Assembly (NCBI GenBank): GCA_964549945.1
Contig: CAZJXD010000001.1
Span: forward strand, 84,346 to 148,345
Reading direction: 5' to 3'
Source of the DNA: an uncultured Desulfobacteraceae bacterium
GTDB taxonomy: Bacteria; Desulfobacterota; DSM-4660; Desulfatiglandales; B25-G16
Length of the DNA stretch: 64,000 nucleotides
Below the pieces are notes generated by a model. That model worked only from the letters and a program-made list of their open reading frames with translations. It was not told the origin of the DNA and searched no databases. Shown in pieces: positions 1 to 64,000 of the stretch. The translations under genes were made by a program, and so were the position numbers. Within the stretch, counting starts at the first letter, position 1, and every line of letters begins with the position of its first letter.

Positions 1-1582
1 AATAGATCGTTTTGGTTATTTGGCCCTTTATAAAATATTTTCCTGCCAGGGCGAGATTTGCAAAGGCGGAAAATGGCCTGTTCATCCGAGAAGATTTCTC
101 CCAATATTCTATGGCTTCTTCTTTCAGCCCTTTTGAATCAAGGATGATAGCATGGGTGTTGTAGTATGCGGTCATATCATTAGTGCCCCGAACAGGAAGG
201 AATTCCACGATAAAGAAAGCGATGGCTATTGATGAATAGATGGCGGTATTTTTGAACTGCTTGTTTTTGATAAAGAAAGCCAGGTAATTGATCCCAATGA
301 CAGCAAAGGGTATTAGGATCACCAACAGCGGCAACCGGTATCGGGTAGTAGTGAAGAAGATTATAAGGGTCGAGGCATAAAGCAGAAAGGTTGAGCAAAG
401 GGAAAGCAATTTTTCAGATTTAAGGCAGCTTACCGCCATTCCGGCCATGCCAAAGGGAAGAATCAACCATAGCCTCAAGAATGGAAATTTAAAAAAGCCT
501 ACAAAGTTGCTTATAAAGCCTATATGGTAATGGTCTCCCGCTTCGAACTGGTTGAAAAAGACCAAGGTCTTCTGAACTAGTTTCCAAATGAATGCAGCAG
601 GTTGTTCTAAGGCCATTTTAAAAACTTCACGGCCCCAGTAAGATGAGGCCTCCTGGGGGGATAATTTTTTATGCGTTCTCCTGCTTGCCTCTATCGTAAA
701 CTGTACCCCCTGCTCGAAAGGCGATGATGAGGCAAATGGAACGGGCCGGTAGTATGGATCGGGGTTTTGGAGGTTATTCCCAATAAAGAGGTTGAATCCG
801 GTTTGGGAGGTAGTCAGGGCGAAGTTGCCGGAAACCCTGTAATTCCTGACTGCAAAGGGGAATATGGATATGGATAGGCCAACGATAAATAGTATGAGTG
901 CTGCAAAGAAAGACTTCTTGTAATCTCTCTCTCTGGGTATGCTTAAGAGAGTAATGAGCAGCATGAGGGGAGTGATAACCACAAAGTTCGGCCGGACATT
1001 GAGCATAAAACCAGCGGCTAAACCGAGGATAAATAATTTAATCATCGAGTATTTATTGAGGACTGCTATGAAAAGATAGATAACCAGGGCAAATAAAAAA
1101 ACGGACAAAGAGGTCTTAAGGGGAACGATACTGTAAAAGATGAAAGGTTTATAAAGCGCGGCAATGAGGCAGGCAAAGAGGCCGGTCGTGCGATTGGCCA
1201 TCTCCTTTCCGATAAGATATGCGAGATAACAGGCAAAGGCTCCGAGGATGATATTCAGGAATCTGATATAGAGGATATCAGGCGAGAATATTTTATATAT
1301 GAGGGCCATAAGATATGCTGGAAGAGGGGCGAATTCGTAGATTGATGTTGATTGATAGGTTCTATCAGCTATTTTTGTAGCCCATGCATGGTAAACTCTT
1401 TCATCCCATAGGAGGAAGTCAAAATAGATACTGTTTTTAAGAGAAAATAGGGCAAAGGCCCTAAGGAGTAATGCGAGAGTAAGGATCCCGGATACCAATA
1501 AGAGAGAATATCTCTCAGGTAAGGATCCAAGTCTTTCGGAAAAATTATGCTTTTCAGGAGCCTGTTTCCCTGTTTTGGCCAT
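1..1582 (-). CDS. GT-C fold glycosyltransferase, ArnT/PMT-like (GT39/GT83 type), with TPR-like tail; partial, C-terminus lies beyond the left window edge
   Basis: This ORF is missing from the ORF track because it is open at the window edge. I checked every codon in the frame ending at 1582. There is no stop from position 2 to the ATG at 1580-1582 (527 codons), and an in-frame TAA lies just upstream at 1589-1591. The N-terminus is MAKTGKQAPEKHNFSERLGSLPERYSLLLVSGILTLALLLRAFALFSLKNSIYFDFLLWDERVYHAWA. A first TM helix is followed by a D-E-x-x-Y loop as in ArnT/PMT-type enzymes, then many hydrophobic segments. The tail ...EEAIEYWEKSSRMNRPFSAFANLALAGKYFIKGQ looks TPR-like. Confidence 0.75.
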   Translation of the reverse strand, partial: MAKTGKQAPEKHNFSERLGSLPERYSLLLVSGILTLALLLRAFALFSLKNSIYFDFLLWDERVYHAWATKIADRTYQSTSIYEFAPLPAYLMALIYKIFSPDILYIRFLNIILGAFACYLAYLIGKEMANRTTGLFACLIAALYKPFIFYSIVPLKTSLSVFLFALVIYLFIAVLNKYSMIKLFILGLAAGFMLNVRPNFVVITPLMLLITLLSIPRERDYKKSFFAALILFIVGLSISIFPFAVRNYRVSGNFALTTSQTGFNLFIGNNLQNPDPYYRPVPFASSSPFEQGVQFTIEASRRTHKKLSPQEASSYWGREVFKMALEQPAAFIWKLVQKTLVFFNQFEAGDHYHIGFISNFVGFFKFPFLRLWLILPFGMAGMAVSCLKSEKLLSLCSTFLLYASTLIIFFTTTRYRLPLLVILIPFAVIGINYLAFFIKNKQFKNTAIYSSIAIAFFIVEFLPVRGTNDMTAYYNTHAIILDSKGLKEEAIEYWEKSSRMNRPFSAFANLALAGKYFIKGQITKTIY

Positions 1583-1639
1583 TACTACTTAAAAAAAAGG
1601 ATAATCGATTATGTATCTAACTCGGTAGCCTTATAATGA

Positions 1640-1908
1640 GGGATATGGATGTCTTTTTTTGCACCGAGCTAGGCATTCGCTATGAGCCTGCTTGTTCCCG
1701 ATGATCCAGGCGGGCGTCCGTCCCCTATAGAGACATCCATATACGGAGAACTGGGATGTCCCTGAGGAGCAGATCGCCCGCCTCTATCTTTACCCTGTGG
1801 AATCCCTCGAAGGGGGTTCCGCCTCACGGCGGAAATTCCACAGGATGAACCTCTCGCGGGCACAACAGCATGGAACTCTTCGGTTGCAAAAAAAGACATC
1901 CATATCCC
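1640..1908. repeat. 269-bp element closed by a perfect 24-bp terminal inverted repeat (MITE-like element or structured RNA)
   Basis: The left arm 1640-1663 gggatatggatgtctttttttgca is the exact reverse complement of the right arm 1885-1908 tgcaaaaaaagacatccatatccc. Pairing extends about 5 bp inward with one bulge. The interior has nested stems: 1732-1738/1754-1760, and 1794-1803/1835-1844 closing two small hairpins. The ORF 1669..1917 inside it is Arg/Gly/Pro-rich and not credible. Confidence 0.6.
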
Positions 1909-2013
1909 TTGTGGCAATCTAGTTATGGAGTTAAAGCCATAATCAATAAAGGATATCTCAACTTAACCCAAAGGGCGAGGATTCCATCGATCCATATGAT
2001 CTTTCCCCCTCTT

Positions 2014-2249
2014 TTAATCATCCAGGATAGCCATTCCTTTACCCTGATTTGAATTGCGCCTCACAATCTTGAAGCCATGTTTGTCCTTGCAGTTACTAAG
2101 GATTCGCGGAGCGCTGTCAGTGGAGCTGTCATCCACGATGATAATTTCTTTATCGAAGGAATTTCTGTGACCTTTCTAATGATAGTAAGTAAGGTTTGTA
2201 CCTCGTTATAGGAAGGGCTGATAACCGAAATCTTCGAGGCCAACGGCAT
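2014..2249 (-). pseudogene. Family 2 glycosyltransferase fragment (frameshifted, catalytic C-terminal half missing)
   Basis: ORF 2061..2249 begins MPLASKISVISPSYNEVQTLLTIIRKV, a typical GT2 N-terminus. Near 2155-2175 the frame must slip by one nt to continue FDKEIIIVDDSSTDSAPRILSNCKDKHGFKIVRRNSNQGKGMAILDD, which stops at 2014-2016. Nothing resembling the rest of a GT2 domain follows before the 1640-1908 element. Confidence 0.6.
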
Positions 2250-2474
2250 TCGTTTAATTGTTATTGATTGGATATGGGGTGCGATTCATAAACATTAGGT
2301 ACCGTATCCCATTTTTCATGAATTACCAACTTTTATTTTTGGACACTATGTGCCATTCGGGAGGTTTATGCATTAAGGAAGAATGGGTTGGCCAATGACC
2401 GGCCAAAATATGAGAAATAGATAAAACGAAGGATCAAGAGATGCCTAAAAAAGAGGCACAAGGTTCAATTTCAT

Positions 2475-3515
2475 CTACTCTGTGCCCCTGATGATTGTAT
2501 CTAATGGATGGCTTATGGCCTCAGCTACGATAGCCCTAAAATGGATATCGTAAAAGTCACTGAACCACTCCAGCCCTGGTTCCTGTAAAATCACTGGAAG
2601 GGTGGTGTTAGGCGAAGAAGTGTCAGGAGCAAGGGCGATGTCAGTGATCTCTGTGTCGGTATCAGCGGCAGGGGCCTCGTGTGTGGCGACTGGCTCAAGG
2701 CTGGCCACTACCTCTGGCGAGTCCATCAGGGAAAGCAGGCCTTCTGATTGTAACAGTTCTGGGGCCTCTGGCCTTTGTGCAGATGCGGGGTTACCTTGGA
2801 AACCCGAGCCTGTCTCAGGAAGAGTTCCCTCAGCTATCATGGCCAGCTCATCTTTCTCCTCTGCCTTTCTCTCGTGCTTCTCGAGTGGCTCGGTATCCCC
2901 TAGGTGTTTCTGGATCTCCAAATTGCTGAATGATCGTATTGCGGGCGGCTGATCCGCGCTCAGCACACGCATTGCCTGGCCCGCCTCGATTTCCCTTATC
3001 TCGAGGGGCCTGTTTTGACTATACCCGTATCCCAGGCCTTCCTTGAACACCAAACCGGTTACCCCGCCCTGATAGTAGACAAAAAAGTCGGTTCCCCTCA
3101 CACCGGCAACAGCGGTTGGGGTATGGACCTCGTAGCGATTTCGCGAGGAGAATGACGACATCCTGAGGAACTTGCTTACTACGCTGTGGATCTTGCCCCT
3201 GAAGAGGCGAATTATCACTCTCCTACTACTTTTTCCTATCACGTATTCTGAAATCTCGACATTGCTCTTCTGGGCGAGCTGCATGATGGTGGCATCCGTG
3301 AAGGTAATCTCGGCCTTAGATCTGCTCTTGGTGTGGATAATATCGCCGACGTGTACCTCGTAACCGAGGCATGCAGGTCTTGTAATCTGCCCGGGTGAAA
3401 TGATGTCAACCTTCCCCTCAACGTAGGTGATCCTCCCAACCTGATCAGCCCGCGCCGGGGCAGGGAGGAGAATCAGCAGGACCAAAAAACCCATGAATGA
3501 TGCCATGATCTTCAT
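2475..3515 (-). CDS. Secreted FecR-domain protein with acidic/Pro-rich low-complexity C-terminal tail
   Basis: The ORF is 346 aa. It has a signal peptide MKIMASFMGFLVLLILLPAPARA. The stretch EVHTPTAVAGVRGTDFFVYY is the characteristic FecR-domain core. The last ~150 aa are compositionally biased (E, P, A, T). Confidence 0.8.
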   Translation of the reverse strand: MKIMASFMGFLVLLILLPAPARADQVGRITYVEGKVDIISPGQITRPACLGYEVHVGDIIHTKSRSKAEITFTDATIMQLAQKSNVEISEYVIGKSSRRVIIRLFRGKIHSVVSKFLRMSSFSSRNRYEVHTPTAVAGVRGTDFFVYYQGGVTGLVFKEGLGYGYSQNRPLEIREIEAGQAMRVLSADQPPAIRSFSNLEIQKHLGDTEPLEKHERKAEEKDELAMIAEGTLPETGSGFQGNPASAQRPEAPELLQSEGLLSLMDSPEVVASLEPVATHEAPAADTDTEITDIALAPDTSSPNTTLPVILQEPGLEWFSDFYDIHFRAIVAEAISHPLDTIIRGTE

Positions 3516-3606
3516 TTTGATCCCTCCTCGTTATGGTTTGCGGTCCGTTTAGAATGAAAGGTTGTTCCTTTCCCCTCTTGAAAAGTTCGACATGATGATT
3601 ACCCGC

Positions 3607-3936
3607 CTATTCCGGGTTCCATGGGTGAATCTGGTAATCCTTATCGAAACAGACAGCCATTCCTTCCGGTTCAGATCGCAGCACTTTCCCGGTTACTTTA
3701 ATCAGGGCATGTTTCCATTCATCTTTCAGGGCCTTAAGCTTATCGAGCGGGAGAACTAAATCTATTTTGACCGGCGTACTCTCAGGGAGGGGTTTTGTGG
3801 TGTGGAAGTATGCGCCTCCTGCACAAACGTTTTCTGTCAGGAGTCGGATGAGTTCTTTCTCTCGCTTCTTGAACAGAGGTTCGATTTTTGCTGGAATGTG
3901 GAGATCGAATCTTTCTAGCTTTCTTCTCTCTTTCAT
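3607..3936 (-). CDS. PilZ domain protein (putative c-di-GMP receptor)
   Basis: The ORF is 109 aa. It has an N-terminal RRKLER (RxxxR) and a downstream ENVCAGG, which is D/NxSxxG-like with Ser replaced by Cys. Spacing and size match single-domain PilZ proteins. Confidence 0.65.
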   Translation of the reverse strand: MKERRKLERFDLHIPAKIEPLFKKREKELIRLLTENVCAGGAYFHTTKPLPESTPVKIDLVLPLDKLKALKDEWKHALIKVTGKVLRSEPEGMAVCFDKDYQIHPWNPE

Positions 3937-3970
3937 GAGATGGAATAGTATTGGGAGATCGAGCTGATTT

Positions 3971-4003
3971 ACAATACGTAGATAGTATGATTTTCCTACG
4001 TAT
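3971..4003 (-). promoter_or_regulatory. Conserved 33-bp box, copy A (35 nt upstream of the PilZ ATG)
   Basis: The box acaatacgtagatagtatgattttcctacgtat matches 12084-12115 at 30 positions with one 1-nt gap. It contains an 8-bp inverted repeat, ATACGTAG (3974-3981) / CTACGTAT (3996-4003). Confidence 0.45.
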
Positions 4004-4067
4004 ATTTAGAATGGAATTATCCAAAAAAGTATTAGTAATGTTTCATCAGGGAGGCTTTTATAGGAGG

Positions 4068-4748
4068 CTATAAATTCTTGACAGCCCATAAGGATGCCTG
4101 GAGGCGGTTGGGCACATTGATCTTTTTAAAGATATTATAGATATGGGTCCTAACCGTGTTAGCGCTGATAAAGAGCTCATCGGCAATCTGCTCGTTTGTA
4201 GCCCCGGCAGCTGCCATGGACAGTATCTCTGTTTCCCGTGGTGTGAGTATACGAGCTTCTTTCTTCATAACGATATCCTTATCTTTGATGGCCAGGATGG
4301 TTTTTGACAGTATTCGCCTGGAAGCCCACAGTTGTCCATTAAAGATAACAGTAATGCCCTTGGGGAAAATGTGAAGGGGGTCATGCTCGTAAAAGAATCC
4401 TCGTACGCCTTTTTTTAATGTTTTTTCCTCTATTCCATGTCTGTGACTTATATTGAATAAGGCAATGTAGTGCTCCTTTAAAATGGTTTTTGCATTCGAT
4501 TCAAGCTCGGATAGATAGTTCTCAAGTTTTTTTTCCAGACAATCAAGGAGGATCAAGGCGGGTTTGGATATTTTCCTTTTATCTCCGAGAGGAATACGGC
4601 GTGCATTTTTCCTGGCCGTACATGTTGCCCCGGTCTCCTGGTGTAAGAAAAATGCCATGAGCTCATTTTGTAAGCTCCTGGGACCAATGATATAGATTAG
4701 CCTATCAGGTAACTGCTTTCGGTCTTTAGGAGAATCGTTCGTGCTCAT
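4068..4748 (-). CDS. LuxR-family transcriptional regulator, CsgD/VpsT-like (receiver-like N-domain + LuxR HTH)
   Basis: The ORF is 226 aa. The C-terminal LTPRETEILSMAAAGATNEQIADELFISANTVRTHIYNIFKKINVPNR is a LuxR/FixJ-type HTH. The N-terminal ~140 aa are receiver-like. NGQLWASRR lies at aa 138-146, just before the linker. Confidence 0.8.
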   Translation of the reverse strand: MSTNDSPKDRKQLPDRLIYIIGPRSLQNELMAFFLHQETGATCTARKNARRIPLGDKRKISKPALILLDCLEKKLENYLSELESNAKTILKEHYIALFNISHRHGIEEKTLKKGVRGFFYEHDPLHIFPKGITVIFNGQLWASRRILSKTILAIKDKDIVMKKEARILTPRETEILSMAAAGATNEQIADELFISANTVRTHIYNIFKKINVPNRLQASLWAVKNL

Positions 4749-4785
4749 ACCCGTATTGTAGGAATAAAAAAACTAAGAGTGCCGA

Positions 4786-4953
4786 TTAGAATTTGAGCTC
4801 AACATCGAGGACATAGATAACTCTCTTATACTCATAGATGGGCAGATTGGAGTTGCTCTTTATTCTGCTCACCTGAGCCATAAATGACAGATTTTTTGAT
4901 TGTTCCCAGATAAGCCCTGAAGAGCCTGTGAAGGTATCATCCTCTCGGTCCAT
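4786..4953 (-). pseudogene. C-terminal remnant of a TPR/beta-barrel outer-membrane protein (paralog of 12152..13726)
   Basis: My translation of this 55-codon frame is below the track cutoff: MDREDDTFTGSSGLIWEQSKNLSFMAQVSRIKSNSNLPIYEYKRVIYVLDVELKF*. It has an alternating beta-strand pattern and a terminal aromatic residue. It is comparable to the C-terminus of the 524-aa protein (...FSYSYTHSDSNVSSNGIDPYKFKKNVYGLMIMALF). It lies in a different frame from the TPR ORF that ends at 4937. Confidence 0.55.
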
Positions 4954-5407
4954 GTTCAATCGCCTCCAGATTCTTTCCTTCTTTTTTGAGGGCCAAGCCT
5001 TTTAAAAAAGCTATCCTCGCGGGGTTGATCTTCTGCCTCTCGGCCAGCCCTATCCACCATTTTGCCTCTTGGAGGCTTCCCTGCTGGATCAGGATATCCG
5101 CAAGTTCAACCACCGCATCCTTGATGCGAGGGGTGAGTGTTATCGCATCCTTGAGATTTGCGATTGCCTCGGGGTAATCTATAACCTGTTTATAGGCCAG
5201 GCCTAGAAAGAAGGCAGCTACGGAGGATGTTGGATCCTCCTCGCGCGCCCTTTTCAGTAACTCGATGGCTTCCTCGAAGTTCTCCTGCATGTATTGGGGA
5301 ATTCCCTGCTCGAGATAGTTGGATGTCTGACAGAGGGCATGCTCTTGGGAAAGAAGCGCAATATCGAATGTAAAAAAACAGCCTAGTAAAACTGCAACTC
5401 TATCCAT
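4937..5407 (-). CDS. Exported TPR-repeat protein; likely the surviving N-terminal part of a decayed TPR/beta-barrel OMP gene
   Basis: The ORF is 156 aa. NYLEQGIPQYMQENFEEAIELLKRAREEDPTSSVAAFFLGLAYKQVIDYPEAIANLKDAI aligns by eye with NHFVDGVEAYESGSYQEAINSLKKAIELEPGNLEFQYYLGLTYSAMGKYEEALEVFGKIV of 12152..13726. It ends prematurely where the paralog continues for ~370 more residues. Confidence 0.6.
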   Translation of the reverse strand: MDRVAVLLGCFFTFDIALLSQEHALCQTSNYLEQGIPQYMQENFEEAIELLKRAREEDPTSSVAAFFLGLAYKQVIDYPEAIANLKDAITLTPRIKDAVVELADILIQQGSLQEAKWWIGLAERQKINPARIAFLKGLALKKEGKNLEAIEHGPRG

Positions 5408-5659
5408 GGGACTGCTCTAATATTACGAATAAAATTCATTATTTTATTACATAAATTGGAACATTAATCAATACAATATTTTGTAACCGCTTAAATAATT
5501 TACGTATTAAGATATTGAGAATTTTACAACTGGCTATAAAGAAAAAGAGCTTTTCTCTAATGCGCTTGTGATTATGTTCATATTGACATGAGACGATGGT
5601 TGTTGTTGAATAGTGCGGCACCGCTCTCTCGAGTGCAGTGAAGAGGTTCGGTAAGCTCC

Positions 5660-6418
5660 ATGGACATGATTAACCCCGCGACCCCCCATATCTCGAAACC
5701 ATTTTCAGTGTTCATCCCTGTCTATAATGAACAAGATATTCTTATCCCGAACACCGAGAGGTTGATCTCCCATCTTGACCGATATGGGGTTAACTATGAG
5801 ATCATTATAGGAAGCAATGGCTCAAATGACCGCACCCCTGATCTAGGACAGATGCTGTCCGATGAGCATACCCGGATAAGGTTCTTCCATATCAAAGAAA
5901 AGGGAGTGGGAGATGCCTTTAAGCAGGGGATTCGGATGGCACGGTATGATGCGGTGGTGTCCCTGGACATGGATCTTTCCATCAACCTGGGCTTTATAGG
6001 TGAGGCCCTTGAATTTCTGGATGCCCATCATGACATAGTCATAGGCTCCAAGAAGGTGGGAGATGAAAGACGGTCGGTCTTCAGGAGGCTTGGAAGCGAT
6101 CTCTTTATCCTGGCAGCCAGGGTCTTACTCGGCCTTCCCTTCGAGGACTACTCCATTGGCGCCAAGGCGTATAAGAGGGATTTGGTGCTCGAATATGGCC
6201 ACAGGATTGACAAGGGGACCTCTTATGTGCTCAACATAGTGTACCTTGCATTCAGGAATAAAAGGAAGGTTATCGAGATACCTGTGAGGTGCGAGGATTA
6301 CAGGGAGAGCAGGTTCAACATCATCTACGAGGGTCTCTACCGCTTCTATCACCTCTTCAGGCTCTGGTATGTGGAAAGGATTGCTTCTAGCCCTTCTTCA
6401 CCCTTACCAGTGCAGTGA
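5660..6418 (+). CDS. Family 2 glycosyltransferase (soluble, DPM1/GtrB-like)
   Basis: The ORF is 252 aa. It has FSVFIPVYNEQDIL near the N-terminus and VVSLDMDLS (DxD-like), with no TM segments. The 3' end overlaps the convergent giant gene by 32 bp. Confidence 0.8.
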   Translation: MDMINPATPHISKPFSVFIPVYNEQDILIPNTERLISHLDRYGVNYEIIIGSNGSNDRTPDLGQMLSDEHTRIRFFHIKEKGVGDAFKQGIRMARYDAVVSLDMDLSINLGFIGEALEFLDAHHDIVIGSKKVGDERRSVFRRLGSDLFILAARVLLGLPFEDYSIGAKAYKRDLVLEYGHRIDKGTSYVLNIVYLAFRNKRKVIEIPVRCEDYRESRFNIIYEGLYRFYHLFRLWYVERIASSPSSPLPVQ

Positions 6419-9400
6419 TGATAACAGCTACGATGCTTAAAAGAATCGCAATAATAGCAATCGCTCCAGGCTTTGCATTAGAGGAGTTCGCGATCTCGAT
6501 AAAACACCCCGCACTCCCTGACACCCTGGTTCCTCCATCGGATGAGGTGGAGTTGAAGCTCACGCTCAGTCCGGGAGGCGGCGGCGGCTGCTCGGTGCTC
6601 TCGGGAGTTGTGAAGGCCTCGCTCGCAGACCTCATCGAGGTGGCCGTAAAATGGCCTCCCTCGTTGTCCTTGGGAACGAGCATGACGATGTCGGCAGCTG
6701 CCTCTACTTTGATCCAGTAAGCCGTGCCGGGCTGAAGCGTGGCACCAGAGGCGCGCTGTTCGTAGCCGTTGTTCGCACCGGTCCCGGTATAGTCCCACAC
6801 ATACTGCTGGGTGAGGGTGTTGTTGGCGCTCGTGATCCAGTAGGAATTAGGCCCATCGCTCACCGCGATGTTGTCGAGCTCGATGCTTGTGGCGGGCCAG
6901 GGCAATGCCACCATGTTCCACCCCGGTGAAAGGGGCACCTCTGTGTAGTCGCCGTCTGGTGCAGGCTGACCGGAGAAGGTGATGGTATCAGTAGAGGTAC
7001 TGATCACCCAGAACCCCCTGCCCGGATATACCTCAAGGTCTGCAAAGGAGGGATCATCCATCTCGATGTAGGAGGAGGTGTCCGGATCCCACGCGAACAC
7101 CCGCCAGATCCCCTTGTCATAGATACCGAGGGCGCTCTCCATGCTCTCCCTTAACGATGAGCCGCTCGCCAGAGTTACCGGCACGGTGAACATCTGATAG
7201 TCGGTCGCCTCCCCTGTGCCCCCGGGGAGCGCGAACTCGTGGGCAATGTCTGTGATGAACTCGTAGGCCCCTATATCGTAACCTGAGCCCTTAGGCCTCG
7301 CGTAGCCGGCGTAGTCTACAGTGACCGGGTCAGTTGAATCAGTAGGGATGGCGTCAATGCAAGGAGAACCAGATTGCAGCTCGTAGCTCCCGTAGAGGGG
7401 ATCCTGGGAGATGTTGCCATTGATACCAGTTTGATTTGAGGTATCACCTCCATACTGGCCGGTGGTGTTGCCGTACACGTCGTTGTATTCAATGGTAGGG
7501 CTGCCGCCAGTGTTGTTGATGCCGTAACCTTCGAAGTTGGTGATGGTGTTATATTTGACATCAGGTGTCGCCCCTTCTCCGTGACAATAGATGCCGTCTT
7601 CCGTGCCAGCGTCGATTGTATTATGGTAGATACCAGGGCTTGCCAATTCATCCATGGCGCTCATGGTGATGCCACTTGCACCGGAGTAGATGATGTTATT
7701 GGTGATTTGAGGGCTTGCCTCTTGGGTGTAGGCCCAGATGTCTATCCCAGACCACTGATTGCCGTAGATCTCATTTCTTTGTATGGCCGGGCTACAACTC
7801 TCTACCCCGATTCCATAATATTCATGGGTGTAAATCTGATTCCGTGCAACCGTCACCCCTGAGGCGCCCCTTACCCATACTCCAATAGAGTAATAACCGG
7901 TACCGTTCTCGTGTATTTGGTTGTCCTTGATAGTAGCATCGCTCGCCGTTGATTCAATCCAGAGGCCGGTACCGTTGTCGTGAACGTTGCAGTTTTTGAC
8001 GGATGCGCCGGTTCCCTCGATGAGAAGGCCTGCTGTGGGGAAATTCGCGAGCTCGAGGTTGTAAATCCTCACGCTATCAGCATCCTGATCTATGCCGATA
8101 CCGTATCCCCACATTGAGGCATCCGTTCCATCAAGCACCGGGCTGCTCCCGCTCTCACCGATAATGGTCACGTTATCCTGAGTGATGGTGAGGGAATCGT
8201 TCGCCTCGCCGTTTGCCACGTTGTAAGTGCCGAGAGCGAGGTTCACGCTGTAAGATCCGGCGGAGCCCCCGTTAATTCGATACAGTGCGTGATGGAGCGT
8301 CTTCCAGGGAGTATCGGAGGTCCCATTGCCGGTGAGGTCATTTCCCGATAAGATATTTATATAATAAGTGCCCGGACTATAGGAAGGGTAGTCAGCGTCA
8401 TTGCTGGGATCGGTACTCAAGCCCACCTCTTCACCGTCATAGTAACCGTCGTTATCTGAGTCGGAGTCGTTGGGATCGGTGCCCTTTTGGTACTCCTGAA
8501 GATCTGTTAGGCCATCAGAGTCACTATCGGCAGTACCATCATGGCTGGTTAGATCACCGAAGTAGGTGATCTCCCAGGTATCAGGCATGCCATCGCCGTC
8601 AGAATCTAAAGCCACGAACGTGGCCGTAACGCTCTTGTTGGAGTCCATGGTGATGGTTTCAGGGTTGGTGGAGCCTGTCAGATCGCCGCTCCACCCGCTG
8701 AACGTCCAGCCCGAATCTGCTGCCGCTGTCAATGTTACCACTGTGCCTTGATCAAACGTGCTGCCGGATGGATTAAGCGTCACAGTTCCTTGACCGACAG
8801 TGGTCACTGTCAGGCCATACTGTGTGGGAGTTACCACGGACAATACATATTTCCATATCTCAGCACCCTCTGCGTTATTCCTCGTCCCCACATAAAGCCT
8901 GTTGTCATATACTGCCATGCCGTTTGCGAACTGGTTATTCTCAGGATCCCCAAAACCACTGGTGTTTACCTGGCTCCAGGTCGATCCATCATATTCCCAT
9001 ACCCCGGCGCCTGCGCTAGAGTTATACGTAGCCATATAAAGCTTGGCGTTATAATTGGCCATGCCTGCGGCAGCGGTGGTAGCCGAGCCCCAAGGGGGTG
9101 TTGCTGTGATATTGGTCCAGGTCGATCCATCATATTCCCATACCTCAGCCGCCCCACTGGAGTTTTCGGTTCCCACATAAAGCTTGCCGTTATACACGGC
9201 CATGCTCCTGGCAGCATAGTTAGCCGAGCCCCAAGGGGGTGTTGTCGTTATATTGGTCCAGGTGGACCCGTCATATTCCCATACTTGAGCGCCTGTGGAA
9301 GAGTTATATATTCCCACATAAAGCTTGCCGTTATACACGGCCATGCAATAGGCGCGATAATTGTATCCATCCCCGAAGCCAACGGTGTTCACTTGAGTCC

Positions 9401-11054
9401 AGGTTGTCCCACCATCATATCTCCAGACCCCAACCCCGGAAGCGTTGCCTACTCCGGCATAAAGCTTGTCGTTATACACGGCCATAGAATCGGCAGCGTA
9501 GTTAGATGAACTCCCAAATCCTTCGGAGTTTACCTGGTTCCAGCTTGACCCGTATTCCCATACCTCAGTGCCTGTGCTTGAGTATGTTCCCACATAAAGC
9601 TTGTCGTTATACACGGCCATGCTGTTGACGCCGGCATTATTTGCGTCCCAACTGGGCGTTACCTTAGTCCAGGCCGACCCGTATTCCCATACCTCAGCGC
9701 CCTCGAATATTCCCACATAAAGCTTGTCGTTATACACGGCCATCCGGTAGGCGGACTTACTATTTGCATCGAAGTCGCCCTCGTTTACCTGGGTCCAGAA
9801 TGCGCCTATATACTCATCAGCCCCGATGTCGTAATATTTATATGTGCCTGCACCGGTATTAGTGGTATCGGGATCGTCGTATCTTTCGTCCCCTTCAAAG
9901 TCATCAGCAGGGGCACTGCTACTTGTACCTGCATCGATGCAAGCAGAACCCGCCTGGAGATGGTGATAGTTGTCACCCAGGGCAAAAAGAGGGTCGGCGT
10001 CGATATTGCCGCCACCATCGGTACCGAACGTAGTAACCCACCCCGTACCACTGCTGCCACAACCCTCGATGTCGCTATAGCTGAAGGTCGGTGGCGAGGT
10101 GCCGTAGTTATATATCTCTGGATAGCTTAATGCAGTGTCTCCCCAGAAGATGGAGTTGGTTACTGTCGTGGCGCAATAAGAATTGTACATCCCCCCGCCA
10201 TAACCGTATAGCGTTGAATTTTCGGTGAAGGTGCAGTTCATCAGGGAAGGGGAGAGTGATTCCTCGTTATACATCCCACCGCCACCTCCGCTGTCTCCCG
10301 AGTTCCCGCTGAAGATACAGTTAGTTATTGTCGGGGACGAAGAAAGATTATACATCCCGCCACCGCTTAGTGCAGAATTATCTTTAAATGTGCAATTAGT
10401 CACCGTCGGCGAGGCGTTAACGTAGTTGCACATCCCACCGCCGCTTCCGCTCGCGGTATTATTTTTGAACATGCAATTAGTCACCGTCGGCGAGGCGGGG
10501 TACATGGAGCCGTAGTTGCACATTCCAGCACCGCAACAATTAGATGAGTTTCCGGTGAAGATGCAGTTTGCCACCGTGGGGGAGACGCCATCGTTTAACA
10601 TGCCGCCACCTTTGTCATCTGGAGCCGAAGTTCCATTTGCATTTCCGCCGGTGATGGTAAAGCCGTCAATGGTGGCATCGTCAGCGCCCGTAACCACATG
10701 CAAGACGCTGTTTTGACCGTCAATGGTGGTGACATTGTTAGCCCAGTCCCGCTGATTCAGATCCGTCTCGGTCCCGGCAAACCCACCATAGAGGTCCACC
10801 CAAGATTTCAAGGTGATGCTCTCAGTATAGGTGCCTGCTTTGACCCAGATTTGCTTGCCGGTTGTGGCAGCACTGAGTGCAGCTGCGATTGTTGTGTAGG
10901 CATCACTCCACGAGAGACCATTATTTGCACCAGTGGCGTTCTTATCTACATATATCGGAGTGATGACCACTGCCTGGCAAATAGGTGATGAAATGAGAGT
11001 GAACAGGAAGGCTATAAAGATAAGAAATTTAATATGGCGTATTTGTGCTTTCAT
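6387..11054 (-). CDS. 1,555-aa secreted mosaic surface protein (beta-helix / 7-blade propeller / B-repeat / TSP3-like / beta-helix / C-terminal TM tail)
   Basis: It has a signal peptide MKAQIRHIKFLIFIAFLFTLISSPICQA. Residues ~30-390 are a parallel beta-helix with about six Pmp-like repeats (SPTVTNCxFxxNS...GGGMxN). Residues ~418-737 hold seven MAVYNxKLYVG...EVWEYDGSTW repeats. Residues ~746-813 (YGLTVTTVGQGTVTLNP...FSGWSGDL) are an InlB B-repeat/Listeria-Bacteroides-type domain. Residues ~816-885 are Asp-rich DxDxDG calcium-binding-like repeats. Residues ~895-1200 are a second NosD-like beta-helix. The protein ends ...SGSAGCFIEIANSSNAKPGAIAIIAILLSIVAVIITALVRVKKG. Confidence 0.9.
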   Translation of the reverse strand: MKAQIRHIKFLIFIAFLFTLISSPICQAVVITPIYVDKNATGANNGLSWSDAYTTIAAALSAATTGKQIWVKAGTYTESITLKSWVDLYGGFAGTETDLNQRDWANNVTTIDGQNSVLHVVTGADDATIDGFTITGGNANGTSAPDDKGGGMLNDGVSPTVANCIFTGNSSNCCGAGMCNYGSMYPASPTVTNCMFKNNTASGSGGGMCNYVNASPTVTNCTFKDNSALSGGGMYNLSSSPTITNCIFSGNSGDSGGGGGMYNEESLSPSLMNCTFTENSTLYGYGGGMYNSYCATTVTNSIFWGDTALSYPEIYNYGTSPPTFSYSDIEGCGSSGTGWVTTFGTDGGGNIDADPLFALGDNYHHLQAGSACIDAGTSSSAPADDFEGDERYDDPDTTNTGAGTYKYYDIGADEYIGAFWTQVNEGDFDANSKSAYRMAVYNDKLYVGIFEGAEVWEYGSAWTKVTPSWDANNAGVNSMAVYNDKLYVGTYSSTGTEVWEYGSSWNQVNSEGFGSSSNYAADSMAVYNDKLYAGVGNASGVGVWRYDGGTTWTQVNTVGFGDGYNYRAYCMAVYNGKLYVGIYNSSTGAQVWEYDGSTWTNITTTPPWGSANYAARSMAVYNGKLYVGTENSSGAAEVWEYDGSTWTNITATPPWGSATTAAAGMANYNAKLYMATYNSSAGAGVWEYDGSTWSQVNTSGFGDPENNQFANGMAVYDNRLYVGTRNNAEGAEIWKYVLSVVTPTQYGLTVTTVGQGTVTLNPSGSTFDQGTVVTLTAAADSGWTFSGWSGDLTGSTNPETITMDSNKSVTATFVALDSDGDGMPDTWEITYFGDLTSHDGTADSDSDGLTDLQEYQKGTDPNDSDSDNDGYYDGEEVGLSTDPSNDADYPSYSPGTYYINILSGNDLTGNGTSDTPWKTLHHALYRINGGSAGSYSVNLALGTYNVANGEANDSLTITQDNVTIIGESGSSPVLDGTDASMWGYGIGIDQDADSVRIYNLELANFPTAGLLIEGTGASVKNCNVHDNGTGLWIESTASDATIKDNQIHENGTGYYSIGVWVRGASGVTVARNQIYTHEYYGIGVESCSPAIQRNEIYGNQWSGIDIWAYTQEASPQITNNIIYSGASGITMSAMDELASPGIYHNTIDAGTEDGIYCHGEGATPDVKYNTITNFEGYGINNTGGSPTIEYNDVYGNTTGQYGGDTSNQTGINGNISQDPLYGSYELQSGSPCIDAIPTDSTDPVTVDYAGYARPKGSGYDIGAYEFITDIAHEFALPGGTGEATDYQMFTVPVTLASGSSLRESMESALGIYDKGIWRVFAWDPDTSSYIEMDDPSFADLEVYPGRGFWVISTSTDTITFSGQPAPDGDYTEVPLSPGWNMVALPWPATSIELDNIAVSDGPNSYWITSANNTLTQQYVWDYTGTGANNGYEQRASGATLQPGTAYWIKVEAAADIVMLVPKDNEGGHFTATSMRSASEAFTTPESTEQPPPPPGLSVSFNSTSSDGGTRVSGSAGCFIEIANSSNAKPGAIAIIAILLSIVAVIITALVRVKKG
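8844..9803 (-). repeat. Seven tandem coding repeats (period 123-144 bp) encoding the propeller blades
   Basis: The DNA word cataaagcttg(c/t)cgttatacacggccat recurs at 9176, 9317, 9458, 9593 and 9716, with degenerate copies near 8892 and 9035. At protein level there are 7 MAVYN-type blades. Confidence 0.8.
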
Positions 11055-11105
11055 CCTAATCCCCTTACCCTAAGCGAAAAAAAGGCGTATTTGCATACTT
11101 ATTGC

Positions 11106-11981
11106 TTACCCTGACGGCGGTTCTGGCGGACCCGGCAGTGTGGTCGTTGTCGTTGTTGTTGCTTCGGGCGTTGTGCTGGTCGTGGTCGTCGTGGTCGTTG
11201 TGCTGGTCGTGGTAGTAGTGGTCGTTGTGGTCGTCGTCGTGGTCGTCGTGGTAGAGGTTGTGGTGGTTGCTTCAGAGGTCGGAGTTTCTTCAGTCGTGGT
11301 CTCCTCTGTGGTCCCAAGTTCGGTTGTTACAGGGGCAGTTGGCACCTCCTCGAGCCCTTCCTGGAGCTCTTTGAGTTGATCCTCGGTCATGAGGATGGGC
11401 TTCGAGGGCGCCTCCCCTCCTATAATATCAGTCACAAGATCCTTGGTGAGCACGATATATTCCTCGGGTCTCAAAGCATTGGCCACCTCAATAACGTCTT
11501 CAAAACAGACTACCTTGGTGATGGTATCCGACTGGACCCACACCAGGAACAGGGTGCCCCGGACGCCCACAACTGCCGTTGGTGTTCCCACCTTGAAGCC
11601 CCTTTCCCTGAATCCGATTAGTTTCTTAGCGAAGACCCGAAGCTTTCCCATGGCCACTCTGAAAAATGCGCTCCTCTTTTTCTCCTTGGGGAGAAATGAG
11701 AAGTCATCCAGGGAGAGATCCGCATTTTTCCCCATGCTCAGGATACTGCCGTCTAGGAGCTCGATCCTCACGGCTGAATTATCGCCAGTCCTCACCCTGT
11801 CGTGCAGGTTCAAAGGAATGCCCACATACGCGGTAATGGGGCTGGGAACTTCCTCCCGGAATATCTGGGCTTCGCCCTTGAGCTTGGAGATATTTCCGAC
11901 CAGCTGAGCGGCCTGGGCGGAAAGGGGCAGTACTATTGCCAAAAAGAGAATCCCGATTATGAAATATATTGCTCTTTTCAT
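11106..11981 (-). CDS. Secreted FecR-domain protein with poly-Thr C-terminal tail
   Basis: The track ORF is 11106..12050. The second Met (MKRAIYFIIGILFLAIVLPLSAQA) gives a clean signal peptide and has an AAAGGGA purine tract upstream, so I prefer 11981 as the start. The FecR core is KVGTPTAVVGVRGTLFLVWV. The tail is TTTTSTTTTTTTTTTTTTTTTSTTTTTTTTSTT...LPGPPEPPSG. Confidence 0.8.
   Translation of the reverse strand: MKRAIYFIIGILFLAIVLPLSAQAAQLVGNISKLKGEAQIFREEVPSPITAYVGIPLNLHDRVRTGDNSAVRIELLDGSILSMGKNADLSLDDFSFLPKEKKRSAFFRVAMGKLRVFAKKLIGFRERGFKVGTPTAVVGVRGTLFLVWVQSDTITKVVCFEDVIEVANALRPEEYIVLTKDLVTDIIGGEAPSKPILMTEDQLKELQEGLEEVPTAPVTTELGTTEETTTEETPTSEATTTTSTTTTTTTTTTTTTTTTSTTTTTTTTSTTPEATTTTTTTLPGPPEPPSG
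11139..11335 (-). repeat. Low-complexity (ACN)n tract encoding the Thr-rich linker
   Basis: The plus strand reads ggtcgttgtcgttgttgttgc...gtggtcgtcgtggtcgtcgtggt. All three reverse and forward frames give homopolymer-like peptides: poly-T in the real frame, and poly-V and R/P-rich in the spurious ORFs 11140..11379 and 11099..11317. Confidence 0.85.
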
Positions 11982-12083
11982 GGAACAATCCCTTTTCTCG
12001 CTTTGGGCATTTGAGCTCACCAAAAAACTAGCCTGGCTTCTCTTTGCCATAAGTTGAAATAATAATGTAGGTTACAAGAAAAA

Positions 12084-12115
12084 GACAATACGCATATAGT
12101 ATGATTTTCCTCGTA
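12084..12115 (-). promoter_or_regulatory. Conserved box, copy B (upstream of the FecR-2/giant-protein operon)
   Basis: The box acaatacgcatatagtatgattttcctcgtat lies 34 nt from the 12050 ATG and ~103 nt from the preferred 11981 start. It keeps the outer AATACG/CGTATT inverted repeat. Confidence 0.45.
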
Positions 12116-12151
12116 TTATAGTATTAAGACTTTAAACACCTTTTATCTTTT

Positions 12152-13726
12152 CTAGAACAGAGCCATGATCATAAGGCCGTATACGTTCTTTTTGAATTTA
12201 TAGGGGTCTATGCCGTTGCTCGACACATTGGAGTCGCTGTGGGTATAGCTGTAAGAAAATGCGAGTTGAAAAATATCAGAGAGCGGCTTGGCAATAGAGA
12301 GTGCGAGGATATATTTCTTATCCTCACGTTCCCCGGTGAGTGTGTAAAATGGATTGCTGTGGAATGCGGTTTTCTCATAGGTCAGCGAGATGTCACCCCG
12401 GGTTTTCCACCAAGGAAGGGCCGATGCGATGCCCAGGAGGAGCTGATGGTATTTATACGAGTAGATGCTCTGATCGGCATCCTCTGAACCATACTTGTAT
12501 CCCGCCCTTGGATAGATTTCCTTGTTTGAAAATTGATAATACTGAACGATTCCAATAGAAAATTGATCGGCATCGGAGGTGACGTGATCGAGGTAATCCA
12601 TGTCCTGGTATGCAAAGGTGATTTCGCTCTTCAGGTTATGCGGTTCAACGATGGTGAGCGTGGGGCTGAGGGCGTGCATCTTGAGCTTCTTGTCCGAGTC
12701 GCTTCCGAAGGTTAAATAAAACCCCATATCCTGCCCGTTTTCCTTTCCCCCGGTACGATAGTAGCTGAATTCATAAGGGAGCCTGAAATAGAAGGGATGG
12801 CGGTTATAGTTGAGGTAGAGGTGGGGGATATGCCCGATGATATTGCTATCTACAAGATCCCTGTACCCGGTACAGTACAGGGAATATCCCGCTCCCAATT
12901 CAAGGTCCTTTCTGTTGAGCAGTTTGTATCCGCCCCTTATGATGAGGGTCTGGAAGAAATCGGCCTCATCCAGGGTCTCGCCCGTTGGCGAGACAATTGC
13001 GGCCTGCTCCAGGGCCTTCTGGAGTACATTGTCGTCATAGGACAAGGTAAATGAGCCCGAAAGATACCATGGCCTTCGCGCTTTCTTGGCCCCCCTCGCG
13101 TTCACGATCGCCTGCCGGGCATTCTGGGCAACGGAGGTGTCGGGATTCACCTCAATGGACTTGGCGAACATCTCCTCTGCCTTATCAAAGGCCTCGGCCT
13201 CAAAATACGCCGCACCGATGTTGTAGTAAATGAGCTGGAGCATCTTTGGCTCCAGATCCTTTGCCTTATTGAAATTCTGTATGGCGAGATCATACTTCTT
13301 GATTTTCTGAAAGGCATAGCCCTTCTCGAGGTAGACCCGGACGTCTTTTGGGGCAATCTCTTCCACAAGGGAGAGGGTATCGATGGCCTTCTGATACTGC
13401 TTTTGCTTTGAATAGACGGCTGCGATCTCGAAATATGCCTTCCGAAATGTAACGGGTTCTCTCTCCACGATCTTCCCGAACACCTCGAGTGCTTCCTCAT
13501 ACTTCCCCATCGCGCTGTAGGTGAGGCCGAGGTAGTATTGAAACTCGAGGTTTCCAGGCTCAAGCTCAATGGCCTTTTTAAGGGAATTTATGGCCTCCTG
13601 ATAAGAACCGCTTTCATAGGCCTCAACCCCGTCCACGAAGTGATTCATGGCGTTTTGCTGGGCTGAGGCGGTAACTGGAAGGAGAAGAAATGAAAAAAGG
13701 ATGAAGATAAAGGCAAGGTTTCTCAT
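12152..13726 (-). CDS. Outer-membrane protein: N-terminal TPR domain + C-terminal beta-barrel
   Basis: The ORF is 524 aa with a signal peptide MRNLAFIFILFSFLLLPVTASA. About 200 aa of TPR repeats are followed by ~310 aa of alternating hydrophobic/aromatic strands rich in Y/G/D. It ends in ...YGLMIMALF, a terminal Phe typical of OMP barrels. Confidence 0.8.
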   Translation of the reverse strand: MRNLAFIFILFSFLLLPVTASAQQNAMNHFVDGVEAYESGSYQEAINSLKKAIELEPGNLEFQYYLGLTYSAMGKYEEALEVFGKIVEREPVTFRKAYFEIAAVYSKQKQYQKAIDTLSLVEEIAPKDVRVYLEKGYAFQKIKKYDLAIQNFNKAKDLEPKMLQLIYYNIGAAYFEAEAFDKAEEMFAKSIEVNPDTSVAQNARQAIVNARGAKKARRPWYLSGSFTLSYDDNVLQKALEQAAIVSPTGETLDEADFFQTLIIRGGYKLLNRKDLELGAGYSLYCTGYRDLVDSNIIGHIPHLYLNYNRHPFYFRLPYEFSYYRTGGKENGQDMGFYLTFGSDSDKKLKMHALSPTLTIVEPHNLKSEITFAYQDMDYLDHVTSDADQFSIGIVQYYQFSNKEIYPRAGYKYGSEDADQSIYSYKYHQLLLGIASALPWWKTRGDISLTYEKTAFHSNPFYTLTGEREDKKYILALSIAKPLSDIFQLAFSYSYTHSDSNVSSNGIDPYKFKKNVYGLMIMALF

Positions 13727-13836
13727 TTGTAGCTCCCGCTTGCTGGGCCATGGATTTTCAATAGATTTTTAAAAATACTATTGGAACAATTTACCTGTCA
13801 AGCAATAAAATCGCCGCGTATAAATATAGTACTATT

Positions 13837-15204
13837 CTAATGAACAAAACCAGTAAAAAGCCTGATCTGGCGGATCAAGGAACTCGGGCTTCTATGCTTG
13901 AGACGCGATAGTATATAGGGGAGCCTCATGTAGTACGATAGGTAGGATCTGCGAACCACGTTATCCAGGAAAAGGGGATCGTGATCCGCGCAGTGAGGGG
14001 GAAAGCTCATATCGCCGTTATGCCAATCCTTTGATGGCTGCACCTTAAAACTGATACCGGTACCCGGGTATGGTGTGGCCATATGAAAGGACGCGTAGGT
14101 TGGATTGAGCTCCTTGGCGAAGTTGAGCGTTTCTTCCATTTCCGAGGGCAGCTCCCCTGGAAAACCGAGCATGAAGAAACAGGCGGTTTCTATGCCCGCT
14201 TCCCTCGTGAGGCGGATTCCCCGCCGTATTTCCTCGGGATTGATCCTCTTGTTTGTGCCATCCAATACTCTTGGTGACCCGGATTCAACCCCGAAATGGA
14301 TGAGCCTGCACCCTGCCCGTTTCATATGCTCCAGAAGCTCAGGATCCACCGCATCAGCCCTTGTCTGGCAGCACCAATAAAAGGGAAAGCTTCGGTTGAT
14401 AAGCCCAGCGTATATCTCCATGGCATGTGACCTGTTGGCGGTGAACTCCAGATCTATGAAGTATCCGTAACATGGCCCGGCAATCGAAGTCGCCCTCTCG
14501 ATTTCCGCCATGACATGTTCGGTGGGCTTCATGCGAACTCCTTTTGGGTACATTACCTTCAGACAGAAGCTACACTCATAGGGGCATCCCCTTGAGGCCT
14601 CAAACAGCAGAAAGGGCCTTCCCATCAGCTCATAGAAGTATCTGGAGGGATCGATCAGGTGAAATGAGGGAATGGGGAAATCCTTGAGGTTCGCAGGGCG
14701 TGGAGCGCTCGTGAAAAAGGGTTTGCCGTCTTTTCTGAATACCAGGCCGGGCACGGTACTCCAATCTTTCTGGGTTACCAGGGAGAGAAGTGTTTCCTCC
14801 GGCTCGCCTATTATCACTGCTCTGGCCTTGGTTTGGAGGAGCATTTCCCCGGGGAAGAGGGACCCGTGGGCGCCCATGATCAGCAGCTTTTCAGATGGAA
14901 GGGATCTTGCAAGTTCAACAAAATACCCAACCTCCAGATTCGGGCACTGCCATCTGTCCAAAGGGGAGGATGTGAGACCGATCCAATCGGATTCTCGGGC
15001 CAATCGAACTGCCTTTTCCCTCCATTTATGATCAACTCTGCCGTCCACAATGTGTACGTGAAGGCCCTCTTTTTCGAGAAGCGAAGCGCAAATCAAAAGG
15101 CTAAGCGGGGGCCAAGCCCGGTTGAAGCGTCGCCCCTTCTGACTGATTCTCCTACCCCAGCCGGGATTAATGAGCAGTATGTTTTTTAGGTTTGTTGAGT
15201 TCAT
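13837..15204 (-). CDS. B12-binding-domain radical SAM protein
   Basis: The ORF is 455 aa. The N-terminal ILLINPGWG...LLICASLLEKEGLHVHIVD is a Rossmann-like cobalamin-binding domain. ASRGCPYECSFC is the CxxxCxxC radical SAM cluster motif. Confidence 0.85.
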   Translation of the reverse strand: MNSTNLKNILLINPGWGRRISQKGRRFNRAWPPLSLLICASLLEKEGLHVHIVDGRVDHKWREKAVRLARESDWIGLTSSPLDRWQCPNLEVGYFVELARSLPSEKLLIMGAHGSLFPGEMLLQTKARAVIIGEPEETLLSLVTQKDWSTVPGLVFRKDGKPFFTSAPRPANLKDFPIPSFHLIDPSRYFYELMGRPFLLFEASRGCPYECSFCLKVMYPKGVRMKPTEHVMAEIERATSIAGPCYGYFIDLEFTANRSHAMEIYAGLINRSFPFYWCCQTRADAVDPELLEHMKRAGCRLIHFGVESGSPRVLDGTNKRINPEEIRRGIRLTREAGIETACFFMLGFPGELPSEMEETLNFAKELNPTYASFHMATPYPGTGISFKVQPSKDWHNGDMSFPPHCADHDPLFLDNVVRRSYLSYYMRLPYILSRLKHRSPSSLIRQIRLFTGFVH

Positions 15205-15219
15205 TAGGTTTGTTGAGTT

Positions 15220-17886
15220 TTAAAGGTCTAATTCTTTTAACCTTTCCCTTGAATGCTCGGCCCAGGTATCTTCAGGAAAGTCTTCAATCACTTGGCGAAA
15301 AACACGAATGGCCTCTTCACGCCTTCCTAGTTTCAGATGACAAAGCCCTGTATGGTAGAGCACTTCCGGGAGTTTCCTGGTTTCCGGGTAGTCCCTAACC
15401 ATCTCTTCAAAAGATTCCAGGGCTTTTGCCCAGTTTTGTTCCTTGAAATAAGTGATGGCGAGGTGGAACGCGGTCTGGTCAACAATGGGCGACAGGGGAA
15501 AGGAGGTCATCCCCTTTTTAAAGACAGTGCGTGCCTTCTCAAACTCTCCGCTATCGAAGTACTTCATCCCTTTATTGTAGATCTGGGTGGGGTCATGGTG
15601 GTGTACTACCAGGATGGCAGATATGAGAATGCCGATAATGGCCAGGCTGATACCCCACAGCAATTGCCTTTTTTGCCGTAACCCCATTAAGCACACAATC
15701 GGCGAGGCATGGCTTAGCCGTGAGCTCAGGACACGGACAACGGATAACAAAGAACGGATAACAGCCGTGTTGCGGAAAGGCCTAATCCCCGCAAGAATAA
15801 TGAATATGCCGATTATGCTTAAGAGGGAGCCGAGGTAATTGGGAAGCGAAGGCCCAAAGTAGAGCCTTACCCTCTCACGTGTCGGGTAGATGAGCATGAA
15901 GGAGGGTGAGGCCAGATAGATTCGCTCCGCTCCGTCCACATGCCAGTTGGGATGATAGGAGATCCTCACGAGATGAGGGCGACCGATATAAGGGGTTTCA
16001 ATGACGATCTCTTCCGGGCCGACTATCTCCTTGATGTCGGTATTCTGGGCAATCGGGTTTCTTGTGTTATGAAGATCTAAAATCCCGCTCTCAGGGAGCT
16101 TCTCATAAAAAATCGAGCTAAATAGCCTGGCATCATCGGGTTCGAGTGTCTCCTTAAAGGCGAGGTGGGTTGTGAGATCACCCCTTCTGAACCACTCAAA
16201 GGCAATTCTCCGCCAGTTGCTCGTAATCACAAGGGGAGGCTCATGATCGAGCAGGGAGACATACCTGTCCGAATTTCCCCGCAGACGATACACGGTATAG
16301 GGAGGGAAGTCCTGTTCGTGGATCACCTCCGGTTCGTTCTCTATTGCCTTCCTTACCGTGTTGGTGGCGGCGATAAAGTGGCTCACATTGAACATTTTCA
16401 AATGCTCGAGCCCCCTTTTGAAGTTCAACCTGGAGTAGTTATACCTTGAAAGGGGGCAGGAGGGCCTCGGGGAGGTTTCGGACTGGAGGTAGAAGACAAA
16501 GGGCGAGGTAATGCTTGACTGGATGTAGAGCCCCTCCAGGGTGGATCTTCCGGAGAAGAGCGGGAGGCTCTCGAAGGCCCTCACAGAGCCGGCGGCCCTG
16601 TGAAGAAGACCATGCTCATATGCCACGCGGGGGTCTCGACAGGAGCCCTTGAGATAGATATTCACAGCGTGGAATTGCGGCCAGAGGCCTTTTGTCTCGA
16701 ACCCCGAGTAATCCCACTTTATCCATTGTGGGATGTAGGTTACGTGCAAATCAACCCACAGGACGACCAAGCACACCAAGAAGATCGGGATTAATTGACG
16801 GGCCTTCATCCACTGAGTCATTACTCCTATGCCAATAGCCCCCATAATGAGCAGAGTGAATTGAAGACAGGGCAAGAAGCGGATATCAACCAGATTTATC
16901 TCATATGCGATAAAGTAGAACGCAGCCGCCACGAGGATGGCGAACCACAGGTATGAAAAGGCCTTTCCCTGCTTAAGCCTTGCCTTGTTTCGCCTTAGCG
17001 CCGCTCCTATCACCAGGATGGTGCCTATCAGGGCGAATATGATCATGGGGAGGAGTATCACGGGGAAGACCTGGGAGATCCCATCGAGGGTCCAGACGAA
17101 ATTATAGGCAGTGGTGTACGGCGTGAACCAGAGGAGCTGAATGAGCCAGAAGCCAAGGAGAAAAAAGGTGAGGGCGTTCACCTTCAGGTAGTACCCCAGG
17201 TTTTTTAAAAAGCCTTGAGTGGTGAAGAGAAAAAAGCTCGGAGCGAGCACGGCAAAGATGAGGGTATATCCGTGAGAAAGCCCTATACCCGTCAGGATAA
17301 GGGCATTGATAAGGATGAATCTGTTTTCGCGAATGCCCCGGTAAAAGGAGCCTATATAGAGGACGAGCAGTGCGAAACCAAGGCTATAGGCGAACTCCCC
17401 GGAGAGGGTGCTCGGGATGTTGCCTCCCCACATGGAATTAGACTCCATAAAGAGAAAGGGAAGTGTAAAAGCAGCGCCTATGAGCCGAACCGGTGGTTGT
17501 TGGTCCAGGAGTTTTAAGCACTCATAGGTACACAAGGGAAGGAGGAAGGTGCCGAGCACTGTTACCAATTTGAAGGCGATCTCAAGGGGCATAAAGAGCT
17601 GAAGCAGGGCTATGAGGAGAAAGGGGAGCGGAAAGTAAAACTGGAACAGGGGAAAACCCGCATAGTTGCCTTGCATCCAGCCCATGAGCTTGCCCCTGGG
17701 AAGAAGGGTGTTGATCAGATACTCCGCAGCTGAATAGTGGGAGGGGGTATCCCCTCCTGTGGCGATAGTCTTGAGCAAGAGGTAGGCAGGTGGAAAGTAG
17801 CTCAGGAGAAAGCCATAGATTAAAGCAAAGACGATGAGGTGGGCGGCGATATCAAGCGCCCTTTCTTTTAAACTGGCATAAGACAA
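15220..17886 (-). CDS. 888-aa polytopic membrane protein with C-terminal TPR domain (GT-C-like / PTPS-related membrane protein family, tentative)
   Basis: It has more than 12 hydrophobic helices in the first ~390 aa, with GGDTPSHYSAAEYL in the first loop. A large soluble middle domain and another TM segment follow. The C-terminus is TPR-like: FEKARTVFKKGMTSFP...AFHLAITYFKEQNWAKALESFEEMVRDYP...YHTGLCHLKLGRREEAIRVFRQV. The family assignment is from recollection only. Confidence 0.7.
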   Translation of the reverse strand: MSYASLKERALDIAAHLIVFALIYGFLLSYFPPAYLLLKTIATGGDTPSHYSAAEYLINTLLPRGKLMGWMQGNYAGFPLFQFYFPLPFLLIALLQLFMPLEIAFKLVTVLGTFLLPLCTYECLKLLDQQPPVRLIGAAFTLPFLFMESNSMWGGNIPSTLSGEFAYSLGFALLVLYIGSFYRGIRENRFILINALILTGIGLSHGYTLIFAVLAPSFFLFTTQGFLKNLGYYLKVNALTFFLLGFWLIQLLWFTPYTTAYNFVWTLDGISQVFPVILLPMIIFALIGTILVIGAALRRNKARLKQGKAFSYLWFAILVAAAFYFIAYEINLVDIRFLPCLQFTLLIMGAIGIGVMTQWMKARQLIPIFLVCLVVLWVDLHVTYIPQWIKWDYSGFETKGLWPQFHAVNIYLKGSCRDPRVAYEHGLLHRAAGSVRAFESLPLFSGRSTLEGLYIQSSITSPFVFYLQSETSPRPSCPLSRYNYSRLNFKRGLEHLKMFNVSHFIAATNTVRKAIENEPEVIHEQDFPPYTVYRLRGNSDRYVSLLDHEPPLVITSNWRRIAFEWFRRGDLTTHLAFKETLEPDDARLFSSIFYEKLPESGILDLHNTRNPIAQNTDIKEIVGPEEIVIETPYIGRPHLVRISYHPNWHVDGAERIYLASPSFMLIYPTRERVRLYFGPSLPNYLGSLLSIIGIFIILAGIRPFRNTAVIRSLLSVVRVLSSRLSHASPIVCLMGLRQKRQLLWGISLAIIGILISAILVVHHHDPTQIYNKGMKYFDSGEFEKARTVFKKGMTSFPLSPIVDQTAFHLAITYFKEQNWAKALESFEEMVRDYPETRKLPEVLYHTGLCHLKLGRREEAIRVFRQVIEDFPEDTWAEHSRERLKELDL

Positions 17887-18667
17887 GGATCACCCCCGTA
17901 ACAATTGCAAGGCCAAGCCAAAAAGGCCTTGTGCGCCTAAACCAATTCTCTGCACTCACTATTCTCACAGCGCTATTGCCGACCTCGGTATAATGTGCAT
18001 TTCCTGAATCGTACTCCAGATAACAGAAGACAGGGTATGCAGCACCCACGAGGGCGGAGAAATTTGAGATTTCAAAAAGGAGCAATGCCTCTGCCCCCGG
18101 CTCAACAACAAGCTCCCTCCGAGGCACTGGCGTGGAGAGCTCTTCGGGAAGAACAAGGGTTGCAGTCGTTGTCCTCGATCTGGACCCCTTGTTCTTTACC
18201 GAGAATCGAAGGAGCCCATTTCTTGAGATTGACAAGGCTTTACCCAGACACTCCAGCGCTGAGTTGGCGCTACTCCCTATGGAGAACGATGAGCACGACA
18301 CAGCGGAGAAGGGGTGACGGTTGATGTCTTGAAAGGTGATACGCGTGATCAAGGGATAGGTGCCCGCCTTTGAAGGCGAAGGCATTTTCCGAAAAAAAAC
18401 CGTCGCGGATTCACCTTCTCTGAGCAGATCCTTTCCCTTGTGGCTGCTGCTTTTCCCTGAAAGCACGAGGTGAACTTGCACATTGCAGGCGGGCTCATCA
18501 CCTTTGTTTGTGGCGGTGACCTCAATCTCGGGTATGCCATCCGTCACCGTAACCGAGGTTCGAATTTCGATTTGAATAATCCCGGCGATAGCAGGAGCGG
18601 AGTGGAAGAGCATCAAGGCTGTAAAACACCATGACAAAATCGACTGTGCTGTGCGTTTGAGCGCCAT
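17852..18667 (-). CDS. Exported protein with two Ig/CARDB-like segments and C-terminal TM + basic tail
   Basis: The track ORF starts at 18718. The Met at 18667 (MALKRTAQSILSWCFTALMLFHSAPAIA) gives a signal peptide. VTATNKGDEPACNVQVHLV resembles a CARDB strand pattern. It ends PFWLGLAIVTGVILVLCQFKRKGA. It overlaps the next gene by 35 nt, which suggests translational coupling. Confidence 0.6.
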   Translation of the reverse strand: MALKRTAQSILSWCFTALMLFHSAPAIAGIIQIEIRTSVTVTDGIPEIEVTATNKGDEPACNVQVHLVLSGKSSSHKGKDLLREGESATVFFRKMPSPSKAGTYPLITRITFQDINRHPFSAVSCSSFSIGSSANSALECLGKALSISRNGLLRFSVKNKGSRSRTTTATLVLPEELSTPVPRRELVVEPGAEALLLFEISNFSALVGAAYPVFCYLEYDSGNAHYTEVGNSAVRIVSAENWFRRTRPFWLGLAIVTGVILVLCQFKRKGA

Positions 18668-18710
18668 ACCTGTTGCTCCATATCTTCTTGCTGTGATATT
18701 CGGTGAGTGC

Positions 18711-19865
18711 TCACACACCTCCTCTTTTTATCACCTTCCTGCCGAATTTCTCTCTGATCTCATCCATGGCCCTATCGAGTTTTCTCTCTCGTTCTTCATT
18801 GGGGCCAAGGTGGAAGAGGCTCATCTGGGCATCCTCTGAATCTTTCAACAGATTCGAGACTTCTACACCGATGAGCCGAACCTTCTTTTTTAACGGCTGA
18901 TCTGCCAGCAGCTGGAGGGCGTTATATAATATCATCTTCGAGCTATCGGTTGCACCGGCGATGGTCTGAGCTTTGGTTGCGGCAGTGAAATCGTTAAACT
19001 TGATCTTGATGGTAACAGTCTTTCCTTTAAGTCCATGGTTCCTCAATCTCCGGGCAACGGTTTCGGCATGCTGCTTTAGAGTATCCATCAGCAGGCAGAG
19101 ATCGCCTGTATCGTATGGCAGGGTTTCCTCTGAACTGATCGATTTTATCTCTCTCGAGGGAAGGACAGCAGAGGAATCACGGCCATGGGAGAGCTCATGC
19201 AATCGAAGGCCGAGCTTTCCAAACCTCTTTACGAGTTGATCCCTGCTAAATGCTTTTATCTCTCCGGCTGTTTTGATCCCATAGCGCTTGAGGGCTTCCA
19301 CCGTTCTCCTTCCAACACCGGGGATCTTTTCCACGGACAATTCGGAGAGGAATGTATCCACCTCATCGGCCTGGATGATTGTCAACCCATCAGGCTTATG
19401 CATGTCGGAGGCAATCTTTGCCAGGAACTTATTGGGTGCGATGCCTATTGAGCAGGTCAGGCGAGTCTCCATATAGATGCGCCCCTTGATTTGCTTTGCA
19501 ATCTGCTCTGGGGTTCCCAAGAGATCCTCCGTTCCCGTGATGTCGAGATAGGCCTCATCGATGGAGACCTTTTCAACGAGGGGAGTAAAGTCCTCTAGGA
19601 TTTTCATTATGTTCCCGGACACCTTTTTGTACCGTTCCATATTTACCTTGAGGAAGACGCCACCCGGGCATTTTTCCCTGGCTTTGAATATGGGCATGGC
19701 GGAATGAACGCCGAAGCTTCTCGCCTCGTAGCTTGCGGTTGAGACCACGCCCCTGTTCGTGGTGCCTCCAACAATCACGGGCTTACCCTTTAACTCGGGA
19801 TGGTCCAGCACCTCGATGGCGGCGAAAAAGGCATCCATATCGATGTGAAGTATCGTCCTTTCCAT
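18711..19865 (-). CDS. dinB: DNA polymerase IV (Y-family)
   Basis: The ORF is 384 aa. MERTILHIDMDAFFAAIEVLDHPELKGKPVIVGG and SIDEAYLDIT are canonical DinB/UmuC palm motifs. Confidence 0.9.
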   Translation of the reverse strand: MERTILHIDMDAFFAAIEVLDHPELKGKPVIVGGTTNRGVVSTASYEARSFGVHSAMPIFKAREKCPGGVFLKVNMERYKKVSGNIMKILEDFTPLVEKVSIDEAYLDITGTEDLLGTPEQIAKQIKGRIYMETRLTCSIGIAPNKFLAKIASDMHKPDGLTIIQADEVDTFLSELSVEKIPGVGRRTVEALKRYGIKTAGEIKAFSRDQLVKRFGKLGLRLHELSHGRDSSAVLPSREIKSISSEETLPYDTGDLCLLMDTLKQHAETVARRLRNHGLKGKTVTIKIKFNDFTAATKAQTIAGATDSSKMILYNALQLLADQPLKKKVRLIGVEVSNLLKDSEDAQMSLFHLGPNEERERKLDRAMDEIREKFGRKVIKRGGV

Positions 19866-19908
19866 GCAATTAAGATCGAATGACTGTCAATACCTTGAAG
19901 ATAGATTT

Positions 19909-19958
19909 AGCCGCGGACACACGCAGACTCATGGCTGGCCGACTCGGCCAGCCATGAG
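19909..19958. repeat. CGCRGAC-doublet motif abutting a perfect 15-bp-stem palindrome (same architecture as 27673-27724)
   Basis: The motif agccgcggacacacgcagac (19909-19928) is followed directly by ctcatggctggccga-c-tcggccagccatgag (19928-19958). A partial inverted copy, gtctgcgg, lies at 20051-20058. Confidence 0.5.
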
Positions 19959-20117
19959 ATGTCATGCCCTTCGGGCAGGTGCTTAATTTCATTCTTCAAG
20001 TGCCTAGCATGTATCAAGATTCCAATCTATTTTCGTTATGCTTCATATTCGTCTGCGGGGTTCAACGCTTAATTTAAATCATAGCAACGGACAACTGATA
20101 ACGCTCAACTAACATCA

Positions 20118-22148
20118 TCAGGTCTTGTCGTAATGAGAGAATTGCATGGTGAAGGTAGCCCTCCCCTGGGAGGAAGAGCGGAGTGCAGTTGAATATCCGA
20201 ACATCCTGGACAGGGGCACAATAGTTTCCAGTATCTTCACGGTCCCCTTCGTTTCAATCTGCTCAATTCTACCACCCCGAGTGTTCAGATCATTGATTAC
20301 ATCGCCCACAAACTCCTCAGGGACCACGATCTCAAGCCTCATAATGGGCTCAAGGAGTAAAGGCTCGGCTTTCTCGCAGGCCTCTTTAAAGGCCATTGAC
20401 GCCGCGATTTTAAAGGAAAGGGGTGTGGAGATCCCTTCTTTGACCTTAACGTCATGAAGGGTGGTTTTTATGTCAATGACCGGATAGCCCATTATGACCC
20501 CGCTTGCAGATGCCTCCTCGACCCCTTGCATAATGGAGTTGAGAAACTCCTCGGTCAAAAGTGGGCTGGAACACTCATTGACAAACCGATTCCCCTTGCC
20601 TCGAGCCATGGGCGCGACCTCTATCTGAAGGCCGGCATAGTGGATCTCCCCTGCCCATTCACGATCGAAGACCTTCTCGGATAGGGCTTTTTGACTGATC
20701 GTCTCCCTGTACACTACCTGAGGCTTTCCAGTATTCACATCGAGATGAAACTCCCTCTTGAGCCTTTGGACCAGCACTTCCAGGTGAAGCTCACCCATGC
20801 CGGAGATTATCGTCTGCCCCGTATCCTCATCTACCGTAAATTTAAAGGTAGGGTCTTCATCGGCCACCTTTGTGAGGCTGTCCATGAGCCTCTCCTGGTT
20901 CTTTAATTGTTTCGGCTCCACCGCCATCGATATGACCGGCTGATCGAACTCCATGGACTCCAGGAGTATGGGATGGGCTCCGTCGCAGAGGGTATCCCCG
21001 GTGGTGGCCTCCTTTAGCCCCATCACTGCCACAATGTCACCGCAGATGGCCTGATCGATCCTCTCTCTTTTGTTTGCGTGCATCCTCAGGATCCTGGCTG
21101 CCCTCTCGGGGATGTTCTTGGTGCTGTTGAAGATCGTGGATCCTGCCTTCATTGCTCCCGAATAGATCCTGAGATAAGTCATTTTTCTTCCCTGATCCAT
21201 CACGATCTTAAAGGCCAGGGAGGAGAACGGTTCCTTTACGCTGGCGGATCTCGATTCGAGCTCCTTTGTCTTGGGATTGATGCCTTTTACGGGGGGTACG
21301 TCAAGGGGGGAGGGCAGGAACTCGACAATGCCGTCCAGAAGGGGCTGTATGCCCTTATTTCTCAGTGCTGCGCCGCAATAGATAGGGACAAGCCTGAGCT
21401 TTATGGTGGCCTCCCTGATTACCCTCTTTATGGTGGTAACGTCTATTTCCTGTTCAGAGAGGTATTTCTCCATTATGCTATCATCACTGTCAGCCAGCAG
21501 CTCGAGCATCCTGTTCCGATAGTTCCTCGCTGTCTCCAGATACCCGTCGGGGATAGCTGTCTCCTGGTAAGAGGCCCCGAGATCACTTTCATTCCACACA
21601 ATGGCCTTCATCTTCACTATATCGATCACCCCCTGAAAATCCTCTTCAAGCCCCCAGGGCAATTGGAGGATTAGGGGGGTAGCACCTAGTCTCTCCCTGA
21701 TCATTCTCACCGCACGGTCAAAGTCTGCGCCAAGCCTGTCAAGCTTATTGACAAAGGCAATCTTGGGGATCCCAAACCTGTCAGCCTGGTGCCACACCGT
21801 TTCCGATTGCGGTTCCACGCCACCGACAGCACAGAAAACCCCTATGGCCCCATCTAAAATCCTCAAGGACCTCTCCACCTCAATGGTAAAATCCACATGA
21901 CCGGGGGTGTCCAGGATGTTTATGGTGTGATCAAGCCACTTGCAGGTAGTAGCAGCAGAGGTAATGGTGATACCCCTCTCCTGTTCTTCGGGCATCCAGT
22001 CCATGATCGCTTCTCCATCATGAACCTCGCCCATCTTGTGAGATCTGCCGGTATAGTAAAGTATCCTCTCGGTGATGGTGGTCTTGCCCGCATCGATATG
22101 GGCGATGATACCTATATTACGCGTTTTCTTGAGCTGCTGGATTGACAT
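20118..22148 (-). CDS. fusA: Elongation factor G (stand-alone paralog, not in an str operon context)
   Basis: The ORF is 676 aa. [24 protein letters not shown] is the G1 motif and DTPGHVDF is G3. The EF-G domains II-V are recognisable throughout. Confidence 0.9.
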
Positions 22149-22178
22149 GGTGAATCAATCTAAGGTATCTTCCACACA

Positions 22179-22871
22179 GTGTCAAGCGAGTACGGAGATG
22201 ATGGGGATTACGCGGTGGCTTCCCGAACCAATCAGGTCTTAACGGAGATGTTCAATCTCCTCTACGCAGCTCTTGGGGCTCAAAACTGGTGGCCGGCAGA
22301 AACAGAACTAGAGATGATGGTTGGCGCTATTCTGACCCAGAACACCAACTGGAACAATGTGGAGAAGGCCATCGAGAACCTGAGGAAAGGGGATCTGCTC
22401 TCCGTAGCTGGGCTAAGGGATATACCGATTTCGGTGATCGCTGAATACATCAGGCCCGCAGGGTATTACAATATAAAGGCCAGGCGCTTAAAAAACCTCA
22501 TCGGCCTCGTTGAGGCCACGCACAACGGAGATATCAATACATTTCTCTCGCTTGATACCGATGCCCTTCGAGCTGAACTCTTGTCCGTCCGGGGAATAGG
22601 CAGGGAGACAGCCGATAGCATTGTCTTGTATGGGGCCGGAAGGCCCCTGTTCGTGATTGATACCTATACTTACAGGATTTTAGCGAGGCATGGAATTATT
22701 CAGGAGGAAGCGGGATACGATGAACTCCAGTCCTTGTTTATGGATAATCTGCCTCATGATCTCGAGCTATTCAAGGAATTTCATGCCTTGATCGTAAAGA
22801 CGGGCAAGCTCTACTGTAAGAAAAAGCCCCTCTGCCCCCCATGCCCGCTGGATACCTTTAGCAGGGTATAA
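22179..22871 (+). CDS. Endonuclease III-related HhH-GPD protein
   Basis: The ORF is 230 aa from a GTG. It contains QNWWPAETELEMMVGAILTQNTNWNNVEKAIENL, VRGIGRETADSIVLY (helix-hairpin-helix) and a C-terminal CKKKPLCPPCPL. The start is uncertain; Met23 (MFNLLY) is possible. Confidence 0.75.
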   Translation: MSSEYGDDGDYAVASRTNQVLTEMFNLLYAALGAQNWWPAETELEMMVGAILTQNTNWNNVEKAIENLRKGDLLSVAGLRDIPISVIAEYIRPAGYYNIKARRLKNLIGLVEATHNGDINTFLSLDTDALRAELLSVRGIGRETADSIVLYGAGRPLFVIDTYTYRILARHGIIQEEAGYDELQSLFMDNLPHDLELFKEFHALIVKTGKLYCKKKPLCPPCPLDTFSRV

Positions 22872-22897
22872 GAGGCAGCTCATTACCGGATATCTCT

Positions 22898-23920
22898 ATG
22901 CCGAGAAGATTCACTATATTTCTCACAGGGCTATTGGCGCTTATCCTCTGCACCTTCGCCGTGCTTTACTTCGGTTATTTCTTAGTAAGCCCCGCCGGCA
23001 TTGAAAAAACCGAGGAGATCTTTGTGGTGAAAAAGGGCAGAGGCCTCAGAACAATCGCTGCACAGCTCGAGGAACGGGGGCTTATCAAAGGCAAGAATCT
23101 ATTCATGCTCTGGGCATACGTGAGGGGAGGCGCACGGGATATAAAGGCGGGCGAATATAGCTTTAATCGGTCAATGGCCCCGGTAAAGATATTACATATG
23201 CTTACCTCAGGAGAGGTGAAGACTTACTCCTTCACTATTCCCGAAGGGCTTACTGCCGAGCAGATTGCCGACCTTCTGGAGATGAGAAATCTCGTGAATA
23301 AGAGGGATTTCGTCTATCTGGTTCACAATAAAGACCTTGTTGCCTCTTACGATGTCGATGGGAAAAGCCTTGAGGGATACCTCTTCCCTGATACCTACGT
23401 GATAAGCAGGGATATGGGGGCGCGGGGTTTGATTGATCTTATGGTTGATCGATTTTGGGAGGTATTCAATTCCCTGGTAGGAGACAAAAAACCCGCAATG
23501 CCGGTGAAGGACATCGTAACCCTGGCTTCCATTGTGGAGAAGGAGACAGGCCTAGCCGAGGAAAGGCCGGTCATTGCATCGGTGTTTTTAAATAGGCTCA
23601 AGAAGAGGATGAGGCTGGAAAGCGATCCAACGGTAATCTACGGCCTCGAGGATTTTAGCGGAGACCTCAAGAGAAAGGATCTCCGTGCTCCAAGCCCTTA
23701 CAATACCTATCTTCATCGTGGACTTCCTCCTGGACCGATCGCCAATCCCGGGAGGGAAGCGCTCAATGCCGTCATCAATCCGGCGGAGACGGACTACCTC
23801 TATTTCGTCTCAAAAAATGACGGAAGCCACCACTTCTCCTCCACGTTAAAAGAGCATAACAGGGCCGTGTACAAGTACCAGAAGAGAAGGCGACATCCCA
23901 TGCGAGGGGAGAACGGTTAA
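22898..23920 (+). CDS. mltG: Endolytic murein transglycosylase MltG (YceG family)
   Basis: The ORF is 340 aa with an N-terminal TM anchor. It contains ASIVEKETGLAEERPVIASVFLNRL, YNTYLHRGLPPGPIANPG and YLYFVSKNDGSHHFS, which are hallmark YceG motifs. Confidence 0.9.
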   Translation: MPRRFTIFLTGLLALILCTFAVLYFGYFLVSPAGIEKTEEIFVVKKGRGLRTIAAQLEERGLIKGKNLFMLWAYVRGGARDIKAGEYSFNRSMAPVKILHMLTSGEVKTYSFTIPEGLTAEQIADLLEMRNLVNKRDFVYLVHNKDLVASYDVDGKSLEGYLFPDTYVISRDMGARGLIDLMVDRFWEVFNSLVGDKKPAMPVKDIVTLASIVEKETGLAEERPVIASVFLNRLKKRMRLESDPTVIYGLEDFSGDLKRKDLRAPSPYNTYLHRGLPPGPIANPGREALNAVINPAETDYLYFVSKNDGSHHFSSTLKEHNRAVYKYQKRRRHPMRGENG

Positions 23921-23950
23921 AAAACATCAATCACAAAAGGAGGGTTACCG

Positions 23951-24508
23951 ATGAGAAGGGATTTCAAAATGATCTTCACAGTTGTCGCACTACTCGCTCT
24001 CTCGGGTGTCTTTCTGATCTCAGGATGCTCGGGATCAGCGAAAACCCTGGACATGAGCGTAAAAGGACCCCAGATGATCGTGAATCCCCAGACGGTTCGT
24101 GTGGGCATTGCGAGGATTATCGACACGAACTTGGTCTTCAGTGGGGCAGGTTTTGAGCCGGGCGATAGCGTGTTCATTGAACTGCTTGAGGTGCCCATGA
24201 ATGGTGAAAAGCTCAATCTCGCCATTGCAGATGGCAATGTAGGGAAGGACGGGATCTTTCATGCCCCAGTGGAGAAACTCACGAAGATTTCCGATTTCCT
24301 GAGGGCCTCGCTTGGCACCAATGAGAAAGGCGAAAACGCTCCAGTGATAACCAGGCCGCCTATGCCCCCGGGTGTCTACACGGCACGGGCGAAGAGCATG
24401 CTCGCGGATATAACAGCAGAGTGCACGTTGGAGGTAAAGGGGCCATCTCTGTTCGATCGGATCAAGGACTGGCTCGGCGTCAAGATGGGGAAGATCATCA
24501 AGAAATAA
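23951..24508 (+). CDS. Hypothetical lipoprotein
   Basis: The ORF is 185 aa. AAGGAGGG lies 7 nt upstream of the ATG. It has a lipobox LISGC after a hydrophobic leader. I recognise no other domain. Confidence 0.65.
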   Translation: MRRDFKMIFTVVALLALSGVFLISGCSGSAKTLDMSVKGPQMIVNPQTVRVGIARIIDTNLVFSGAGFEPGDSVFIELLEVPMNGEKLNLAIADGNVGKDGIFHAPVEKLTKISDFLRASLGTNEKGENAPVITRPPMPPGVYTARAKSMLADITAECTLEVKGPSLFDRIKDWLGVKMGKIIKK

Positions 24509-24567
24509 CCGCTCTATTAGTTCTTAAGCCTAGGGCGGGCTTGCACGCCTCGGCCATATATAATCGT

Positions 24568-24794
24568 GGTAATTACTCAGGTAGGTAGGTTGTCCTTCGA
24601 CCATGCTCAGGATGGTGAGCTTGTCGAACCATAGGCTAAAGACTGTTAGAAAACAATAGGGATACAGCATATTTTGTAACAGATTAGTTTGACTTGTTTG
24701 ACTCGCTCAACTGGTTTAACTAGTAAAACAAGCTAAACAATTAAAACCAATAAAACCAACTAAACAGCTTCAGCCTGACTACCTGAGTAGTCAC
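24568..24794. mobile_element. 227-bp MITE-like insertion with imperfect 17-bp TIRs and 7-bp direct flanking repeat
   Basis: TAATCGT (24561-24567) flanks the left side, followed by ggtaattactcaggtag. On the right, ctacctgagtagtcac is followed by TAATCGT (24795-24801). The inner 11 bp of the TIR are a perfect match (tactcaggtag / ctacctgagta). The interior has no coding capacity and is built from short words and their complements (gtttgacttgtttgac / gtaaaacaagctaaac). Confidence 0.55.
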
Positions 24795-24817
24795 TAATCG
24801 TAAAGCTATTTTATACC

Positions 24818-24872
24818 TTGACATAAAAACAGGGGCCCAATATAGTTCCGAGTAATTTGTATACTGTATACA
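24818..24872 (+). promoter_or_regulatory. Sigma70-type promoter TTGACA-17-TATAGT plus palindromic operator tgtatactgtataca
   Basis: The -35 element is at 24818-24823, the spacer is exactly 17 nt, and the -10 is at 24841-24846. The 15-bp perfect palindrome at 24858-24872 lies just downstream of the -10. The ATG of the OYE-type reductase is at 24904 with an AAGGAGG RBS. Confidence 0.55.
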
Positions 24873-24903
24873 TAATATCGACTTACAAAAGGAGGCCAGA
24901 GAG

Positions 24904-26886
24904 ATGGGTACACTACTGTTTGAATGGGATTATTCATCGTATCCTGGGGCAGGGAAATACCCTCATCTTTTCAAGCCGATCCAGCTAGGCAATCTCACTA
25001 TCCCAAACCGGATAAAGTACGCTGCTACCGAGGAGAACCTGAACGGGAGAGACGGTTTCGTAACCGACGCGGGCGTTGCCTACCTCAGGGAGAGGGCCAA
25101 AGGTGTGGTGGGCGGGATATGCACCATGCAAGGTGTCTATATGGATAAGGGCAGGCAAGGCCAGGGGTATGTCGGTCAAGCCGCTGCCTGGGATGATAAA
25201 TTCATCCCTGGTTTGAAGCGGCTCGCAGATGTCATCCATGAGGCCAGAGCGGTGGCGGGCTGCCAGCTAATGCACTGCGGCCGCGTTGGAGCCGTTGAGA
25301 CGGAATACTGTCAGGGCCCATCACCAGTTCCCCAGCGATTGAGGATCTTCCGGCCGGTAAAGGAAATGAGCAAGGAGGATATAAAGCAGTGCCTTAAGGA
25401 GCACGTGGAGGCAACGGAACGCCTGTTAAAGGCGGGTTTTGACATCGTTGAGATTTCGGGTATCGTGGGCTACTTGCTCTCCAATTTCGTATCCAGCTAT
25501 ACCAATAGGCGGACCGATGAGTACGGGGGGGATATACGTGGAAGGATGAGGTTCGTCGTGGAATGCATCCGGGAGGTGAAAAAGGTATGCGGCGATGTGC
25601 CCGTGGGCATCAGGCTCTGTGCCGAGGAGCTCTTAGATGATGTGGGCGGAAACACGCCTGAGGAATCCATGATCACCTATGAGATGGCAGAGGAGGCGGG
25701 AGCGGATTATATGAGCGTGACCGCAGGCTGGCAGGAGTCGATCTATCCGGTGATCAGCAGGGATATTCCCCAGGGGACCTGGCTCCATCTCGCTAAACGC
25801 GCCAAACAGCACCTCACGATACCCGTCGCAATGGCGTATCGACTCTTTGACCCGGCGATTCCTCATAAGGCCATTGAGCAGGGAAAGCTGGATATATGGG
25901 AGATGTGCCGTCCCATGATCGCCGATCCACTGATGCCGAAGAAGGTCTTGGAAGGAAATGAGGAGGAAATAAGGCCCTGTGTTGCCTGCAATCTCTGCCT
26001 CGCAAGGCTGTTCAGGGATGCGCCCATGACCTGCTACATCAATCCCATCTGTGCCCATGAGTGGGATCCGAAATACGAGATCAAACCAGCGGAGATGACG
26101 AAGAACATCATGATTGTCGGCGCTGGTCCTGCGGGCCTGGAGTGCGCCTGGGTAGCCGCTGAGAGAGGCCACGAGGTGCATGTGTATGACAAGAGGGAGG
26201 AGCTGGGCGGCTCCATTATCGATGCCTCCAAGGCCCCCTATGGTGACGACGAACTGTACGGGCAGATACGATTCACCAAGGCCATGTGTGAGAAGAACGG
26301 GGTAGAGTTCCACTTGGGCACCGAGGTGACCCCCGAGGTGATCGAGGAGGAGATGCCAGACTCGGTAGTTCTGGCCACAGGGCCGAGGTACGTCAAGGGA
26401 ACAGCCCCGGGTTTTGACCGGGAAAACGTCGTCTCTGTTTTGGATGTGCTCAACGGGAAGGCTGAGGTAGGAGAAAAGGCTGTCGTTTGGGGAAATCTCA
26501 AGCCTGGGATCGGGGTAGCCCTCTACCTGGCCAAACAGGGCAAGAAGGTGACCATCGTGGGCAAAGATCGCAAGCTCGGCAAGGATATCAATCCTTCCTT
26601 TAAGTGGCGGTACGCGAGATACCTAATAGATAACAGGGTCAAGATTTACAATGACTGCGATATCGAAGAAATCACCAATGACGGTGTTATCGTGAAAACC
26701 TATGACGGCTATCGGATCCCGATCGAGGCCGACACCGTAATAACCTCCGAGAGGGAGGCGAATCCCGGGCTGAAGGATGTAGTCCAGGAAAACGGTATTG
26801 AGCTTTTTGTCATTGGAGATGCACTGGTACCCCGGAATCTCTCGAGTGCTGTTCATGATGGCTACCGGATAGGTCTCCGAATCTAA
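24904..26886 (+). CDS. Old-yellow-enzyme-family FMN/[4Fe-4S]/FAD oxidoreductase (2,4-dienoyl-CoA reductase-like enoyl-/aryl-CoA reductase)
   Basis: The ORF is 660 aa. The N-terminal TIM-barrel OYE region contains LFKPIQLGNLTIPNRIKYAATE and QLMHCGR. The cluster motif is RPCVACNLCLARLFRDAPMTCYINPIC (CxxCxxC-x11-C). The C-terminal region has the dinucleotide fold IMIVGAGPAGLECAWVAAERGHEVHVYD. Confidence 0.85.
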   Translation: MGTLLFEWDYSSYPGAGKYPHLFKPIQLGNLTIPNRIKYAATEENLNGRDGFVTDAGVAYLRERAKGVVGGICTMQGVYMDKGRQGQGYVGQAAAWDDKFIPGLKRLADVIHEARAVAGCQLMHCGRVGAVETEYCQGPSPVPQRLRIFRPVKEMSKEDIKQCLKEHVEATERLLKAGFDIVEISGIVGYLLSNFVSSYTNRRTDEYGGDIRGRMRFVVECIREVKKVCGDVPVGIRLCAEELLDDVGGNTPEESMITYEMAEEAGADYMSVTAGWQESIYPVISRDIPQGTWLHLAKRAKQHLTIPVAMAYRLFDPAIPHKAIEQGKLDIWEMCRPMIADPLMPKKVLEGNEEEIRPCVACNLCLARLFRDAPMTCYINPICAHEWDPKYEIKPAEMTKNIMIVGAGPAGLECAWVAAERGHEVHVYDKREELGGSIIDASKAPYGDDELYGQIRFTKAMCEKNGVEFHLGTEVTPEVIEEEMPDSVVLATGPRYVKGTAPGFDRENVVSVLDVLNGKAEVGEKAVVWGNLKPGIGVALYLAKQGKKVTIVGKDRKLGKDINPSFKWRYARYLIDNRVKIYNDCDIEEITNDGVIVKTYDGYRIPIEADTVITSEREANPGLKDVVQENGIELFVIGDALVPRNLSSAVHDGYRIGLRI

Positions 26887-26900
26887 GAAGGAGGTGAGCG

Positions 26901-27422
26901 ATGCCAGTTGATCCACAAAGAGAATTGACAAGATTGCATGATGCCTTAGGTATTTCACAAGCTGTCATTAAAAGTACCTTTTTCGAGTGGCGCCAAACGG
27001 CCCTTGATTTACTCGGGCCCGGTTCTGACCCACTGAACGTCGTCCTCAAGTTTTGGGAAACAGCCGGTATAGACGTTGCCAAGGGTTTCTTTCCCATGCT
27101 GGACCTGCGCAAGGGTGAGGAGGGCGTCATTCTTGATCTGGGTAGGGCCTTGGCCGGCACGGGAATTGCTAATGGGGCCGTGGTTACTGTTGAAAAAGGC
27201 GAGGCTCCCTTTGAAGCTCTCATCAGATGGCACAGATGTCCCTGGCCAACCTTTGCCAGACGCTACGGTGTCTCTATGAAGGAGGATCTCTTGGGCTGCG
27301 ACAGATTTCTTCAGACAATTGTTGCCGAGGCAAACGCCCTCCTGGGTACCGACTTTAAGATAGAGACGCAGAAGGCCATCCCAAGCGGCGATGGCCTGTG
27401 TCTCCGGAGACTATTCAAGTAA
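26901..27422 (+). CDS. Hypothetical small Cys-containing protein
   Basis: The ORF is 173 aa with a good RBS (GAAGGAGG). The pattern RCPWP...GCDRF...GLCLRRLF reminds me of the small L-2-amino-thiazoline-4-carboxylate-hydrolase-like family. That is an unverified recollection. Confidence 0.6.
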   Translation: MPVDPQRELTRLHDALGISQAVIKSTFFEWRQTALDLLGPGSDPLNVVLKFWETAGIDVAKGFFPMLDLRKGEEGVILDLGRALAGTGIANGAVVTVEKGEAPFEALIRWHRCPWPTFARRYGVSMKEDLLGCDRFLQTIVAEANALLGTDFKIETQKAIPSGDGLCLRRLFK

Positions 27423-27444
27423 GTAAATGACAGGAGGATGAAAC

Positions 27445-27651
27445 ATGGCAGCACAAGTCGACATGAACAAATGCACCATGTGCGGGGGGACAAAAGAACC
27501 TATCTGTGTTGAGATGTGTCCAGACCAGGCTATCAGGGTGCAAGACGATAGAATCGTGGTCACGGAGTTCCTGTGCGAAGACTGCAACGAGTGCGGCTTC
27601 AGATGCCCGGATCACGCTATTTCCCTTCCCCTTGAGCTGGTAACCTTTTAA
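27445..27651 (+). CDS. Small ferredoxin-like protein with two non-canonical Cys clusters
   Basis: The ORF is 68 aa with an AGGAGG RBS. The Cys clusters are CTMCGGTKEPICVEMCP and CEDCNECGFRCP. Confidence 0.8.
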   Translation: MAAQVDMNKCTMCGGTKEPICVEMCPDQAIRVQDDRIVVTEFLCEDCNECGFRCPDHAISLPLELVTF

Positions 27652-27672
27652 TAAGGAAAATAAATTAACCTT

Positions 27673-27879
27673 AACCGCAGACCTACGCGGACCTTTTTCT
27701 CTGCCGACATTGGCAGAGAAAAAGTTGTCGGCTTTTTTTCTTCAAACCGAAATGTTTTATTTCAGGCCTTGGTTACTCGCAATCAACTACTTGGCATTCA
27801 CCTTTTCTAATATAGAGAATCGATTATATCTTTTAGCCGAGCATGTCGCTCGGCTAAAAGTCTGCGTGGGTCTGCGGTT
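27673..27879 (+). repeat. 207-bp structured intergenic element: 20-bp closing inverted repeat plus two 13-bp perfect hairpins
   Basis: The arm aaccgcagacctacgcggac (27673-27692) pairs with gtctgcgtgggtctgcggtt (27860-27879). Both mismatches are G-U compatible only on the plus-strand transcript. Hairpin H1 is 27693-27705/27712-27724. Hairpin H2 is 27830-27842/27848-27860. Confidence 0.6.
27703..27739 (+). terminator. Possible intrinsic terminator overlapping hairpin H1 (alternative structures)
   Basis: The stem is gccgaca (27703-27709) / tgtcggc (27726-27732). It is followed by seven T (27733-27739). Its left arm shares three nt with the stronger 13-bp hairpin H1. Confidence 0.35.
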
Positions 27880-27900
27880 TATTACAAAAAGGAGAAGGAG

Positions 27901-28320
27901 ATGAAGGTAAACAAGATCGATCACATCTGTATTGCCGTAAAGGATCTGGATGAGGCTCGAAAGATCTGGGAGCCCATTCTCGGCAAGCCGGAACCAGATG
28001 ATCCCTACGTGGACGAGCCGGAGAAGATCAGGGTCGCTCGATACTGGCTGGGGGATGTAGGCTTTGAGTTAATGGAGTCCACCTCCCCGGACGGTGAGGT
28101 CGCCAAGTTTATCGAGCGGCATGGCGAGGGCATCATGCTTATGAGTTTCAATGTGGATAACACAAGGGAGGCCATGGAGGAGCTGAAGGCAAAAGGCTAT
28201 TCCTTTATTGGGGGCGCCAGGCCTTTCAGGGATTGTGAATTTGCCTTCATTCACCCAAAGGCCGTAAACGGCGTGTTGCTGGAGTTAATCGATTATAAGT
28301 GGGATGAATTGAAGAAGTAG
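27901..28320 (+). CDS. Methylmalonyl-CoA epimerase-like VOC/glyoxalase-fold protein
   Basis: The ORF is 139 aa with an AGGAGAAGGAG RBS. It contains IDHICIAVKDLDEARKIW, HGEGIMLMSF and FIHPKAVNGVLLELI, which fit the epimerase subfamily pattern. Confidence 0.75.
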   Translation: MKVNKIDHICIAVKDLDEARKIWEPILGKPEPDDPYVDEPEKIRVARYWLGDVGFELMESTSPDGEVAKFIERHGEGIMLMSFNVDNTREAMEELKAKGYSFIGGARPFRDCEFAFIHPKAVNGVLLELIDYKWDELKK

Positions 28321-28374
28321 GTTGCGTGTTACTCATTCAACCTTACTCGTCTGAACCGGTTTTAAATGAAAAGA

Positions 28375-30174
28375 TCAATTGGCCCCATTTATTTCATAGA
28401 TTTTCATCATCTTTTTTTCTAGCCCCTCCTGCGCCAAGCGTATCTCTAAATCACACTGAAGGCACCGCTTTGCCTCTCGCTTTGCCCGCTCTTCATCGAA
28501 ACCGAGCTCAACCTCCCCAAGCCCCTCATGTCTCTCCTCAAGGGGCATGGTGGGCATGTTCTCCCTCTTGAGATCCGCAAATCCTTCCTCCCTCCTCCCC
28601 GTGTACGGCTGGGGGGAGATTCTATCTATTGCCAATTGCCCATTGCCCATCCCCGATTCAGAGATATCGCCATCCCCGCCCAAGAAGATATCAATGGAAC
28701 ACGCGGCCCTCCTTCCTGCGGCGATAGCATCGATAATGGTGCCGGGGGCCTTGGCCACATCACCGCCCACAAACACACCGGGCATCCCCGTTTCGAGGGT
28801 TTCGTCATCAAATATGATACACTCATTCTCAACCATTACCTCCCCATTGGCGCCGATACATGAGAGATCGGGGGCTTGACCTATTGCGAGGATCACCTGC
28901 TCGGTTCTCACCGTTTCCCGTATGTTCGCAAAATCTGGGCAGAACTTACCCTCCTCATCGAACACCGAGGTGCACCGCACGAGCTCTACGCCGGTGATAG
29001 TTCCGCTCTCCTCCAGTATCCTGCTCGGCCCCCATGAGGGCATGATCACAACGCCCTCCTCTATGGCCTGCTCGATTTCCCACTGGTTAGCCGGCATCTC
29101 CTCCCTGCATTCCAGGCAGGCCATTGTTACCTCCTTGGCACCGAGCCGTAAGGCGGTGAGCGCCACATCGATAGCCACATTGCCTCCCCCGACCACGAGC
29201 ACGTGATCCTTGAGGGCAACACCCTTTCCCTCGTTCACCTCGCGCAGGAAGTCAAGGCCCCACAGCACGTCATGGTGATTTCCCCCAGCGAGATCTATCC
29301 TCTTGCTGAGGTTTGCGCCAACTGCGATGAACACCGCTTCGTAGCCATCAGCCCTGAGGCTATCCAGGTCGAAATCCCTTCCCAGTTTTTGATTCGCCTT
29401 GAGCTCGATGCCGAGCTCGAGGATTCCCTTTATCTCCTCCTCCACCACGTTCTTGGGCAGGCGAAAATCGGGGATACCGAATCGCATCATCCCCCCTGGC
29501 TCGGGCATCTCCTCGAACACGGTGATGCGATGCCCCTTCTTCCGCAAGTAGAAGGCAGCGGTCAGGCCCGCAGGACCGGCACCGATAATCGCGACCTTGT
29601 GGCCGGTATCGGGGGCAAGCCTTGTGGCGCCCTCTGCCATCTCCGTCGCGTTATCAGCTGCGTAGCGCTTAAGCGCGCATATGGCAATGGGCTCATTGAC
29701 CTCCCCTCGCCTGCATGCATCCTCACAGGGATGGGTGCAGACACGACCCAGGATACCCGGAAAGGGCACCTTTTCTCGAATCAAGGCGTGCGCCTCATCG
29801 ATCTTCCCCTCTGCGATGAGCCTCAGGTATCCCGGTATATCGATTCCCGCGGGGCAGGCCTCAATACAGGGGGGAGCAGAGGGAATGAACTCCTTCGGGG
29901 CGAGGGCACGTAAAGGCCGCATGATATCGAGGATGGCGATGCCGTTTGGGCATACCTCCTCACACCTGCCACAGGTGGTGCAGGACCACGGATAGGGGGA
30001 GGCGGCGATCTCGTGGCTCAGGTCGAGCTCCACATGCCTCAGCACTCTTCTGATATTAAAGCCATTCACTCCGGTGAGGGGGCACGCGGAGCTACAGAGC
30101 CCGCATTGCTCGCAGGCACGAAACATGCTCACTTCATCGACGAACTTCTCGGCCAATCCTGTTCTAGTACCCAT
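28375..30174 (-). CDS. Fusion of HdrC-like di-[4Fe-4S] domain with NfnB/GltD-like FAD/NAD(P)H oxidoreductase
   Basis: The ORF is 599 aa. The N-terminal region has CEQCGLCSSACP ... CTTCGRCEEVCP. It then has CIEACPAGIDIPGYL...VCTHPCEDACRRG and VAIIGAGPAGLTAAFYLRKKGHRITVFE...GGMMRFGIPDFRLPK, typical of the glutamate synthase small-subunit family. Confidence 0.8.
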   Translation of the reverse strand: MGTRTGLAEKFVDEVSMFRACEQCGLCSSACPLTGVNGFNIRRVLRHVELDLSHEIAASPYPWSCTTCGRCEEVCPNGIAILDIMRPLRALAPKEFIPSAPPCIEACPAGIDIPGYLRLIAEGKIDEAHALIREKVPFPGILGRVCTHPCEDACRRGEVNEPIAICALKRYAADNATEMAEGATRLAPDTGHKVAIIGAGPAGLTAAFYLRKKGHRITVFEEMPEPGGMMRFGIPDFRLPKNVVEEEIKGILELGIELKANQKLGRDFDLDSLRADGYEAVFIAVGANLSKRIDLAGGNHHDVLWGLDFLREVNEGKGVALKDHVLVVGGGNVAIDVALTALRLGAKEVTMACLECREEMPANQWEIEQAIEEGVVIMPSWGPSRILEESGTITGVELVRCTSVFDEEGKFCPDFANIRETVRTEQVILAIGQAPDLSCIGANGEVMVENECIIFDDETLETGMPGVFVGGDVAKAPGTIIDAIAAGRRAACSIDIFLGGDGDISESGMGNGQLAIDRISPQPYTGRREEGFADLKRENMPTMPLEERHEGLGEVELGFDEERAKREAKRCLQCDLEIRLAQEGLEKKMMKIYEINGAN

Positions 30175-30195
30175 AAATCCTTATTTTTGATTTTT

Positions 30196-30256
30196 GATTT
30201 GCGATTTTCGATTGGTGAACTTGCTTTTTGCTGATCATCTCTCACAATCGCAAATC
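30196..30256 (-). other. Intercistronic hairpin (11-bp perfect inverted repeat) between the two Hdr-like genes
   Basis: The arms are gatttgcgatt (30196-30206) and aatcgcaaatc (30246-30256). The right arm touches the TAG stop (30256-30258) of the upstream gene. Confidence 0.5.
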
Positions 30257-32319
30257 TAAAATTTTTCAAGTCCCAGGTGTTTCACCATTTCCCTCATGGT
30301 ATTCGCGAACTTCGGGCCATCTGCGGCCGAACACCAGATATTCCAGAGCTTATCGGGATCATACCCCTTTCTCGCCAATCTCTTCTTCGCCTTCTTGATC
30401 CTCTGCTCGGCCGCGTAGTTGCCCTTGATATAGTGGCATGTGGGAAACTCACAGCCCGCCACAAGCACGCCCGCCGCACCCAGCTCAAAGGCCCTCTCTA
30501 TAAAGTCAACGGACACCCTTGCCGAGCACATCACCCGTATGAGCCGCGCGTTGGAAGGGTACTGAAGCCTGCTCACGCCTGCCATGTCCACTCCTCCCAG
30601 GGCACACCAGTGACACACAAACCCGATGATTTTCTCCTCAGCCCTCTCCTCCAGGGCAGCCTCCACCTGGGCGAGGATCTGCTCGTCTGAATAATGGATA
30701 ATGGTGACGGCGTTCTTGGGACAATCCGCTGCGCAGAGACCGCAGCCCTTGCACAGGGCCTTGATTACCTGTGGTTTCTCATCCACCCACTGGATTGCAC
30801 CATAGGGGCAATTTTTTTCGCACAACCCGCAGCCACTACAGAGATCCAGATCGATATCCGCCACGATTCCCTCAGCCTCAAGGAACCCCCTTTTCATGGG
30901 AATCGAGGCCCTCATGGCTGCTCCCGCACCCTCTTCCATAGACTCCTTCAGGCTCTTTGGAGATCGCGCGCATCCACACAGGGAGATGCCGTCGGAGGGA
31001 AAATCCAAAGGGCCGAGTTTTATGTGGGCCTCCTGGAAGAACCCATCGGGATTTGTAGAGACCTTGAGAAGGCCCTTGATCTCATCAACGGTATCATTGC
31101 CCTTGAAGCCTGTGGTGAGCACGATCAGGTCGGCAGGAATGCCGAGTTCCTTGCCGAGCAGCAGATCGTGCACGTGCACCGAGAGATTGCCGTCCTCCAC
31201 TCTCACCTCGGGGTACCGGTCATCGGGGAAACGTATGAATCGGGCTCCCGCCTTTTTCGCCGCCTCTAGATCCGACCCCTCCTCCCTCACCATGCTGAGA
31301 TCCCTGTAAAGGATATGCACGCGGAGAGCATCGTTGCGAGCCTTAAGGGTCAGCGCGTTTTTGACAGATATGTGGCATCCTATTGCACAACAACCGCGGG
31401 ATTCGTTTTTCGAGTTGACACAGTTGATGATCACCACGTCTCCTATATCACCGACCTCATCTCGTTTCAGCATCCCCTCAAATTCAAGCTGGGTAATCAC
31501 CCGAGGATCGTGGCCGTATTCGAATTGTCCAGCTGGTTCGATCTCCTTCATCCCGGTGGCCACAATGATGGTTGAGACATCGAGCTCCTCCCTTGACCCA
31601 TTTGCCCTTACTGTGACCTTATAGTTGCCAATGTATCCCTCGACGGCCTCTATCACGCCGTTTGTATATACCTTGATGTTTGGGTGAGACTCAACAAGGG
31701 CAACCGTGGAGTTCACGATCTCATCGGCCACTACTGTTCCATGATCGTGAGAGATGGCTGCAATACGGTTGAGAAGGCCGCCCAGCTTGGATTCCCTCTC
31801 CACGAGTATTGCGTGAAACCCCTGATCAGCTATGTGTAGTGCGGCGTTCATCCCGGCTATGCCACCCCCTAATATCAGGCAGTCCGTTTTCACGGGGAGC
31901 CGTATCTCCTGACCCTCCTCGAGAAGCGCGGCCTTGGCAACGCCCATCTTTACGAGATCCTTGGCCTTATCCGTTGCCTTTTTGGGGTCGTCTCGGTGAA
32001 CCCAGGAAGACTGTTCCCTGATGCTCACGAACTCAAGCAAGTAGGGATTCAACCCCGCCTCCTTGACTGTCCTCCTGAAAAGCGGCTCATGGGTCCTTGG
32101 CGTACACGATGCGATGACGACCCTGTTGAGGCTATGCTCTTTGATAAGCTCCTTCATCGTGGCGAGATAGTCCACCGAGCACGACCATTTTCCCTCATCG
32201 GCAAGGACCACGTGTTTTAGTCCCCTGGCATACTCGACGACCTCGGGCACATTCACGATACCCGCGATGTTCGAACCACAATCACAGATAAAGGCGCCTA
32301 TCCTGATTTCCTCGCTCAT
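30256..32319 (-). CDS. HdrA-like flavoprotein fused to MvhD-like C-terminal domain (QmoB-like architecture)
   Basis: The ORF is 687 aa. It contains ILGGGIAGMNAALHIADQG (FAD), ferredoxin motifs CSGCGLCEKNCP and CKGCGLCAADCP, and a C-terminal IIGFVCHWCALGGVDMAG...RVMCSARV (MvhD/FlpD-like). Confidence 0.85.
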   Translation of the reverse strand: MSEEIRIGAFICDCGSNIAGIVNVPEVVEYARGLKHVVLADEGKWSCSVDYLATMKELIKEHSLNRVVIASCTPRTHEPLFRRTVKEAGLNPYLLEFVSIREQSSWVHRDDPKKATDKAKDLVKMGVAKAALLEEGQEIRLPVKTDCLILGGGIAGMNAALHIADQGFHAILVERESKLGGLLNRIAAISHDHGTVVADEIVNSTVALVESHPNIKVYTNGVIEAVEGYIGNYKVTVRANGSREELDVSTIIVATGMKEIEPAGQFEYGHDPRVITQLEFEGMLKRDEVGDIGDVVIINCVNSKNESRGCCAIGCHISVKNALTLKARNDALRVHILYRDLSMVREEGSDLEAAKKAGARFIRFPDDRYPEVRVEDGNLSVHVHDLLLGKELGIPADLIVLTTGFKGNDTVDEIKGLLKVSTNPDGFFQEAHIKLGPLDFPSDGISLCGCARSPKSLKESMEEGAGAAMRASIPMKRGFLEAEGIVADIDLDLCSGCGLCEKNCPYGAIQWVDEKPQVIKALCKGCGLCAADCPKNAVTIIHYSDEQILAQVEAALEERAEEKIIGFVCHWCALGGVDMAGVSRLQYPSNARLIRVMCSARVSVDFIERAFELGAAGVLVAGCEFPTCHYIKGNYAAEQRIKKAKKRLARKGYDPDKLWNIWCSAADGPKFANTMREMVKHLGLEKF

Positions 32320-32323
32320 CCGA

Positions 32324-33679
32324 CTAACCTTTTGTGTTTCTCGATACCGCTTTCATGGCAGCCGCGCCCGCCTGGACGACCGATTCGGAGATATCGATTG
32401 GACCGGTGGCACCACCGCACACGTATATTCCCTCCACGTTGGTTTCAAGCGGTGCCATCACCGGTTCCCGCTCCTTGAAGAACCCCAGATCATCAAGCTC
32501 TATTTTCAGTACCTTTGCCAATCTCTTGTTTCGCTCGCTCGGGATAAGCCCGGTGGAAAGGACCAGGAGTTCCACCTGCTGCTGCTCGATTTCACCCGTA
32601 TCCAGGTTCTCGTACCTCACGGTCAAATTCCTGGTCTCAGGATCCTCGAACACATCGTAGGGCCTGGCCTTTACATACCTGACGCCGCTTTCCCTGGCCT
32701 TCTGATAAAATCCCCAAAAACCCTTCCCATATGCCTTGAGGTCGTTATAGAATACCGTGGTCTCAGCGGTTGCATCGTGCTCCTTGTTGATAATGGTCTG
32801 CTTTGTGGCCACCATACAGCATACCTTCGAGCAGTACGGCAAGCCCTTGGTCAAACCCCTACCTGCGCATTGAATCCAGGCGATCTTTTTCGCGTGTTTC
32901 CCATCGGAGGGCCTGATAATCTCGCCCGCTGTTGGGCCTCCGGCATTCATCAACCTCTCAAACTGGGTGTTCGTGATCACGTTGTCATAGATATTGTAGC
33001 CGTAGAGCCCTGTGTCCGGCTCCGCAGATCGTATGCCCGTGGCCACGATAATCCCATCAACCTCGATGTCCATAGGCCTGTCAGCCTGCCAGAGGACCAC
33101 CGCATCCTTTCCCTCCTCTTTGCATGCCTTCACGCACAGCGCAATGGGGCACTCCCTGCACTGGCTACAGTCCACCACGCATCCCCCAACGCAGGCCCCC
33201 TGCTCGCGCATCTTTCCATAGCGGCACCGGGGATCGATGACCGATACATTTGGCACGGCCTGCGGAAAGGGCATGTATATCAGCTTCCTCATGCCGCCAA
33301 TCTTTCCATCCAGTTCATCGGGAACAATCACCGGGCAGGCCTCAACGCATTTTCCGCAGCCGGTACACTTCTGCTCATCGATATATCTGCCCTTTTTGAT
33401 CAACCTCGCGGTGAAGGTGCCATTGTGTTCGTTGACCCTTCTCACCTCTGTGTTGGTGAGTATTTCTATGTTGGGATGATTATCCACCTCATACATCAGG
33501 GGAGATTCTATGCATATGGAGCAGTCGTTAGTGGGAAAGGTCTTATCCAGCCTCGCCATCATCCCGCCTATGCTGGCCGTATCATCGACGAGGTACACCT
33601 TGCAGCCATAGTCGGCTGCGTTCAGGGCCGCATTGATGCCGGCAATGCCGCCGCCTATTATCAAGATCGCCTCGGACAT
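32324..33679 (-). CDS. HdrA-like FAD/FeS flavoprotein (QmoA-like)
   Basis: The ORF is 451 aa. It contains ILIIGGGIAGINAALNAADYG, CTGCGKCVEACP and IQCAGRGLTKGLPYCSKVCCMVATK, the HdrA signature arrangement. Confidence 0.85.
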   Translation of the reverse strand: MSEAILIIGGGIAGINAALNAADYGCKVYLVDDTASIGGMMARLDKTFPTNDCSICIESPLMYEVDNHPNIEILTNTEVRRVNEHNGTFTARLIKKGRYIDEQKCTGCGKCVEACPVIVPDELDGKIGGMRKLIYMPFPQAVPNVSVIDPRCRYGKMREQGACVGGCVVDCSQCRECPIALCVKACKEEGKDAVVLWQADRPMDIEVDGIIVATGIRSAEPDTGLYGYNIYDNVITNTQFERLMNAGGPTAGEIIRPSDGKHAKKIAWIQCAGRGLTKGLPYCSKVCCMVATKQTIINKEHDATAETTVFYNDLKAYGKGFWGFYQKARESGVRYVKARPYDVFEDPETRNLTVRYENLDTGEIEQQQVELLVLSTGLIPSERNKRLAKVLKIELDDLGFFKEREPVMAPLETNVEGIYVCGGATGPIDISESVVQAGAAAMKAVSRNTKG

Positions 33680-33808
33680 AGTTTTTGTTTATGGAGTTTA
33701 TGGAGTTTGTTGTGTTTCTTGGGTTCTTTTTCTATATTTAAGTCAGGTTGATCGGTTTACCGTTCATGGTTCCCGGTTCCCGAATTGCATAGCGAAGCGA
33801 GCTTGCGA

Positions 33809-34066
33809 TTATATCTCCGTTACTATGATCGCTTCGGCTTTACACACGGCCTCGCAGGTGCCGCAGCCCAAGCAGTTCTGGCTACGAGCCGGAAAGGACC
33901 TTCCTGCCCTCATCTCAAAGACATCCACCGGACACAACTCAGCGCACTCACCGCAGCCATTACATCTCGCGCTTTCGACTTTTATCAGATAAACGAAGTA
34001 TTCCCTCTTTTCCCTTCCCACGTGATGCCATTTTTTCTTGACAAAGATTTTGTATACAGTATACAT
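33809..34066 (-). CDS. 2x[4Fe-4S] ferredoxin; start codon uncertain
   Basis: The core is VESARCNGCGECAELCPVDVFEM...QNCLGCGTCEAVCKAEAIIV. The track ATG (34064-34066) lies inside the palindromic operator and upstream of the predicted minus-strand TSS. An in-frame GTG at 34019-34021 is an alternative start. A purine tract GGGAAGGGAAAAGAGGGAA follows it. Confidence 0.6.
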   Translation of the reverse strand: MYTVYKIFVKKKWHHVGREKREYFVYLIKVESARCNGCGECAELCPVDVFEMRAGRSFPARSQNCLGCGTCEAVCKAEAIIVTEI

Positions 34067-34077
34067 ATTCTAGTCAA
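34038..34077. promoter_or_regulatory. Symmetric divergent promoter pair sharing one palindromic operator tgtatacagtataca
   Basis: The sequence is cTTGACAaagatttTGTATACAGTATACAtattctAGTCAAg. The plus-strand -35 TTGACA is at 34038-34043. The minus-strand -35 TTGACT is at 34072-34077. The palindrome is at 34051-34065, and its TATACA half-sites serve as candidate -10 elements (spacers of 16 nt on plus; 15-17 nt on minus). Confidence 0.5.
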
Positions 34078-34217
34078 GAAAATAAATAGTGCTGTACCTG
34101 GCGCATTTTCCCCTCAGACAGAGCCTCTTGAATCCGGTAACGGCGGAATAACCAATCCAAGCGATCTGGGCGAAACTCGCACTGAAACGGTTTACCATAG
34201 AAAAAAGGAGAAACGCC

Positions 34218-36242
34218 ATGGCCCAAGAAAGGAAGCTGTACCCCTCGTTTCGTAATCCATTATGCCTGAAGCTCGATCGTCCCCTTCCAGAGGAGATAGC
34301 GGTAATCGGGGCAGGAACGATCGGGCCCGATATTGGGTATTACCTGAAATCAGCCCTTCCGGGAATAAAACTCTTTCTCGTGGATGTGGTTGAGGAGCCC
34401 TTGAAGAACGCCGAGAAGAGGATCTCCGGATACGTTCAGAAGGCAGCGGACAGAAGGAAGATGACAGAAGATCAGGCCAACGCAATCCTCAGCAATATCA
34501 CCTACACCATGGACTACGAGAAGATCAGTGGATGCGATCTGGTGATTGAGGCCGCCACGGAGAACGTAGCCTTAAAGAAGAAGGTATTCGAGGACGTTGA
34601 AGCCCTTGTCAGCGAGAAGGCCATCCTCACCTCGAATACCAGCTCCATACCTGCTGACAGGATCTTCGCGAACATGAAAAAGCCAGAGAGGTCCACTATA
34701 ACCCACTTCTTTGCGCCGGCGTGGCGAAGCCTGCCGGTGGAGGTAATTCGGTGGGAGGGAGCCAGCCAGGAGGTCGTTGATTACCTGTTCTGGTTTTTCG
34801 CCCACACGGGCAAGGCCCCCCTTATAACCGACAACGCCATTTGCTTCATGTTGGACCGGGTCTTCGATAACTGGTGCAATGAGGCCGCCTATCTGCTGGA
34901 GCATGCATCCGCGAGCCAGATAGACAAGGCCGCGGAGGAGTTCGTGTTTGCGGGCCCTTTCTATGTCCTCAATATGGCACGGGGTAACCCCATTATCGTT
35001 GAAACCAACACCCTCCAGATGGAAGAGGGGCCCCACTATAAACCGGCTAGGATCCTGGAATCTGTTGACACGTGGCAAACGCATAGACCAGGTTCAAAGG
35101 TGGACGTTCCAGGGGAGTTAGGTAATCTAATCAGAGACAGATTGCTGGGCATTCTCTTGTCGCAGTCCTTTGATATCATCGATAGGGGGATCGGCACCAG
35201 GGAAGACCTCAATTTCGGTTGCCAGATCGCCCTGGGATTTAGGAAAGGGCCATTTGATATCATCAGGGAACTCGGTGAGGGAGAGGTCGAGCGGATCATG
35301 GCCGAATTCCAGAAGGAAAGGCCCGGATTTCCGGGGCCGAGGCAACCCCTCTCCGCATACCAGGAGTTCCCGCGCCACCTCATCGTTGATGAGATGGACG
35401 GGGTTGTGATTATCACCCTCAGGAGACCGCAGGCGATGAATGCCATCAGCGACGAGATAAATGATGAGATCCTCTCGGTGTTGAGGGAACACATCGATAA
35501 CCCGGAGGTGAGGGGATTTGTGATCACCGGATACGGGAACAGCGCCTTCTCGGCGGGTGCGGATATCGGTAAGTTCCCGCAGACCCTCGGAAACAAGGAT
35601 GCGGCGCTTCACTACGCAAAGGACTGCGCACAGGTACAGCTCTTCATGGACCGGATGGAGAAACCGATAGTCGCGGCGATAAACGGCATGGCCCTGGGTG
35701 GGGGTCTGGAGGTGGCGCTTCGATGTCATGGAATGGTGGCCACCAAAAACGCGATCTTCCAGTTCCCTGAGATCACCCTCGGGATCCTGCCAGGCATCGG
35801 CGGGTGCATCGTCCCCTATCGGAAGTGGCCTCAGGGAGCGAAGCTCTTTCATGAGATGATCTGCTTTGCCAGGCGCATTACCGCCAATGAGGCTTCCGAT
35901 ATCGGTATGGTGGATAGGATCGCAGATGACTACTCTGAGATGATCAGGGAGGCGGTAAAAGCGGTCCACGGCTTGCAGGGGAAGATCAGAAGGATCCCCG
36001 ATGGACCTGTTGATATCCCGGAGATAACCATCCCTGAGAAGCCCATGGCGGGAAAGCTGCCCTTAAGCAAGGAGGCCATCTCGATTATCGCAAAGACCAT
36101 CAAGACAGGAGCGGCTGCCGGTTCCTTTGCCGAGGCCCTTGAGATAGGGTATCGAGGATCCGCTGAGATTGCCTGCACAGAGGCGGCAAAGGAAGGGATC
36201 TCGGCCTTCCTCGAGAAGAGAAGGCCGGAGTTCAAGAGGTAG
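34218..36242 (+). CDS. Bifunctional 3-hydroxyacyl-CoA dehydrogenase (N) / enoyl-CoA hydratase (C) fusion
   Basis: The ORF is 674 aa. IAVIGAGTIGPDIGYYL is a NAD Rossmann fold at the N-terminus. The C-terminal crotonase fold has VVIITLRRPQAMNAISDEI...FVITGYGNSAFSAGADI...AAINGMALGGGLEVAL. The domain order is the reverse of FadB. Confidence 0.85.
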   Translation: MAQERKLYPSFRNPLCLKLDRPLPEEIAVIGAGTIGPDIGYYLKSALPGIKLFLVDVVEEPLKNAEKRISGYVQKAADRRKMTEDQANAILSNITYTMDYEKISGCDLVIEAATENVALKKKVFEDVEALVSEKAILTSNTSSIPADRIFANMKKPERSTITHFFAPAWRSLPVEVIRWEGASQEVVDYLFWFFAHTGKAPLITDNAICFMLDRVFDNWCNEAAYLLEHASASQIDKAAEEFVFAGPFYVLNMARGNPIIVETNTLQMEEGPHYKPARILESVDTWQTHRPGSKVDVPGELGNLIRDRLLGILLSQSFDIIDRGIGTREDLNFGCQIALGFRKGPFDIIRELGEGEVERIMAEFQKERPGFPGPRQPLSAYQEFPRHLIVDEMDGVVIITLRRPQAMNAISDEINDEILSVLREHIDNPEVRGFVITGYGNSAFSAGADIGKFPQTLGNKDAALHYAKDCAQVQLFMDRMEKPIVAAINGMALGGGLEVALRCHGMVATKNAIFQFPEITLGILPGIGGCIVPYRKWPQGAKLFHEMICFARRITANEASDIGMVDRIADDYSEMIREAVKAVHGLQGKIRRIPDGPVDIPEITIPEKPMAGKLPLSKEAISIIAKTIKTGAAAGSFAEALEIGYRGSAEIACTEAAKEGISAFLEKRRPEFKR

Positions 36243-36325
36243 GTGGCTTTGACGTTATCCTGAGGGATGGGGAATCCATATAGACCCGTGATTTGTGTTC
36301 GGGCTGCTGCAAGAGGAGAAGCACT

Positions 36326-37516
36326 ATGGAGCTATTTAGGGATATGACAATACTATCCCTGGAGCAGGCAACAACCCTGCCCTACCTCACCTACAGGCTC
36401 GTCCAGGACGGGATGAATGTAGTTAGAGTCGAACATCCGGTCTATGGTGACCCAAACCGGATGATCGGGGAGAACTACCTCAAAGAAGAGCGGATGCATT
36501 GCTATTACCTCTGTATTAATGCAGGGAAAAAGGCGATTACCCTTAACCTGGCAGAGGAAAAGGGCAAGCAAATCTTACGAGAGCTTATCGTGAAACTCAA
36601 GGTTGATATCTTTGCCACCAATCAACTGCCGAGAAACTATGGAAAGTTGGGAGTGGATTACGAGACGTTAAGAGAGATTAAATCGGATATTATCTGGCTG
36701 GGCATTACAGGCTTTGGGCCCGAGATTAATGAGGCGGCTTATGAGCCGATCCTCGAGGCGAGATCCGGATTAATGGAGGTAACCGGAGAGCCTGACGGTG
36801 AACCCCAATCGCTTGGTATACCCTTGGCCGATATGGGCACAAGCGAACACGCCTACGGGCTGCTGATGAAGGCCCTATTGAAGCGGGAGAGGACAGGCGA
36901 GGGATCAAGGATCGATATATCTATGCTTGAGTCGGCAACCTCCTGGCTCACCGTGGCAACGACGTTAACGGCAACCTTTGGCGAAAAAGTGACAAGATCC
37001 GGAAATACCCATCAATACTTTGCACCTGTATCCGTTTTTAAGACAAAGAACGGCTATGTATACATGGCCGTTGGTAATGATCGACAATGGAAGGCTTTTG
37101 CGTCGCTGCCCCGGTTTCAGCTCCTCGATAAACCGGAATACGAGAAAAACGAGGGCAGAATACATGACGTAGTGAACCTGAACAAATCGATCAGCGAGGT
37201 CTTAGAAACGCTTACCTCGGAAGAGCTCATTGAAAAGTTCAACAAGATAGGGCTCCCCATAAGCAAGATCAACACCATCCCCGAGGTATTGGATGATCCC
37301 CTCATGAAAAGGAGGCTTCTTAAATCCAGGGATTCAAAATCGGGGCTTGAACTCACACTTGCACCAGCACCGTTTGTGACACCATTTCTCGATGAGTCTA
37401 ACAACACGCTTTCCTTCCCCCCCAGATTCGGAGAGCACAACAGGGAGATATATTGCCACATCCTCGGCTATTCCGAGGACGAGGTAACCAGGTTCAAGGA
37501 AGAAGGGGTAATATAG
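36326..37516 (+). CDS. Family III CoA-transferase (CaiB/BaiF family)
   Basis: The track ORF starts at 36293. The Met at 36326 has AGGAG 8 nt upstream. It contains ILSLEQATTLPYLTYRLVQDGMNVVRVE, GIPLADMGTSEHAYGLLMKAL and FAPVSVFKTKNGYVYMAV. Confidence 0.85.
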   Translation: MELFRDMTILSLEQATTLPYLTYRLVQDGMNVVRVEHPVYGDPNRMIGENYLKEERMHCYYLCINAGKKAITLNLAEEKGKQILRELIVKLKVDIFATNQLPRNYGKLGVDYETLREIKSDIIWLGITGFGPEINEAAYEPILEARSGLMEVTGEPDGEPQSLGIPLADMGTSEHAYGLLMKALLKRERTGEGSRIDISMLESATSWLTVATTLTATFGEKVTRSGNTHQYFAPVSVFKTKNGYVYMAVGNDRQWKAFASLPRFQLLDKPEYEKNEGRIHDVVNLNKSISEVLETLTSEELIEKFNKIGLPISKINTIPEVLDDPLMKRRLLKSRDSKSGLELTLAPAPFVTPFLDESNNTLSFPPRFGEHNREIYCHILGYSEDEVTRFKEEGVI

Positions 37517-37518
37517 CC

Positions 37519-38310
37519 ATGCGAATCATCGTCCTTATCAAGCAGGTGCCCGACACCACGGAGATCAAGATCGATCAGAAGACCGGCACACTCATCAGGG
37601 AGGGTGTAGAGAGCATTATCAATCCTGATGACAGGCATGCCATTGAGCTCGCCGTGACATTAAAAGGGGATCATGGGGGAAAGGCCACGGTGCTCTCAAT
37701 GGGCCCTCCCCAGGCGATCGATGCTATCTCCGAGGCAATGGGGATGGGCATCGATGAGGGAATACTGCTTACCGACAGGAATTTTGCAGGTGCGGATACC
37801 TGGGCCACCGCATTCACGCTTGGAATGGCCATAAAGAGGCTAAGGAGATACGATCTGATCATCTGCGGAAGGCAGGCGATCGACGGCGACACGGCCCAGA
37901 TAGGCCCCCAGGTCGCGGAGTTCTTGGGCCTGCCCCAGCTTACCTATGTGAGGGGGATCGAGGAGATCGACGAGAAACGCATCGTGGTCCAGAGAAGCCT
38001 GGAGGACGGCTACGAGAGGATGGCTTCCCCGCTTCCCGCCTTGATTACCGTCATAGGCGAGATAAACAGGCCGAGGTCTCCAAGGGTGGATCTCCTCATC
38101 GACGCCTGCAAGGATGTGGCGAATATCAAGATCTGGGATGTGGCGGACTTAGGTCTCACTGTGCAGGAGGTCGGTTTAAGAGGCTCTCTCACACGGGTGA
38201 TCAAGACGTTTCCCCCCAAGTCCAAGAGGGAGGGGGAGATGTTAAAGGGCAGTAAGGATGAAGTAGTGAGTCAACTGTTAGATAGGATGCACAGCAAACA
38301 TCTTGTGTAA
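37519..38310 (+). CDS. etfB: Electron transfer flavoprotein beta subunit
   Basis: The internal Met at 37519 gives the canonical MRIIVLIKQVPDTTEIKIDQKTGTLIREGVESIINPDDRHAIELAV. The longer track ORF overlaps the preceding gene. Confidence 0.9.
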   Translation: MRIIVLIKQVPDTTEIKIDQKTGTLIREGVESIINPDDRHAIELAVTLKGDHGGKATVLSMGPPQAIDAISEAMGMGIDEGILLTDRNFAGADTWATAFTLGMAIKRLRRYDLIICGRQAIDGDTAQIGPQVAEFLGLPQLTYVRGIEEIDEKRIVVQRSLEDGYERMASPLPALITVIGEINRPRSPRVDLLIDACKDVANIKIWDVADLGLTVQEVGLRGSLTRVIKTFPPKSKREGEMLKGSKDEVVSQLLDRMHSKHLV

Positions 38311-38331
38311 GGAGAACGTAGCGTTTTGGCT

Positions 38332-38454
38332 GGAGTATTGGAGCATTGGAGAAGTGGAGCAATGGATTAATGTCTGAACGTAACTCTATCGTAGAGAAAT
38401 GTAAAAAAATCCTCTGATCACCATTACTCCAGCACTCCAATTCTCCATTATTCC
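38332..38454 (+). other. Long imperfect hairpin in the etfB-etfA spacer
   Basis: The left arm is ggagtattggagcattggagaagtggagcaatgg (38332-38365). The right arm is ccattactccagcactccaattctccattattcc (38421-38454). They are complementary at 27 of 34 positions by my count. The arms are built from repeated GGAG/CTCC words. Confidence 0.5.
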
Positions 38455-38476
38455 ATAAATCTTAAGGGGATTACCT

Positions 38477-39670
38477 ATGGCTATAGCGATCGATGGGGAT
38501 CTCTGCAACGGTTGCGGGAGATGTATAAAGGTCTGTCCATACGCCGGGGTAGAGCTGCGAGAGGGAGGGGCGGTACTCACCGAAAGATGCACGGCCTGTG
38601 GCGCATGCATAGAGGTATGTAAGGTCGAGGCCATCCGCTCTGATATCAAAGAGAGAGAGATACCGGATTTTAGCGATTATCAAGGTGTATGGGTATTCGC
38701 GGAGCAGAGGGATGGGGCTCTCAGCAGGGTAACCTTTGAGCTCTTAGGCCTCGGGCAGAGGCTCGCCGAAGAGCTCAATCAGGAGCTCTCGGCGGTGCTT
38801 CTGGGGCATGAGGTAGCGCATCTGGTCGAGGAGCTCCAGGAGTTCGGGGCCCAGAATATCTACCTTGCCCAGCACAAACTTCTCGCCCATTACCAGACAA
38901 ATCCGTATGCGAAGGTTCTCTCTGGGATCGTATCGGAGCTTAAGCCCTGCATCCTTCTGATCGGCGCGAGCAGCATCGGACGTGATCTCGCGCCCAGGGT
39001 TTCCATGAGTCTCAATCTCGGGCTCACCGCCGACTGCACGGGGCTCGCCGTTGATCCAAACGATGGCTCCCTGCTTCAGACCAGACCGGCCTTTGGTGGA
39101 AACGTGATGGCAACGATAAAGACTCCCTACAGCAGGCCTCAGATGACAACGGTGAGGCCGGGCGTGATGGAGGCGAAACGGAGTGATGGTTCGAAACAGT
39201 GCAGGGTAATTGAGAAGAAGGTGAAATTGCTGGACAAAGACAGGCTCACCGAGGTCTTGGAGGCGGTGCGGGAGAGGAAAAGTGGCGTCGATCTCTGCGA
39301 TGCCACGGTGATTGTGGCAGGCGGAAGGGGTGTAGGATCGAAGGAGGGTTTGGAGTGTATATTCTCGCTTGCCGAGGCTCTGGATGGCGAGGTCGCTGGC
39401 ACGAGGATGGTCATCGAGGAGGGATGGCTTCCGGCAGAGAGGCAGGTAGGGCAGACAGGTCAGACGGTGAGGCCCGAGCTCTACATTGCATGTGGTATAT
39501 CCGGCGCGATCCAGCACAGGGCCGGAATGCTCGGATCGCGCTATGTGGTTGCCATTAACACCGATGAGAGGGCCCCCATCTTCGAGGTGGCCGACTGGGG
39601 TATCGTTGGAAACCTTCACGAGATTGTCCCCACATTGGCCGGCGCACTGAGAGAGAGAAAGGCGGGATAG
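38477..39670 (+). CDS. etfA: Electron transfer flavoprotein alpha subunit with N-terminal 2x[4Fe-4S] ferredoxin domain
   Basis: The ORF is 397 aa. It has CNGCGRCIKVCP and CTACGACIEVC in the first 55 aa. The EtfA fold follows, with VIVAGGRGVGSKEG, QVGQTGQTVRPELYIACGISGAIQH. Confidence 0.9.
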   Translation: MAIAIDGDLCNGCGRCIKVCPYAGVELREGGAVLTERCTACGACIEVCKVEAIRSDIKEREIPDFSDYQGVWVFAEQRDGALSRVTFELLGLGQRLAEELNQELSAVLLGHEVAHLVEELQEFGAQNIYLAQHKLLAHYQTNPYAKVLSGIVSELKPCILLIGASSIGRDLAPRVSMSLNLGLTADCTGLAVDPNDGSLLQTRPAFGGNVMATIKTPYSRPQMTTVRPGVMEAKRSDGSKQCRVIEKKVKLLDKDRLTEVLEAVRERKSGVDLCDATVIVAGGRGVGSKEGLECIFSLAEALDGEVAGTRMVIEEGWLPAERQVGQTGQTVRPELYIACGISGAIQHRAGMLGSRYVVAINTDERAPIFEVADWGIVGNLHEIVPTLAGALRERKAG

Positions 39671-39674
39671 GGAG

Positions 39675-40811
39675 ATGATGGTACGTTCGGATATGGAGGA
39701 ACTTCTGCGTAGGGTCATGGCACGGTTTGTGGATGAAGAGGTTATCCCCGTTGCCAGGGAGATCGATGATAGGGGTGAGTTCCCCTTTGACCTATTCAAA
39801 AGGCTCGCCGATATGGGCATCCTTGGAATCAGGTATCCCAAGAAAGCGGGAGGTTCAGGGGGAAATACTACCCTTTACTGTATCTCGGTTGAGGAGTTGG
39901 CACGGGGGCTCATGAGCCTGGCCGCGATCACCGCCATGCAGTGCCTTATGGCCACCAACGGCCTCTATCTCTATGGTACCAAGCAGATGCATGAGGAGTA
40001 CTTACGGCCTGCCTTGAGGGGTGAGAAGATCGGCGCATTTCAGCTCACCGAGCCCGAGGCGGGATCGGATCTCGGCAATGTTCGTACCAGGGCCACCAAG
40101 GTCAAGGATGGGTGGGTCATCAACGGAATGAAGACCTGGTCAACGAGCGGCCCCTATGGAGACTTCCACACGGTGCTGTGCCAGACCGATCTGGACAGGG
40201 GATTAAAGGGGCTCATGTTCGTCTTCATCCCCAGCGATACCCCCGGGTTCTCTCACAGCAAGAAGTTCGACACGCTGGGCACGAGAACATCGGCCCTCTC
40301 AGAGATCTACTTCAATAATTGTCATGTTCCTGACGAATACATGCTGGGGGAGCTGGGCAGGGGCCTTGATGTCTTGTTGACCATCTTGGCGGAGATCAGG
40401 GTGATGACCGGGTGTCTGGCCATTGGATTGCTTCGCGCGGCAATGGATGATTCCATAAGGTATTGTAAGGAGAGGGTACAGTTTGGCAGGCCGATCGGCA
40501 CGTATCAGCTCATCCAGGCAAAGATCGCGAATATGGCCGTCAATCTAGAGGCGAGCAACCTCATGTGCTATAAGGTGACCCATCTCGTTGACAAAGGCAT
40601 TGCCTGTTTAAATGAGGCGTCCATGGCCAAGTATTTTGCAACCGAGGCCGCATGCTCCGCGGCGGATGAGGCCATGAGGATCTTCGGCGCCTACGCCTAT
40701 TCAATGGAATACAACGTGCAGAGGTATTACAGGGACAACCGTTTCTTGCTCTACGGCGGGGGGACGCACGAGGTGCTTCAGACCACGATTGCGAGGCAGT
40801 ACCTGCGGTAG
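39675..40811 (+). CDS. Acyl-CoA dehydrogenase
   Basis: The ORF is 378 aa. It contains GAFQLTEPEAGSD, WVINGMKTWSTSG, QFGRPIGTYQLIQAKIANM and YGGGTHEVLQTTIAR. These match ACAD family motifs, including the C-terminal catalytic-Glu context. Confidence 0.9.
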   Translation: MMVRSDMEELLRRVMARFVDEEVIPVAREIDDRGEFPFDLFKRLADMGILGIRYPKKAGGSGGNTTLYCISVEELARGLMSLAAITAMQCLMATNGLYLYGTKQMHEEYLRPALRGEKIGAFQLTEPEAGSDLGNVRTRATKVKDGWVINGMKTWSTSGPYGDFHTVLCQTDLDRGLKGLMFVFIPSDTPGFSHSKKFDTLGTRTSALSEIYFNNCHVPDEYMLGELGRGLDVLLTILAEIRVMTGCLAIGLLRAAMDDSIRYCKERVQFGRPIGTYQLIQAKIANMAVNLEASNLMCYKVTHLVDKGIACLNEASMAKYFATEAACSAADEAMRIFGAYAYSMEYNVQRYYRDNRFLLYGGGTHEVLQTTIARQYLR

Positions 40812-40835
40812 CGGTGTAAAAAGACGATTGATCAC

Positions 40836-41549
40836 ATGGAAAAAGGACCACTACATACGAACAAAGGGAATTCTACCCTGATAAAGCCCATTAAAAAGGA
40901 GAACCTCGGGAGCCAGGTCTTTGAGCAGATAAAGGGGATGATCCTGAGGGGGGAGATCCCTCCCGAAAGACGCATGATAGAAAGCGAGATTGCCCTCTCA
41001 ATGGGCATTAGCAGAACCCCAGTCAGAGAGGCAGTACATAAGCTTGAGGCAGAAGGCTTCCTCACGCCCCTTCCCAAGGGAGGGTATGTGGTGAGAGGGC
41101 TCACCATCTCCGATATCGAGGACACCTTCGACATCCGGAGTATTCTGGAGAGCTTTGCCGGGTATCTCACCGCCAAGAGGCATGTTGAGGATGAGCTTAT
41201 CGCTCTGGAGGTGAAGATAGATGAGTTTCAGCGATATCTGGACGGAGGTAATCTAAAAAGACTCGCCGTGGTAAATACCGAGTTCCATGAAGCCCTTTAC
41301 GCAATGAGCAAGAGCCCTCGGTTAACAAAGATGATTCATGGTCTCAGGGATGAGATCTACTTTTTAAGAAAGATCATACTCAAATCGGAGGAGATGGCTC
41401 GATTGTCCAATAAGGATCATAGAGAGATAGTAGATGCCATAAAGAAAAGAGAGGCGGAAAAGGTAGAGAGGCAGCTCAAAGAGCATATCTTAAGGGGTAA
41501 GGACTTTGTCCTCAATGAAATCAAGAAGGGAAATGTGAGCATTAGCTAA
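40836..41549 (+). CDS. GntR-family transcriptional regulator, FadR-type (FCD C-terminal domain)
   Basis: The ORF is 237 aa. The winged HTH is SEIALSMGISRTPVREAVHKLEAEGFL. The all-helical C-terminal domain has EFHEALY and DHREIVDAI, which are FCD-like His/Asp ligand positions. Confidence 0.85.
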   Translation: MEKGPLHTNKGNSTLIKPIKKENLGSQVFEQIKGMILRGEIPPERRMIESEIALSMGISRTPVREAVHKLEAEGFLTPLPKGGYVVRGLTISDIEDTFDIRSILESFAGYLTAKRHVEDELIALEVKIDEFQRYLDGGNLKRLAVVNTEFHEALYAMSKSPRLTKMIHGLRDEIYFLRKIILKSEEMARLSNKDHREIVDAIKKREAEKVERQLKEHILRGKDFVLNEIKKGNVSIS

Positions 41550-41582
41550 CCCGCGACTAACAAGGATAGATGTGGAGAAGAC

Positions 41583-41981
41583 ATGCCTGAGAAAAAGATC
41601 AGAATCATGATTGCGAAGCCAGGTCTTGACGGTCATGACAGGGGTGCAAAAGTGATGGCCCATGCCCTGAGGGATGCTGGGATGGAGGTGATATACACCG
41701 GACTGCATCAAACCGTTCCCTCTATAGTGAAGATGGCTATCGAGGAGGATGTCGATGTGATAGGCCTCTCTATCATGTCCGGGGCCCATATTCCAATCGC
41801 GAGAAAGTTGATGGAATTGATCGGGAAAGAGGGCCTGGATAACGTAATGGTTGTCGTGGGAGGGGTAATCCCCACCAAGGATATCCCCACATTAAAGAAG
41901 ATCGGCGTGAAAGGTGTGTTCCCCGGCGGCACCCCGTTCGAGGAATCCATTACATTTATTAAAGAAAATGTTCGCAATTAG
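41583..41981 (+). CDS. B12-binding small subunit of an acyl-CoA (methylmalonyl-CoA-type) mutase
   Basis: The ORF is 132 aa. IMIAKPGLDGHDRGAKV carries the DxHxxG cobalamin His-ligand motif. It also has IGLSIMSGAH. Confidence 0.85.
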   Translation: MPEKKIRIMIAKPGLDGHDRGAKVMAHALRDAGMEVIYTGLHQTVPSIVKMAIEEDVDVIGLSIMSGAHIPIARKLMELIGKEGLDNVMVVVGGVIPTKDIPTLKKIGVKGVFPGGTPFEESITFIKENVRN

Positions 41982-41998
41982 TGGTACCTGGGTTGAGC

Positions 41999-42208
41999 GG
42001 TTCACTGTTCAGGGTTCATAATTGGTTGCCTCATCTTCATACTGGTCTATGTTCATCGTCTTCTAACCCCTGGCCCAGACCTGGTTTAGCAGTCCTTTTC
42101 GTAGAATCCTTGGACGTAGCGTTCAGAAGAACCGTTTAAAGCGCACGTTAGCTCGCACCAGGGCAGGCTTGAACTGTGAACCTCGGAACTTTGAACCTGA
42201 GTATTTAC
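41999..42208. repeat. Structured spacer between the mutase subunit genes; one end resembles the 24568-24794 element TIR
   Basis: The arm ggttcactgttca (41999-42011) pairs with tgaactgtgaacc (42170-42182) at 12 of 13 positions. The reverse complement of 42193-42208, gtaaatactcaggttc, matches the left TIR ggtaattactcaggtag at 13 of 16 positions. Confidence 0.45.
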
Positions 42209-42255
42209 AAAAACTCAAGGAACTCAACAAACACTAGAAACAGGAGTAACCAGGG

Positions 42256-43884
42256 ATGGGAGTAGCAAGATATATAAGGGATGAGAAAGACAGGATAGAA
42301 GACGTGATCCTTCAGTCTGGTATTCACGTCAAGCCCCTTTACGCGGAGGATGACCTCAAAGAAGCGGGGTTTGACTACAGCAAAGATCTCGGGAATCCGG
42401 GAGAATACCCCTTTACGAGGGGGATCCATAGGTTGGGATACAGGAGTCGCGAATGGACTACGAGGCAGTACACGGGCTTCGGCACACCAGGGGAGACCAA
42501 TAAACGCTTCAAGCTGATGATCGGTCAGGGTCAAACTGGGCTGAATGTGGCGTTCGACCTCCCCACCCAGATGGGCTACGACTCGGATGATCCCATTGCG
42601 GAAGGAGAGGTAGGCCGTGTAGGCATGGCAGTGGATTCCCTGAAGGACTTCGAGATCGCCTTCAAGGACATCGCGCTCGATAGGATCGGCACCGGGTTAA
42701 CGATCAATGCCGTGGCCTCCGTCATGCTCGCGATGTATCAGGCCACCGCGGAGAAGTATGGGTTCTCCAAGCAGGGCATAAGCGCCACCCCGCAGAACGA
42801 CATCCTGAAGGAGATTGTAGGTCGAGGTGCGTGGATATTTCCCGTAGAACCGGCCGTGCGCCTGATCGGTGATGTGATCGAGTACTCCATTAAGGAGATG
42901 CCCAAGAACAATCCAGTCAGTGTGTGCGGGTACCACATTAGGGAAGCGGGGGCAACGCCGGTACAGGAGATCGCCTGCGCCATAGGGATTGCGAACGCTT
43001 ATATAGATGAGGTCTTGAAGCGGGGGCTTCACATCGATGACTTTGTTGGCAGGTTTTCCTTCAACCTCGATGTGTTCGGAAACCTATGGGAACAGGTTGC
43101 AAAGTTCAGGGCAGCGAGAAAGCTATGGGCGGAGAATATCAAGGAGAAATACGGGGCAGCCAACGACAGATCGATGTATTTAAGGGGCATCTTCGGTGGG
43201 GGAGGAGGAGGGCTCACCAAGGAACAACCGGAGAATAACATCGCGAGGAGTGCCTACTATGCCCTGGCCGCTGCCTTAAGCGGCGCTCAGACGACCGCCT
43301 TATGCTCCTACGATGAGGCCTATACCATTCCCACGCCTCACTCTGCCCTTATCTCTTTGAGGACATTGCAGATCTTGATGGATGAAGTAGGCCTCAGGGA
43401 CACCGTCGATCCCCTGGCAGGTTCTTATTTCATAGAGACCCTTACCAAACAGATGGAGCAAAAGATCGTCGAGGAGATGGCGAAGATCGATAGATTGGGG
43501 GGAATGGTGAAGGCGATCTCATCAGGCTATATCCAGAAGGAGGTGGCGAGACAGGCCTATGAATTTGAGAAGGGCGTCCAGAGCGGGGAGCTCATAAAGG
43601 TGGGGGTTAACAAATACAGAGGAGGCGAGCAGGGAGAGGTGGAGCTCCATGAATATAGCGATGAGTCAGCAAAGGAGCAGATAAAGGCCCTCAAGGAGTT
43701 AAGGAGGACCCGAGACAACAGGGAGGTTACTCGAACACTTAAGGCATTGGAGAAGGCAGCAAAAGAGGAGAAAAACGTCATGCCCCACCTGGTGGAATGC
43801 TGCAAGGCATATGCCACTGTTGGGGAGATGACGGGGGTATTCAGGGGCATATTTGGGGAATTCGTGGAGCCAAGCATCTTGTAG
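42256..43884 (+). CDS. Acyl-CoA mutase large (catalytic, TIM-barrel) subunit
   Basis: The ORF is 542 aa with a CAGGAG RBS. It contains PGEYPFTRGIHRLGYRSREWTTRQYTGFGTPGETNKRFKLMIGQGQTGLNVAFDLPTQMGYDSDDP, a methylmalonyl-CoA mutase family signature. Confidence 0.85.
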   Translation: MGVARYIRDEKDRIEDVILQSGIHVKPLYAEDDLKEAGFDYSKDLGNPGEYPFTRGIHRLGYRSREWTTRQYTGFGTPGETNKRFKLMIGQGQTGLNVAFDLPTQMGYDSDDPIAEGEVGRVGMAVDSLKDFEIAFKDIALDRIGTGLTINAVASVMLAMYQATAEKYGFSKQGISATPQNDILKEIVGRGAWIFPVEPAVRLIGDVIEYSIKEMPKNNPVSVCGYHIREAGATPVQEIACAIGIANAYIDEVLKRGLHIDDFVGRFSFNLDVFGNLWEQVAKFRAARKLWAENIKEKYGAANDRSMYLRGIFGGGGGGLTKEQPENNIARSAYYALAAALSGAQTTALCSYDEAYTIPTPHSALISLRTLQILMDEVGLRDTVDPLAGSYFIETLTKQMEQKIVEEMAKIDRLGGMVKAISSGYIQKEVARQAYEFEKGVQSGELIKVGVNKYRGGEQGEVELHEYSDESAKEQIKALKELRRTRDNREVTRTLKALEKAAKEEKNVMPHLVECCKAYATVGEMTGVFRGIFGEFVEPSIL

Positions 43885-43915
43885 GGAAAGAAACTACTCA
43901 ATATTAACCAAAAAA

Positions 43916-45442
43916 ATGAATATTGGCGATTGGATAAGGAAATGGAATGATCTCTCACCTTTGAAGGTGGCAGTCATCGATAATGGTCATGAGTTCACCT
44001 ATAGGGAGCTTAATCGAAGGTGCAACAAATTGGCAAATTTCCTCCTCCAAAGAGGCATAAGCAAGGGAGAGAGGGTAGGAGTCCTTCTATATAACCGCCA
44101 CGAGTATCTAGAGATCTATTTTGCCTTGGCAAAGATAGGAGCTGTATTGGTCCCTCTAAACTGGAGAATGGCTCCCCTTGAAATAGCATACATCTTACAG
44201 GATTGCGGGGCTACCTATCTATTCTTTGGCGAGGAGTTCCTCGATACCGTACTTTACATCAGGGATAGCGTTGAAACAGTTATACGTTATATTTCCCTAG
44301 CCCAGGAGGAAATTCCATGGGCAGAGAATTATAGCAAGGCAAAGGAATGCTCTTCAAATGAGCCTATCGGCTTTATTGAACCCGATCTAGAGGATCCCCA
44401 TCTCATCTTATATACCTCAGGCACCACAGGTTTTCCGAAGGGTGCCGTCCTTACCAATAGAAAGACATTTTTTAACGCCCTCAATGCCAACATATTCTAT
44501 CGGCTCACCCCTGAAGATATATTTTTGGTTTCTCGGCCTTTGTTCCACTCAGGTGGCCTTTTGGTTGATTCGACTCCTGCCCTTTATAGGGGTGCTATGG
44601 TAATCTACAAAAGGCGTTTTAGCCCCCATGAGTACCTGGAGACCATTGAAAAATACCAGGTCACCATTATGGAAACATCAGCTACTTTCTTAAACTTCGT
44701 GCTCAAGGAATGTGATTTAAGCGCATACAACCTAAATTCATTAAAGTCATATTATACCGGCGGTGAAAGGGTTTCTACAGCGTTACTCAAAGAATACCAC
44801 GAGCGAGGCATTCCCCTAAGCCAGATATTCGGAATGACGGAAACATCGATAGTGACGTGGCTCTCAATCGATGATGCTGTGAGGAAACGTGGCTCTGTGG
44901 GCAAGCCTGTGCTCCATGGTGAGGTAAGGATCGTGAATCGTGAGATGCAGCCAGTGAGCCCTGGGGAGACCGGAGAAGTTGTAGTGAGAGGTCCCATCTT
45001 AATGTTGGGTTATTGGAATAAGCCAGAGGTTACGAGAGAGGTGGTAAAAAATGGCTGGTTTCACACGGGAGACCTCGCCACAATTGACGATGAAGGCTTT
45101 ATCTATATTATTGATCGTGAAAAGGATATGTTTATCAGCGGAGGAGAAAATGTCTATCCGGCCGAGATCGAGAAGCTCCTCCTCACACACCCCAAGATAC
45201 TGGAAGTGGCTGTTTATGGAGTTCCTGATGAAAAGTGGGGCGAGGTTGGCAAGGCATCAATAATCTTAAAAGAAAAAGTAATGAGTACCTCGGAGGTTGT
45301 GGAGTTTTTATGTGGCAAGATCGGCAAGTTCAAGATCCCGAAGTATGTTGAATTTGTTGATGATCTGCCAAGAACGGCAACAGGAAAGATCAAGAAATAC
45401 CTGTTGACCCAAAGATCTAAGAAGGAAATACGCTTGGCGTGA
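43916..45442 (+). CDS. AMP-forming acyl-CoA synthetase/ligase (ANL superfamily)
   Basis: The Met at 43916 (MNIGDWIRKW...) avoids overlap with the mutase gene. It contains ILYTSGTTGFPKGAVLTN, YYTGGERV, GWFHTGDLATIDDEGFIYIIDREKDMFISGGENVYPAEIE and PRTATGKIKK. Confidence 0.85.
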   Translation: MNIGDWIRKWNDLSPLKVAVIDNGHEFTYRELNRRCNKLANFLLQRGISKGERVGVLLYNRHEYLEIYFALAKIGAVLVPLNWRMAPLEIAYILQDCGATYLFFGEEFLDTVLYIRDSVETVIRYISLAQEEIPWAENYSKAKECSSNEPIGFIEPDLEDPHLILYTSGTTGFPKGAVLTNRKTFFNALNANIFYRLTPEDIFLVSRPLFHSGGLLVDSTPALYRGAMVIYKRRFSPHEYLETIEKYQVTIMETSATFLNFVLKECDLSAYNLNSLKSYYTGGERVSTALLKEYHERGIPLSQIFGMTETSIVTWLSIDDAVRKRGSVGKPVLHGEVRIVNREMQPVSPGETGEVVVRGPILMLGYWNKPEVTREVVKNGWFHTGDLATIDDEGFIYIIDREKDMFISGGENVYPAEIEKLLLTHPKILEVAVYGVPDEKWGEVGKASIILKEKVMSTSEVVEFLCGKIGKFKIPKYVEFVDDLPRTATGKIKKYLLTQRSKKEIRLA

Positions 45443-45530
45443 ATAGAGGAAAATAGTGAGAATTGAAATATATATGGAAGCTTTTACGAGACGTAAAATA
45501 TTTTCACTCATTTAAGAAGAGACTAGAAAA

Positions 45531-46052
45531 ATGGAACGTTCGGCTAATAAGATTGTTGCTGATTTATTATTCTTACCAGAAAAGGCAGAATTACTTTATA
45601 ATGACATACGTTATATCTTGATAAGACCGGATACATTGATCGGGTTTCAAAAGCTTGTCGAAGAAGCACTTGGTCCGATAGCCTCAGATCTGATGTTCAA
45701 AGCAGCTTGCAATATTGGATCATTAATAGGCAGAAAGTTCATAGAGGGTCCGGCGGGTTCACAAAGGGATATGATTATCTCAATGCTCGATGCTGCTAAT
45801 GAATTGGGATGGGCTAAGATGTGCCTGAAAGACAATAAGGCTTTCCCTAGTCTGATAGTGTTGGAGGCATTCAATTCTGCCTTTGCGTCGGCTTATTCGC
45901 AAAGCTCGACTCCTGTCTGTCATCTGATAAGGGGAATCTTTAATGGAGCCCTATCACAGATGATTGGACCAATTACAGAAAATAGAGAGGTCGAATGCTT
46001 AGCAATGGGGTTTCCGAAATGCATTTTTGAGTTTAGGATGCAGAAAAGATAA
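45531..46052 (+). CDS. V4R (4-vinyl reductase-type) small-molecule-binding domain protein
   Basis: The ORF is 173 aa. It contains IRYILIRPDTLIGF, VCHLIRGIFNGALSQ and EVECLAMGFPKCIFEF, matching the V4R pattern seen in XylR/DmpR sensor domains and BchJ. The gene is AT-rich; a hand count of one 60-nt line gave 38% GC. Confidence 0.65.
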   Translation: MERSANKIVADLLFLPEKAELLYNDIRYILIRPDTLIGFQKLVEEALGPIASDLMFKAACNIGSLIGRKFIEGPAGSQRDMIISMLDAANELGWAKMCLKDNKAFPSLIVLEAFNSAFASAYSQSSTPVCHLIRGIFNGALSQMIGPITENREVECLAMGFPKCIFEFRMQKR

Positions 46053-46345
46053 AAGGAAGAGCGACTTAAAGGCTCTCCTGCTCTTTTTATGCCATGAAAT
46101 ACTCTTTGAGCAAAGCAGCTAGTAGAGTGCTGCCTCATTTGAGTCCGATCCAGGCCATGTAATCTATAACCGCGTTGGATAGCAGATCTCTAAGATATGA
46201 GCTGAGATTCAATAAAAAAACCACCATAGGTTAAATACAAAAATCCATTCTTTAATAAACCAGGCGCGAATGTAGATCCCGCAGGGGATCACTGCTCTCA
46301 CATCGCAAAGCGCAAGAACATTGCTGGCCTACGTTACCGCTTTCC

Positions 46346-46570
46346 TCATGTGATGCCGAATTCTAATCGAATCTCTAAAGGGGGGATGACCTCAATGGCC
46401 AATTGTAAGCAGTCTACCTCGCAGGCACCACAATAGTGGCATTCCCCAGGGTAATTCACTATAGGCAGATTCTTCTCTTCATCCCAGCCGAAGACATCTG
46501 AGGGACAATTGTCATAACAAGCTTTGCAGCTATTGCAGTATTCATAATCTATTTGAGGTCCATAGTCCAT
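46346..46570 (-). CDS. 2x[4Fe-4S] ferredoxin (AprB-N-terminal-like), partner of the FAD protein
   Basis: The ORF is 74 aa. The motifs are CNSCKACYDNCP and CHYCGACEVDC. It lies 16 nt downstream of 46587..48266. Confidence 0.75.
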   Translation of the reverse strand: MDYGPQIDYEYCNSCKACYDNCPSDVFGWDEEKNLPIVNYPGECHYCGACEVDCLQLAIEVIPPLEIRLEFGIT

Positions 46571-48484
46571 GTCTGTTATCCTCCTTTCAGTTCCATGGTG
46601 CTCCTACATTGGAGTTGAACTGGCCGTTCTCTTGCCAGACCAGCACTGCCTTTCGCCAGTGCTCATCGTCTCGATTAGGATAATCCACCCTATAATGCCA
46701 GGGCACTAGGCGACTTTCAGTACGGATGAGAGCAGCCCGAGCATGAATCTCTCCCACGGTGATAATATTTTGCACCTCCACAGCTCGCATTAGTTCATGA
46801 GGGTTATCTACCTGAAGCCGGGGAACGTATTTATCTTGTACATTAGCCAATTGCTGTAAAGCATAAGTAAGCTTAGAGTCATGCTTCTCGAAGCCCACAT
46901 ACTCAGTCACCAGTCGGCGGACTGTATCCTCCAGATGCAGTGGCTTGAGACCCTTGACGCGGTTGAGTGGGGCCAATACCCGCTCCTTCTCTTGGAGCAC
47001 CTGTTCACAGTCTACTACCGGCTCAGGTCTTTCCTGTGCCTCCTTGGCTGCATTCGGTCCCTCCACATAGCCCCATACCAGAGCACCTGTAGCTCCAGAC
47101 ATCATGGAGCCGCCAATGACATCACCAGCTGCGTACAGGCCAGGGAGTGAAGTCTCACCCGTCTCATTTATTACCACTCCGCCCATACTGCGAACGATGC
47201 CGTCCATCCAATTACGAGGTTCGGTAGGGACATTTTGCAAACTGCCGATTTTGTTGGCCAGATGTAGCCCGTAGGGGAGCTCATTAGCTCCCACGAAACT
47301 CCAACATGCGTGGGCTTCCTCATCGGCAAAGGTAGCCATGTCAAGGCCCAACCTCTCTCTAGCTTGAAATAATATAGCTGCAAGCGTGAGGACAGGATCG
47401 GTGGGGTTTTCCTCAGCGAGATCTCCCAACTTGTCCAGGACTCTCTCACCTTTCTGGTTTCTGAGTTCATACCAAGGCATGACGAACATAGGCAGGCCCC
47501 TTGGCAAGCCTTTTGTGGCGGGATGGATATAGACAAATTCCATGTTGGCCAGTTTTGCACCAGCCCGGTAGGCTGCTGCTGTACCGTCTCCACAGTTCTG
47601 TGGGTCCTGATAGAGGATGAACAAATTGCTGGGGAAGGAGCCATAGGGGTGCCAGTACAAGCGATGGGCGCCGCCGCTAGCCAGAATGGTGGCCTTGGCT
47701 TTAACCACCACGAACTTACCGGTGCGGGTGTTAAGCCCCATGGCACCCACTACGGCACCATCCTGGATCAATAGGTTAGTCAACATAGTGCGTTGGATGG
47801 TTTGCACTCCCCGCCGGCGAACTTCGGCTGCAAGCTTAATCTTTAAATCGGCCCCCCGGTAGAAGATGAAATCATGCACGCCATGTAGCCGGCCCGATTG
47901 CATTTTGTAGGCACCATCTTCCTCCTTGACCTTGACCCCAATCTTCTCGATCTCGGCTACCACCTTCAATGCGTTTCGGGTGACTACCAGGTTCAGCTTA
48001 GGATCCACTAGCCCTTCGGTGCCGACGCCCCGTCGTATAGCCAGCTCTTCCGGTGTTATACCATTCAGCTTTGGATGAGCAATATTCGGGAAGTGGTCCA
48101 TGCCAGTACCAGCGTCGCCGCTGCGGCGAATGGCTGCTTTTTCCATGATAGCCACCTCTACGCCGTATTCCCGGGCTTTGATGGCAGCCATGCAGCCGGA
48201 TAGTCCACCACCGATGATAAGCACATCCTTACTGATAACTTCATCGGCTATGTCATTCAGCTTCATGATGACCTCCCTCGGGCTGCTTATCTATGAGCTC
48301 TGTGATGTTGGTGGCCACAGAGATGGCGTACTTGGCGTAAAACTTCTCCCAGTCGGGCACAGGTCGTCGGTAACGCCACAGGATGAAGCAGCTCTCGCTA
48401 CAGAAGATATGGGGCTTTCCCCGCACCACCTTTTTGACCTCTCCGCCCCCAAATGCTCGCTTGCAGAATTCACACTTCTTGCTC
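46473..48484. repeat. Direct repeat copy 1 (2,012 bp, identical to 49523-51534)
   Basis: The offset is exactly 3,050 bp. Every stretch I compared base by base is identical. All embedded six-frame ORFs (559, 191, 89, 83 and 60 aa) are identical in both copies. Confidence 0.9.
46587..48266 (-). CDS. FAD-dependent oxidoreductase, fumarate reductase/succinate dehydrogenase flavoprotein-like (AprA-like), copy 1
   Basis: The ORF is 559 aa. It contains VLIIGGGLSGCMAAIKAREYG (FAD), ILASGGAHRLY and LPGLYAAGDVIGG. A capping and helical C-terminal domain follow. Confidence 0.85.
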   Translation of the reverse strand: MKLNDIADEVISKDVLIIGGGLSGCMAAIKAREYGVEVAIMEKAAIRRSGDAGTGMDHFPNIAHPKLNGITPEELAIRRGVGTEGLVDPKLNLVVTRNALKVVAEIEKIGVKVKEEDGAYKMQSGRLHGVHDFIFYRGADLKIKLAAEVRRRGVQTIQRTMLTNLLIQDGAVVGAMGLNTRTGKFVVVKAKATILASGGAHRLYWHPYGSFPSNLFILYQDPQNCGDGTAAAYRAGAKLANMEFVYIHPATKGLPRGLPMFVMPWYELRNQKGERVLDKLGDLAEENPTDPVLTLAAILFQARERLGLDMATFADEEAHACWSFVGANELPYGLHLANKIGSLQNVPTEPRNWMDGIVRSMGGVVINETGETSLPGLYAAGDVIGGSMMSGATGALVWGYVEGPNAAKEAQERPEPVVDCEQVLQEKERVLAPLNRVKGLKPLHLEDTVRRLVTEYVGFEKHDSKLTYALQQLANVQDKYVPRLQVDNPHELMRAVEVQNIITVGEIHARAALIRTESRLVPWHYRVDYPNRDDEHWRKAVLVWQENGQFNSNVGAPWN

Positions 48485-48486
48485 GT
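48253..48486 (-). pseudogene. Zinc-ribbon (TRASH-like) gene copy lacking its start codon
   Basis: This is the same frame as 51303..51536, but the repeat ends inside the start codon. ATG AGC AAG AAG in copy 2 reads ACG AGC AAG AAG here, preceded by an in-frame TAA six codons upstream. There is no other in-frame Met, and the GGAGGGAG RBS is absent. Confidence 0.5.
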
Positions 48487-48598
48487 GCTCTCTTGCTCTT
48501 AAGAATTGATACTGATCAAAATAATTTCCTGTACCTGCCAAGTGTTATTGCATTTTATCGAAAAAATCCACCTATGAATTTATTGTTCTGAATGTTTT

Positions 48599-49270
48599 CT
48601 ATTGATGTGGATTTTTAAAAACAACAGCCTTTATTGGTGTTGGATTATAAGCATTGCAAGGACTGCGGTCTTGTGGACAATTAGAAATAGCAACTAGGCA
48701 GTCCATGTTTGCCTGAAAATCAATGTAATCACCAGCTTCACTAAATGGTTCGCGAATTGCCCAAACACCATTAGAGTTCTCGGTCAGGTTCATGAATATC
48801 GAAGCACAACAATCTTCATTGAAGTCTTTTTTCGTAAGGCCATATGGTGCTAAGGCCATTGCAAAGTTATCTTGACAATTGCGCATTCCTTTAATACCAA
48901 ACCTAGCATAATTTATATCTTCACTACAGTAACCTCCAGTCCAGCCACCAGTAGAACCCCGCGCACCAACTTTATCTTCGATTATGGTCAACATATTATT
49001 ACCTTTTTGTGAATATACACTGTGCCCCTTCGTAATGTGCAAAGTCTTATTAAACAAACACGTTATGACACAAGATGACCGCTCCCCTAAGTCGTTAAGG
49101 TTAAAAAAGATTACATCTATGACTTGCTGGCCTTCGATGTCAATTAGTCGAAAAATCTGCCTATTCTTTATAATTAAACTCAGATATTCTCGAGCTGGTA
49201 CTATAATTTCACGAATTATAGTCATTTTGATGTTATTATCGTTTGGATTCGCTACTATTTTTCTCCCCAA
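48599..49270 (-). CDS. DUF1989-like (urea-carboxylase-associated family) protein
   Basis: The ORF is 223 aa. VPAREYLSLIIKNRQIFRLIDIEGQQVIDVIFF resembles the N-terminal signature I recall for DUF1989/YcgI proteins. The gene is strongly AT-rich; two 60-nt lines hand-counted at 32% and 43% GC. Confidence 0.6.
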   Translation of the reverse strand: MGRKIVANPNDNNIKMTIIREIIVPAREYLSLIIKNRQIFRLIDIEGQQVIDVIFFNLNDLGERSSCVITCLFNKTLHITKGHSVYSQKGNNMLTIIEDKVGARGSTGGWTGGYCSEDINYARFGIKGMRNCQDNFAMALAPYGLTKKDFNEDCCASIFMNLTENSNGVWAIREPFSEAGDYIDFQANMDCLVAISNCPQDRSPCNAYNPTPIKAVVFKNPHQ

Positions 49271-49500
49271 TTATGACCCTATTCTTGATATACTAAAATA
49301 TGGAGTCTTGAATTACATAGGGCTTATTATTAATGTTAGCACTTTTAGTATTGCACAAGGGGCTCAATAGCCTGTCTCATATCCGAGGGCATATTGCATA
49401 GATCCAAATTGATCTTTCCCCTTCTTCAGACGATGCTTTATTTCTTCCTGGAGCAGACGTTATTCCTAAAATGCATAGAGCTTCATGTCTTTGATCTGCA

Positions 49501-49620
49501 CTATTTTCCTTGAGGCTTTACATTCTCTTCATCCCAGCCGAAGACATCTGAGGGACAATTGTCATAACAAGCTTTGCAGCTATTGCAGTATTCATAATCT
49601 ATTTGAGGTCCATAGTCCAT
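49501..49620 (-). pseudogene. Truncated ferredoxin copy (first cluster motif only)
   Basis: The repeat edge at 49523 cuts the ferredoxin gene after codon 32. My translation is MDYGPQIDYEYCNSCKACYDNCPSDVFGWDEE + NVKPQGK*. At 39 aa it is below the track cutoff. Confidence 0.6.
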
Positions 49621-51534
49621 GTCTGTTATCCTCCTTTCAGTTCCATGGTGCTCCTACATTGGAGTTGAACTGGCCGTTCTCTTGCCAGACCAGCACTGCC
49701 TTTCGCCAGTGCTCATCGTCTCGATTAGGATAATCCACCCTATAATGCCAGGGCACTAGGCGACTTTCAGTACGGATGAGAGCAGCCCGAGCATGAATCT
49801 CTCCCACGGTGATAATATTTTGCACCTCCACAGCTCGCATTAGTTCATGAGGGTTATCTACCTGAAGCCGGGGAACGTATTTATCTTGTACATTAGCCAA
49901 TTGCTGTAAAGCATAAGTAAGCTTAGAGTCATGCTTCTCGAAGCCCACATACTCAGTCACCAGTCGGCGGACTGTATCCTCCAGATGCAGTGGCTTGAGA
50001 CCCTTGACGCGGTTGAGTGGGGCCAATACCCGCTCCTTCTCTTGGAGCACCTGTTCACAGTCTACTACCGGCTCAGGTCTTTCCTGTGCCTCCTTGGCTG
50101 CATTCGGTCCCTCCACATAGCCCCATACCAGAGCACCTGTAGCTCCAGACATCATGGAGCCGCCAATGACATCACCAGCTGCGTACAGGCCAGGGAGTGA
50201 AGTCTCACCCGTCTCATTTATTACCACTCCGCCCATACTGCGAACGATGCCGTCCATCCAATTACGAGGTTCGGTAGGGACATTTTGCAAACTGCCGATT
50301 TTGTTGGCCAGATGTAGCCCGTAGGGGAGCTCATTAGCTCCCACGAAACTCCAACATGCGTGGGCTTCCTCATCGGCAAAGGTAGCCATGTCAAGGCCCA
50401 ACCTCTCTCTAGCTTGAAATAATATAGCTGCAAGCGTGAGGACAGGATCGGTGGGGTTTTCCTCAGCGAGATCTCCCAACTTGTCCAGGACTCTCTCACC
50501 TTTCTGGTTTCTGAGTTCATACCAAGGCATGACGAACATAGGCAGGCCCCTTGGCAAGCCTTTTGTGGCGGGATGGATATAGACAAATTCCATGTTGGCC
50601 AGTTTTGCACCAGCCCGGTAGGCTGCTGCTGTACCGTCTCCACAGTTCTGTGGGTCCTGATAGAGGATGAACAAATTGCTGGGGAAGGAGCCATAGGGGT
50701 GCCAGTACAAGCGATGGGCGCCGCCGCTAGCCAGAATGGTGGCCTTGGCTTTAACCACCACGAACTTACCGGTGCGGGTGTTAAGCCCCATGGCACCCAC
50801 TACGGCACCATCCTGGATCAATAGGTTAGTCAACATAGTGCGTTGGATGGTTTGCACTCCCCGCCGGCGAACTTCGGCTGCAAGCTTAATCTTTAAATCG
50901 GCCCCCCGGTAGAAGATGAAATCATGCACGCCATGTAGCCGGCCCGATTGCATTTTGTAGGCACCATCTTCCTCCTTGACCTTGACCCCAATCTTCTCGA
51001 TCTCGGCTACCACCTTCAATGCGTTTCGGGTGACTACCAGGTTCAGCTTAGGATCCACTAGCCCTTCGGTGCCGACGCCCCGTCGTATAGCCAGCTCTTC
51101 CGGTGTTATACCATTCAGCTTTGGATGAGCAATATTCGGGAAGTGGTCCATGCCAGTACCAGCGTCGCCGCTGCGGCGAATGGCTGCTTTTTCCATGATA
51201 GCCACCTCTACGCCGTATTCCCGGGCTTTGATGGCAGCCATGCAGCCGGATAGTCCACCACCGATGATAAGCACATCCTTACTGATAACTTCATCGGCTA
51301 TGTCATTCAGCTTCATGATGACCTCCCTCGGGCTGCTTATCTATGAGCTCTGTGATGTTGGTGGCCACAGAGATGGCGTACTTGGCGTAAAACTTCTCCC
51401 AGTCGGGCACAGGTCGTCGGTAACGCCACAGGATGAAGCAGCTCTCGCTACAGAAGATATGGGGCTTTCCCCGCACCACCTTTTTGACCTCTCCGCCCCC
51501 AAATGCTCGCTTGCAGAATTCACACTTCTTGCTC
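49523..51534. repeat. Direct repeat copy 2 (2,012 bp)
   Basis: See copy 1. The unique spacer between the copies is 48485-49522 (1,038 bp). Confidence 0.9.
49637..51316 (-). CDS. FAD-dependent oxidoreductase (AprA/SdhA-like), copy 2
   Basis: The 559-aa translation is identical to 46587..48266. Confidence 0.85.
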   Translation of the reverse strand: MKLNDIADEVISKDVLIIGGGLSGCMAAIKAREYGVEVAIMEKAAIRRSGDAGTGMDHFPNIAHPKLNGITPEELAIRRGVGTEGLVDPKLNLVVTRNALKVVAEIEKIGVKVKEEDGAYKMQSGRLHGVHDFIFYRGADLKIKLAAEVRRRGVQTIQRTMLTNLLIQDGAVVGAMGLNTRTGKFVVVKAKATILASGGAHRLYWHPYGSFPSNLFILYQDPQNCGDGTAAAYRAGAKLANMEFVYIHPATKGLPRGLPMFVMPWYELRNQKGERVLDKLGDLAEENPTDPVLTLAAILFQARERLGLDMATFADEEAHACWSFVGANELPYGLHLANKIGSLQNVPTEPRNWMDGIVRSMGGVVINETGETSLPGLYAAGDVIGGSMMSGATGALVWGYVEGPNAAKEAQERPEPVVDCEQVLQEKERVLAPLNRVKGLKPLHLEDTVRRLVTEYVGFEKHDSKLTYALQQLANVQDKYVPRLQVDNPHELMRAVEVQNIITVGEIHARAALIRTESRLVPWHYRVDYPNRDDEHWRKAVLVWQENGQFNSNVGAPWN

Positions 51535-51536
51535 AT
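51303..51536 (-). CDS. Small zinc-ribbon protein with TRASH-like C-x2-C-x20-C-x3-C pattern
   Basis: I prefer the Met at 51536 (MSKKCEFCKRAFGGGEVKKVVRGKPHIFCSESCF...), which is preceded by GGTGGAGGGAGAGATT. The stop overlaps the FAD gene start by 14 nt. Confidence 0.6.
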   Translation of the reverse strand: MSKKCEFCKRAFGGGEVKKVVRGKPHIFCSESCFILWRYRRPVPDWEKFYAKYAISVATNITELIDKQPEGGHHEAE

Positions 51537-51667
51537 AATCTCTCCCTCCACCGATTGATAACGAATAAATCAATCGCCTCTAACCGCCCCGTTCTTGTCC
51601 AAGTTCTAGATTCCCTCCTTAACTCTCTCGACTTTCAAGTAATAAAAGCAGCCTCATCATAAATCCA

Positions 51668-53617
51668 CTAATTGCTTGATTGCCTTACAACATAACGATT
51701 GGACTGAAAGCTTAGCCCTTCGAGGACTACTGCCATCACAATCGCCATACCCCCTGCAATCTTCATCATACCGATAGGGAAAAAAACCGCAAACCCGCCA
51801 ACAAGAAACAAAAGTCTCCCCAGCCAATTTACCCTTTTTATTAAGTAGCCTTCTAAACCAATGCCTATGCTTATCGCACCTATAATTGAAAATGCTACTG
51901 CCAGTAATATCTCTAATAGCGACCCCTTAAGAAGTAAAGCAGGATTATATACAAAGGCGAAAGGTACAATGAAAACCAAGATACCCAGGCGCATGGCCTG
52001 AAATCCAGTTCCCATCATGGGACCACCAGCAATTATAGCCGCCATCCAGGCTCCTTCACAAACCGGTGGAGTAATAACGTGTGTTATTGCAAAGTAGAAG
52101 ATGAACAAGTGAGCAGCCATCATAGGGATTCCGGCCTTTGTCAAAGCGGGAGCTACAAGAATAGCCATCATTAGGTAGGCGACCATACTGGGTAATCCCA
52201 TTCCGAATATGTAACAAGCTGCCCCTGTTAATACGAGTAGAAAGAAAATGTTGCCATGGCTCAACTTAAGAAGCATGCTGCTAAGAGTCAGTGGCAGGCC
52301 CGTAACCTCTACGCATCCAATTAGAATACCGATAGCAGCGGCAATAGGGAAAATCCTAGTTAGCAGCCTTATTGTCTGGTAAAAAACCTCCCCTATAGTC
52401 TTCAGATTCCATCGGCTTTCTTTCCTAAAGATGGCGACTAATAACAAAGCCCCTATTGCGTATAGACAACAAGTTATCGGCGAGTACCTCAGTACTGCTA
52501 GAAAATATATTAATACTGCCATCGGCACCAGGAAATGCCAGCCCGACTTCAATACTTTTACCATAGATGGTAGTTCTTCGCGGGATAGACCTATCATTCC
52601 TCTTTTTTTCGCCTGCAAATGTGCCTGCACGAATAAAGCGATATAATATAGCATTCCAGGCAAAAATGCAGCTATGGCTATATCAATATAAGGAACTTGC
52701 ATAAAGTCAGCCATAATGAAAGCGGTTGTCCCCATAATAGGTGGCATTAGCATGCCACCGGTGGAAGCCGCAGTCTCAATAGCACCAGCATATACAGGTT
52801 CGTAACCTATTCTCTTCATCAATGGAATAGTAATTACACCTGTGGTGACTATGTTTGACGTGGGAGAGCCTGAAATCATCCCAAAAAGGCCGCTACCGAT
52901 TACTGCTACCTTGGCCGGTCCCCCTGCGAAGCGGCCAGCTAAGGCGAGCGATGAGTCCAGAAAGAATGTGCCTGCTCCTAAGACACTGATAAACATGCCA
53001 AACGTAAGAAAAATAAACGCATATGTTGCTATTACTTTCATGATTAGGCTAAACATGCCCGTGGGGAATAACCAAGAATGGGCGACTATCTCTGACCAGC
53101 TGCTACGAGGCCCCCAGAAGATTCCCGGAAATAAATCAGTGTATAGGCAATAAAATATGGCTATCAATACTATAATAATAACAGGCCAGCCCATTGTACG
53201 CCGTGTCGCCTCCAAGACGGCAATTATTGTCATTGTTCCCAATACTAACTCAAGCAATGTAGGACCGAAGCTGGTGAGAATTATCTCCGTCGCATTTATC
53301 GAAATATAGATAGTACCTACCAGGCTTACCCCGATAAATATGAAATCGTGCCACTGTAACCTATTGTCCTTTGTCCACTTTTTTCTTGCCGGGAAAAATA
53401 AGAAAGAGAAAATGAGCATCATGCCCAGAACAATTGGCAGATGCTCCTCCTCATTTATAAATATCCATTTAGTCTCTAGAAATCCAAGAAGATACAATAG
53501 ATTGTATAAGCAAAATAAAATGGCCCCTATTCTAACTACTTTACCAAATGTCCCCTTAAATTCCCTCAGCTGGCTTTCGTCCTCAGTCTTTATCGAACTT
53601 ATATCAGTGTCTTTCAT
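51668..53617 (-). CDS. TAXI-type TRAP transporter fused permease (4TM/12TM)
   Basis: The ORF is 649 aa with about 16-18 hydrophobic helices. It lies directly downstream of a TAXI-like solute receptor. Confidence 0.8.
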   Translation of the reverse strand: MKDTDISSIKTEDESQLREFKGTFGKVVRIGAILFCLYNLLYLLGFLETKWIFINEEEHLPIVLGMMLIFSFLFFPARKKWTKDNRLQWHDFIFIGVSLVGTIYISINATEIILTSFGPTLLELVLGTMTIIAVLEATRRTMGWPVIIIVLIAIFYCLYTDLFPGIFWGPRSSWSEIVAHSWLFPTGMFSLIMKVIATYAFIFLTFGMFISVLGAGTFFLDSSLALAGRFAGGPAKVAVIGSGLFGMISGSPTSNIVTTGVITIPLMKRIGYEPVYAGAIETAASTGGMLMPPIMGTTAFIMADFMQVPYIDIAIAAFLPGMLYYIALFVQAHLQAKKRGMIGLSREELPSMVKVLKSGWHFLVPMAVLIYFLAVLRYSPITCCLYAIGALLLVAIFRKESRWNLKTIGEVFYQTIRLLTRIFPIAAAIGILIGCVEVTGLPLTLSSMLLKLSHGNIFFLLVLTGAACYIFGMGLPSMVAYLMMAILVAPALTKAGIPMMAAHLFIFYFAITHVITPPVCEGAWMAAIIAGGPMMGTGFQAMRLGILVFIVPFAFVYNPALLLKGSLLEILLAVAFSIIGAISIGIGLEGYLIKRVNWLGRLLFLVGGFAVFFPIGMMKIAGGMAIVMAVVLEGLSFQSNRYVVRQSSN

Positions 53618-53648
53618 AACTCTTTAGCATCATATGTTTGACTAAACT

Positions 53649-54668
53649 TTATCGCTTCTCCTTAGCCAAGAGTGTCCGTTGAAGATCATCCAATTCTTTC
53701 GTCCAAATACCCTTTTCCTTGTAATATTTGATAGCCCCAGCATGGTATGCGACCACCGAGGGGAATTTAAGTGCTCTCTTCAGATTGAACTCACCACATG
53801 TGCGGTGAATTTCAGCAAGTTCTTGTGCGTGGTCATATACTGCTTTAGTTATGGCATAGGCTAAGTCTTCGCTAGTATAAGGATTGGTAAATAGATAAAC
53901 GGTTGTGGCAGCAACGGGGACATCTTCGGGTATGCCATATAGACCCTTCGGTGCTATGTCTGAAACAAGATTGATAAGTGGCTCTCGCTCATTCATATAG
54001 TCTACAACTTCTGGCGGAACTGGGATAACAACAATGCCCTTAGCCGCCTTCAGTTTCTCGCAATGACCTCCAATCGATCCACCGTAGGCATCTATCTTAC
54101 CTTCTATCATACGGTCAGCTGTTGCCGAGAGGCCTCCCCGCTCAAAAGCCACCACCTTGTCTGTTATGCCGTAATAGTCCAACATAAGTCTGTTTTTCAA
54201 AGTAGAGCTTTGTGATACCCCGGAAATATAAGCTACTTTCTTTCCCACTAAGTCCTTTATCGTCTTTATGCCAGTCTCTGGAGTAGTAAAAAAGCAGGCA
54301 TACCCGCTATTGCCTGCGCCTAGTACACGCAGCGGTCTCGGTCCCTTCTCTTTAAGCTTCTCAACCCCATGAGTACAACTATAAATCCAGTATAGATTGT
54401 CTAGGGCTAAATCTAACTTTCCTTCGGCTACACCGTCGAGAATTGGTAAAGCCCCGGGCATGGCTCTTAAAATTGCCTTGTTATCTAAGTGCCTATCGAT
54501 AACAACTGTAAGTCCGGCTGCAGTTGCATACAAAGGACCGCCCATCGTTTCGACACCAAAAAAGATCACCTTTTCTTTTTTTGCCGGTGCACCAGCTACG
54601 GGCATTACGCCGACTGCTAGTACCAACACGGCAAGTAGTGCTGCAATTAGCTTCAATAATTTACTCAT
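53649..54668 (-). CDS. TAXI-family TRAP solute-binding protein
   Basis: The ORF is 339 aa with a signal peptide MSKLLKLIAALLAVLVLAVGVMPVAGA. It contains GGPLYATAAGL and GAGNSGY. The size and periplasmic-binding-fold pattern are consistent with TAXI receptors. Confidence 0.75.
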   Translation of the reverse strand: MSKLLKLIAALLAVLVLAVGVMPVAGAPAKKEKVIFFGVETMGGPLYATAAGLTVVIDRHLDNKAILRAMPGALPILDGVAEGKLDLALDNLYWIYSCTHGVEKLKEKGPRPLRVLGAGNSGYACFFTTPETGIKTIKDLVGKKVAYISGVSQSSTLKNRLMLDYYGITDKVVAFERGGLSATADRMIEGKIDAYGGSIGGHCEKLKAAKGIVVIPVPPEVVDYMNEREPLINLVSDIAPKGLYGIPEDVPVAATTVYLFTNPYTSEDLAYAITKAVYDHAQELAEIHRTCGEFNLKRALKFPSVVAYHAGAIKYYKEKGIWTKELDDLQRTLLAKEKR

Positions 54669-54736
54669 AATAACCTCCTTAGATTAAAGATTTATAATTG
54701 ACCTTCAAATTTAAAGGCCAGCATTTATTTTTACTA

Positions 54737-55141
54737 CTATTTAATACGTAAGGTAGCGCTAGAGAGGATGTTATAATCGTTATCGGCAACACTAATAGAG
54801 TACATCCCAGGGCTGAATTTCATAAGGATCAGCGAGGTTGAGAATTCTCCATGGTCACTGACCTCTGGAATTGGGTTGCAAGAAAGTGTCTCATCAATAG
54901 CCAATCCGTTTTGTGTAACAACCATTATCTTTATTTCTTTGCCTATAGATAGACCAGAGCATGTTATGATGGTCTTTGCTTCTCTTCCTGCTATCACTTC
55001 CGCTGGGGAAAGTGTCAATATTGGGGATACTGTTGATTTTTCTGGTTGCACTGCGCACCCCACTATCGCAAGAATTGAGATAAGCAACAGAGAAATCAAA
55101 GAAATAACAATTACAATACAATTCTTCATAATGCCCTCCAA
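54737..55141 (-). CDS. Small lipoprotein, unknown function
   Basis: The ORF is 134 aa with a lipobox LAIVGC. It is beta-rich and AT-rich, and is the first gene after the 55249-55284 promoter/operator. Confidence 0.6.
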   Translation of the reverse strand: MEGIMKNCIVIVISLISLLLISILAIVGCAVQPEKSTVSPILTLSPAEVIAGREAKTIITCSGLSIGKEIKIMVVTQNGLAIDETLSCNPIPEVSDHGEFSTSLILMKFSPGMYSISVADNDYNILSSATLRIK

Positions 55142-55248
55142 TAATTTTTATTAGTAAAGACTATCAAATAATGGGAAATTAAAAATTGGGTTAAAAATGG
55201 TACGAAATGAGAATTTGTTAATAGTTGAAGTTTAGAATGGAGATAATC

Positions 55249-55284
55249 TGTATACTGTATACCGTACTCATTTATTGTTGTCAA
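55249..55284 (-). promoter_or_regulatory. Minus-strand promoter TTGACA-17-TATACA overlapped by third operator copy
   Basis: On the minus strand the sequence reads TTGACAacaataaatgagtacggTATACAgtataca. The -35 is at 55279-55284, the -10 at 55256-55261, and the palindrome tgtatactgtatac(c) at 55249-55263 (14 of 15 positions). Confidence 0.5.
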
Positions 55285-55589
55285 TAAAAAATTGATTCAA
55301 AAAATTAAGATCTATTAAGCGTAGTTTAATTCATAAATGAAAATTTGTTATTGTTATGTTGACATATAATGTCCAGTGAGTTTACACTAACACCTCATAA
55401 AATCCTCAGATGACGGTAGTGCCGTTACCTTCGAAAACACATAGGTCCGAACGAGCACAGCATGCCCGCCATGCACACACACCGACAAGACACGCATCCC
55501 CAGTTATACTGAAGAGAAAGGAGGTGAAAGCCTAATAGCCAAAGGCTCAGCATTCATTTACCCCTAACCAAAGACGAGGAGGTAGAGAG

Positions 55590-56612
55590 ATGAAAAAGCA
55601 AGGCATTTCAAAAGTAATAGGGCTTGTAATGACATTGTTCATTTTGAGCCTTTTTCCCGTTCCATCTGCCGCGGCGCCCATAACGCTTAGCTACGCGAAC
55701 TTTCCCCCTGCACCTACTTTTCCCTGTGTGCAAATGGAGCGGTGGAAAGAGGAGGTAGTGAAGAGGACCGGCGGCAAGGTCGCGATAAACACCTATCCCG
55801 GCAGCACCCTTCTCGACGCGAAGAACATGATGGATGGCGTAATTGCAGGAACGGCTGATATCGGGTGCCTGTGCATGGCCTATCAACCAGGCAGGTTTAT
55901 CGTGACAAACGCTACTGCCTTACCCCTTGGCTTCCCCAACGCCACGGTAGCCAGCCTCACCCTCTGGGATATCTACCGGAAACACAATCCCGATGAATTC
56001 GCAAAGGTAAAGGTCCTCACCATGTTCACCTGTGCGCCCGCAAATATCTATGCAAAGAAACCGGTAAAGAACCTTGAAGACCTCAAGGGACTGGAGCTCA
56101 GGGCTTCCGGAGGAGTTGCTCAGGTATTGGAGGCATTGGGAGCCGCTCCTGTGGGAATGCCCCAGTCGGAATGTCCCGAGGCCCTACAAAAAGGGGTGGT
56201 CAAGGGAGCGGTGTCGTCGCTTGAAACCCTTATGGATTTCAAGTACGCGGAGATGTGCAGGTATGTGACGATCTTTAACGGTCCGGTGTATCCCTTTGCC
56301 GTGGTCATGAATATGGACAAGTGGAACTCATTGCCAAAGGATGTGCAAGATGTGATGGATGGGTTGGGGACGGAGCAGGCCTGGTGGACTGGTAACTACA
56401 TGGACAAGCATGTGGATGAGTCCGTCGAGTGGTCGAAGAAGAACTATAACATCGAGATCACCGACCTGACCACGAGGGAGATGATAAGGTGGAATAGGTT
56501 GATGAAGCCCCTGATCGATAAATGGATTACCGATGCCGAGGCCAAGGGATTACCGGCCAGGACCATAATAAAAGACATCAGGATAGCGAGGGACTATCAT
56601 TCCCGATTCTAA
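55590..56612 (+). CDS. dctP: TRAP transporter substrate-binding protein (DctP family)
   Basis: The ORF is 340 aa with a GAGGAGG RBS and a signal peptide. It contains LSYANFPPAPTFPCVQMERWKEEV and LRASGG. It is followed by Q and M permease genes. Confidence 0.85.
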   Translation: MKKQGISKVIGLVMTLFILSLFPVPSAAAPITLSYANFPPAPTFPCVQMERWKEEVVKRTGGKVAINTYPGSTLLDAKNMMDGVIAGTADIGCLCMAYQPGRFIVTNATALPLGFPNATVASLTLWDIYRKHNPDEFAKVKVLTMFTCAPANIYAKKPVKNLEDLKGLELRASGGVAQVLEALGAAPVGMPQSECPEALQKGVVKGAVSSLETLMDFKYAEMCRYVTIFNGPVYPFAVVMNMDKWNSLPKDVQDVMDGLGTEQAWWTGNYMDKHVDESVEWSKKNYNIEITDLTTREMIRWNRLMKPLIDKWITDAEAKGLPARTIIKDIRIARDYHSRF

Positions 56613-56693
56613 GAGGGCGAGGGAATAACGGATTTTGGGTGGTATCCCAAAGTCCGTTTATTCCCTTAAAGCCAAGGAGGTTTGACGGCGAAT

Positions 56694-57182
56694 ATGGAGT
56701 TCCTGGATAAAGCGAGCAGAATACTAAATCAGGTGTTTGTCTGGATAGCCGGTGTATTTTTGGTGGGAATGATCCTGCTCGCCTGCTCGAATATCTTTTT
56801 GAGGATTGTGTGGCTCCCGGTAAAGGGCACCTTTGAGCTTATGGGGTTTTTCGGCGCAATTGTCACCGCCTTTGCCCTTGGCTACACACAGATCAAGAGG
56901 GGCCATATAGGAATAGATATAGTGGTGACTCAATTCTCGGCAACAGCCCAGAGAATCCTCAGCGGCATCAATTACCTCATCTGCACGGTATTCTTTTCTA
57001 TTGCGGGCTGGCAGATAGCTAAGTGGGCCACAACCCTCTGGAAAACAGGAGAAGTCACCGAAACGCTGAGGATTATTTTCTACCCTTTCACCTATGGCGT
57101 TGCCCTGGGTTGTTTCGTTCTTGCCCTCGTATTGTTAGTTGACCTTTTAAGAGTGCTCATTGAAGGCGAAGGAGCCTCATAG
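56694..57182 (+). CDS. dctQ: TRAP transporter small permease (DctQ family)
   Basis: AAGGAGG at 56674-56680 favours the ATG at 56694 over the track start at 56682. The protein has 4 TM helices. Confidence 0.8.
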   Translation: MEFLDKASRILNQVFVWIAGVFLVGMILLACSNIFLRIVWLPVKGTFELMGFFGAIVTAFALGYTQIKRGHIGIDIVVTQFSATAQRILSGINYLICTVFFSIAGWQIAKWATTLWKTGEVTETLRIIFYPFTYGVALGCFVLALVLLVDLLRVLIEGEGAS

Positions 57183-58487
57183 ATGAACTTGGTGGCTGTT
57201 GGAGTGCTTGGAATCCTCGTACTGCTCCTTGTTCTATTCTTTCTGGGGATGCCAGTTGGCTTTGCAATGGCAGTAGTGGGTTTCTGCGGGTTTTGCTACG
57301 TAGTTTCCTTCAAGGCAGCCCTCAACATGATAGGCGCTGACATTTGGGTTACATTCTCTAAATACGGTTTAACGGTAATACCCCTTTTCGTCTTAATGGG
57401 TTATGTGGCATTCAAAGCGGGGATAGCTGAAAGATTATATGACGCCGCGTACAAGTGGCTAGGTCATTGGCCCGGGGGTTTGGCAATAGCCACAATAGGG
57501 GCCGACGAGCTTTTTGCTGCGATCTGCGGTTCCAATACGGCTACCGCGGCCACGATGGGCACAGTAGCCTTGCCACAGATGAAAAGGTATCATTATGACA
57601 CGAGGCTAAGCAGCGGCACTGTTGTTACCGGCGGCACCTTGGGTACGGTAATGCCTCCCAGCGTGGTCATCATTGTCATCGGTTTGCAAACGGAACAATC
57701 GATAGCCAAGCTCTTCCTCGGCGGCATTTTACCTGCAATCCTTTTGGGAATTTTGTTCGTTCTTACCATCCTCACTCTTTGCAAGCTCTATCCGAGCTTC
57801 GGTCCGCCTGGGCCGAAGACGAGTTTCGGAGAGAAGATCAAGTCCCTGCCAGGGGTTATTGAAGCGATAGCCATATTTGTCCTGGTAATCGGAGGTTTGT
57901 TTGTTGGGTTATTTACCCCTACCGAAGCGGGGGCGGTCGGTGTGTTGTGCACGTTTATTGTGGCCGTTGCAACTCGTAGGCTCACATGGGATGGCCTTAT
58001 CAGCTCAATTGTGGAGACGCTGAAGATATCGTGCATGGTATTTGTCCTTGTAACGGGAGCAATAATTTTTGGTCGCTTTCTGGCGGTAACGAGAATCCCC
58101 TTTATCGTGGCGGATTTTGCCGCTTCGCTTCCGGTATCGCCCTTCGTTATTCTCGCATTCGTGTTGCTGATCTATTTGATAGGGGGCTGTGTCATGGATG
58201 CCCTGGGATTTCTGGTGCTCACCGTCCCTATCTTCTTTCCCCTGGGAATGGCCCTTGGTTTCGATCCAGTATGGTACTCCATAATCTTGACGATGGTGAC
58301 GACATTGGGGGCAATTACACCCCCTGTAGGCGTCAATATATATGTGGTGAAGGCGTTGGCTCCGGAAATAAGCATTGGTACTATTTTCAAGAGCGTGAGC
58401 CTTTTTTTGCTGGCGTGCATTATATCTATAATTATTTTAATAATTTTCCCTCAAATCGTTTTATTTATACCGGATATGCTTCACTAG
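57183..58487 (+). CDS. dctM: TRAP transporter large permease (DctM family)
   Basis: The ORF is 434 aa with ~12 TM helices. Its start abuts the dctQ stop. Confidence 0.9.
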   Translation: MNLVAVGVLGILVLLLVLFFLGMPVGFAMAVVGFCGFCYVVSFKAALNMIGADIWVTFSKYGLTVIPLFVLMGYVAFKAGIAERLYDAAYKWLGHWPGGLAIATIGADELFAAICGSNTATAATMGTVALPQMKRYHYDTRLSSGTVVTGGTLGTVMPPSVVIIVIGLQTEQSIAKLFLGGILPAILLGILFVLTILTLCKLYPSFGPPGPKTSFGEKIKSLPGVIEAIAIFVLVIGGLFVGLFTPTEAGAVGVLCTFIVAVATRRLTWDGLISSIVETLKISCMVFVLVTGAIIFGRFLAVTRIPFIVADFAASLPVSPFVILAFVLLIYLIGGCVMDALGFLVLTVPIFFPLGMALGFDPVWYSIILTMVTTLGAITPPVGVNIYVVKALAPEISIGTIFKSVSLFLLACIISIIILIIFPQIVLFIPDMLH

Positions 58488-58617
58488 GCAAAGATATTTG
58501 AAATTCGAAACTGGAAACTTGAGAGAGGGGGAACCCAAAGGTGCTTTTTTCAGATTCGAGTTTCTTTCAACGACTGCCTTCGCAAACCAGTCAAATAAAA
58601 AAGGAGTGAAAGGTACT

Positions 58618-59913
58618 ATGACGAAAAGCTTTATGCCGGAAGTCCATACCGAAGAAGAGTTGAAAGACCTCCAGTTGAGGGGTCTCAAATGGACGGTTAC
58701 CCATGCCTATACAGGATCGGATTTCTATAGAAGGCGATTCGATGAAGCCAGGGTAAAACCGGATGATATTAGCTCCTTGAACGATATAAAACGGCTGCCC
58801 TTTACCACTGCCAAGGACTTGCAGGAAGGCTATCCCTTCCCCTTACGATCGGTGCCCTTTAAGGATATTGTGAGGATTCACGCCTCATCCGGCACCACGG
58901 GCAAGAGAAAGGTGCTTTGCTATACACGGAAGGATATCGAGGACTGGGGAGATTTCTTTGCCAGGTGCTACGAGATGGCGGGATTAAACGAGGAGGATAG
59001 GGTCCAGATAGCCGTGGGCTACGGGGTGTGGACGGCCGGCGTCGGCTTTCAGCTGGGCTGCGAGAAGTTCGGTGCCATGGCCATTCCCGCAGGCCCCGGC
59101 AATATCGATATGCAGTGCATGTTCCTCGTTGATTTTCAAACCACCGTGCTCTGCTGTACTGCCTCAATGGGGCTGCTCATGGCAGAGGAGGTGGAGAAGC
59201 GGAACATAAAGGACCGGATAACTCTAAAAAAGGTTATCTTTGGATCGGAACGCTCCAGCGAGGCGATGCGAAAGAGGATCAAGGAGCTTCTCGGTGTCGA
59301 ACATATCTTCGATATCCCCGGCATGACGGAGCTCTATGGCCCCGGCACCGGCCTTGATTGTGTGTATCATGAGGGCATCCATTACTGGGCGGACTACTAC
59401 ATCCTCGAGATACTGGACCCCGACACCCTTGAAGAGGTCGAGGATGGAGAGGTTGGGGAGATGGTGGTAACCACCCTCAGGAAGGAGGGCTCGCCGCTGA
59501 TCAGGTATAGAACGAGGGACCTCACCAGGATCATCCCGAAGCGGTGTTCCTGTGGATCTGTCCTTCCCATGCACGATGCCCTCTTGGGCCGATCCGACGA
59601 TATGTTCATCATTAGGGGAGTGAATATCTATCCCAGCCAGGTGGACACTATTCTGTCAAATATCCCTGGGGCGGGAAGCGAGTATCAGATCCTTCTGGAT
59701 AGAAAAGAGGATGGCAAGGATTACATGAGCTTGAAGATCGAGCGGGGTCAGGGGCAAGACCCATTGAGGGATGAGGAGTTGAAGAGGAAGGTAGAGGATG
59801 AGATAAAAAAGCAGGTCCTGGTGAGCGGTGCAGTGAGCATCGTTGAGTACGGGGAGCTGCCCAGGTCTGAGAGGAAGAGCAAGAGGGTGTTCGATAACCG
59901 GGGGAATGATTAG
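58618..59913 (+). CDS. Phenylacetate-CoA ligase family (PaaK-like) arylacetate-CoA ligase
   Basis: The Met at 58618 follows AAAGGAG. It contains LRGLKWTVTHAYTGSDFYRRRFDEARVKPDDISSLNDIKRLPFTTAKDL, RIHASSGTTGKRKV, GVWTAGVGFQLGCEKFGAMAIPAGPGN and IIRGVNIYPSQV. Confidence 0.85.
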   Translation: MTKSFMPEVHTEEELKDLQLRGLKWTVTHAYTGSDFYRRRFDEARVKPDDISSLNDIKRLPFTTAKDLQEGYPFPLRSVPFKDIVRIHASSGTTGKRKVLCYTRKDIEDWGDFFARCYEMAGLNEEDRVQIAVGYGVWTAGVGFQLGCEKFGAMAIPAGPGNIDMQCMFLVDFQTTVLCCTASMGLLMAEEVEKRNIKDRITLKKVIFGSERSSEAMRKRIKELLGVEHIFDIPGMTELYGPGTGLDCVYHEGIHYWADYYILEILDPDTLEEVEDGEVGEMVVTTLRKEGSPLIRYRTRDLTRIIPKRCSCGSVLPMHDALLGRSDDMFIIRGVNIYPSQVDTILSNIPGAGSEYQILLDRKEDGKDYMSLKIERGQGQDPLRDEELKRKVEDEIKKQVLVSGAVSIVEYGELPRSERKSKRVFDNRGND

Positions 59914-59952
59914 GGTTTAGAAATTCCACGCAGTGACGGATGAGGGGTATTT

Positions 59953-60816
59953 ATGAGGAAATTTGATTATTATCAGCCTGAGACCCTTAAAGAGGCCTGG
60001 TCCCTGATGGAGAAGATCAAGGGGGAGGCCAGATACGTTGCAGGGGGCACCGATATCATCGTCAATATAAAAGATAAGAAGATTCAGCCCGATGCACTGA
60101 TCTCACTAAAGAGAATCAAGGAGTTGGCCGGTATCCACCGCAACAGGGAATTGGTGTTCGGAAGCATGACTCTTCTAAGAGACCTGGAGAGAGATCCCCG
60201 CATTGGCAGGGAATACCCGGCACTTGCTCGGGCGGCCATGGTACTCGCCACCCCCCAGATCAGGAACGTGGCTACTGTGGGGGGTAATCTCTGCAATGCA
60301 GCGCCGTCTGCTGACTGCGCTCCCCCTCTCTTGGTGATGGAGGCAAGCCTCACACTCGAAGGTCCTGGAGGCCGGAGGGAGGTATCGATTGAGGATTTCT
60401 TCAAGGCCCCAGGCCATACATGCATGGATACCACCGAGATCCTAACCCGGATCAGGATCCCGTCTGCACAGGAACGCAATGGAACCTCTTTTTTAAAGCT
60501 GGGCAGGGTTTCCACGGATATCGCCGTGGCAAATGCTGCTGCCTTCATCACAATGGAGGGAAAGATCTGTTCGAGATGTCGTATTGCCGTGGGTGCGGTA
60601 GCTCCGGTACCATTGAGGCTTATCTCAGTGGAGCGGATGATTGAGGGGGAGGCGATATCCCCTGAGCTCCTGGATAGGGCGGCGAGGATGGCAGAGGATG
60701 AGGTTACGCCAATTACAGATGTTCGCTCGACCGCCGAGTACCGGAGGATAACATCAGGGGTGCTGGTTAAAAGGGCAATAGAGGAGGCCATGAAAGCAGT
60801 GGAGGAAAGGGAATGA
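59953..60816 (+). CDS. FAD-binding medium subunit of a molybdopterin hydroxylase (CoxM/XdhB-like)
   Basis: The ORF is 287 aa. It contains YVAGGTDIIV and NVATVGGNLCNAAPSADCAPPLL. There is no Cys-rich insertion of the kind described for the 4-hydroxybenzoyl-CoA reductase beta subunit. Confidence 0.85.
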   Translation: MRKFDYYQPETLKEAWSLMEKIKGEARYVAGGTDIIVNIKDKKIQPDALISLKRIKELAGIHRNRELVFGSMTLLRDLERDPRIGREYPALARAAMVLATPQIRNVATVGGNLCNAAPSADCAPPLLVMEASLTLEGPGGRREVSIEDFFKAPGHTCMDTTEILTRIRIPSAQERNGTSFLKLGRVSTDIAVANAAAFITMEGKICSRCRIAVGAVAPVPLRLISVERMIEGEAISPELLDRAARMAEDEVTPITDVRSTAEYRRITSGVLVKRAIEEAMKAVEERE

Positions 60817-61280
60817 AAAAGGCCATACGCTTTTTCCTTAACGGTCGCGAGGTTTCAACGGAGGTTGAGGCGCATAAGATGCTGCTGGAGGTGTTGAGGG
60901 ATAATTTCCAGCTTACTGGGGCCAAGGATGGCTGCGGTCTGGGCGAATGCGGTGCATGCACGGTACTGGTGGATGGCCTGAGCGTACCTTCATGCCTCTA
61001 TCCGGCCTTTGAGGTTGAGGGGAAGTCGGTCACCACCATCGAGGGATTGGTAGGGGAGGGAAACGAGCTCCACCCTATTCAGAAGGCCTTTGTGGAACGT
61101 GGAGGAATTCAGTGCGGGTTTTGCACGCCGGGGATGATCATGTCTGCAAAGGCGCTTTTGGATGAGAATCCCGACCCCACCGAGGAGGAGATCAAGCGAG
61201 GGATAGCCGGCAATCTATGCCGTTGTACGGGGTACGTGCAGATCATCGACTCCATCGCAGAGGCCGCCAAAAAACTCTAA
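60813..61280 (+). CDS. [2Fe-2S] small subunit of molybdopterin hydroxylase (CoxS-like)
   Basis: The ORF is 155 aa. It contains [16 protein letters not shown] and [12 protein letters not shown]...NLCRCTGY. Confidence 0.9.
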
Positions 61281-61289
61281 GGAGATAAC

Positions 61290-63683
61290 ATGACCGAATA
61301 CAGTTTCATTGGTCCCGAGGCTCCCAGGCCGGATGCGCCCGATAAGGCAGCAGGCAAGGCCCTTTACATTCACGATCTCGCAAGGCCGAGGATGCTCTAC
61401 GGGAAGATTAAGTTCAGCGATTATGCCCACGCCAGGATAAAACACATCGATACCTCCAAGGCGGAGAGGGTGCCAGGGGTTCACGCGGTGATCACCGGGT
61501 ACAACACGCCCGAGATCAGGATTGGGTTTATAAGGGACAACTTCGTCTTGAAAAGGGATAAGGTCAGGCAGTTTCGAGATGAGGTGGCCGCAGTAGCGGC
61601 AATCGATCCTGATATTGCCGAAGAGGCAATAGGGCTGATCGAGGTCGAATACGAGGAACTTCCCGCCGTATTCTCCCCTGAGGATGCCCTCAAGGAGGGT
61701 GCCCCACTCGTTCATGAAGCGGATGTAAAGGGCCGGCCCAAGTCGGATAACCTGGTCCCCGTGCCCTGGAAATTCGTAGCGGGCGACGTTGAAAAGGCAA
61801 AACAGGGGGCGGCATACATTGCCGAGGATGAGTTCCAGACTCCCTTGATACAGCAGTCCTGCCTGGGAACGGCTGGCTGTATTGCGGAATTCGATCTCCA
61901 GAACAATCTGCTCATCCATACCAAGACCCAGATCCCCTTCCTGGCGCAGAACGATTTCAACCGTGCCCTCGCTGCCATGGGACTAAAGGGGAAGAATACA
62001 AGGGTCATCGTTCCAACCCTGGGCGGTTCATTCGGGACGGGGCTTGACACCCACAGCTATGAATACATTGCTATACTATTGGCGTACAAGACGGGGAGAC
62101 CGGTCAAAATAGTCTTTACGCGGGAAGAGGAGTTCACGGCCCTCTCACCCAGACAGCCTTCAAAGGCCCACATCATCCAGGGCTGCGATAGAAGAGGCAT
62201 GCTCACCTTTCGGGAGGTCAGGATGATCCTCGATAACGGCGCCTATACATCGTGGGGCGCGACCACACCGAGCGTGATGATGCTGCCCATCTCCACCCTC
62301 TACAGGGTTCCCAATGTCCTTTACGAGACCAAGATCGTCTATACAAACAACACCTACTGTCAGGCCATGAGGGGATACGGAAATCCCCAGGCCACCTGGG
62401 CCTTGGAGAGCAACGTGGATCAGCTCGCCGAGGCGGCTGGTATCGATCCTTTCGAGTTCAGGATGATAAACGGCAACGTACCCAACGAAACCTCCCCGAT
62501 GGGGCTGAAGATCACCACATGCGGCCTGAAGGATTGCATGGAAGCGGTGGCAGAAAAGCTCAAATGGAAGGAGAAACGGGGGAAGGAAAGAAGTAAGGCC
62601 CGGGGTGTGGGAATGGCCAGCCTGTTTCACGTGGGCGGTGCCGCCAGGGTTTACCGCTCGGATGGCACCGGCATCATCATGAAGCTGGATGATTTTGGCA
62701 ATGTCTCGGTCATCACCGGCGGGGTGGAGATGGGGCAGGGATTTGACTCCGCACTGACCTTGGCCTCTGCTGAGGCGCTCGGGGTGACACCGGACAAGGT
62801 CACGATCATATCAGGGGATACGGCGATCTGCCCGTGGGATGTGGGCACACATGCGAGTCGTGGGGCATTCACCGCAGGCAATGCCGCGATCATGGCCGCG
62901 GGCAAGGCAAGGGAGAAGATCTTTCAGCTTGCCTCGGAACATTTCATGCCTCGAGTACTCTCAAGCCTCAAAAAACAGGTGAAAAAGGACACTAGCTTTG
63001 AGATGCCCGATCTCGATTTCGAGAGGAAGTTCCTTTCCTCTGAGTTCGACATGAGGGAGAACCACATTTTCCTTAAGGAAGACCCGGACAACCCATTCCT
63101 TCGCGTCAGCCTCGAGGAGATCCTGAGGGCCGCCCACTACAAGGAGCACGGCACCATGATTGTCGCTGAGGCATTCTACGATCCCGCCAATGAAATGGTC
63201 GATCCGAAAACCAGCAGGGGAAATATCTCAACCACCTACATCTTCGGAACCCAGGGGGCAGAGGTAGAGGTAGATCGAGAGACCGGGAAGGTGAAAATCC
63301 TGAAGTTTGTGGCGGCCCATGACGTGGGCAAGGTGATAAACAGGCAGACGATCAAGGGACAGATCTACGGGGGGATTGCAACGGGCATGGGATATGCACT
63401 TTGCGAGGAGTACAAGACCGAGAGAGGCAGGAATCTAAACCCCAACTTCCTGGACTATAAGATTCTTTCGGCTCCTGATATTGACTTCCCCATTCACGTG
63501 GAATGCATTGAGACGAATGACAAGGCCGGTCCCTTTGGGGCGAAGGGGGTTGGCGAACCGGGCGATGTGCCCACCGCTCCTGCCATCGCGAACGCCATCT
63601 ACGATGCGATTGGGGTGAGGATCACGAGCCTTCCCATCACCCCGGAGAAGATCCTCGCTGCGTTGAGGGAAAAGAAGCAATAA
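61290..63683 (+). CDS. Molybdopterin-binding large subunit, xanthine dehydrogenase/CoxL family
   Basis: The ORF is 797 aa. It contains TLGGSFGTGLD, YCQAMRGYGNPQ and GEPGDVPTAPAIANAIYDAIG. The a/b hammerhead and Mo-binding domains are recognisable. Confidence 0.9.
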   Translation: MTEYSFIGPEAPRPDAPDKAAGKALYIHDLARPRMLYGKIKFSDYAHARIKHIDTSKAERVPGVHAVITGYNTPEIRIGFIRDNFVLKRDKVRQFRDEVAAVAAIDPDIAEEAIGLIEVEYEELPAVFSPEDALKEGAPLVHEADVKGRPKSDNLVPVPWKFVAGDVEKAKQGAAYIAEDEFQTPLIQQSCLGTAGCIAEFDLQNNLLIHTKTQIPFLAQNDFNRALAAMGLKGKNTRVIVPTLGGSFGTGLDTHSYEYIAILLAYKTGRPVKIVFTREEEFTALSPRQPSKAHIIQGCDRRGMLTFREVRMILDNGAYTSWGATTPSVMMLPISTLYRVPNVLYETKIVYTNNTYCQAMRGYGNPQATWALESNVDQLAEAAGIDPFEFRMINGNVPNETSPMGLKITTCGLKDCMEAVAEKLKWKEKRGKERSKARGVGMASLFHVGGAARVYRSDGTGIIMKLDDFGNVSVITGGVEMGQGFDSALTLASAEALGVTPDKVTIISGDTAICPWDVGTHASRGAFTAGNAAIMAAGKAREKIFQLASEHFMPRVLSSLKKQVKKDTSFEMPDLDFERKFLSSEFDMRENHIFLKEDPDNPFLRVSLEEILRAAHYKEHGTMIVAEAFYDPANEMVDPKTSRGNISTTYIFGTQGAEVEVDRETGKVKILKFVAAHDVGKVINRQTIKGQIYGGIATGMGYALCEEYKTERGRNLNPNFLDYKILSAPDIDFPIHVECIETNDKAGPFGAKGVGEPGDVPTAPAIANAIYDAIGVRITSLPITPEKILAALREKKQ

Positions 63684-64000
63684 CCTGATACCCGAGGGCT
63701 GCCAAAGATCGCCTTTCTCAACAAGCCTTTTATTCCGCCCGACATAACCCCGGTGCGGCCCTTCTTGCCCAAATCTTATACGATTTTTACTTAAAAGTGC
63801 ATATAAGGTGATTAAGAAATGGTTTCAAAAAACATTATCGCTATGAGCAGACGGATCGGAAGCCAGATACAGCATCGGATAGCAAATCTAATCTGTACTT
63901 TATTGAGATTTAAGAGTGGCTCGAGATCAATTGAATAGTGCGAATCCAGTTGCATGCAAGATGTTGTGTCCGTTAAAGATGATGCTCAATTCCATGTAAT

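Follow-up and report, generated by a model that had tools for sequence, protein, structure and literature searches.

A probable recent duplication-insertion places an AT-rich DUF1989 gene between two identical 2-kb copies of part of a TRAP-linked flavoprotein operon

In the window (the whole 64,000-nt stretch of metagenome-derived DNA that was analysed), a catabolic operon contains two direct copies of an internal segment, R, with an unrelated segment, S, between them. With somewhat better than even confidence, we read this arrangement as real and as the product of a recent duplication-insertion that left two direct R copies and the foreign S at the new joint. The structure is probably an ordinary, recent and unstable duplication-insertion that represents no new kind of system. 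The segments 46473-48484 and 49523-51534 share 2,012 bp with 0 mismatches, in direct order and with starts 3,050 bp apart, which proved a sequence-only reading of the same DNA correct to the base. The match ended sharply, with not one further base shared at either side, and no second long repeat was found elsewhere in the 64-kb window. A 2-kb exact repeat cannot have originated by chance. The unique AT-rich spacer of 1,038 bp with a single DUF1989 gene, also described in that reading, was confirmed by a GC content of 37.0% at 48485-49522, compared with 52.7% in the repeat and 50.4% in the window. Its description of the repeat as a duplicated FAD-oxidoreductase gene was right in that both copies encode the same 559-aa protein, but too narrow, because the duplication reaches beyond the FAD gene, with the repeat ends inside two small flanking genes. 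The features of the region, in the order of transcription, were the following.

53649..54668, minus strand: TAXI-family TRAP solute-binding protein, first gene of the operon
51668..53617, minus strand: TRAP fused permease, upstream gene of the operon, in the right flank (Y)
51303..51536, minus strand: intact small zinc-finger gene (zf), 77 aa, with C-x2-C...C-x3-C and a weak zf-FCS match
49523..51534, minus strand: copy 2 of R, the upstream copy by transcription, holding zf from the third base (G) of its start codon on, all of the FAD gene and codons 1-33 of the ferredoxin gene (Fd)
49637..51316, minus strand: FAD flavoprotein copy 2, 559 aa (FAD_binding_2/Succ_DH_flav_C)
49501..49620, minus strand: truncated ferredoxin ORF, 39 aa, matching Fd through residue 32 and continuing with NVKPQGK and a stop from the spacer
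48485..49522, minus strand: unique spacer S, 1,038 bp, 37% GC, with homology to relatives only in the DUF1989 coding region
48599..49270, minus strand: DUF1989 gene, 223 aa, TTG start as called (Pfam DUF1989, E=3e-40)
46473..48484, minus strand: copy 1 of R, the downstream copy, identical to copy 2
48253..48484, minus strand: start-less zf remnant in copy 1, with ACG in place of ATG and an in-frame TAA five codons upstream
46587..48266, minus strand: FAD flavoprotein copy 1, 559 aa, identical to copy 2 (FAD_binding_2/Succ_DH_flav_C)
46346..46570, minus strand: intact 4Fe-4S ferredoxin gene, 74 aa, across the joint of copy 1 and the left flank (L)
46265..46283, minus strand: terminator-like hairpin, 63 nt past the stop codon of the intact Fd

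The operon, all of it on the minus strand, comprises the TAXI receptor, the TRAP permease, zf, the FAD flavoprotein and Fd, and the hairpin at 46265..46283 was the only terminator-like site on that strand between 46000 and 52000. The 559-aa FAD protein resembles the flavoprotein subunits of APS/PAPS reductase and of succinate dehydrogenase/fumarate reductase; its best solved relatives were PAPS reductase alpha (8a8o, E=4e-49) and AprA (1jnr), and all of its NCBIfam scores were far under the curated cut-offs (best 324 vs 587). Fd, whose gene directly follows that of the FAD protein, is a small 2x[4Fe-4S] ferredoxin. Scanning the window with Rfam and for tRNAs returned no matches. The genes zf, FAD and Fd formed a conserved three-gene module, present once each, in all relatives examined (57-79% identity for FAD, 38-73% for zf and 59-82% for Fd), and the neighbours of the module there included racemase/amidohydrolase-type genes. 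DUF1989 was absent from the vicinity of the module in every one of these relatives, and none of the DUF1989 relatives examined had zf, FAD or Fd beside it. No close relative of the FAD protein was found among the GTDB representative genomes, and a search for regional synteny in related Thermodesulfobacteriota via the methylmalonyl-CoA mutase gene found no zf, FAD, Fd or TRAP gene at any of the 80 loci. Other assemblies yielded neither the same structure nor an un-duplicated allele: no further contig carried the FAD or Fd protein, and the 30-mer at the end of R was absent from JGI metagenome contigs and IMG/VR.

In the direction of transcription, the repeat opens on the third base (G) of the zf start codon and closes within codon 33 of Fd, while the GGAGG ribosome-binding site of zf and the AT of its ATG lie outside the repeat, next to the upstream copy. 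In the upstream copy, zf is consequently intact and Fd truncated; in the downstream copy, Fd is intact and zf start-less, its sole callable ORF (58 aa from a GTG at 48429) being without the first Cys pair. Both outer joints (zf at right flank-R, Fd at R-left flank) keep the ancestral genes intact and both inner joints disrupt genes, so that every operon gene survives intact at least once, zf with the upstream copy, Fd with the downstream one and FAD with both. The two copies do not abut, and the unrelated 1,038-bp segment between them points to a duplication-insertion rather than a simple tandem duplication. Microhomology at the joints was weak: the S-to-R joint is preceded at a distance of 6 nt by an 8-nt GAGCAAGA (p of about 0.007 without correction for the six tests), and none was found at the R-S joint. 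Sequences picked by eye past the repeat ends as decayed paralogue remnants (TATCAAT, GAGAG and GGCNATTGAG) were at chance level in local alignments compared with shuffles.

These same boundaries bear on gene conversion, by which two old paralogous zf-FAD-Fd modules around DUF1989 would have been homogenised over 2,012 bp. A long tract of perfect identity is the typical product of that process. However, beyond both repeat ends the local alignments scored no higher than the average shuffle. The Fd remnant reaches its stop 7 codons into S, where a diverged second half is missing, the zf remnant is preceded by just the in-frame TAA and not by a diverged start, and the relatives hold one module each. 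Since homology stops abruptly at both ends, gene conversion between older paralogues, one of the options in the sequence-only reading, was set aside as very improbable.

The spacer differs from its surroundings. Of the 41 window ORFs that were compared, each 150 aa or longer, the DUF1989 gene had the lowest GC3 (0.326), and by base composition S is, as far as the sequence tells, foreign. The nearest DUF1989 relatives were 71-78% identical and stood in unrelated gene contexts, sharing the coding region alone; no donor locus for S was found among these contexts. The best NCBIfam match of the protein was UAAP2 (score 163 vs a cut-off of 285), and its solved relatives were 3oru, 3di4 and a TMAO-demethylase domain. 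The UAAP1/2 pair (urea-amidolyase-associated proteins) forms a carboxyguanidine deiminase. Ahead of DUF1989, S showed no sigma-70-like promoter, and its ends lacked terminal inverted or direct repeats and any target-site duplication. The foreign composition, together with the position of several DUF1989 homologues at contig ends in other assemblies, would suit a mobile element, with S or R+S being a transposon, integron cassette, integrative element or phage/plasmid fragment that made the duplication on insertion. Against this, no transposase, integrase or Rep gene was present (Pfam and PHROGs showed just FAD, DUF1989, zf and Fd), the termini of S lacked the features named above, PHROGs gave no match for DUF1989 or zf, and the plasmid, phage and IMG/VR collections gave none either. 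A 2-kb 'target duplication' would also be far larger than any that transposition is known to yield. We consider a mobile element the least credible of the explanations weighed here, slightly below gene conversion.

The joints were compared with independent Logan contigs, which are built at k=31 with once-seen k-mers dropped and contain each 31-mer only once (PMC12424806). Contigs of run SRR14802572 matched the window at 100% and ended precisely 30 nt (k-1) inside R at all four ends: L009 ended at 46502, L001 spanned 48455-49552, thus consisting of S plus 30 nt of R at both sides, and L008 started at 51505. All four joints (flank-repeat, repeat-spacer, spacer-repeat and repeat-flank) were branch points in the k=31 assembly of this run. 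In SRR14802573, a contig (L010) crossed the S-to-R joint and reached 962 nt into R with one SNP. Being backed by read k-mers from two runs, the joints represent real DNA and not stitched strain haplotypes. The suggestion that two haplotypes had been joined in series finds no support in the same data, as all four joints occurred in the SRR14802572 graph and the S-to-R joint also in the SRR14802573 contig; both spacer joints are present, and no molecules with one linear repeat copy each could hold both. The intact 559-aa FAD product was on no Logan contig, which indicated that R is broken at least once in that assembly; this could reflect real copies, or co-existing strains, that differ inside R.

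The read graph itself forms a loop (L to R, R to S, S to R, R to Y) in which R is a collapsed node. Such a loop would equally suit a real R-S-R, an L-R-Y chromosome accompanied by a 3,050-bp circle, a mixed population, or a path that goes round the loop more than once. The main competitor of a real duplication-insertion is accordingly that the chromosome is single-copy L-R-Y and that the R-S and S-R joints lie on a 3,050-bp circle or in a minority sub-population, so that the dominant genome would hold R once, or more than twice; we judge this somewhat unlikely. The assembler would then have written L-R-S-R-Y because this is the sole path using each edge once. R far exceeds the typical insert length of short reads, and short reads alone could not have phased it. 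The independent k=31 graph treats R as a single node with two entries and two exits. Zero divergence, taken in the sequence-only reading as a sign of a recent event, fits a duplication but is weaker evidence than it seemed, since any assembler that walks a collapsed node twice automatically prints identical copies and perfect identity adds no independent information. L010 also passes the start of R without a branch to the right flank, a point for this competitor, but low coverage explains the missing branch as well, both ends of this contig being at arbitrary positions. The proposed circle, moreover, would consist of gene fragments and DUF1989 with no replication or recombination gene, and a circle without replication genes persists only as an excision product of R-S-R, which implies that the integrated form exists or existed. 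Finally, the repeat ends coincide with graph branch points at base level, so the assembler invented no sequence. Of the three explanations offered in the sequence-only reading, recent duplication thus stands as the best, although the loop in the read graph would suit other copy numbers as well.

Under the favoured duplication-insertion, the ancestral operon would have run from TAXI through the TRAP permease, zf, FAD and Fd to the terminator, and its 2,012-bp internal segment, which starts at the third base of the zf start codon and reaches codon 33 of Fd, would now be doubled. The 1,038-bp AT-rich S at the new joint would have brought in DUF1989 without a recognisable sigma-70-type promoter of its own, and this gene would presumably be transcribed when transcription from the operon promoter reads through it. 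Illegitimate recombination, template switching or the integration of a circular R+S molecule by Campbell-type single crossover may have produced the arrangement, and the perfect identity of the copies is what such a recent event would be expected to leave. RecA-dependent recombination between the 2-kb repeats would either precisely delete S with one R, giving the ancestral operon back, or amplify the 3,050-bp unit, which suggests that the structure arose lately, is subject to selection, or varies across the population. The gene-dosage switch proposed in the sequence-only reading is no more than a generic consequence of 2-kb direct repeats, and nothing points to a programmed switch. As a speculation to which we give little credence, the 3,050-bp R+S might be a naturally amplifying cassette, in which a promoter-less, horizontally acquired DUF1989 was captured in an active TRAP-linked oxidoreductase operon through a duplication that left all operon genes intact, and whose units (0, 1 or several) vary in the environmental population of this uncultured Thermodesulfobacteriota member as a reversible switch of dosage and presence under selection.

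If real, the locus is a natural case of a foreign gene entering a working operon with no resident gene destroyed: the duplication provides a spare copy of the segment interrupted by the insertion, and recombination between the repeats makes the event fully reversible. This has modest relevance for operon evolution and gene amplification in uncultured anaerobes. The main practical value is one of caution, as perfect kilobase repeats in metagenome-derived contigs are graph loops, whose copy number and identity should not be taken as biology before read-level checks.

Several known systems share parts of this arrangement. With DUF1989/UAAP1/2 proteins, the spacer gene has in common a clear Pfam DUF1989 domain and UAAP2 as its best NCBIfam match, but it stands alone, neither a partner subunit nor a carboxylase being encoded close by. 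The FAD protein followed by a small ferredoxin in R recalls the AprAB and dissimilatory PAPS-reductase-type flavoprotein-ferredoxin pairs, whereas the neighbours here are TRAP transporters and not sulfate-reduction genes. The contigs that break k-1 nt inside the repeat at four ends are those of a collapsed repeat or simple loop in a de Bruijn graph, where a single node traversed twice could give identical copies; a loop, however, is a description of the data and need not be an artefact, and both joints here were read-supported in two runs. Spontaneous tandem duplication and amplification units with a novel join point have been studied in Salmonella and Acinetobacter and are used in the TDAH method (PMC11111574). 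Like them, the present structure has direct identical copies with both ancestral flanks kept, a new joint that cuts genes and leaves one intact copy of each, and an expected loss or amplification by homologous recombination between the copies. A simple tandem duplication, in contrast, has one new joint and no spacer, whereas here two new joints enclose 1,038 bp of foreign DNA that include a complete gene, and the event was inferred from a metagenome-derived contig and not observed experimentally. Compared with Campbell-type integration, in which circular DNA with an internal gene fragment produces a merodiploid, the 'vector' part here is DUF1989 alone, with no replication, integration or transfer function, and neither a donor nor a free circle was found. 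The topology is nevertheless identical, with a 3'-truncated upstream copy, a foreign insert and a 5'-truncated downstream copy, and both arrangements would be resolved by precise, reversible excision through recombination between the copies.

Comparison of the window, part of a 173,657-bp NCBI contig, with itself showed that segments 46473-48484 and 49523-51534 (the two copies of the repeat, R) form an exact 2,012-bp match with a 3,050-bp offset, just as the sequence-only reading had described the identity, the offset and the spacer. The identity ended sharply, with the adjoining base mismatched at either side, and no other long repeat was found in the 64-kb window. The spacer between the copies (S; 48485-49522, 1,038 bp) has a GC content of 37.0%, compared to 52.7% for R and 50.4% for the window. 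The copies lie in a minus-strand operon, and the copy with the higher coordinates is upstream in transcription.

Features of the locus, in transcription order.
53649-54668, minus strand: TAXI-family TRAP solute receptor, first in the order
51668-53617, minus strand: TRAP fused permease
51303-51536, minus strand: zf, Cys-rich zinc-finger protein, 77 aa
49637-51316, minus strand: FAD flavoprotein, 559 aa, upstream copy
49501-49620, minus strand: 39-aa ORF, 32 Fd residues followed by NVKPQGK-stop
48599-49270, minus strand: DUF1989, the gene carried by S
48253-48484, minus strand: zf remnant lacking a start
46587-48266, minus strand: FAD flavoprotein, second identical copy (downstream)
46346-46570, minus strand: Fd, 2x[4Fe-4S] ferredoxin, 74 aa, complete after the downstream copy of R
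46283-46265, minus strand: terminator-like hairpin, last element

Both ends of R are intragenic: it starts on the G of the zf start codon, and its last base falls in Fd codon 33. The unique right flank supplies the 'AT' of that ATG together with a GGAGG ribosome-binding site; the downstream zf copy carries ACG for ATG, preceded at a distance of five codons by an in-frame TAA. Since R ends inside zf and Fd, the locus has a single intact copy each of zf and Fd, along with two FAD genes and one DUF1989.

The nearest relatives of the FAD protein (79%, 73% and 57% identical) all have zf, FAD and Fd adjacent, with zf identities of 38-73% and Fd identities of 59-82% at the same loci, and no DUF1989 gene was found near them. 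Relatives of DUF1989 (62-78% identity) lie behind genes for a nitroreductase, a DctPQM transporter or a TPP enzyme, never beside zf, FAD or Fd, and similarity of S to these loci is confined to the coding region. DUF1989 also has the lowest GC3 (0.326) among the 41 window ORFs of at least 150 aa (mean 0.586, SD 0.088). The conserved zf-FAD-Fd order in relatives, the location of DUF1989 kin elsewhere and the low DUF1989 GC3 indicated that the ancestral order is right flank-R-left flank with an intact zf-FAD-Fd operon, and that the gene-cutting R-S and S-R joints are derived.

To examine these joints, we used independent Logan contigs, which are assembled at k=31 with once-seen k-mers dropped and every 31-mer represented once (PMC12424806), so that contigs share 30 nt at branch nodes.

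Logan contigs of SRR14802572 at the locus (all 100% matches).
35531-46502: L009, left flank
48455-49552, reverse complement: L001, spacer
51505-63145, reverse complement: L008, right flank

All four contig ends sit exactly 30 nt within R, and R is therefore a single graph node, with the left flank and S leading in and S and the right flank leading out; its boundaries in this graph equal those in the window to the base. A 1,960-bp contig of the sibling run SRR14802573 (L010) starts within S, passes the S-R joint and covers 962 nt of R, with a single difference from the window, AAG to TAG at DUF1989 codon 214. Both new joints are thus real DNA, represented in two runs. Two strain haplotypes stitched in series, an option of the sequence-only reading, fail on this point, because molecules with one linear R each cannot hold both R-S and S-R. 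The TAG in SRR14802573 (L010 ~852, window ~48631) removes the last 10 residues of DUF1989, which hints at population or strain variation or, should this run be noisy, at a read error.

The graph topology of R is a loop. Structures that fit it are the assembled order L-R-S-R-Y (L and Y being the left and right flanks), a population in which this order coexists with the ancestral allele, a loop traversed several times, and L-R-Y accompanied by a 3,050-bp circle. The zero divergence noted earlier is correct as a description, but it provides no independent evidence on the copies, since one collapsed node walked twice prints identical copies. A loop printed with the wrong copy number is compatible with the graph, and we regard it as a rather unlikely alternative to duplication-insertion. 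The circle, consisting of gene fragments and DUF1989, revealed no replication or recombination function and would thus have to stem from the integrated form by excision, so that the integrated form ranks first. No Logan contig encoded the intact 559-aa FAD product, even though S and both flanks are present in SRR14802572, so that graph has at least one interruption within R. Differences between real copies, strain variation or chance are possible causes; a break within the 1.7-kb FAD gene is mildly unexpected given unbroken flank contigs of 11.6 and 21.7 kb.

Among the ALTERNATIVES tested, gene conversion, also offered earlier, is disfavored for old paralogues, as no residual similarity extends past either end of R. 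The second, a mobile element, is disfavored with neither a recombinase gene nor terminal repeats at the S ends. DUF1989 and zf had no PHROG match, and comparison with plasmids, phages and IMG/VR gave no similarity. Of the earlier interpretations, recent duplication stands as the probable one: on balance we favor L-R-S-R-Y as a recent duplication-insertion, a known kind of event rather than a new system.

We infer that a single event would have created the two new joints, either by tandem duplication of R in which illegitimate recombination or template switching captured foreign DNA where the copies join, or by Campbell-type single-crossover integration of a circular R+S. Either route would place S within the operon with no operon function lost. 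R opens with the 8-nt GAGCAAGA, and these 8 nt also occur in S, 6 nt before the S-R joint (48485-48514, minus strand; p ~0.007, uncorrected for six comparisons); this match may be a trace of joining or chance, and the same six-comparison search found no microhomology at the R-S joint. GAGCA occurs three times within 24 nt of the same interval, just upstream of repeat copy 1. Because no sigma-70-like promoter precedes DUF1989 in S, and no minus-strand terminator was found ahead of the one after intact Fd, DUF1989 is probably expressed via read-through. As is generally known of bacterial duplications, direct repeats of 2 kb would be expected to recombine, precisely deleting S and one R, which would restore the ancestral operon, or amplifying the unit. 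Given this expected instability, a young, selected or polymorphic structure is predicted.

In other assemblies, several close DUF1989 homologues, among the closest known here, are located at or beside contig ends (L011, L012, L017-L019), two NCBI MAG contigs end 413 bp past a homologue, and many homologues are known solely from 1-1.6-kb contigs; this could reflect adjacent repeats or strain variation, or merely low coverage. In the region 43850-55500 (AMP-ligase, V4R protein, TAXI/TRAP genes, DUF1989), GC3 is 0.33-0.49, compared to ~0.6 elsewhere in the window; the FAD genes stand out within it at 0.56, and the region resembles a compositional mosaic or island. The host probably belongs to the Thermodesulfobacteriota: the methylmalonyl-CoA mutase encoded at 42256-43884 shares 86-88% identity with Desulfatiglandales and Desulfobacteraceae MAG versions, and these MAGs showed no synteny of the FAD operon. 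Divergently, on the plus strand, 55590-63683 encodes a DctPQM TRAP transporter, a phenylacetate-CoA-ligase-like AMP-binding gene and a three-subunit molybdenum hydroxylase (FAD_binding_5/CO_deh_flav_C, Fer2, MoCoBD), resembling a 4-hydroxybenzoyl-CoA-reductase-like aromatic-acid catabolic cluster. Farther away, a 1,555-aa minus-strand ORF (6387-11054) with right-handed beta-helix, InlB B-repeat-like and TSP3 repeats, and internal tandem repeats of ~141 nt at 8975-9783, is probably a surface protein; just upstream, a FecR-domain ORF (11106-12050) contains a GTC/GTG-rich tract of 9-nt period (11143-11280).

The DUF1989 protein scored under the UAAP2 cut-off. Among proteins of solved structure, the FAD protein best matched the PAPS-reductase alpha subunit (8a8o, E=4e-49) and AprA, and the FAD/Fd pair is best described as a putative TAXI-TRAP-linked, AprAB-like flavoprotein/ferredoxin oxidoreductase: it resembles AprAB in pairing a flavoprotein with a ferredoxin, but differs in that every NCBIfam score of the FAD protein falls far under the cut-off.
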